Assembly: GCA_032718475.1 (NCBI GenBank)
Contig: JAUCBJ010004360.1
Location: 1 to 33,521, forward strand
Length of the DNA stretch: 33,521 nt
Source of the DNA: Nemertoderma westbladi
Lineage: Eukaryota > Animalia > Xenacoelomorpha
Direction of reading: 5' to 3'
The position numbers and the translations under genes were made by a program. Positions 1 through 33,521 of this stretch are shown one piece after another. A model generated the notes under the pieces. It was not told where the DNA came from, ran no database searches, and saw only the letters and a program-made list of their open reading frames with translations. The first letter of the stretch is position 1, and every line of letters begins with the position of its first letter.

Positions 1-218
1 ACAGTAGGTCCATAAACAGTTAAAAGAAAATAAATTAATAATAAATTACACAAATAAATACACTATAAAATAGATCAGGGTATAGTAAGATAAAACATAA
101 ATACACTAGATATAAAGTATTAAGTAGCACATATAACTATGGTGACTAGAAATCATTTAGCATACCGGTAAATATTTATTACAGATTACATTACATAATA
201 AAATACAATTAAATGCAG

Positions 219-390
219 ATTCACGACGGCGGTTCTCTCGACGATCCAATCATTGGCGAAGGCCTCTTCTGTGGTGATTACGTTCAGCCCCACATTGGCT
301 CATCCTCCAACCTATTGTTCCTGCATTTCCATAGCGACCAGAGCATCTCTCGAGGGGGATTTTTGGCCAGTTATGAAACAGTAGACCCGC
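219..390 (+). CDS. Exon of multi-CUB-domain (cubilin/tolloid-like) protein, C-terminal half of a CUB domain
   Basis: Acceptor tgcag|ATT at 219 and donor C|gttagt at 391. Translation IHDGGSLDDPIIGEGLFCG...LFLHFHSDQSISRGGFLASY matches the CUB consensus (I.DG...FCG...F.SD.S....GF.A.Y). Upstream exons lie outside the window. Confidence 0.85.
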
Positions 391-757
391 GTTAGTCGTT
401 TATTCTTAAATTGTAACAATAATAATTATCCGCATTTAGTATAAACAGCGAGTATCAGCAGAGCTGATCATTCCTTAGTGATGTAATAATAACTTTATAG
501 TTGTAGGCGAGTATTTAACAATGGAAATAGACCTTAAATTTGTAGTTGAATTTCCGGAAAAACTTTTGATTGGTGTATTTTTTTACTAGTTGACAGTATT
601 TCATTAATTTGTATGGAATTAATTTCGCACTACCAAATCACCAGGGCGATATATTTTCAAACTTTACATCACAGTGCGACATTAGTTCTCAGTATGTCCA
701 TAAGACATACATTTACTATATATTTCCAGTATATCCAATCCTGTATGTCATAATGAC

Positions 758-2018
758 TGTTCGCGCTTTCGAAGACCTTTAGCAGTTTAACCTGCCAAAA
801 TTTATATGTCTTTTAGTTAATTAAAACCACTTTAGCATACGACAATAATTTATGCTAATACGCAAAACATTAGCCGAAGTCAGCCCATGCGCGATCATTC
901 ACCCGATGGATCTACACCCGGGAGACTGAATTCGGATGCTTGAATTGGATTATTACAGTGTAAGGTTGCAGTGTATACCTAATGTATTATTCGATAGATA
1001 GTTAATAATTAATCTCTGACAGGTATTATTGGCTTTCGGGAAATATTAACAGTTCCTTTAGGACGTGGCGCTTTATCTATTTAAACAGAACTAGGACTTA
1101 TACTAAACGCAACGATACTGCTTGGGATTGAAGTATAAAGCGTATTCTTTAGGAAATACTTTGTTACCAATCACAATCATACACACTATTCTGCCGACAG
1201 TCAGTACATTTGATCACACATAAAGAGAGCAGTAATTGACTCACGTAGGGTCTGCTAAATAACATTGGATTCAATACACACCACATTAATATAAATCGCA
1301 ATTGTTATATATAGCCGGTCTCTCTAACCTGTAGTGTTATCAAGAAAATTGGGAATTGGGTGATTTATCCGTATTATCCAAATAGCAATATTTCCATCAA
1401 CAAATATTTACAATTAATAACTGACGGTAAAATAACAGTACAAACAATATGATTAATGCAATTAAAAGTATCAAGGTGAGATGAGTGATTTAAGTCAGTG
1501 AGTTCGTTTCGTTAGTTAGGTAACAGTTTATACTTTCGATAATTCAAGCAGTTTACGGTACAGCAGTATCTATCCAAAAATGCCGGTGTTTCTGGCTTAG
1601 ACAGCAATAACAACAAAGTAACAAGAAAAAACAGTAAGACTGAACACTCTCCTTATGATCGACTAAAAGCTACACGTCGACAGGAAAAACCGCCCTGATT
1701 GGCCCAAGCCAAACAAAGAACCACGCGGCCAATGGCTGTTTCCATGTCAGCAACCAGCTGCTAGATGTCGTAATATGAATCATCACGGCTAAGCTGTGAA
1801 AGGTGGTTGGTGCATTACAAGTTTTTTGTCTTACCATGTCCGCTAAAACACGTATATAGCAGAATGATTTTTATGTCCGTTAAAACACCTATAAAGGTAC
1901 CTTGCGGGCGAGGGGAATATATATACAGTTAGAAAACCCTTTTTAGAGTATTCCAGCGCCTGGGGGGGAACTGGCCAGCAAAGGCAAACGTATCAGTTAT
2001 CCCACAAAAGCTTTTACA
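758..2018 (-). repeat. 3' LTR (1261 bp)
   Basis: Matches 12133-13393 at an offset of 11375; I saw only one mismatch (G948 vs T12323). A short purine-rich tract (minus strand GGGAGCGG, 2019-2026) abuts it as a candidate PPT. Confidence 0.95.
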
Positions 2019-2096
2019 CCGCTCCCAGAAAATGGGATTTAAGTCTATAAAATATACAAAATCACAGTTTCTAAAATACAAAAATACTCTAAACAG

Positions 2097-3632
2097 TTAG
2101 TCTTTCTTGCGCGGACGGCGTTTACGCAGTTTTTTGAAGCTAGCAAGAGTCCTTTTCTCTTTGGGGCGAGCCACTTTACTAGGAGGGCTATAACTCCTGG
2201 GTGAAGGGTGCAATATGATTGCATCAGAAGGTATGGGATTGCGATCGGTATATCCGCCGGTCGAAGTACCGGGTTGATGGACATCAACGTCCGGGGAGAG
2301 GGGTCTAACGGCTTTGAGAGCTCGTTTCAAGACAGCCGCTCTTACGGGTCCTTTACGAGTGGTCTGAACGAGGGCCGTGGGTGGACCATAGGCAGTTAGA
2401 AACTTCCTTGGTTTAATGGTTCTTTCTAACTCGCGTTCGCGGGCTCGATACTCGTAAGGCCGTCGATATACCTCTTGTAACTCAGGGTGTGAGTTGACGA
2501 ATAAGTCTCCATAGGCAGGGTCTTGACGGATAAAGTTTATTAAGTTGTAAGACTGGATGTCACTCGGATTAATGCTCCTGAGAAATTTACGCACATATTT
2601 GGTTGAAATACATTCTCCAACGCGCTTCAATAGTTCATAACTTGATAGGCGCGATTTCTGCTCGACGGAGGCAAACAAATATGGATGGAACGCATAAACT
2701 CCTTCATAGGCGCGTCCGGGATAATAGCGATGGCGTGAGTCACAATGCAAATCAGCGTTCGCCTCCCAAGCTCTTATATAACGTAGTACAATCATTTCAT
2801 CTACGCTCTCTAAATCATGGTTAAAGGGACAATCAAAGCTGGCGTGTCCTTTTAATTGACAATGATGGCATTGAGTCATAAATTGGGGGCAGACGGCAAA
2901 AATGTGCAAATTATTAAGCCGACAATATGCACAATAGATTTCCATCGACGGTTGCTCGTGGAAATAGGAACAAAGATCGTTGGTGTCCATAGACGTAATA
3001 TGGTCTCTCGATGAGCACAGCCGACAACGTTGTCGAGAAACATAATTGGCATGGCGATAATCATACGCAGTAAGACACTGTGGACCTTGATACCATTCCA
3101 ATATATAGTCGCTATCGCTACTCCGAGCCGTGGGGGGCTGAATCTCTTCCGATTCTAAACATATGGGTTCATCTTCCCCTTGTATAGTTGAGGTAGGTAT
3201 GGCCGTCTCCTCAAGTGGACCTACCGTCTGAATTTCCACGACAGAATAACCGGTGGGGATCCGAGGTCTTTGGATAACCGAGGAGTGCAGGTTTATTACA
3301 CAGATGTCTCGGAAAATAGCGAATCCAGCGCTATCCAACTTCTCCGCAGCTGAGTCTCTTAAGCTGAGCTTGGTCAAAGCGCGGTCTTTGAATTGGCTAT
3401 CCACGTTGCGAAACGGGGTTAAAAACCGTCGGAAACATTCAAAGCGGATGAATTTTCTATAGTCCGCTTCGCGCGTAAGTTGTTCCTGGGACATCGGCGG
3501 TTCGATATAGCGCCCATCGTCCTCCGTAATAGTCGGATCAGCTTCACCGCATATCAAGCTATCCACAAACGCTTGTAAAGGTAGAGTATATCGCTCTCTA
3601 ATACCAAGGTCATCTTCTATTAATTCCGTCAT
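2097..3632 (-). CDS. Retroelement accessory ORF, 511 aa, three Cys/His zinc-knuckle-like motifs and a basic C-terminus; function unknown
   Basis: Uninterrupted ORF whose ATG has the same AAATATG context as gag. Motifs CRLC-x4-H-x9-C, CAYC-x5-H-x4-C and CHHC-x4-H-x4-C. Ends KKLRKRRPRKKD. Confidence 0.8.
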   Translation of the reverse strand: MTELIEDDLGIRERYTLPLQAFVDSLICGEADPTITEDDGRYIEPPMSQEQLTREADYRKFIRFECFRRFLTPFRNVDSQFKDRALTKLSLRDSAAEKLDSAGFAIFRDICVINLHSSVIQRPRIPTGYSVVEIQTVGPLEETAIPTSTIQGEDEPICLESEEIQPPTARSSDSDYILEWYQGPQCLTAYDYRHANYVSRQRCRLCSSRDHITSMDTNDLCSYFHEQPSMEIYCAYCRLNNLHIFAVCPQFMTQCHHCQLKGHASFDCPFNHDLESVDEMIVLRYIRAWEANADLHCDSRHRYYPGRAYEGVYAFHPYLFASVEQKSRLSSYELLKRVGECISTKYVRKFLRSINPSDIQSYNLINFIRQDPAYGDLFVNSHPELQEVYRRPYEYRARERELERTIKPRKFLTAYGPPTALVQTTRKGPVRAAVLKRALKAVRPLSPDVDVHQPGTSTGGYTDRNPIPSDAIILHPSPRSYSPPSKVARPKEKRTLASFKKLRKRRPRKKD

Positions 3633-4445
3633 ATTTGCTATCTGAGTTTGTTAATATCAATATACGTTAATATTTTAGGTAAGCGGGCGTCGCTTCCTAC
3701 TAGGCCTTTTGCCCCCGGACAGTGGGTTTCTCAGCGCCGATGTACCGCTGTCGCAGTGTTTACGCCAACATGTAGCACAGCACGACAACGATAACCGGCA
3801 CAAGTCCCACCACTGTCCGTCCCAAAGGCTTGAATCCACTTGAGGTTATCTCAGTAGAGTTAGGGCTATTTTACAATTGCGATTAGCTACTGTAAACACA
3901 CTTTAGTAGTAACATTCACCTATAAACGCACAAATTCCATACAATCATTACTTACTGCACACATGCATACCATTTGTCCGTTAGTCAGTGTCTTCCAGAA
4001 TGTTACGTATTTACTATGTATCCTTGGATACTAATAGTGCGCTATGTATACTCTTATGCTACGCAATGGGGCAAGCCTTTTATTGTTCTTTTAACTTGCT
4101 TCTAATTCTAGCGTGGGTGTTGCCATGGTGACATTATGGAAAACTAGCGGTAGAATTAGGGCAATCCTCATGCATACAGATCTGGGATGTTATTTAATAG
4201 TAATTCTTTAATTGTCAATATCCTCTTTATGCATGATTTTATAAATTTTATCGGCTATTGACTATATGCTGGAGATTCTTACACTCTAATACACTCAATA
4301 TGAATCTCCGCTCCCATGATCTATTAATTACTGGAATTTTGGGAATGTTATAAATTGCACAAAATGACAATTTATGAAATTCATTTAAATATGAATTTAA
4401 TTTATTCCCGTGAATTTTATTATTTGATGTTAAATTGACATAAAT

Positions 4446-4717
4446 TTTATTCCAGAGCAAATCTGGGGACATAAGATCCTTAATTCTATGAAATTTGTCT
4501 TTTAAGAGTATCGGTAAGTGCTACGATATCTTAATCGACTAGAATTGTTAACGGATCTGAATTTTAAAGATTTTAATAAATATTAAATTAATATTTAGGA
4601 TGGGCACCAATTTATTCCAGAACTTGTCTGGGGACGTTAACCACTGATTCTAGAATTTGTCTTTCAAGTATATCGGTGGGTGCCACGATATCTTAATCGA
4701 CTAGAATTGCAGATGGT
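4446..4717. repeat. Two diverged ~110-bp direct repeats, each able to fold as stem-loops
   Basis: tttattccaga...tctggggac...attcta...tatcggt...cgatatcttaatcgactagaattg at ~4446-4558 and ~4611-4717. Confidence 0.75.
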
Positions 4718-5250
4718 CAAAAGTTTAACAGATTTATTTGCGATTTACGCTACTGTTAGAGGGACATCACGCTACTATATGTATTATTTGTTATAAGGTA
4801 GAAGAGCAATATCGCACGAAGCAATGTCAGTGTGAAGAGGCAAGTCGTTTCCAAGGTCTACCCAGAGCTTGGTTTAGCCGAGACACGAGGATCTGAACTT
4901 TGCATTCCTAATACTCTGCCTACCAATAATACTTAAATATAGTAGTGGCTTTACCGCACTTTAAGAAGTACTGACATGTCATCTTACTATAGTCTCGCAT
5001 TTATAATATAATACGGACAGTAAGGAAAGAGAAAATAATTACTTCTTGCCGTCGCACTAAATATATATTATAAGTAATTATGTACGTAATAAACACTAAT
5101 ATATTGCACTAATCTACTAACATTCTAAAATAACATTTTACTAAATAAAATTAAATAAAAACGATTATAATAAAGTACATAATAAAGTTCGCATATAAAA
5201 TGTAATAAAATAGATAAAATAATATAGTCATACACCCACTCCATATATAA

Positions 5251-8200
5251 TTACGTTATGGAGTCCCTAGATCTTTGTCGAATTAGGGAAGTGGTCGTAG
5301 GAAGAGTATCCTGCCTTCCATGGTTTCCGGACAGTTTTCGGTCTCTTCCCAGTAAACCTAAGCGACCAGCTGGGCGATTAGGCTGTCGTGTTACTTCCGC
5401 CGCTCCCTTGGCCTGTCTAATCTCCTCAGTGGTAAGATGAGGAGGCCATTCATCTTCTTCTTTACTTAGGGAGTCGGGTCCACCTAACCAGCCGGGAGTA
5501 TCTATCCGTTCTTGAGGAGTTGCTCTTCTGGAATCGATGTCGGCTGGATTAATCGTCCCAAGGCAATGTCTCCATTGATCTACATTGGAGTTAATATCGT
5601 CATTATCTGAGGAGTATGGTGTTCCCTCAGTTGGGTCGTCCACATCACTGCTCTCCACTTCCCCCTTTACTTGGTATACCTGTTGTTGAGGTAATCTCTC
5701 TTTGAGAGTTCTACGGGAAGGGCCAGTGAAGTACCAACCTACTCTAGTTCTTACCGCATAGGTTTGTAGTGGCTGTGGTTGAGCAGGCCGTTTCTCTAAT
5801 GGCTCGAGCGCCTCATGCGCGTTTTGGCCGATGAGTATTTGCACTCCAGGATAATCTGTCTGGAATCGAGGTATCTTAAGATGTTGGACGCTCTCATCTT
5901 CGTCCCAATTATAAAGGTCTGCTTGAGTAGTAGCAAAGTTCTTTATAGCCACCATTTTTACTGACCTTACACCTTGTGTTCCTAACTTATCCTGGGGGGT
6001 GGACAACACACCTACATAGTAATCTGCCGTCAGGGTAGATTTCCAAACCTGCATAATTCCTGACATATTCAATTTAGTCCGGAACTTGGGTTGTCCAGCA
6101 AAGATATCTTCGGCTAGTTCTTGATCGATGAATGTTCCTGTGCTGCCGGAGTCAAGTAGGGCGTTCACTATGTAACTCTTGTTGGGACCATGAACTCGAA
6201 CTTGCACTACAGGAAATTCTCTTATTCCTATGTTGGAAGTTGGAACTTTCCAAGATGGTTGTTTGTCAAAAGGAGTTGGAGTAAACTCGTCAGTGTCCTT
6301 TTCATCCGTAAGTGCTCGATACACTGTGGTATTTATTAGATAACAGGATTCGTTGGCATCGGAGAATTCGTCTGTATAGAATCCTTCCCACTCAGAACCT
6401 TGGTCAGTGTCGTTCACATCACTGAATTGGACATGTAATTCGGGCTCACTTACCTGACTCGGGTTGTCTCGTTCGAACTCACTGTGTAACAAAATGTGAT
6501 GTTTCGCGCCACACTTTGCACACTTTGCGTCGGAGTAACAGGTTCGCCGTTGGTGTCCTGATCTGAGGCAATTATAGCATAACCGCTTATTCCACAGGAC
6601 TGTACGTCTGTCTACAGGGGATTTCTTTAGAAATTCAGCACACGCACTCAAACGGTGAGGCCCGTCGCACAGCGCACATTTTGGTTTGATGTTACTCACC
6701 TTAACTTGGTTAACGTTATGCACTCTCGTTCTTTCTTCGGGCTTTCTTCCGTGAATTCTCTTAGGAGACGTAGGAGGAGTTGTTGTTACCTGTTCTCTCC
6801 TGTCACTGGTTCGAGACTTGTATTTACTTACGTCTTTATAGGTCTTGTTGTCATAGTAAGATTTTGCTGTGTCTTTCCCGCTGTCCTCTTCTTGAGAAGC
6901 TTGGCTTTCGCCGTCGTCAGTATAACACACTGGTATTATCCTTCTCCTAGAATCGGGTTTCTCACTTACCTTATTTTCCGATGTTTTCTCTCTGGCCTGC
7001 CTTATGAGTTGTAATTTTACTTCACTATCTAAGAAAGACATGAGATCAGCCATGGTAGGACTTCGTCGTTGTTGTTCATTCATGTACAACACTTTCTTGT
7101 CCCAGCGTGTACATACTCCACCCTTTGGTAAAGTAGAGACTACGGCTCCAATAACCATGGAACTCTGGTATTCGTGCGACTTACCTAACCAGTCCAGTTG
7201 TCTACAGATCTCTTGTATTTCATCGGAAAATTCTATAATCCCACTACTAAGGAAGTGTCGGGGGGCTACCAATTTTGTATACAGATACTTAGCTATGTTA
7301 TCTTTATTACCATACCTGATGTTTAATGTATCCCAAACTTGTCTTAATCCATCTGGATGTCCAATAAACTTTAACGCCATTAACTTGGGAGGTCCTTCCA
7401 AACACTTGATGAGGAATCTAAGTTTCTCTCCGTTAGATAGTACAGAGTTCTGTATGCTATCTTTGTAATATTCGTTGAAAGGTAACCATTTCATCTCATC
7501 CCCATTGAATTTGACGATCTCTCCCACTTTGACCGCTTGGCGGGCTTCTGTTCTAGCCATCTGACGCGTAAAGCTTTCTTGGGCCATCGTGTTATTTAAT
7601 ATCGAATTATCGGTATACAAATTTCTCGGATCATTATCAGGTCTATAGGGAATATCATTAATAACAGGTCTATAATCACCCTTAATAGGGTTTGCTATAG
7701 GAGTTTCAACTTCACTAGCAGTATAGATGCGTGTAGGCTCCACACCTTGCGCATGTGATACTTCAGACCTAACGGGTTGACTCAATGTTACCGGGGGCAT
7801 TGGTATGCCTTTTTGTATATTGACTAATTTGTCGCGTTCTAGCGCGATACTTTGCTGCACTTCTTGCAACTCTGCTCTACTTTCCCTCACCGTTCCCTTA
7901 AGTTGGTGGACAGTCTCCTGCATCTGTCCTAGCAGGAGATTCATCCCCCGCCGTCCCTCTTCCACCCACTCAACCGCCGAAGCGGGAGTCGCCAACATAG
8001 TAGCGGGCTGACGCGGGACGACGGGAGACAAATTATTGATTTCTCTCTCTGCTATCTGGACAGGGGTATTTGCATGGACTGTTCCACCGGGTACAGGTAG
8101 TGTAGTGCTATGTAAAGGGAATTTAGAGTTAAGCTCTGGAAGTGCAGGGGTCTCTAGCATAGAAGTGACTTTGGGAATTACAGGCCTAATGATTTCAGGT

Positions 8201-9867
8201 TCATCGACTATAGTAGGGAGTCTTTTGACCTGGATAAATTGTTCTATAGGTTCTGCACTACCTAAATCTGTGCTAGTTAGCTGTCTTTTAACAGCTGGGG
8301 GCAAATCAGGCAATTTGCGACGGTAATATGTTTTTCTACGCCTACTTAGATGAGATCTATTTCCTCCGCCTTCAGGATCGGTAGTATCACCTTCCTCCGA
8401 GGATGTGTATCCTTGGCGCTTGGGAGTAGATTTTCTCATCATCTGCATTTGATTAGCAGTGAACTGTTTATTTATACTGTCTTGTGTCTCTTGCAGATTT
8501 TCCAACTCCAGTTGGGTAGTCTGCTCAGATGCTCTCCTTTCTACTTCTGCCACTGCCTTCGCTGCCTTTCTTTCGGCTTCTGCTTCTTTTCTTTTGGCTT
8601 CTGCTTCTTTTCTTTCTGCTTCTGCTTCCTTTCTTTCGGCTTCTGCATCTGCCATAACCGCCGCCATATCCGCCGCCTTTTGTTCCTCTATCCTTCTTTT
8701 CTTTATTTGTTCTTCTCGGACTCTAGTGAGGCGGAGTTTTTCATCACATTCAGCTTGGTTTGCAGCTAACATTTCGGCATCGATTGAGTCTAACACAAGC
8801 TTGGTTCCTTCACTATTAGGGGAAAGTCCATGTAGCCGTCTCCTCAACTCTTCGTCTCCTAGGAATCGCTGATAGTCTGACAAATAAATGTCGATAGCGT
8901 CTCTAGTTCGCGGTTTCTCGGCGGCCTCTTCACTTTCCTCTTGAGCAAGGGTGACATCAGTTTGTTCGGAGACATCAGTCGGTTCCTCATAGATTGATCT
9001 CTCAGCCAGCTGGGATTTCCACGGGGCTGTTTCCTGTACTTTGAGATCTACTCGATGTAGCCAAGTTTTGACAGCAACCTGCAGCGACGTGTCCTGTCTT
9101 CTTTTGGAAGTTTCCTCAAAGGCTGAGAGGATTAGTCGAATGCGTAGGGTTCTTTCGCGTATTTGATATAGCAGTTCTTCCTGCTCTTGAGGTCCGTGAG
9201 GTTGTCGAAACAGTTGTTCCTCCAATCGCTCCAAGGATCCGAAGAATCCCTGCACATATCCTGCTGCCGACCTCTTCCAAACAGCTGGATCCATTGTATC
9301 TTTTGCCACTCCCATCCTGTGTATATCTTCCCAAGTAGCCTCGGACATATCAAACGGAAGTCCGAGTCCGGGAAAGTTCCATTGTGATTCAACAATAGAT
9401 CTCAATTCTTCCCTGGCGTATCCCGCGTAATTATCTTGGGTCGCTTGCTTATTCTTCGCCCAGTCGGTTTGATGTTCTTCCACCGCAATGAGTATAGTAG
9501 TCAGCACTGCAGCAGGAAGAGTAAGAAGGGGGTCCGAGTAGACTGTATCAGCCATCTGCACTCCATGTTCGGGAGTCAACTCTACAGTATCCGAACTGCT
9601 GGAGCTATCAGGTCTCTGGGAAGTAGGTTCTTGACCAAGATGTTGCTGCGATAGGACAGCTGCCTCTTGGTCCCGTTTTACCTGTGCCCGAGTGCCTATG
9701 ATGGACCTATGGTGGACTAGCCTAGGGTCTGATACTACTGGAGGGATGACCTTTTTTACAGTAGGAGGTGAGCCGAACTTCTCTTTTATTCGCTCCACAC
9801 TCCTATCTGAATCACAGATAGTGGTCTCGATCAGACTGTCCGACAGGTTTTGCTGAGTGTCAGACAT
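5251..9867 (-). CDS. BEL/Pao gag-protease polyprotein (1538 aa) ending in an RNase H C-terminal remnant
   Basis: Gag core (KFNGDEMKWLPF...LSNGEKLRFLIKCLEGPP, DUF1759-like). BEL-type triple knuckle CALCDGPHRLSAC / CYNCLRSGHQRRTC / CAKCGAKHHILLH (~6490-6680). Aspartic protease LLDSGS (~6142-6159) and AVRTRVGWYFTGP. Then QWRH..NPAD..SR..WLGGP..L...WP (~5445-5577). N-terminal EAERK coiled-coil repeats. Confidence 0.92.
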   Translation of the reverse strand: MSDTQQNLSDSLIETTICDSDRSVERIKEKFGSPPTVKKVIPPVVSDPRLVHHRSIIGTRAQVKRDQEAAVLSQQHLGQEPTSQRPDSSSSSDTVELTPEHGVQMADTVYSDPLLTLPAAVLTTILIAVEEHQTDWAKNKQATQDNYAGYAREELRSIVESQWNFPGLGLPFDMSEATWEDIHRMGVAKDTMDPAVWKRSAAGYVQGFFGSLERLEEQLFRQPHGPQEQEELLYQIRERTLRIRLILSAFEETSKRRQDTSLQVAVKTWLHRVDLKVQETAPWKSQLAERSIYEEPTDVSEQTDVTLAQEESEEAAEKPRTRDAIDIYLSDYQRFLGDEELRRRLHGLSPNSEGTKLVLDSIDAEMLAANQAECDEKLRLTRVREEQIKKRRIEEQKAADMAAVMADAEAERKEAEAERKEAEAKRKEAEAERKAAKAVAEVERRASEQTTQLELENLQETQDSINKQFTANQMQMMRKSTPKRQGYTSSEEGDTTDPEGGGNRSHLSRRRKTYYRRKLPDLPPAVKRQLTSTDLGSAEPIEQFIQVKRLPTIVDEPEIIRPVIPKVTSMLETPALPELNSKFPLHSTTLPVPGGTVHANTPVQIAEREINNLSPVVPRQPATMLATPASAVEWVEEGRRGMNLLLGQMQETVHQLKGTVRESRAELQEVQQSIALERDKLVNIQKGIPMPPVTLSQPVRSEVSHAQGVEPTRIYTASEVETPIANPIKGDYRPVINDIPYRPDNDPRNLYTDNSILNNTMAQESFTRQMARTEARQAVKVGEIVKFNGDEMKWLPFNEYYKDSIQNSVLSNGEKLRFLIKCLEGPPKLMALKFIGHPDGLRQVWDTLNIRYGNKDNIAKYLYTKLVAPRHFLSSGIIEFSDEIQEICRQLDWLGKSHEYQSSMVIGAVVSTLPKGGVCTRWDKKVLYMNEQQRRSPTMADLMSFLDSEVKLQLIRQAREKTSENKVSEKPDSRRRIIPVCYTDDGESQASQEEDSGKDTAKSYYDNKTYKDVSKYKSRTSDRREQVTTTPPTSPKRIHGRKPEERTRVHNVNQVKVSNIKPKCALCDGPHRLSACAEFLKKSPVDRRTVLWNKRLCYNCLRSGHQRRTCYSDAKCAKCGAKHHILLHSEFERDNPSQVSEPELHVQFSDVNDTDQGSEWEGFYTDEFSDANESCYLINTTVYRALTDEKDTDEFTPTPFDKQPSWKVPTSNIGIREFPVVQVRVHGPNKSYIVNALLDSGSTGTFIDQELAEDIFAGQPKFRTKLNMSGIMQVWKSTLTADYYVGVLSTPQDKLGTQGVRSVKMVAIKNFATTQADLYNWDEDESVQHLKIPRFQTDYPGVQILIGQNAHEALEPLEKRPAQPQPLQTYAVRTRVGWYFTGPSRRTLKERLPQQQVYQVKGEVESSDVDDPTEGTPYSSDNDDINSNVDQWRHCLGTINPADIDSRRATPQERIDTPGWLGGPDSLSKEEDEWPPHLTTEEIRQAKGAAEVTRQPNRPAGRLGLLGRDRKLSGNHGRQDTLPTTTSLIRQRSRDSIT

Positions 9868-10004
9868 ATTTAGTTATACAGTTGAATGTCTACTACTATA
9901 ATTTCAGTTAAAGCAAATCTAGTAATTCAGTATGACCACAAGCCTAGCGATTTATTACCGGTACCGTTACTCAGGTGGAACGTGATATATATACAATATA
10001 TTAG

Positions 10005-10228
10005 AATACCGGTATGCTTATAATATATAAGTATTATTACAGACTAGATTTGTCACAGAGTACCGGTATATAATTTTAGCACAAATATATATATATATAT
10101 AGTAGGCCTATAATGAATACCGGTATACAGCTTACACTTATAGTATATAAGTATAATTCTGGACTAGAATTAATTACAGGGTACCGGTATGATTTCAGCT
10201 CAAATTTATAGAAATAAATATAATAAGC
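10005..10228. repeat. Two diverged ~110-bp repeats in the element 5' leader
   Basis: ataccggtat...tatataagtat...gactaga...gtaccggtat...ttagc.caaat occurs at ~10006 and ~10117. Confidence 0.55.
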
Positions 10229-11211
10229 CTATGGTAAGTACCGGTATGTCAATTATTTTTAGAATAATTGAATTTCTGAATATTTTGGGGTTACTTCGTT
10301 ACTTTAACTTACTTTATTACCGTTATTTAAGCAGTAGTCCAACTGACAGTGAGACCTAGTTGTTGTATGGCAGGCCTACTATTTATAAATCGTTTGAGTT
10401 GATTTATAATAGATATATACCCGTTTAAAAGGGGTTTTGACAATATTTGAAATAAATGTTATTATTTCTGGGGGTCACTACACAGAAGCTGAACGCCTCT
10501 CAGTGAAGTGCTATTTATTTGACACTAAAACTGATGATTCTAATTTACCTAAGTTACTTAATACTACGAATTACTTACGATACGGGTGAGATTAATTCTC
10601 TAATTAAACACAACAAAATATTACGGACGAAATTTTTAGGGTAATTTTACAGGAAGTCTACAAACCAGTCTAACAAAGGGTTAGATTTCTGGCTATTACA
10701 AAGGACAGGGTACTACGGTATTTAAATAATAAGTAGTAGTAAATATATTGTACTGTCCAGATAGGAAAATACCACCGCCTGACGACCTATAACCGTATCG
10801 CTATAGGTACTACGTTATGTATCACGGATTGTTCCTACCCAGAAGCTAATAGAGCTAACGAATGTGCCTATCAACCACTTTACAACACAAATATACTGCC
10901 TACACTAATTACTTCGGAAGGCACTGTACTCTAAACCCTAAATTAGGTACAAGTACCGGTATAACAAATAATCAGTAGTTAAATATACTTGAACAGTTAA
11001 AAGAACCACGGCATCTGCTGGAGTGACCGAAGCACAAAGTCGTCAGTCTTTACCTACGCCAAGCAGCCCTGATGTAGTACCGGGGTTAGTTTAACTATAA
11101 CGGTATGTATAACAAGCACAATTACTGTAGGAATAAACTTGGGGACATGAATGTTGCGAATAATCGCATAAACTCTGAATAATAAATATTACGCTACCCG
11201 TACAGAATACT

Positions 11212-11745
11212 CAAACAAATACAAACCAAACGCTGGCAGACTACTATCAAGCCTAAACAAACTACTGTATGTGCAGATTCTGAAACTGTTAGTTAGTATG
11301 CGTGCTAACACGGTAGTACGACTTACTCTTTAAGAGGGGATTGACCTTACAGTGTTGACTGCCCCAACTTACTAACGGCACTTGATCAGACCAACTCTAC
11401 ACACGCAGCAATCCCTTCAGACCTAAAAATAGCTAGACAACAATCCAGCCTACAAATATTTGAGTAATAACTATTACGGTACCTGAACAGACCACACAAA
11501 CAAACACAGGCCAAAACACTGGCAGACTACGATCAAGCCTAAATAAACTACGGTATATGCAGACTCTGAAACTGTTAGTTAGTATGCGTGCTAACACGGT
11601 AGTACGACTTACTCTTTAAGAGGGGATTGACCTTACAATTATGACTGCCCCAACTTACTAACGGCACTTTATCAGACAAACTCTACACACGCCGTAATCT
11701 CTCCAAACCCAACCACAGTCAGACAGCAGCTCAGCCTACAATTAT
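11212..11745. repeat. Tandem duplication (~286-bp period) in the element 5' leader
   Basis: ctggcagactac...gttagttagtatgcgtgctaacacggtagtacgacttactctttaagaggggattgacc...actctacacacgc at ~11233 and ~11519. Confidence 0.85.
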
Positions 11746-12116
11746 CTGAACAATCTGAGCAGGGTCACACGCCTTCTGCTCAATATTAGCCTACTAGTAA
11801 ATAAAACTGACAGAAATAGACCTAAGTAAAATCCCAATAAAAACCAGGCGTCCCCGATTTAATATCGAGACCTACCGGTATACAATAATCAAAATCGAAT
11901 AATACTAATGTACTTATACAGCAGTACCGGTACCGGTGATGACAGTTAGGCCTACTGACCCACAGAAGCACCGGTTCAGTTTTACCAGTCACTACGGTAT
12001 TTTGCAACCCTATTGCCTACTGCAATAAGATTGTAAACCGTTACTGTTCTCCAGAACAGTATTAAACTGTATTTAATGCCTACACTTGCAACCTTATTGC
12101 CTACTGCAATAAGATT

Positions 12117-12132
12117 AAGTATAAACTGTTAC
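12117..12132 (-). promoter_or_regulatory. Primer-binding-site position; complementary to LTR sequence 12895-12910 rather than to a tRNA 3' end
   Basis: The minus strand reads GTAACAGTTTATACTT immediately after the LTR's CA. It has no TGG and is a 16/16 reverse complement of the LTR segment. Confidence 0.7.
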
Positions 12133-13393
12133 TGTTCGCGCTTTCGAAGACCTTTAGCAGTTTAACCTGCCAAAATTTATATGTCTTTTAGTTAATTAAA
12201 ACCACTTTAGCATACGACAATAATTTATGCTAATACGCAAAACATTAGCCGAAGTCAGCCCATGCGCGATCATTCACCCGATGGATCTACACCCGGGAGA
12301 CTGAATTCGGATGCTTGAATTGTATTATTACAGTGTAAGGTTGCAGTGTATACCTAATGTATTATTCGATAGATAGTTAATAATTAATCTCTGACAGGTA
12401 TTATTGGCTTTCGGGAAATATTAACAGTTCCTTTAGGACGTGGCGCTTTATCTATTTAAACAGAACTAGGACTTATACTAAACGCAACGATACTGCTTGG
12501 GATTGAAGTATAAAGCGTATTCTTTAGGAAATACTTTGTTACCAATCACAATCATACACACTATTCTGCCGACAGTCAGTACATTTGATCACACATAAAG
12601 AGAGCAGTAATTGACTCACGTAGGGTCTGCTAAATAACATTGGATTCAATACACACCACATTAATATAAATCGCAATTGTTATATATAGCCGGTCTCTCT
12701 AACCTGTAGTGTTATCAAGAAAATTGGGAATTGGGTGATTTATCCGTATTATCCAAATAGCAATATTTCCATCAACAAATATTTACAATTAATAACTGAC
12801 GGTAAAATAACAGTACAAACAATATGATTAATGCAATTAAAAGTATCAAGGTGAGATGAGTGATTTAAGTCAGTGAGTTCGTTTCGTTAGTTAGGTAACA
12901 GTTTATACTTTCGATAATTCAAGCAGTTTACGGTACAGCAGTATCTATCCAAAAATGCCGGTGTTTCTGGCTTAGACAGCAATAACAACAAAGTAACAAG
13001 AAAAAACAGTAAGACTGAACACTCTCCTTATGATCGACTAAAAGCTACACGTCGACAGGAAAAACCGCCCTGATTGGCCCAAGCCAAACAAAGAACCACG
13101 CGGCCAATGGCTGTTTCCATGTCAGCAACCAGCTGCTAGATGTCGTAATATGAATCATCACGGCTAAGCTGTGAAAGGTGGTTGGTGCATTACAAGTTTT
13201 TTGTCTTACCATGTCCGCTAAAACACGTATATAGCAGAATGATTTTTATGTCCGTTAAAACACCTATAAAGGTACCTTGCGGGCGAGGGGAATATATATA
13301 CAGTTAGAAAACCCTTTTTAGAGTATTCCAGCGCCTGGGGGGGAACTGGCCAGCAAAGGCAAACGTATCAGTTATCCCACAAAAGCTTTTACA
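12133..13393 (-). repeat. 5' LTR (1261 bp)
   Basis: Copy of 758-2018, upstream of gag on the minus strand. Contains a GC box (ccgccc ~13065), CCAAT boxes (~13073 and ~13104) and a minus-strand TCAGT initiator-like motif (~13014-13018). Confidence 0.95.
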
Positions 13394-13511
13394 ATGACGT
13401 ATACTGTAATGAACAATGACGTACTGTATATTTATTATTTTTATGAACAATGACGTGCTGTTAATATTAATATAGTACATGATATTGTTAATTTTACATG
13501 TCTATTTTTAG

Positions 13512-13740
13512 AGTGTGGCGGTATATTTTACAATGATTCTGGAACTATCCTTTCCCCTGGTTACCCTTTCGAGCGATACCCACACAATGTCACATGTTAT
13601 TGGAAGATTGAGGCACCGCTGGACAACATTGTTCGAATAAAATTTAATTTATTCGAGTTGGAACCGCATCCTAACTGTAACTACGATTTCGTAGAGATTT
13701 GGTACAACTACACCAAAGCTCCAGCTCAACTGGCGGACAA
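13512..13740 (+). CDS. Exon of CUB-domain gene (N-terminal part of a CUB domain)
   Basis: tttttag|AG acceptor whose phase matches the previous exon. Reads QCGGIFYNDSGTILSPGYPFERYPHNVTCYWKIEAP...FELEPHPNCNYDFVEIW...ADK, ending at an AA|gtaagt donor. Not listed in the ORF track. Confidence 0.92.
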
Positions 13741-14869
13741 GTAAGTTTGCGGTACAACTACACAAACGCTCCAGCTCAACTGGCAGACAAGTAAGTTTCT
13801 GGTACAACTACACCAATGCTATGGCTCAACTGGTGGACAAGTAAGTTTGTGGTGCAACTACACCAATGCTATGGCTCAACTGGTGGACAAGTAAGTTTGT
13901 GGTGCAACTACACCAATGCTATGGCTCAACTGGTGGACAAATAAGTTTGTGGTGCAACTACACCAATGCTATGGCTCAACTGGTGGACAAGTAAGTTTGT
14001 GGTACAACTACACCAATGCTACAGCTCAACTGGCAGACAAGTAAGTTTCTGGTACAACTACACAAACGCTCCAGCTCAACTGGCAGACAAGTAAGTTTCT
14101 GGTACAACTACACCAATGCTATGGCTCAACTGGTGGACAAGTAAGTTTGTGGTGCAACTACACCAATGCTATGGCTCAACTGGTGGACAAGTAAGTTTGT
14201 GGTACAACTACACCAATGCTACAGCTCAACTGGTGGACAAGTAAGTTTCTGGTACAACTACACCAATGCTATGGCTCAACTGGTGGACAAGTAAGTTTCT
14301 GGTACAACTACACCAATGCTATGGCTCAACTGGTGGACAAGTAAGTTTGTGGTACAACTACACCAATGCTACAGCTCAACTGGTGGACAAGTAAGTTTCT
14401 GGTACAACTACACCAATGCTATGGCTCAACTGGTGGACAAGTAAGTTTTGTGGTACAACTACACCAATGCTACAGCTCAACTGGTGGACAAGTAAGTTTG
14501 TGGTACAACTACACCAATGCTACAGCTCAAGTGGCAGACAAGTAAGTTTGTGATACAACTACACCAATGCTACAGCTCAACTGGTGGACAAGTAAGTTTC
14601 TGGTACAACTACACCAATGCTACAGCTCATCTGGTGGACAAGTAAGTTTCTGGAACAACTACACCAATGCTACGGCTCAACTGATGGACGAGTAAGTTTC
14701 TGGTACAACTACACCAATGCTACAGCTCATCTGGTGGACAAGTAAGTTTGTGGTACAACTACACCAATGCTACAGCTCAACTGGCAGACAAGTAAGTTTG
14801 TGGTACAACTACACCAAAGCTACAGCTCAACTTGTGGACAAGTAAGTTTCTGGTACAACTACACCAATG
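13700..14869 (+). repeat. 50-bp minisatellite, ~23.4 copies, spanning the exon end and splice donor
   Basis: Unit tggtacaactacaccaatgcta(c/t)(a/g)gctcaactgg(t/c)(g/a)gacaagtaagttt(c/g). GTAAGT recurs every 50 nt from 13741 to 14842, with a 1-nt insertion near 14449. Confidence 0.97.
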
Positions 14870-15029
14870 TTGCAAACAACATTATGGGATAGTTGCGTCG
14901 TTACAAACTCCCAAGGTTGTTCCCTTAAATAATCTTCACGTTGCCATTAGTTACAGTAGTAAACAAGTTGGTACAGCGAGATAATATCTCTGAACCAATA
15001 TATCTGTATAAATTACAATGTTTTTCTAG

Positions 15030-15163
15030 AATTTGCGGACACCTGGCGCATATCCCTGTTCACACTTCTGATAGTAACGTGGTGACCTTGATATTCCATA
15101 CGGATCACTCAGTGGATCGTAATGGATTCGAGGCGACCTACGAAGTTATCCACCAACAATCAG
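15030..15163 (+). CDS. Exon of CUB-domain gene
   Basis: tttttctag|A acceptor (phase 2 match). Reads ICGHLAHIPVHTSDSNVVTLIFHTDHSVDRNGFEATY, ending at a G|gtaata donor. Confidence 0.9.
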
Positions 15164-15523
15164 GTAATAAAACGGATCGGGGATTATATTACTTCTAGAA
15201 CATTAAGAATGCGAGTAATAGAACTCCAAAAACTCGCTGAAAATGCTAAAACTGAACGTCGAAACACAAAAATATATCTAAATCATATTTAGTAATAATT
15301 TCAGTAGGCATATTCCAGAGTATTGCATGAATTTACCTATGAATTTGTCTTTCATTGTGTTTTAGATTTTTTGTTTTATTTTTATCGTTTGACTTAGTAT
15401 TATGAACACGGCCTACTGTAATAAACCATTGTATTTTCTTTCACTATTTATAAATTAGACTAAATTTATGAATTACGAATGTTCAGTACAGTTCTTACAA
15501 TCGATATGATATGGATGTTTCAG

Positions 15524-15701
15524 CTTGCGGTGGGCACCTTACCTCAAGCTCAGGCAACATAAGTACGCCCAACTACCCTGGAGATTACAACCAGACTTGG
15601 TACCACTGTGTCTGGACTATAGAAGCACCACAGGGGAACCAGATTAGTCTGCTACCAACCACCTATTTCGATGTGAGGATACCTAGTTACTTAATAATCA
15701 G
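15524..15701 (+). CDS. Exon of CUB-domain gene
   Basis: tttcag|CT acceptor (phase 1 match). Reads ACGGHLTSSSGNISTPNYPGDY...CVWTIEAPQGNQISL, ending at an AG|gtatgt donor. Confidence 0.9.
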
Positions 15702-16215
15702 GTATGTTATACTGTTCTATTTATTATAGGAACTGTTCTACAGTACTGTAGGTGTCTAAACCAATGTGGTATATATATATTGTTGTCTCGGCTTCCACAG
15801 CGAGGTCCCAGGTTCGACTTCGACGCAACGCTTATGAGTTTCAGAAAAAAAGGTCGAAACTTGTACGTGGTTTGGAGAGATACGATATATGAATTTCATT
15901 GAATAAAATATAACCTATTCATAAATTTGTACACAACCCAATTAAAAAGTGGGACTACATGGGATTACACCATCTCCCTACAACAATAATTTTTAGCACC
16001 CCCCCCCCCCCCCTTAATTTTCTTCAAATTACAATTAAATTATACGAAATTCGATATGAAGAGAGTTCGATAATTTTACTGGTCTGGCCCCTGGCTGGAT
16101 TTTTCAATTATTATCAAATCATTTATAGCTGCAACAAGCCGTTAAAAATGCCTATTTAGAGACTGCGTGTCTCGCCCTGAGACTTAATTATCGTAAATAT
16201 CAAATTATTTTGTAG

Positions 16216-16445
16216 GGATGGAGCACATAAAGACTCTCCAGTAAAGGGTCAATATATCGGTATGATCGACCCGCAGCATGCAAGTCAACAGGTATTCAGC
16301 ACGTGGCCAACCGAATCTGACGATATAATCACATCGCATAGCAACCATATGTATCTTGAACTACGTTACATGGCGATAACTAGTTTACACCATAACTATC
16401 AATCCAAACCGAAATTTTTGATACACTACACTGTCGCTTCAACAG
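16216..16445 (+). CDS. Exon of CUB-domain gene (divergent CUB C-terminal half)
   Basis: ttttgtag|G acceptor (phase 2 match). Reads RDGAHKDSPVKGQYIG...ITSHSNHMYLEL...FLIHY, ending at a G|gttggt donor. Confidence 0.8.
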
Positions 16446-17280
16446 GTTGGTTGTCATTTGGTTAGAAATGAATTGCAATAAATGTAATATAGTAAGTATT
16501 CCGTGGTGTATCGAATAACATTTACAATACAGTAAAAAATTAAATATAAACGAATATATACAAATAAAAACAGTAAATACATAATTGTATCGTGGTCGGT
16601 CACCTTTCCACAAATAATACCAACAAATCAAAGAAAATAGGTTGAAATAACTATTTCATAATATTATGTGATAGTTCATTACATCAATTCGTTTATAAAT
16701 AACTATTTTCACTTTACATACTGTTCAAGGGCCTTTTCAGCCGTACCGGTATGAACCGAGCGTATTTATGTACCGAGCGTGACGCATATTATATATACAC
16801 AAATAGATGAAGGTCAACACGCTGAAAACTGTCCTACAGTACTGTATGTGTTAAGAGAAAGTAACAATAAACTTACGGGGAAGTTTTTCAGTTCTGTTTT
16901 TATTTATTTATTTATTTTTAACATAAATATATGTATATTGAATGGGGGGGAGAATCTTTTAGGCTCATTAACCCTATTTGTACCCTATTAACCCTATTAT
17001 ACCCTACTTGTACTTTTCATCCGGGGGGACCAAAATACATAGCACCACAAAATAATGATAGTTGCATTATTGCCAGAAAATAGTTTTAACAAGTTTTGTC
17101 GTGATCAGCGACCTCAAAAACCCGAATGCTTCAAAACTATAATTTTTGAGCCCAGGTGTAAAAAATTTATAAAATGACCCCCCCCCCCCCCCCCCCCACC
17201 CCCACCCCGGGTCATTTAGACAGTAAAATAGCCTGGGCCAGATAGGCTTTAAACTAAAGAATGCCTGTTTGCCACCATAG

Positions 17281-17351
17281 GTGATCTTCCACAATACACC
17301 CTTCCACTCTGTTATCCAAGTTGCCTAAGTTCCCATTTAACGACGAGTTAA
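17281..17351 (+). CDS. Possible short terminal exon of the CUB gene
   Basis: ccaccatag| acceptor; phase-1-compatible frame GDLPQYTLPLCYPSCLSSHLTTS*; AATAAA near 17559. No domain similarity, so speculative. Confidence 0.3.
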
Positions 17352-19354
17352 GGATGAAAGCCAGGGTTGGGCTAGGGGTGGATTTTCATCGGTATCCAGT
17401 CAAGTTATCGAAAAATATTATATTATTGCTATTATTAGAATACGGTATAATTATAAAATTACAATAACTAATACGTAATATTATTAATGTTGTACAAACT
17501 TACCGAGTTCGAGTCCCGGTTGCAGCAGAATTTTCTAAATTAGAATCCTTAATATTTCAATAAAATTTGATCTTACAGTATATAATCACAGATATATGGA
17601 TGGATTTTTGTCGTTAAGATACGCTGCATTAGTGAGGTACCGACCGCTATATGTAATGCAGGCTTAGGCCAACTCTCTCTAAGAGTCTGCAGTTAGAGAG
17701 TTTGTAGCACAACACCTGTGCTCTGACCACTAAACCAAAATTACACACTTACTGATGAGTTACTGCCACTAAAATAGCCAATAATAAACTAAAATAGTGG
17801 TAGAATAACTTTCTGCTACTATTTTAGCGGCACAAGTAATAATAGTGTGCGAAAGCTCTACTTTCTTTCTCTGTTTTCTAGAAAATAAAAATGTGGATAT
17901 TTCAGATTAAATAGTCTACTATTTGAATTGAATATTCTATTCTACTAATGCTGTTTACTCAATGTTAAATAATTTAGTGTTCTCAAATATTTCTTACGTA
18001 ACTAGAGAGTCGCTTAACTACCTAAACCAATATTGGATATTGAGTCCGTTTTGGAGTACGCCTTGCAGGCACTCCCACTAAAGTAGCAATAACTTCTGAG
18101 TATGTGAATGGATTTTGATAAAATTACGTGAAAACCTTTACTACTTCGATACTCTTTCAACACACCACATGCAATAAAATTATTAAATAAACTCCTTCAA
18201 AAATATTTCATTTTACTGTTTTCGTCGGTAAAATTAATATAAGTAAAATCAATGCAATCCTACGGGCTAAGTTTTTCCCTAGTGAATAAAGAACTCAGTA
18301 AAGTACAGTAGATGGGGTCAAGAGTTGTTGGGTTGTTCGAATCAAGTTCCAAAGTTATTGAGGAGGCGGGAATTTCAAAAGTAATTTAGTACAGTCCTCA
18401 ACAGTATTTCCGGTACCGGTACGCGGTACAGCAGTACGGTACCTGAATCGTCTACAGGTGGTTAAGTAAAATCAAGGTCTACCGTACTAGAAGTTAGTCC
18501 TGTGATGGGCCAGAAATCAGGCCCAACATAATAATATAGTGGCGCACTTTGAACGCAAATGAAAAAAGTTATCTCCTGCGCAAATTGTCCGTAAGTAAAT
18601 ACTTTCGTTAATTGTATGGATCAGAAAACACCACTAGTCAGCCAGTGCACCAGTCCAGTGTAACATAATTTTTTAACCCATTAAACAGTTAGTTGTGATA
18701 TAGGCCAATAGTATAGCAGTGTAGTGTGTAGTGGTCTTGCCTGTCTTGGGAGCATTCTGCCCTGCCTACATACTGACATAAGTGGAGTGCAGTACCAGAC
18801 CACCAGTTGCCAGCACATGTACCGGGATGTACAGATGTACTTTCAAATGACACAAAACGATTTGATTGTCATATATCTGTCTGTATATACTTAGGAGGCC
18901 TACCTGTAGGTTCTTTTAAAATTCCGTATGCCTCAGGCCTACCAGCTTTTTAAACTTTTTTAAACGTCATTTTCAAGATGTCTAATTACACTCAAAGTAG
19001 ACCTACTCAGACCAAGGCCTAGCTCAGACACTATTCTATTCAGCTATTACAGTATTAAACAGGAGTTGCACTGTACTGCTGTACAGCTGCAGGCCTACTG
19101 AATAGTGATAAAACTGTACTGGTACTGCTGTAATGTAACCTTGATGGTTAGATATAGGCCCGACCCGAATATAAACTAACGCTAGGTTCCACCAGTCCAG
19201 CAGGCTACTACAGTACTACAAACGGTAGCCTACTACCGGTAGTACCGGTACCTCATTTCATATACCGGTATGGTATGTTATGTTATCGAAATTAAAGACA
19301 CACTATTTTAACTTAGAATACAATACAATCAATGTATAATTCCATGAGTGCTAG

Positions 19355-19556
19355 TTTTTACTTGAACTCATTTTTTAGTAGGCCTATTTTACTCTGATTT
19401 TAGAACTCAGTTTTATACTCTGTTTTTAGAACTCAGCTTTTATAATTTCACTCTGTTTTTAGAACTCAGTTTTTATAATTTCAATCTGTATTTAGAACTC
19501 AGCTTTTATAATTTTACTCTGTTTTTAGAACTCAGTTTTTATAATTTTTACTCTGT
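19355..19556. repeat. AT-rich ~28-33-bp minisatellite, ~5-6 degenerate copies
   Basis: Recurring ttttactctgtttttagaactcagtttttataa. Confidence 0.8.
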
Positions 19557-19885
19557 ACTATAATATTGCTTTTAATATTTTATTGATTGTTGCCAGATGT
19601 TTTATTTCTGTGCCTAAAGTTACATTGGTGATTTTATCTGTTCTCTCCCCATGTGCCTTGAGAAAACTATAGGAAAAGGCGCTATATAAATATTATTATG
19701 TATTATTATGTTATGTTATTTTATGTATAGAGGTACTTCAATTTCAATAGTCTAGTCTATTTTTTTCACAAATAGCCTACTTTCAGACTTTATTGTTGTA
19801 TTTTTACAATTGTATAATATTTTCTGATAGTTTCCGTTATACTGGTATTGGATTGGTGTACCGGTAGTAATTGTGTAATTTCGTT

Positions 19886-22411
19886 ATGTTGGCCCACAAA
19901 CTGGACGGAGGTGAAGCACGGACTGATGATATTCGTTGCCATGGCGACAATGGAACTGATTTCAGAGCGATGTTGCTTCGTCCTGAGGTTCAAACAGGTT
20001 TGGAGAGGAGTGGCTTTGTAACTCCGTCCCCTATACAGTTGCAAGCTATTCCGCTAGGTCGTTGCGGACTAGATCTTATAATACAAGCGAAATCAGGCAC
20101 TGGGAAGACCTGTGTGTTTACTGTGGTTGCCTTGGAAATGATAGACTTGGAATGTAAACGACCTCAGGTGCTCGTATTAGCTCCTACAAGAGAAATTGCA
20201 GTTCAGATACATGAGGTGATATCATCGGTTGGGAGGTCTCTTACAGGACTACATTGCCATGTGTTTATTGGTGGTTTATCTGTTACAGACGATAAAAAGA
20301 GATTGAAACAGTGCCAGATTGCCATCGGCAGTCCAGGCAGAATCCGCCAACTCATTGAAATGAAAGCTCTATCTACGCAAAATATTCGATTATTCGTCAT
20401 TGATGAAGCTGATAAACTTCTAGAAGATGCAATGCAAGAGCAAGTCAATTGGATATTTTCTGCTTTGCCTGGGAAGAAGCAAGTGCTAGCACTTTCAGCG
20501 ACTTATACCGAAACTATGACTCAACATATAACTCGTTACATGGCATGTCCCCATCACGTTCGTCTAGACTCTAAACGACCAATTCTAAAAGGATTAGCGC
20601 AATACTACTCTAAAGTGCCTCTTCATCCATCGTTCCCACATCGATCCTTCGAAGCCAAGATGGAGTTATTGTTGTCCATTTTAAATAGCGCGGCATTCCA
20701 CCAGTGTCTGGTGTTTAGCAACTCCCAGCTGAGAGCTGAAGACGTCTGTCAGAGGCTGCTGGAGAAAGGTTGGCCCACAGTGTATATATCTGGTAATCTT
20801 CCACAACATCAGCGACTCCAAGCAATGAGCAAACTCAAGCAGTACCAATGTCGGGTCCTGGTCTCAACAGATTTGTCGTCCCGTGGTATAGATGCAGATA
20901 AAGTTAACCTTGTGGTCAACTTGGACGTTCCAAGTGGGTATGACACTTACCTCCACAGGATTGGGCGTGCTGGTCGTTTTGGCACCTTTGGGGCCGCTGT
21001 TACCATAGCGAACGAAGGCAGCGAATGGGAGGTTTTGGAGAGGGTAGCAAGTCGCCACTGTCTCCCACTGGTTTGTCTACCATCGCCTATTCCATCTAAC
21101 TTGGTAGAGCTGAAAACTGAAGGGAAATACGGCTTTGCTGATCATAATGATGATTCAGTGAATAAAGAGGAAGAACCAATTGATCATAAAGAAGTTCTAA
21201 CAACTGGTACTAAAAATCAAATACAAGGCAAATCCCAATTTATTTCGGATAGTCTTGAAAATAAAGTATCTAAAAAAACAAAGTCAAAGAATTATCTCCC
21301 AAGAGGTGTGCAAAAGCAATTAGGAACTCTTTTTGATGTGGGGACGCAGACAGATGAAGCGGTTGTTAATGTTAGGTCCCAATGCGACATCAAATCTCCG
21401 CTGTCTAGAAAATCTATTGAATTCTCATGTATACCCGAGTATCGTGAAACTTTTGTTGACTTCCTTGTGCGTAGTCGCATCCAACTTCCCCCTCTGTATG
21501 ACAGATTCGCCCCACTGCCTGTCAGCGTACCGAATCCTTGTCCGTTTAAAGGCGATTATGTGGAGTCCTTGAGAGAACTTGGATTGGATGTTCGAAATTG
21601 TGATGATGTATTTATTGATGGTAATGTTATAGAAGGTTCGATCAATGTCAAGGATGTGGTTGCTGATGATAAAGATGATTCAGTTGAGAGTGATGATGCT
21701 TGCGATAAAGTGTATCTCACAGATGAGTTCATGGGTTCATCTTATAATAAAGGTGGTCCTGATACGAATGCAGATATCATAGACAGCTCTGCTAATCTAG
21801 ATGTTGTTTCCCCTCAAACTGATATTATTTGTTCTAGAAGTCCAGCCGACATACTCTGTAATTCTAGAAGCACCTCACAATCGATATCTGTAGGATTAGA
21901 GGCGACGGGCGACCAAGCAGTGTCAACTAACCATTTAGTCGAACGAGCAATCCCAGGTCATCATGTATCAACCGACCCAGATCCAACAAACCCACTACAA
22001 GTGCCAAACCCAACACACACTGTAGGATTATCAAAGCCAACCAACCCAGTAGCAGTGGCACATCCAAGGAAGATGAAACATAAAAATATTAGTCTATTCA
22101 ACCCTTGGATTCCAGTTCCTAAAGAGGAGAAGATAACGGACTCAACAAGCAATGTTTTATGGCAGCAGACCAGTTGCGTAGTAACAACTCGTGATTGCCT
22201 GGAATCGATTAACCAATCAAAACACCGTATCAACTCTACCCCTTCGGTTTCAACGACTTCGCCTAGTTTATCATCGTCATCGGACGAGTGCGATAGTTCT
22301 TCTTCTGAATCATCTACCTCTTGCGATTGCGAATATGTTAGTAACCAATTGCAAAGCAATACGCACCACTTTGCCAAATTACGTAGTAACCCATATTATT
22401 ACTTTAATTGA
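19886..22411 (+). CDS. DDX20: DEAD-box RNA helicase DDX20 / Gemin3, single coding exon, 841 aa from first ATG
   Basis: Q motif GFVTPSPIQLQAIPLGRCGLDLIIQAKSGTGKT (DDX20-typical), PTREIA, DEAD, SAT and HRIGRAGRFG, followed by a long low-complexity C-terminus. The ORF track start at 19871 is TTG; the first ATG is 19886. Confidence 0.92.
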   Translation: MLAHKLDGGEARTDDIRCHGDNGTDFRAMLLRPEVQTGLERSGFVTPSPIQLQAIPLGRCGLDLIIQAKSGTGKTCVFTVVALEMIDLECKRPQVLVLAPTREIAVQIHEVISSVGRSLTGLHCHVFIGGLSVTDDKKRLKQCQIAIGSPGRIRQLIEMKALSTQNIRLFVIDEADKLLEDAMQEQVNWIFSALPGKKQVLALSATYTETMTQHITRYMACPHHVRLDSKRPILKGLAQYYSKVPLHPSFPHRSFEAKMELLLSILNSAAFHQCLVFSNSQLRAEDVCQRLLEKGWPTVYISGNLPQHQRLQAMSKLKQYQCRVLVSTDLSSRGIDADKVNLVVNLDVPSGYDTYLHRIGRAGRFGTFGAAVTIANEGSEWEVLERVASRHCLPLVCLPSPIPSNLVELKTEGKYGFADHNDDSVNKEEEPIDHKEVLTTGTKNQIQGKSQFISDSLENKVSKKTKSKNYLPRGVQKQLGTLFDVGTQTDEAVVNVRSQCDIKSPLSRKSIEFSCIPEYRETFVDFLVRSRIQLPPLYDRFAPLPVSVPNPCPFKGDYVESLRELGLDVRNCDDVFIDGNVIEGSINVKDVVADDKDDSVESDDACDKVYLTDEFMGSSYNKGGPDTNADIIDSSANLDVVSPQTDIICSRSPADILCNSRSTSQSISVGLEATGDQAVSTNHLVERAIPGHHVSTDPDPTNPLQVPNPTHTVGLSKPTNPVAVAHPRKMKHKNISLFNPWIPVPKEEKITDSTSNVLWQQTSCVVTTRDCLESINQSKHRINSTPSVSTTSPSLSSSSDECDSSSSESSTSCDCEYVSNQLQSNTHHFAKLRSNPYYYFN

Positions 22412-22929
22412 TGCGATGCTTGTTTGTAGTTGGTTAAATTTAAGATGAAATCAAGTGACACTGAATGTAAATCAATGATGTTCTTAATACATTACATGAG
22501 AAAATAGTAGAACTTTTTCTCACCAACTTGTATTTAACGCCAGTGAGGTTATTAAAGAGTCGAGAGAATTGTTCAAAAAATAAGTTACGAAATTTTGTTA
22601 CGAAAGAAAGGGAGCAGTTCCTCCACTTTTAATCTGCACTGCACCCCAAAGACAAAGACGCCAGGCACCATTACGTGAGAGATTGATGATGACATGCAGG
22701 TATTGGATAGTGAATTTGTGTTTTATAGGCTTACCTTAGCTGTTAATGCCTCCAGTGTAAAAATTTAGACAATTCAAAGGAGACACAAAAATAATAATAT
22801 AATTTTTAAGAACTCTTATAACTCTTTAAGAACAGAAATTCCATCTAAAAATAATCCGCCTAATATTTTGTGGAATAAACTATTTTGGATATAAATAAGC
22901 CTTCTGCAGTGATAGTGTTATTCCCTGAA

Positions 22930-24800
22930 CAGGCAGTACTTTGTTAATTTGCAGGAGCTAATAAACCAACAGGTTGATGCCATCAATGATGCTGACGACA
23001 GCAGGCAATCATCCCAGGCATGGAGATCGATCAACTTGCTTGCTGGTCGAAAAAGCCAACCAACCACCAAGGTTAAGGCTGAATCATCAGCCGATTGCCT
23101 CAATGGTTGGAAGGCCCACTTTGAAAAGCTCCTCAATAATGACATGGTATTGCCTGGTAACTTTATAGAAGTAAAAGTGTCTGAGTCTGTACTCCCAGAT
23201 ATTCCTATTGGTGATATCTCCTTTGCAGACGTGAAGGCTGCTGCAAAGACCATTAAGACCAATCGTGCCAGTGGAGTAGATGGTGTTCACCCTGAGGTCT
23301 TTAAAATACCTGAGTGTTTAAAGCTCATCTATCCCATCATAGTAGACATGTACCGAACAACAAGAGTCCCACAAGAAATGAAAACAAATAAGTTGGTGCC
23401 AGTTCCCAAGAAGGGCATCCTAACACTCTATGGTTCTTTTCGGGGAATCTCATTGATCTCGATTGCTGTAAAGCTATACAATAGAATTCTATTAAATCGC
23501 ATCAGGGATCCCATTGAGAGACTGCTCCGTGGAAATCAGAATGGGTTCCGTAAAGGTCGTGGGACCATGGAGCCCATTTTGGCACTTAGAAGGATAATTG
23601 AAGAGTTATCAAAAAAGAAAGACAGGCATCTGGCTGTTCTCTTTGTTGACTTCTTCAACTCTCACTCACGTATGTTCAGCATACTTTCATTATATGGGAT
23701 TCCTGATGAAATTATTGCTGCTTTCAGATCTAGTATACGATGGTAAATCGACTAACATTTGTGTCTACTGTTGACCGCCGTCACACAGTACCATTTGAAG
23801 TGTTATCGGGCGTCCTCCAGGGAGACACACTTGCACCATTCTTGTTCATAATTGTTGTTGACTATGTTCTACGCATGTCCTTAGATCATCATAATGATGA
23901 TGAGGTGATGATAACTCCACCTACTGGCTCCAGAAGTCGAGGAAATCCTGCCAAGTACCTAACTGATCTAGACTTTGCTGATGACTTAGGAGTACTCTCA
24001 GAATCACTAGAGGGAGCCCAACGGCTCCTCGGCTCATAGAACATGCTGCTTCTAGTGTTGGTCTTTTTATTAACTCCAGAAAGACCAAAATTCTGACAGT
24101 TAACTTTGAAAGTCCTCAGCAAGTCTCTGGTCGGATGAGCATAAGCTCAAAGGATGGTATGCTTGAGCATGTGGACGACTTCTGTTACCTGGGATCATGG
24201 ATCCAGAAGTCAGGTGAGGACCTTCGAATACGTAAGGGAAAGGCATGGGCAGCCTTGAATATGCTTTCCAGGATTTGGAAGTCACCGAGAATTAATCGGA
24301 AACTTAAGGTCCGATTATTTAGAGCAGCAGTAGTTCCAGTACTCCTCTACGGGAGTCCATGCTGGGCTCTAACTGCTGAGGACACCAAATCTCTGGATGG
24401 CACATTCACAAGAATGCTACGCCGGTTTCATTGTGTCAAGTACAATGCACATATCTCCAACCAGACACTATATAACATTGGAGGTGTCTCATTGGTTCCC
24501 CCAAGGTTGACACTAGAACAAAATCGCCTCCGCTTTGCAGGACATTGCTTTCGCCGTGAGGACCAGCCAGTGCATAATCTTGTACTTTGGCAGCCTCATG
24601 GAGTGAATAAACATGGTGGACAGCCCATGACTTTCTTGAGACGCATCTTAAAGGACACTGGCCTTAAAGATGCGGATGATCTAGCAAATGTCATGGGTGA
24701 TAGGGAGTTGTGGCGGTGCAATTTTGTTGACAAGCCGGCACAGCATTCTTAAAAATGCAGCTGCAATGCAGCATGCCGATCCTAGTAGTAGTCAGTAGTT
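22930..24800 (+). mobile_element. Degenerate, 5'-truncated RTE-like non-LTR retrotransposon (RT in three frameshifted pieces)
   Basis: ORFs 22949-23746, 23740-24039 and 24135-24752 give QNGFRKGRGT, GVLQGDTLAPFLF, LDFADDL, FCYLGS and RLRFAGHCFR. A (TAG)n tail lies at ~24783-24800. The 5' boundary is approximate. Confidence 0.85.
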
Positions 24801-25321
24801 ATTGACAACCATTAAATGAGATCTGTCTTTTAGAATAATTGACTCTACAGTAATATGAGATAAGGGGATGTAGGGAGACAAGTGAAAATCTGTAGCTGGT
24901 CAATCTCTATCTGCCATATCTGGCAGGGACTTGATTTTGTTGACCAATATTGAGCAGTATTAAATATGTATGCCGTGATTACCTTTAGATCAATTAAAAA
25001 CACATTTCTTTAATGCAAATCACTTAAACTAATTAAAAACTGTAATGGAATGAGGTATGGTGATTCCTGCAGAATAATTTTTATGTACAATTAATTTACT
25101 TTTTTTAAGTAGAAATTAAGTAATTTCCATGAAACACACTGCTGAAAACGCTGTTTTTTGCTTGCAATTAACAAAATTAACTAATTAAATGCTTTTATCT
25201 TAGCTTCTCGAAGGCCACACGTAAATTCAACTTATAAACTTTTGCCGGACTACATGTGTACCAAGTTTGGTTATATTTCATTGGTCGAGTTGTTAACGTT
25301 AAAATATTTAACACAAATATT

Positions 25322-26070
25322 GGGGGCTCCGTGTACGAGGTGGAGGGGGGGGGTTCCGTGTACGACGACGAAAGGGGGGTTCCGTGTACGAGGGCGGGGG
25401 GGGGGGGGGTCCGTGTACGACGGCGGAGGGAGGTTTCCATGTACTACGACGGAGGGGGGTTTCCATGTACGACGACGGAGGGGGGGGGGTTCCGAGTACG
25501 ACGACGGAGGGGGGTTTCTATGTACGACGACGGAGGGGGGGGAGGTTCCGAGTAAGATGACGGAGGGGGGTTTCCGTGTACGACGACGGAGGGGGGGGGG
25601 GGGTTCCGTGTACGACGACGGAGGGGGGGGGGGGGGGGTTCCGAGTACGACGACGGAGGGGGGTTTCCGTGTACGACGACGGAGGGGGGTTTCCATGTAC
25701 GACGACGGAGGGGGGTTTCCATGTACGACGACGGAGGGGGGGGGGGGTTCCGAGTACGACGACGGAGGGGGGTTTCCATGTACGACGACGGAGGGGGGGG
25801 AGGTTCCGAGTAAGATGACGGAGGGGGGTTTCCGTGTACGACGACGGAGGGGGGGGGGGGGGGTTCCGTGTACGACGACGGAGGGGGGGGGGGGGGGGGT
25901 TCCGAGTACGACGACGACGGAGGGGGGTTTCCGTGTACGACGACGGAGGGGGGTTTCCATGTACGACGACGGAGGGGGGGGGGGGTTCCGAGTACGACGA
26001 CGGAGGGGGGGGGGGGGGGGGTTCCGTGTACGACGACGGAGGGGGGGTTCCGTGTACGACGACGGAGGGG
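25322..26070. repeat. G-rich satellite, unit ttccg(t/a)gtacgacgacgga-G(5-16), left block
   Basis: Directly visible tandem repeat with a variable poly-G spacer. Confidence 0.95.
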
Positions 26071-28033
26071 TAGATAGATTTATTTATACATTATGTAAAA
26101 ACAATAACAAATACACCAAACAATGTACCGGTATAAAGGTATTGTCCAACATAACATATAGGATTACCCCTAAAGCTTTGCAGCTTATTTCCAAGGGGGT
26201 CCTTTATGTTACTTGGTTACAAATACAATATTACACTACAAGTCATCTGGAGTTAGGTGGTGCCTAGGTTTGTAGTCTTTAATAAATCGTACTACTTTAT
26301 TCTGAGCTACTTGTAATTTACATTTAAGCTGTTTGGTTAAGCCTTCATACCAAGAAGAGCACGCATAGTCCATGTGACACTGTATTAAAGAAGAGCAAAG
26401 TAACTTGCGGGAGTCGGTGTTCAAACTATTTTTATTTCTGTATAGAAACCTAAGCCTACTGTTAACTTTCGAGAAAATATTTTTCACTGTACTTTCTCCT
26501 GATAAGCAGTTATCCAATGTGGCGCCTAAATATTTAACTTCCTTTTTATTTTCAATCTTATGTCCATTACTAGTGACTTCAAACTTAGTTACCTTCTTTA
26601 ACTTTCTTTTGGAACCAAACAAAATACTTTCAGTTTTACCGTAGTGAATGGATAGCTTATTATCAACCAACCACTCATTACAGGATTCTAGAACTGCACT
26701 TAACTTTTGGGAAATATGGATAGGATCTTTATGAGAGAAAATAAGAGCACTGTCATCGGCATATAAAATGAGTTTAAAATCGGGATCTATACTACTTATC
26801 ATATCATTTACATAGCATACAAAAAGCAGAGGACCTAATATACTACCTTGCGGTACACCACAGGTAATCTCTTGTACAGTTGACAGCGATTTGCTAATGA
26901 CTACAGTTTGACCTCTGTCTGACAGGTAGGACTTGAACCAGTCTATAGAACCTACACCCATCAGGCCCAACTTACCAAGCAGAATTTCGTGATCTACAGT
27001 ATCGAAAGCCTTTTGTAGGTCCAACATTACCATACCAGTATATAAACCCTTTGCGTTATTACATCTATTTGTATCAGTTAAGTTAATACAGTAAGGCAGG
27101 TGTCTGTAGAATATGATTTACGAAAACCGGACTGAAGTTCATAGATCAGATTTAGCCTACTAAGATGTGCCTCCAGCTGTAGAAAAACAGAACGTTCTAG
27201 AATTTTAGATACAATACTTAAGATACTAACAGGTCTGTAATTACAGGGTTCTACTTTACTATTCTTTTTATACAGAGGAACAACCTTAGCTAATTTCAGT
27301 TCGTCTGGTACTACGTTATCTACGATAGAGTAATTAATAATAAAAGTAATAGGCACTTTAAGTACTTCAGCACCATCCTTAAGAAAACGGGCAGGTATTA
27401 GATCTAGACCGGTACTTTTTGAGGCTGATAGGCTAAGTAGATTTTTAAAAACGAAATCCTCAGAAACGGGTTTTAAAAATAACTTTTCTAAATAAAAATT
27501 ATTTAGAGTTTCGGACCCTATACTATATTTATTACTTGATAACGGTAATTTCTTAACTAAATTAGAGGCAACGTTAGTAAAATAATTATTAAATAAATTA
27601 CTAACTAGAGTATGATCATGAATCAGCTCACCGTTATCTTGCAGAACAATATTCGATTTAGATTTAAGGTTTTTATAACCTAAAGATTTTAGGGTAGACC
27701 ATAGACTTTTTGGATTATCTTTATTCTCACTTATTTTGTTGTACAAATATTCAGATTTAGCTTTTTTTATTTCCCGTTGGACAAGGTTTCTATATTTGCA
27801 GTAATTATAATAATCAGCTAAAACACGGTATTTCCTAAATTTATACAAATAGTTATCTCTTTCTCTGATATTACTAAGAATACCCGAGGTCATCCAGGGC
27901 TCAGTGCGTTGTTTAAGACTAATTTCTTTAATTGGTGCTACAGTATTAAGTGCCTTTAAAAATATATCTTTAAAAACAGTGTACGCAAGGTTAATGTCAG
28001 CGGCCTTAAAACAGGGTTCCCAGTCAGAATTAA
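26071..28033 (-). mobile_element. 5'-truncated, frameshifted CR1/L2-group LINE fragment inserted in the satellite
   Basis: ORFs 27078-27893 and 26236-27033 give [47 protein letters not shown] and KYLG. The frame continues to 28033. The minus-strand 3' end is AATAAA followed by TCTATCTA. Confidence 0.88.
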
Positions 28034-28808
28034 TCCGTGTACGACGACGGAGGGGGGGGCGGGGGGGGGGGTTCCGAGTACGACGACGGAGGGGGGGTTT
28101 CCGTGTACGACGACGGAGGGGGGGGGGGGGTTCCGTGTACGGCGACGGAGGGGGGGTTCTGTGTACGACGACGGAGGGGGGGTTCCTTGTACGACGACGG
28201 AGGGGGGGGTTCCGTGTACGACGATGGAGGGGGGGGGGGGGGGTTCCGTGTACGACGACGTAGGGGGGTTCCGAGTACGACGACGGAGGGGGGGTTCCGT
28301 GTACGACGGCGGAAGGGGGCTCCGAGTACGACGACGGAGGGGGGTTTCTGTGTACGACGACGGAGGGGGGGGTTCCGTGTACGACGACGGAGGGGGGGGG
28401 TTCCGTGTACGACGATGGAGGGGGGGGGGGGGTTCCGTGTACGCCGACGGAGGGGGGGTTCCGAGTACGACGACGGAGGCGGGTTTCCGTGTACGACGAC
28501 GGAAGCGGGTTCCGAGTACGACGACGGAGGGGGGGGGTCCTTGTACGACGACGGAGGGGGGGTTCCGTGTACGACGACGGAGGGGGGGTCCTTGTACGAC
28601 GACGGAGGGGGGGGGGTCAGTGTGCGATGACGGAGGGGGGGTTCCGTGTACGACGACGGAAGGGGGTTTCCGTGTACGACGACGGAAGGGGGTTCCGAGT
28701 ACGACGACGGAGGGGGGTTCCGAGTACGACGACGGAGGAGGGTTTCCATGTACGACGACGGAGGGGGGGGGGGGGGGGGGGGGGTTCCGTGTACGACGAC
28801 GGAAGGGG
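28034..28808. repeat. G-rich satellite, right block
   Basis: Same unit and orientation as 25322-26070. Confidence 0.95.
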
Positions 28809-29222
28809 TGTAAAAGCCTTTGCTGAATTGCCCCGTTATTTTTATTATCTTTTACATTAAAATACTCTGTAGTTGATTTAATAAGTGTAAGAGACCGTAT
28901 TATTGCTGTATCGGTGTTTTTAGAGGATCTAAGACCTATTTCCTCCGTATGTGTACTGTGAAAGGCATATTTTATGATTCTATGGCAATTCGTGACGCAA
29001 AGGGGTGATAGCTACTCTTGAACAGTAGTTACTATGACTACGGTTAACAGCTGACATTCATACGTGTTGATTTCCTTTGTTCTACGGCGTCTCTCAGTTC
29101 AGTCAGCCAATTAGATCATCCTCATCCATGTTACATTACTGCAACAGTGTATTGCTGTAGTGTGTTGGACTTCAGACTATTTATCCTACTAACTAACTGA
29201 ACTTATACTGTCTGACTGTTAT

Positions 29223-30344
29223 ATGATATTCGAGAAATTCCGCAACGATAAACACAACGCTGCAACGGATGCAACCTACAATCTGACAATGACGCCCCCT
29301 AACAATAAAGTAAAGGCGAAAAAAAATATGGCGTCATCGCGAAGATCTGAGATACCGGTACCGGACATGTCAAAGATGATTAGTTGCGACATATGTTCGG
29401 GTTTCTTTCTGGATGAAGCAACATACGAAAGCCACAATACTCACTGTCAGGGCTCAATCTTCGTAGAACCTCCCAGCGCCTGCAGCCACTGCAACAAATC
29501 TGTATCCGGCAACAATTGTTTAGGCTGCGAAATTTGTGGATCGTGGATCCATGCTGCTTGCCTCAAACTATCAAATGCTGAAATACAAATCTTAGCCAAA
29601 TGCAAGAACTGTAAAATCGTCTGTTCTCCCTGCGAGTCTAAAGGAAAACTATCGATAGAGGACGGCACCAGCCCCGGTCCTAAACAACTAGAGTCCATGA
29701 TATCTAACCTGAAATCTTCTCTAAAAGACGACTTCGATTTACTTAACAGTGAATTGATATCTCTTCGAAACAACAACAGTAGTTCCAACCATTGGACGAC
29801 AGTCGACGGAAAGAAAAAGAACAGCAATAACAGAGTCAACCAGCAGCATCAACCTCTGACGCTTGATGATGTCTCCCGAGAGGTGGGCGAACAGAAAAAG
29901 CGGCAGAACAACTTAGTTATTCGGGGGTTTGCTCTACCCGAAGAATCTTCTGAGGATGTTCAATGCTTGACAACGTTCCTTCAGGATAACTTCGTAGTGG
30001 CTGCACCACTGAAAAAAGTACTCTACAGACGCCCAGCAAGAACGGTCGACGGTGTCGACAAATGTTCCACTGTAATTGTGGAGCTCTCCTCTCTCGAGAT
30101 CAAGTCCACAATTCTCCGGAAAAAGTCAACACTGAAAGACTTGGCTTCTGGCATATATATCTCTCAGGACCTCACCCCCCTTCAATCAGAGCAAGCCTAT
30201 CTACGGCGCAAATCGATCCGTGAGAATAGGAGACAAAGTACTTCAACCGAACCCCGGCGTTCTACCACCCGCCCAGCACAGAATGACACTGACACAGCTT
30301 CTGCTTCTGGTACTAATTCTGTACCGGTGCAGGGAAACCAGTAA
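29223..30344 (+). CDS. CR1 ORF1 protein (zinc finger, PHD finger, coiled coil, RRM-like domain)
   Basis: CDIC-x12-H-x2-HC; PHD CSHC...CEICGSWIHAAC...CSPC; NNLVIRG and IYISQDLTPLQ motifs typical of LINE ORF1. Confidence 0.85.
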   Translation: MIFEKFRNDKHNAATDATYNLTMTPPNNKVKAKKNMASSRRSEIPVPDMSKMISCDICSGFFLDEATYESHNTHCQGSIFVEPPSACSHCNKSVSGNNCLGCEICGSWIHAACLKLSNAEIQILAKCKNCKIVCSPCESKGKLSIEDGTSPGPKQLESMISNLKSSLKDDFDLLNSELISLRNNNSSSNHWTTVDGKKKNSNNRVNQQHQPLTLDDVSREVGEQKKRQNNLVIRGFALPEESSEDVQCLTTFLQDNFVVAAPLKKVLYRRPARTVDGVDKCSTVIVELSSLEIKSTILRKKSTLKDLASGIYISQDLTPLQSEQAYLRRKSIRENRRQSTSTEPRRSTTRPAQNDTDTASASGTNSVPVQGNQ

Positions 30345-30388
30345 AGGGAGGTCATCGCCAACCAGCTAACATAACACATGATCAATAT

Positions 30389-33181
30389 TTGAACTGCTGT
30401 TGCTTAAATGCCCAGTCTACTAAGAATAAACTGCCTGATCTCGACGAATTCCTTAGTTCGCGCAGTATCGACGTCCTCGCGGTTACGGAAACCTGGTTAA
30501 CTGATGCCGTAAACGACTCTGAGATTCAGAGTGATCCAAAGTATAAGGTAATCAGAAACGATCGTTCCTCTAAAATCGGCGGCGGTGTTCTTCTGTTGAT
30601 TAGCGACAAACTGAAATACGCGCGTGTCGAACTCCTGGATCCCGAATCAGAAATAGAATTTGTTGCTGTTGACATCCTCGGTGTCAACAAATCCCGGTTT
30701 ATCTGTGCATATCGACCGCCATCACGACAACACAATTCTGCGTATGAAAGTAAACTTTGCGACACCCTTCAAACCCTTTGTGACGTCCCCTACCCATGCA
30801 TTGTCACTGGAGACTTCAATCTCCCGAGTTGGAACTGGAAAGACCTCAGTCACCCAGATTCAGATCTCTACAATGGATTCGAGAATTTCATCCTTGAAGC
30901 GAGTTTAAACCAGGTCCAGTTTGAACCAACCAGAGGTGCAAATGTTCTCGACTTGGTGTTTACATCCGATGAAGAGTTTGTATCAAATGTCACAGTAGAT
31001 TTACCCTTCTCTACCAGCGATCATTCCATCGTTCTTTTCAATATCATTGACCCAAATTGTAGTTCTGGAAACATGGATGAGCCACCGGGATTCTACGACT
31101 TTAGCAATGGCGACTACATAGGTTTTAATGATTATCTAAGGGAAATAGATTGGAGAGCTATTTATGGTCCATGCATTTCGGTCAACGATTTTTATAATTG
31201 TTTTAGCAAACAGCTAAAGGATGGCATCGATCGGTTTATTCCTTTCAAGGTTTTTACTCGCAAAAGAAAGAAAACGTATCCAAGTTATGTCAGAAAGCTC
31301 CAGAAAACAAAACTGCTACTTTGGCGGCGGCGCAGTACTCCCGGTGGCCTGGAAGCCTACAGACGATCGGCGAAACAGGCGTCTCAGTCAGTGTACCGGG
31401 CAACGTGCGAGAAAGAATCGAAACTCTTAAACTCCGGCGACTCGAACGCGATCTTCAAATATATTAACTCTAAACGAAAGAAAGCCTCTGGGATCGGCCC
31501 TTTGAAGTATCAAGGAGATACGATAGTCGATAATGAAAAAAAAGCCGAGATTTTCGCCAAAGTTCTTTCGGAAAACTTCTCGGAAGACAACGGCACAATC
31601 CCGACGTTCCTTCGCAAAGTTCCAGACAACATCGGACTGTCATCGGTCGATCTGAGCCCCATTAGGGTTCTAACTATATTACGCCAGCTGCAGTCGAAGA
31701 AAAGTAGATCACCGGATGGTCTGCCGTCCATTATCTTTGTTAAATTGGCGTGCGCCCTCGCCTCGCCTCTGTCTGTGATATTTAACGTCTCTCTTTCAAC
31801 CCACACCCTACCGGACATCTGGTTGACCGCAGACATTATTCCACTGTTCAAGAAGGGGAACCCTGCAGACCCGTACAATTATAGACCCATCAGTCTCACC
31901 TGTATATCTTGTAAAATTATGGAACGGTGCATAAAAAATGCTATTATTAATTATTTGTCAAGCCATGGAATTATTTCCAAGGCACAGCATGGTTTCCTTC
32001 AGCGTAAATCAACCTGTACTCAGTTATTGGACTGCATTACTGATTGGTACAAATTAGTTGACCGTAAATACAATATTGATATTATTTATATTGATTACGC
32101 CAAAGCGTTCGATTCGGTAGTCACTTCGAAATTGTTTGCTAAATTAGAAAGTTACGGCTTTACAGGTGATTTATTGTTATGGCTTAAAGCGTTTTTAACA
32201 AATAGAAAGCATCGTATTTTAATCGGTAACACTTTTTCAGATTATTGTGCTGTTTTATCAGGTACAGTCCAGGGGAGTGTTTTAGGTCCTGTTCTTTTTT
32301 TACTATTTATTAACGACTTACCTGAATTGCTTTCACCTATTGATGTTAAACTTTTTGCTGATGATGTTAAACTCTACGCACCCACCACCGAACGTGACTC
32401 TTTAGCCAACGCCCTCAAATTGTTAGAGACATGGGCAAATGAGTGGCAGTTAGACGTTGCAGCTCATAAATGCACTGTTATACATGTTGGCGCATCGAAC
32501 AGTAATTTTAATTATATTTTAAACGGTAATGTAATTAAGTGCGAAGATTTCTGCAAAGACCTTGGTATTATTGTTAGTGCTGATTTGAAGTTTAATAATT
32601 ATTGTAAGCAGCAAGTTGCTAAAGCTTATAGGATAATAAATATGATATTTCGTAACATTAAATCGTGTAATAAATCGGCACTTTTAACGGCCTACAAGTC
32701 TATTGTTCGACCGGTTTTAGAGTACTGTACCCCTGTTTGGTCGCCCTTCACTAAGTATGGTATAAATTTAGTCGAACGAGTTCAACACTATTTTACACGC
32801 AGATTGTATCGTCGGTGCAAATTAACTTATGTTTCATATTGTGACCGTCTAACCTGCCTGTCTCTACAACCCTTGGAGGTTAGGAGAATTATTTTCGACT
32901 TGAAAATGGTGTACCGTATTTTTCACGGCCTTGTTGACCTTACGTTTAGTAACTACTTTTCACGTGCGCCAGTAAAAGGGCTACGTGGACACAGCTATAA
33001 ACTTCATATTCCGTATTGCAGACTACAACTTTGTAAGAACTCTTTTAACTACCGCACTGTTCCATTCTGGAATTCTTTATCGCAAGATATTGTTGATGCT
33101 AAAAACCTACAAATTTTTTCTCGTAAATTATTAACGTTCGATTTCAAGTCACACTGTTCGGTCGACCATTGGTGCAAATAG
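30389..33181 (+). CDS. CR1 ORF2: AP endonuclease plus reverse transcriptase (no initiating ATG; frame open from 30317)
   Basis: APE motifs LNAQS, VTETWL, GGGV, YRPP, GDFN, LDLVF and SDH. RT motifs NYRPISLT, QHGF, DYAKAFDSV, QGSVLGPVLF, FADD and KDLG. C-terminal LRGHSYKL is typical of CR1. No stops. Confidence 0.93.
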   Translation: MNCCCLNAQSTKNKLPDLDEFLSSRSIDVLAVTETWLTDAVNDSEIQSDPKYKVIRNDRSSKIGGGVLLLISDKLKYARVELLDPESEIEFVAVDILGVNKSRFICAYRPPSRQHNSAYESKLCDTLQTLCDVPYPCIVTGDFNLPSWNWKDLSHPDSDLYNGFENFILEASLNQVQFEPTRGANVLDLVFTSDEEFVSNVTVDLPFSTSDHSIVLFNIIDPNCSSGNMDEPPGFYDFSNGDYIGFNDYLREIDWRAIYGPCISVNDFYNCFSKQLKDGIDRFIPFKVFTRKRKKTYPSYVRKLQKTKLLLWRRRSTPGGLEAYRRSAKQASQSVYRATCEKESKLLNSGDSNAIFKYINSKRKKASGIGPLKYQGDTIVDNEKKAEIFAKVLSENFSEDNGTIPTFLRKVPDNIGLSSVDLSPIRVLTILRQLQSKKSRSPDGLPSIIFVKLACALASPLSVIFNVSLSTHTLPDIWLTADIIPLFKKGNPADPYNYRPISLTCISCKIMERCIKNAIINYLSSHGIISKAQHGFLQRKSTCTQLLDCITDWYKLVDRKYNIDIIYIDYAKAFDSVVTSKLFAKLESYGFTGDLLLWLKAFLTNRKHRILIGNTFSDYCAVLSGTVQGSVLGPVLFLLFINDLPELLSPIDVKLFADDVKLYAPTTERDSLANALKLLETWANEWQLDVAAHKCTVIHVGASNSNFNYILNGNVIKCEDFCKDLGIIVSADLKFNNYCKQQVAKAYRIINMIFRNIKSCNKSALLTAYKSIVRPVLEYCTPVWSPFTKYGINLVERVQHYFTRRLYRRCKLTYVSYCDRLTCLSLQPLEVRRIIFDLKMVYRIFHGLVDLTFSNYFSRAPVKGLRGHSYKLHIPYCRLQLCKNSFNYRTVPFWNSLSQDIVDAKNLQIFSRKLLTFDFKSHCSVDHWCK

Positions 33182-33521
33182 CCGTTTAACTTTTTACTTA
33201 TTTATATTATTTTTTAAACTATTTTTTTTAAGGTTTTGTATCCGTTGTGTGATTGTGTTTGTTATTTTTATTTCATTCCTACCTATTTTATTAAGTAATA
33301 ACCAATGAAACTATTTTTATCACAATATTTATCACTATACTATACTGTATGTACACATATATTTACACTTAATTTATCTTCTTTTAAAACATTTAAATCG
33401 CCCCTTTAAGTGCCTCGAGCCTGGGCGGCGATCTCCCTCGAAAAATTGTCGATTGCTTATATTTAGTATTTCTTAATTCTACTGTATTGGTTATACTATA
33501 TATATTTTAATGTATGTTATC

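Follow-up and report, generated by a model that had tools for sequence, protein, structure and literature searches.

CERV, encoded by the Cer1 retrotransposon of C. elegans, comprises 517 aa, is nuclear and Cys-rich, and is needed for the export of Cer1 RNA; its C-terminal half derives from a frame formerly annotated as env, which is joined to gag exons by splicing, and it has a C4-type loop and no reported homology outside nematodes (PMC10309623). In the BEL/Pao superfamily, the third genes covered by the accessible text of the sources are envelopes (PMC8742986; PMC3118150, PMC554778, PMC13524379), such as the env-like genes of roo, Tas and Cer7 and the mosquito chuvirus-type glycoprotein (PMC8742986, PMC554778, PMC13524379). 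LTR elements of bdelloid rotifers carry a non-env ORF3 in the env slot, encoding a DEDDy exonuclease or a GDSL esterase, and TelKA2n among them is non-autonomous and has kept its third ORF after the loss of most of pol (PMC5408684). In addition, the plant Copia/Gypsy lineages SIRE, Athila and Tat/Ogre display orphan-like extra ORFs of at least 250 codons after pol, most of them with no known domain (PMC6317226).

The window analysed here, the whole 33,521-nt stretch of a contig from Nemertoderma westbladi (JAUCBJ010004360.1), contains a BEL/Pao-derived LTR element of 12.6 kb on the minus strand, in which the env position is occupied by a 511-aa frame, hereafter ORF2. The frame shares slot, sense and superfamily with the BEL/Pao env-like genes, but these encode membrane glycoproteins, whereas ORF2 is devoid of a membrane segment and displays zinc knuckles and a basic tail. 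The rotifer ORF3s differ from ORF2 in having clear homologues and in being enzymes or membrane proteins, and the main text of that paper holds no occurrence of 'zinc' or 'CCHC' (PMC5408684). The resemblance to CERV includes (i) a length of about 510-520 aa, (ii) a location between pol and the 3' LTR once read as env, (iii) a Cys-rich composition, (iv) a basic nuclear signal, and (v) splicing to gag exons, shown for CERV and predicted for ORF2; the differences comprise a C4-type loop and a G-protein-like domain in CERV versus three CCHC-type knuckles in ORF2, and an intact Gypsy/Ty3 element, Cer1, versus a BEL derivative without reverse transcriptase (RT) and integrase (PMC10309623). Set side by side by description only, CERV is the closest analogue of ORF2. 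As an accessory frame that takes the env slot without encoding an envelope, ORF2 is of a known kind, with Gypsy-type precedents, and new for BEL/Pao within the literature searched: no paper on an additional BEL/Pao frame, with zinc knuckles or otherwise, was found by title or abstract, where Repbase or subscription journals may annotate such frames, and the main text of the annelid and mollusc BEL surveys, as far as accessible, contains neither 'zinc' nor 'CCHC' (PMC8556966, PMC6238403, PMC8220671). Further sources cover host-transposon conflict (PMC6719617, PMC13269885), sORF2 (PMC11952523) and LTR structure (PMC3601003).

Architecture and classification of the element

The features of the element are collected in Table 1. 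The insertion is very recent, because the two LTRs differ at one base, preserve their TG...CA ends and are flanked by ATGAC on both sides. According to the ICTV profile, Belpaoviridae comprise genomes of 4.2-10 kb with LTRs of 0.2-1.2 kb, primed by tRNA-Arg or tRNA-Gly (PMC8742986). Of six features taken from that profile, the element displays (i) TG...CA LTRs with a target-site duplication, (ii) a BEL-type Gag and (iii) an aspartic protease after Gag, and departs from the family in the remaining three: RT/RNase H/integrase, a tRNA-Arg or tRNA-Gly primer site, and the size range, at 12.6 kb with LTRs of 1.26 kb. Judged by its sequence, the element is a non-autonomous BEL/Pao derivative and not a complete Belpaoviridae member.

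Table 1. Coordinates of the element's features in the window
Feature	Position	Strand	Description
5' LTR	12133..13393	minus	1261 bp, TG...CA ends
LTR segment complementary to primer position	12895..12910	minus	same sequence in 3' LTR at 1520-1535
Primer-binding position	12117..12132	minus	16 nt perfectly complementary to LTR 12910-12895
Non-coding leader	9868..12116	minus	2.25 kb; 286-nt tandem duplication plus shorter repeats
ORF1	5251..9867	minus	1538 aa; Gag-protease joined in frame to RNase H tail
Four AG/GTRAGT donor-consensus motifs in gag	6446..7186	minus	GT at 7184, 6969, 6699, 6453
RNase H region remnant (Pao, C-terminal end)	5434..5592	minus	53 codons, ORF1 frame
Spacer between ORF1 and ORF2	3633..5250	minus	non-coding, AT-rich; duplication spaced 162 nt
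Tandem candidate acceptors	3638..3644	minus	CAG 3644-3642, TAG 3640-3638; before ORF2 ATG
ORF2	2097..3632	minus	511 aa, env position; ATG start, same sense as ORF1
Three zinc-knuckle-like Cys/His motifs	2829..3026	minus	aa 203-268
Conserved region after knuckles	2373..2807	minus	aa 276-420, predicted helices; matches no known family; low-confidence model
Basic C-terminal tail	2100..2135	minus	candidate nuclear localisation or RNA-binding motif, function inferred
Purine-rich tract	2019..2026	minus	short, adjoining 3' LTR
3' LTR	758..2018	minus	1261 bp, single mismatch vs 5' LTR
Target-site duplication ATGAC	753..757; second copy 13394-13398		5 bp

The element is flanked by two exons of a host gene on the plus strand, to which it is antisense; both exons encode CUB domains, at 219-389 (Pfam E 1.5e-6) and 13511-13738 (E 1.2e-15). 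The latter exon continues into tandem repeats of 50 bp (13596-14996), and the repeat unit contains a copy of the exon end together with a donor-like GTAAGT. Further along the window, 19886-22411 (plus) holds a single-exon 841-aa DEAD-box helicase ORF, which we take to resemble DDX20/Gemin3, and the stretches 23144-24752, 26236-27893 and 29223-33181 are presumably pieces of non-LTR retrotransposons with RT-like frames, with 29223-30344 assumed to be a PHD-like ORF1 preceding the RT-bearing ORF. G-rich arrays with a 26-30-nt unit and a strong GC skew (25324-26073 and 28042-28831) flank a LINE fragment.

The ORF1 product and the missing enzymes

ORF1 comprises, in order, a long N-terminal extension, a BEL-type Gag, a protease and an RNase H tail. 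Pfam places DUF1759 at aa 787-915 (E 4e-12); the Gag region displays three Cys/His boxes with invariant Cys/His columns, and the protease carries an LLDSGS motif, its Asp_protease_2 match (E 0.012) lying below the Pfam cut-off. The nine database relatives of ORF1 are all BEL/Pao-type proteins, seven of them with Pao (PF05380). By tblastn these nine cover Gag and protease down to position 5719, and four of them (P0003, P0004, P0007, P0009) also match the RNase H remnant at E 5e-9 to 2e-3; the same nine queries match no RT or integrase anywhere in 1-13500, and these BEL/Pao-type relatives detect no integrase remnant in the spacer between ORF1 and ORF2. Since RT and integrase matches are missing and the RNase H tail is in frame, the element reads as an internally deleted BEL derivative. 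The initial annotation had considered pol lost, which holds for RT and integrase and does not hold for the protease and the C-terminal piece of RNase H, both retained in ORF1. The element would have to borrow RT and integrase from elsewhere.

The joint between protease and RNase H tail (5434-5720, minus) is an acidic linker, and about 60 further open codons follow the tail. The N-terminal extension, 770 aa before DUF1759 (7561-9867, minus), is without a Pfam match and includes a Glu/Ala/Lys-rich repeat with a 21-nt period at 8553-8650. Two of the relatives, P0001 and P0005, are BEL-type proteins with Gag and protease for which an RT or integrase domain is not listed; enzyme-less Gag-protease BEL families may thus exist elsewhere too.

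Priming

A TGG tRNA primer site is absent next to the 5' LTR end. The position is taken by the 16-nt complement to the LTR, which starts 0 nt from the LTR and has a length reached by 1 of 10075 internal positions; the resulting helix closes in both the minimum-energy and the centroid fold, the whole region folding no better than shuffles (z -0.49). Tf1/Sushi, Tcn1 and TAR share the absence of a tRNA site and a sequence adjacent to the 5' LTR that is complementary to an LTR segment, although they belong to Gypsy and Copia lineages and the present element is BEL-derived; a published screen for self-priming looks for at least 10 nt complementary to the LTR, 0-5 nt after the 5' LTR (PMC6317226), a range that includes the 16 nt at 0 nt found here. 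The sequence suggests a candidate case of Tf1-type self-priming in a BEL-derived element, a combination for which no BEL/Pao paper was found by title or abstract. One contig from run X3 displays other letters at the junction of primer position and LTR.

Predicted structure of the ORF2 protein

The initial annotation described ORF2 as an intact 511-aa frame in the sense of gag with three clustered Cys/His motifs, an acidic N-terminus and a basic tail, and as something other than an envelope, all of which the analysis bears out. The stop codon lies 78 nt before the 3' LTR, and among 1000 shuffles of 2019-5250 the longest stop-free stretch is 185 codons. The knuckles comprise (i) C203-X2-C-X4-H-X9-C221, (ii) C234-X2-C-X5-H-X4-C248 and (iii) C255-X2-C-X4-H-X4-C268, the last one being the canonical CX2CX4HX4C; three relaxed motifs occur in 0 of 20000 protein shuffles, and one canonical motif in 5 of 20000. 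Residues 1-67 hold 16 D/E versus 7 K/R, and the last 12 residues hold 9 K/R, a basicity reached by 3 of 5000 shuffles. The tail had also been called RS/P-rich: it is indeed Pro-rich, but hardly RS-rich, with three SP and one RS/SR in residues 421-511, its RS character being confined to a single SPRSYSPP stretch.

Hydropathy over 19 residues peaks at 1.33, short of what a membrane helix requires, the usual threshold being about 1.6; together with the acidic N-terminus and the lack of Pfam, PDB or protein-collection matches to a viral fusogen, this value agrees with a protein that is not an envelope. Patterns resembling export signals occur at chance level (4 versus 3.5 expected). Single-sequence AlphaFold models have a mean pLDDT of 36.6 and 44.1 and are uninformative, and Foldseek, run with the latter model, too poor to inform, returned nothing at E 0.001.

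Relatives of ORF2

No homologue of ORF2 was found among proteins of near length in a set of 5.8 billion, nor for aa 175-420 among the shorter proteins of that set, and phmmer against 1.84 billion representatives gave 0 matches at E 0.001; the exact look-up and the searches of viral, metagenome and prokaryote contigs were likewise empty, and a Gag-protease bait recovered no relative with context from metagenome contigs. These collections hold few animal transposon ORFs, and the blank is no proof of an orphan. The absence of a described family is supported in that Pfam returns zf-CCHC_3 only, below its cut-off (E 0.0015), and the PDB and protein searches give no family match. Two further candidates were dismissed, namely the PDB matches of the whole protein (E about 2) and a Phage_integr_3 match (E 0.11).

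The knuckle region matches yeast Air2 best in the PDB (E 0.019) and shares with it the spacing of knuckles 2-3, CX2CX5HX4C-P-linker-CX2CX4HX4C-P; this match is followed by the retroelement nucleocapsids Copia VLP (E 0.59) and NCp10 (E 0.69). Air1/Air2 (ZCCHC7) comprise five knuckles and an IWRxY motif, whereas ORF2 has three knuckles, no IWRxY and no likeness outside the knuckles, and knuckles 2-4 of Air2 bind RNA (PMC3384339). In the Atlas, the nearest clusters to aa 175-420 are eukaryotic multi-knuckle proteins (DUF8363, zf-CCHC, AIR2-like) with scores of 0.76-0.86, all under 0.9 and hence a lead only, and aa 272-420 give no usable match. These cellular neighbours and the top rank of Air2 would fit a host zinc-knuckle gene of the Air/ZCCHC7 or CNBP/GIS2-like type, captured as a passenger or to the benefit of the host. 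Such an origin is very unlikely, since a conserved host gene should match in large protein sets and none did, and since the synonymous-biased divergence to about 83% identity among element-like copies, set out below, is unlike that of a passenger.

Copies and selection

The element is found in 7 of the 12 listed runs, from four studies and three organism labels. In each of four runs, contigs at 80-100% identity, numbering 690 to 96138 per run, cover all 30 bins of 759-12133, among them the spacer in place of pol; 291 contigs from run X4 and 2804 from run X3 align within 2090-3900. Many diverged copies and thousands of variant contigs from four studies exclude a host gene captured in this copy only.

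Differences within ORF2 were drawn from the best-supported subset, 40 of 329 over 2090-3900 plus 4 more from 40 of 2006 over the whole element, in which several runs of differences stem from single diverged contigs. Among these 44, 31 are synonymous and 33 fall at third positions, versus a synonymous fraction of 0.22-0.29 expected under neutrality (P about 2e-9 at 0.27), pN/pS is 0.12-0.16, and none introduces a stop or changes a knuckle ligand; for comparison, 8 of the 15 differences shown for ORF1 are synonymous. These values exclude neutral evolution of the copies, and purifying selection on ORF2 among diverged copies is supported. Diverged copies align over aa 288-405 and, at about 83% identity, over aa 288-463, whereas the 80% match of one diverged 1627-nt contig is confined to aa 231-269, that is knuckles 2 and 3; contigs as such cannot prove that every diverged piece sits in an element of the same structure.

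Among the 12 length differences shown of 233 over the whole element, none falls in ORF1 or ORF2, which together make up 54% of the element (P about 9e-5). Over 2090-3900, where 12 of 13 are shown, six lie in ORF2, four of them in compensating pairs. In run X4 a single base is inserted at 2822 and another is missing at 3129, each time in one contig of high depth, and some abundant copies may be broken in ORF2. These two possible frameshifts and the env-typical position are what favours reading ORF2 as a frame that is open by chance or evolves neutrally, or as a decayed envelope; this account is extremely improbable, the length, the knuckles and the synonymous excess being far beyond chance, and membrane segments and envelope family matches being absent. 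The depth of X4, a run labelled 'DNA?', correlates with that of X3 at a Spearman coefficient of 0.01, compared with 0.95 for X1 and 0.70 for X5, and shows a step near 3800-3900 and a fall within the LTR near 1500; X4 may be an RNA run, a lead only, as contig depth cannot rank the parts of a gene.

Candidate splice signals

The CAG that the initial annotation had placed 9 nt upstream of the ORF2 ATG, as compatible with a spliced message, is present and in frame, followed by three open codons in the frame of ORF2, with a TAG 4 nt beyond it; its pyrimidine tract is poor, and it stands outside the 14 best AG sites of 3600-5300. Two contigs from X3 and one from X4 depart from the window sequence exactly at 3641, so that similarity between subfamilies begins there and the CAG is not universal. 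A joint between 3641 and 3782 in X4 was rejected as a splice, since the letters between are not known and X3 contigs also leave at 3641. A Cys-rich frame of 56 codons at 3845-3678 was likewise rejected as a gene, since the part examined contains no ATG start and the copies often differ in length there. Separately, an acceptor-like site with a branch-point-like motif lies at 3889-3910 (minus), near the X4 depth step; the ATG that comes after it, at 3771, is out of frame.

On the donor side, the motif AG/GTRAGT occurs four times on the sense strand, all within 6453-7184, and not once on the antisense strand, versus 0.46 expected over the element from base composition (P 1e-3) and 0.27 within ORF1 given the encoded protein and its codon usage (P 3e-5), P values that are optimistic because the motif was picked after a broader scan. 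In the order of Table 1, the donors are in phases 1, 0, 0 and 0; the phase-0 donors follow codons 966, 1056 and 1138, at the borders of capsid and nucleocapsid, and fit the CAG, and the phase-1 donor fits the TAG. The donors likely reside inside gag rather than in the leader, to judge from these motifs. No joint from a donor to 3641 is present among the 15 shown of 83 contig joints.

The same arrangement would suit a different product, in which ORF2 serves as an alternative C-terminus of Gag, fused by splicing after the capsid (966) or before (1056) or after (1138) the nucleocapsid boxes, and acts as a second nucleocapsid or chaperone module in RNA packaging or annealing, possibly of the self-priming helix, or in the transport of particles to the nucleus. 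Three phase-0 donors at Gag domain borders, the uninterrupted phase-0 codons between the CAG and ORF2, the match of the phase-1 donor to the TAG, and the nucleocapsids among the knuckle matches all speak for such fusions. They are nonetheless unlikely: ORF2 has its own ATG in the AAATATG context that it shares with the gag start, the joints shown include none of this kind, the donor motif was chosen post hoc, and ORF2 is not copied from the element's own nucleocapsid. The idea of ORF2 as a duplicate of the element's own Gag/nucleocapsid was itself rejected on that last ground (best BLASTP E 0.24).

Proposed role of ORF2

The ORF2 product is very probably an accessory factor of one sort or another that the element encodes, that binds nucleic acid and that is under selection. 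More specifically, and by analogy, its product may be a CERV- or Rev-like nuclear RNA-binding accessory protein, a reading to which we give a probability of roughly 0.45. ORF2 displays the env slot, the absence of membrane binding and the basic nuclear signal of such factors, by sequence only. Against the reading, none of the searches gave a homologue that would anchor a function, the export-signal-like patterns do not exceed chance, and the knuckle matches are weak and compatible with any nucleic-acid chaperone. In the proposed mechanism, (i) a spliced message, predicted from the donor and acceptor motifs, would yield the ORF2 protein; (ii) the basic tail would take it into the nucleus; (iii) the zinc knuckles, as their spacing and the likeness to Air2 suggest, would bind the unspliced RNA of the family; (iv) the bound RNA would be exported, by analogy with known export factors, and packaged; and (v) a helper would supply RT and integrase, while the family keeps its own Gag and its RNA-specific factor. 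The genomic RNA has to leave the nucleus unspliced, and its four perfect donor motifs in gag pose a problem of the kind that Rev-type factors solve. For a gene to be selected in a family that lacks enzymes, it must favour the RNA of that family, as a sequence-specific RNA factor does, and enzymes borrowed from a helper combined with such a benefit would explain why ORF1 and ORF2 were kept and the enzymes lost.

The high copy number and the very recent insertion of an element with no enzymes of its own could also reflect a family-specific anti-silencing factor, acting on element chromatin or nascent RNA against piRNA or exosome surveillance. In plants, VANC shields VANDAL DNA transposons. The combination of acidic N-terminus, knuckles and basic tail, the tandem repeats of the leader as possible binding sites, and a knuckle spacing like that of Air2 from the TRAMP surveillance complex are compatible with this activity, which is quite unlikely all the same. 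Counter-defence genes are often fast-evolving, in contrast to the strong purifying selection on ORF2, and the IWRxY motif of Air2 is missing. A review of 2019 was aware of no factor of this sort that counters the piRNA or KRAB pathways (PMC6719617). Equally doubtful is a combined version, in which Gag exons spliced to a knuckle module like that of Air would form a family-specific counter-silencing or RNA-licensing protein. Beyond the CERV- or Rev-like reading and the alternatives of Gag fusion, anti-silencing, host capture and chance frame, the remaining probability falls to some other role.

Significance

The replication of BEL/Pao elements is poorly understood (ICTV profile, PMC8742986). A conserved knuckle gene that outlasts the enzymes of its own element points to a step that the family supplies for itself, be it RNA export, packaging or escape from silencing, and the same element provides a BEL/Pao candidate on which self-priming can be put to the test. 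If ORF2 encodes an export factor, it would represent a further independent invention of the Rev/CERV type, in a third LTR lineage. If it acts against silencing, it would fill a gap named in the 2019 review, which knows of no transposon-encoded anti-piRNA factor (PMC6719617); and if the combined counter-silencing reading is true, a self-priming BEL family with no enzymes of its own, relying on a helper for RT and integrase, would escape the host's RNA surveillance and multiply to high copy number.

Follow-up and report, generated by a model that had tools for sequence, protein, structure and literature searches.

In Tf1, the RNA's first 11 bases are paired with the PBS, and cleavage by RNase H falls between bases 11 and 12 (PMC7175516); two further duplexes, in which the flanks of the PBS pair with the LTR, form the structure known as the pretzel (10.1101/2022.12.06.519325). 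The absence of a tRNA-type PBS and the presence of a complement to the element's own LTR after the 5′ LTR are described for Tf1/Tf2 (S. pombe), Tj1, Tosmo, and the Tf1/sushi and Tcn1 chromoviruses, all Ty3/gypsy (PMC7175516, PMC4600332, 10.1101/2022.12.06.519325). In Ty1/copia, self-priming has been predicted for the plant TAR lineage (Houba, Osr-1) from LTR complements of at least 10 nt located 0–5 nt past the 5′ LTR (PMC6317226), and an ancestral as opposed to a repeated origin of self-priming is discussed in PMC3601003. For Belpaoviridae, the ICTV describes an 18-nt PBS for tRNA-Arg or tRNA-Gly and a poorly understood replication (PMC8742986).

The window (the whole 33,521-nt stretch of Nemertoderma westbladi DNA analyzed here) contains on its minus strand a 12.6-kb LTR element in which the sequence that follows the 5′ LTR is complementary to that LTR at the LTR edge. 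As in the Ty3/gypsy elements listed above, a tRNA-type PBS is absent and its place is taken by a complement of the element's own LTR; unlike them, the element has a BEL/Pao Gag and protease, a match of 16 nt instead of 11, and no RT/RNase H, and unlike Tf1 its primer is probably internal, with a loop of 762 nt. The Ty3/gypsy chromovirus pol with chromodomain that marks the Tf1/sushi group is missing (the Gag-protease is BEL/Pao, and integrase is absent); the element is likely to be Tf1-like in the source of its primer, yet not a member of that group. The rule used for the TAR lineage would also select this element (16 nt at offset 0), although the two belong to different superfamilies and host kingdoms; for both, self-priming is a prediction.

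A full-text literature search retrieved no paper with self-priming in BEL/Pao in its title, its abstract, or the sections available; the initial annotation knew of no described case. An earlier mention may exist in subscription journals, Repbase Reports, GyDB, or supplements. The available sections of PMC3601003, PMC6317226, PMC4600332, PMC5445492, PMC5341516, PMC7175516, and 10.1101/2022.12.06.519325 contain no BEL/Pao self-priming, and the main text of PMC3118150 does not mention primer, PBS, tRNA, or priming.

Anatomy and class of the element

Sequence comparison within the window identifies a direct repeat (756–2018 and 12131–13393) with a single mismatch at 948/12323. Because the repeat is flanked by a 5-nt target duplication (GTCAT) and contains TG...CA termini, we place the LTRs at 12133–13393 and 758–2018 (Table 1); the two further bases common to both repeat copies are a coincidence between the PBS and the target duplication. 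The LTRs are one base apart, end in TG...CA, and have GTCAT on both sides; therefore, the insertion is recent and the LTR edge is exact.

Table 1. Features of the element (positions in the window).
Feature	Position	Strand	Remarks
5′ LTR	12133..13393	-	1261 nt, TG...CA; one base apart from 3′ LTR; edge set by target duplication
3′ LTR	758..2018	-	1261 nt
Target site duplication GTCAT, upstream copy	13394..13398	-	
Target site duplication GTCAT, downstream copy	753..757	-	
Gag-protease ORF	5251..9867	-	1538 aa from first ATG; DUF1759, three zinc knuckles, protease motif LLDSGS
Second ORF	2097..3629	-	510 aa, several CCHC-like knuckles, just before 3′ LTR
Purine-rich tract GGGAGCGG at PPT position before 3′ LTR	2019..2026	-	Short; resembles tract of relatives
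PBS position	12117..12132	-	16 nt abutting LTR; no TGG; exact complement of LTR 16-mer
Candidate self-primer, 5′ LTR	12895..12910	-	484 nt from LTR start, 762 nt from LTR end
Candidate primer, second copy in 3′ LTR	1520..1535	-	Same 16-mer
11-bp hairpin abutting 3′ end of PBS	12090..12116	-	Predicted fold
Leader arm	12078..12087	-	Predicted pairing with 3′ ten PBS bases, four G-U pairs; extends hairpin
Degenerate second copy, in tandem, of LTR end, PBS, and hairpin	12006..12049	-	Differs by 2 substitutions over 12 nt and is 4 nt shorter
Promoter-like motifs	13014..13108	-	CCAAT 13077, GGGCGG 13070, TCAGT 13018–13014; consensus matches only
TATA-like run	13293..13300	-	Consensus match only
Invariant LTR block around 16-mer	12890..12930	-	No substitution at ≥1%; 272, 113, and 9 contigs (three studies)
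Hypervariable, G-poor stretch just 3′ of candidate primer	12833..12889	-	

The Gag-protease ORF ends after the protease, and no RT, RNase H, or integrase was found among coding-strand ORFs of at least 55 aa between the LTRs. Its 58 database matches are nearly all Pao-type polyproteins (20–43% local identity), and the Pao marker PF05380 occurs with further BEL domains in 57 of them (the remaining match is a fused record); we assign the element from the Gag-protease only to BEL/Pao (Belpaoviridae). Shared with described members (Belpaoviridae, Semotivirus) are the DUF1759 Gag, three zinc knuckles, a related protease, TG...CA LTRs, and a 5-nt target duplication; in contrast with them, the element has no tRNA-type PBS and lacks a pol in which RT, RNase H, and integrase follow the BEL order, it is 12.6 kb long with LTRs of 1.26 kb, and it has an orphan knuckle ORF before the 3′ LTR. 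Because the copy encodes no RT, RNase H, or integrase (an absence that the initial annotation did not remark on), it is a non-autonomous derivative, and its RT would have to come from another BEL element (helper).

The second ORF has no homologue among proteins of near length, and its atlas likeness to Air2-like knuckle proteins is weak (≤0.85; all atlas matches <0.9); it is intact although the copy lacks pol. A search with the Gag-protease and the BEL alignment found no match in viral contigs, a 22-nt LTR-end pattern found none in metagenome or genome contigs, and the element contains no tRNA and no Rfam family. A non-coding leader of ∼2.1 kb (9868–12005, minus strand) includes a 241-nt duplication (11228–11468 and 11514–11754, 88% alike), and a further non-coding stretch of 1.6 kb (3651–5250, minus strand) includes an 82-nt repeat.

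Complementarity between PBS and LTR in the element, its family, and distant relatives

The 16 nt at the PBS position (minus-strand 12132–12117) are GTAACAGTTTATACTT; they start G-T and are the exact reverse complement of minus-strand 12910–12895. The initial annotation had read these 16 nt as a PBS that does not begin with TGG and that perfectly complements 12895–12910 (also 1520–1535), with the match starting exactly at the LTR edge; sequence comparison shows the match and its start at the edge, and the nearest TGG is located 79 nt downstream of the LTR, so that, judged by the lack of TGG within this distance, an ICTV-type tRNA PBS is absent. No further site for the 16-mer occurs in the window with up to three mismatches allowed. 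Across the ∼10,070 positions inside the element, matches to the LTR are longest at the LTR edge (16 nt), and the best unrelated position reaches 12. In 20,000 dinucleotide-shuffled LTRs, no match at offsets 0–3 is as long as 14 nt (the best, 13 nt, occurs in seven shuffles), and the analytic chance expectation is ∼1e-6 per LTR. The duplex of PBS and 16-mer is worth −20.2 kcal/mol, compared with −10.1 ± 1.5 kcal/mol for shuffled LTRs, none of which (0 of 200) is as good.

When the whole leader is folded, the probability of this pairing is ∼0.9 for RNAs that start at 12910–12930; for longer RNAs, it is present in the minimum-energy fold for three of four start points and costs 0.1 kcal/mol for the fourth. 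With a start at 13014–13016 the ensemble probability is 0.08, yet the pairing is present in the minimum-energy fold. The folding of a 1-kb RNA is unreliable; therefore, these folds show feasibility only. The PBS flanks form local hairpins instead of pretzel duplexes; the Tf1 pretzel duplexes were not found, that is, the pairing of the PBS flanks with U5 is no better than in shuffles (fractions 0.92 and 0.25). The hairpin that abuts the PBS and the leader arm together have a local fold z of −4.5 (0 of 200 shuffles). The model of the leader would allow the pairing of PBS and leader arm to be a closed state in competition with the LTR primer, which would have to displace the arm. In the degenerate tandem copy (12006–12049), the hairpin is preserved via a G-U pair. 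We considered whether four additional bases of the PBS had been copied from a longer primer; these bases also pair with the leader arm (12084–12087), and a slip between two TA pairs accounts for their loss too.

The promoter-like motifs noted in the initial annotation (CCAAT, GGGCGG, and TCAGT) are present, and a promoter with a start ∼106 nt upstream of the 16-mer is possible from their positions. The 16-mer itself contains TATAAA (at 12907), to which the initial annotation did not refer. No AATAAA or ATTAAA occurs in the LTR. As a separate candidate, splicing from a GT at 13275 to the AG before 12907 would rebuild the same 16-mer; we rejected it on site scores that are too low (donor, 2.5; acceptor, AG 12908–12909, −5.9 vs 12–21 in the relatives described below). 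The complement in the window element is contiguous and not assembled by splicing.

The family is represented in public contigs from four studies with deep coverage; the surroundings of the 16-mer are covered as a 91-nt stretch in three of these, and X6, a data set guessed to be RNA, has no cover at 12880–12938, a gap that we left uncounted. The runs contain 79–133 variable sites each (at ≥5%, in 1751 nt), and the family is high-copy. The 41-nt block around the 16-mer is free of substitutions at ≥1%, indel alleles appear from 12922 upward, many different loose ends occur at 12877–12894, and the depth drops steeply below 12890. From the site rates, an empty 41-nt block would arise by chance with p ∼0.02–0.15; also, because 20 nt upstream of the 16-mer belong to the block, a role as promoter could explain its invariance as well, so we take it as moderate evidence only.

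Two observations at the PBS agree less well with self-pairing. A 4-nt deletion at 12116, which in X1 and X3 makes up ∼40% of the depth, cuts the match to 13 nt; no LTR change that matches it was found in the public contigs, and some of the contigs with the deletion may be the tandem second copy, misplaced. At a loose end at 12086 in X1, the LTR end is followed by another sequence (10 contigs, with a median of 9 letters) that starts A-T and differs at several positions; its LTR partner was absent from the 14 loose ends inspected of 17. The family contigs are short, with PBS and LTR alleles unphased.

Distant relatives were collected with an alignment of 21 full-length BEL proteins taken from the database matches, which gave 101 loci (79 + 22); 40 of these have a direct repeat, 19 have both LTR ends, and 15 were used after the removal of two that are not LTR-like (L061, L080) and two duplicates (L017 and L093, of L020 and L006, respectively). 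The window element is 20–30% identical to the relatives. A uniform test, that is, a perfect self-complement of at least 10 nt at −3 to +5 nt relative to the LTR end, identifies 11 of the 15: the complement is contiguous in three, and in eight it spans a predicted intron (GT[AG]AG donor, pyrimidine-rich YAG acceptor). As a control, among 232 cross pairs between non-sisters, the window element included, one reaches 10 nt. Three cases added by hand and post hoc, L026 (11 nt, edge corrected by 10 nt), L092 (11 nt), and L089 (10 of 11, one mismatch), bring the total to 14 of 15. Thus, the self-pairing relatives are L016, L031, and L057, plus eleven in which the PBS pairs with a predicted exon–exon junction (L006, L012, L020, L026, L033, L050, L065, L084, L085, L089, and L092). 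A TGG-type PBS is present in one of the 15 (L051), two bases past the LTR (L051:405–425); the coding match in this locus starts late, and its LTR pair may need checking.

The 14 self-pairing relatives resemble the window element in that their PBS is not of the TGG type, complements their own LTR, and starts G-T or A-T; this start is at the first or second base of the paired stretch in 11 of 11 lineages. Offset-0 starts and similar purine tracts, as in the window element, are found in L089, L092, and L074. Unlike the window element, 11 of the 14 build the complement across a predicted intron in the LTR, and the relatives have shorter LTRs and pol sequence; their LTRs measure 177–862 nt, with the primer 44–216 nt from the LTR end where measured. 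In the junction-pairing relatives, the intron must remain in the 3′ LTR copy if it is to be inherited. The initial annotation had proposed a search for covariation of PBS and LTR within the element's own family; among the distant relatives, matched changes on both sides separate sister families: two positions in L084/L085 (which have the same donor), one in L012/L065, and also L092/L074. In 10 of the 11 relatives examined for it, AATAAA or ATTAAA follows on the 3′ side of the primer at a distance of 0–97 nt (immediately after it in L084/L085), as fits the model, because strand transfer after a cut at this position requires such a signal. Where TATA boxes are visible (L065, L084, L085), they are >100 nt upstream of the primer; therefore, an internal primer looks usual for the group, and this eases the caveat in the initial annotation about a start ∼100 nt upstream of the 16-mer.

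Sixty loci without fixed LTR ends provide five canonical splice-junction matches vs none in shuffles; contiguous matches of at least 11 nt occur in 10 of these loci vs 7 in shuffles, so matches of 11–13 nt were left uncounted. A quick Gag-protease tree, in which five rows are less than half filled, places the window element on a long branch in no supported set; in the same tree, contiguous and spliced types occur together in one supported clade (L031 with L033), which fits either loss or gain of an intron. As separate observations on these loci, 22 contigs with BEL/Pao coding sequence (L080–L101) are filed in bacterial genome bins, most likely because DNA of the host animal was binned together with that of symbionts, and L055 contains a BEL element that is apparently head-to-tail tandem, with LTRs in common and Gag matches every 6138 nt.

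Probable priming by the element's own RNA and its alternatives

Because the complement is conserved in the family, the relatives pair their own differing PBSs, and compensatory changes occur, priming by the element's own RNA in place of a tRNA is supported; taking all routes together, we regard it as highly probable from these comparisons. The proposal in the initial annotation that the element primes as Tf1 does is therefore retained, on indirect grounds, for the source of the primer; sameness with Tf1 is not, since the primer is probably not 5′-terminal, there is no pretzel, and the copy lacks RT/RNase H. Tf1-like priming in cis from the 16-mer of the 5′ LTR is the route that we favor, with reasonable though limited confidence. 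Along this route, transcription would start upstream of 12910, probably by at least 100 nt, so that the partner would be internal to R and the 16-mer probably not at the 5′ end of the RNA. The LTR partner would displace the local hairpin arm and pair with the PBS across the 762-nt loop, and the PBS duplex would stack on the adjacent 11-bp hairpin. RT/RNase H from an autonomous BEL helper would then cut the RNA just 3′ of C12895 and leave a 3′-OH paired to the first base past the LTR; minus-strand synthesis would begin with the last base of the LTR, and the strong-stop DNA would be transferred into the 3′ LTR, downstream of 1520. All enzymatic steps in this scheme are modeled on Tf1. Speaking against this route are the low ensemble probability with a start at 13014–13016, the missing pretzel duplexes, the TATAAA within the 16-mer, the deletion and the loose end near the PBS, the lack of AATAAA or ATTAAA in this LTR, and the position of the window element outside any supported set of relatives.

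The same 16-mer is present in both LTRs, so the element's own RNA might prime by a route other than the 5′ loop, that is, from the 3′ LTR copy (1520–1535), close to the 3′ end of the RNA, or in trans from a solo or 5′ LTR that is transcribed into a short RNA, trimmed or cut so that it ends with the 16-mer. In favor of this, the loop of the cis route is long (762 nt), its duplex is marginal if the RNA starts at 13016, and the family is high-copy; with the poly(A) signal 0–97 nt 3′ of the primer, as in relatives, short LTR-only RNAs would have the primer near their 3′ end. This explanation would also stand if the TATAAA at 12907 is a TATA box, in which case the 5′ copy of the 16-mer would be excluded from the RNA, contrary to the cis model. 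However, the short LTR RNAs are a postulate, a primer taken from the 3′ copy would presumably use up the acceptor for the first strand transfer, and the self-primers documented in the available sections of PMC7175516 and PMC5341516 act in cis and derive from the 5′ R region; we consider the explanation unlikely, with a chance still worth keeping in mind. Less probable again is that the pairing is a conserved RNA structure (for packaging, dimerization, or a translation switch) and that the host supplies the primer used at this site (for example, half of a tRNA, a mitochondrial tRNA, or a small RNA). The alternative pairing of the PBS with the leader arm (12078–12087) does give the region the look of a switch, some Ty1/copia lineages prime with half-tRNAs (PMC6317226), and the ICTV describes Belpaoviridae as tRNA-primed (PMC8742986). 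Nevertheless, the PBSs of the lineages differ, with each fitting its own LTR and not those of others (1 of 232), so each lineage would need a separate host RNA; moreover, the pairing begins at or beside the LTR edge, where synthesis must begin, and no tRNA or Rfam family occurs in the element.

A functionless chance match or one-off inverted duplication could be entertained for a copy that is defective for pol and has other leader rearrangements (e.g., the tandem PBS copy). This reading is very improbable and is largely refuted by the shuffles (chance probability ∼1e-6, with a start exactly at the LTR edge), by conservation over a high-copy family in three studies, and by the same geometry in 11–14 of 15 relatives. 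For own-RNA priming more broadly, we give an even chance to the generalization that a large branch of BEL/Pao would use an internal LTR-RNA primer cut after A-C or A-U, with neither a Tf1 pretzel nor a 5′-terminal primer, that is mostly built by splicing, contiguous primers reflecting intron loss. The descent of the contiguous 16-mer in the window element from a splice-assembled primer via intron loss is speculative.

The complementarity likely reflects self-priming in a superfamily in which the searched papers do not describe it. If a broad branch of BEL/Pao primes in this way, self-priming would occur in each of the three large LTR superfamilies, a point relevant to its ancestral vs repeated origin. 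An internal primer without a pretzel implies a cleavage rule other than that of Tf1, and with splice-built primers, as predicted in the relatives, copying would depend on host splicing, which would gate replication. Fragments of tRNAs exert control at the PBS of retroelements; elements that prime with their own RNA would be beyond this control, and their mode of priming would account for their being missed by PBS-based annotation. The predicted 3′ end of the primer is a single nucleotide (12895), so the claim is directly testable.

Neighboring sequence in the window

A tandem array (50-nt unit, ∼28 copies) is located at 13596–14996, starting ∼200 nt from the 5′ LTR. On the plus strand, an 846-codon open frame with DEAD-box and helicase C domains (19871–22411) is located amid retroelement fragments; it may be an intronless gene, a retrocopy, or mobile cargo. 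Several pieces of non-LTR retroelements occupy 22916–33181, with RT at 22916–23746 and 26236–27117 and a PHD ORF (29193–30344) followed by an endonuclease-RT ORF (30317–33181); two blocks of a G-rich 26-nt minisatellite are found at ∼25300–26100 and ∼28000–28850.
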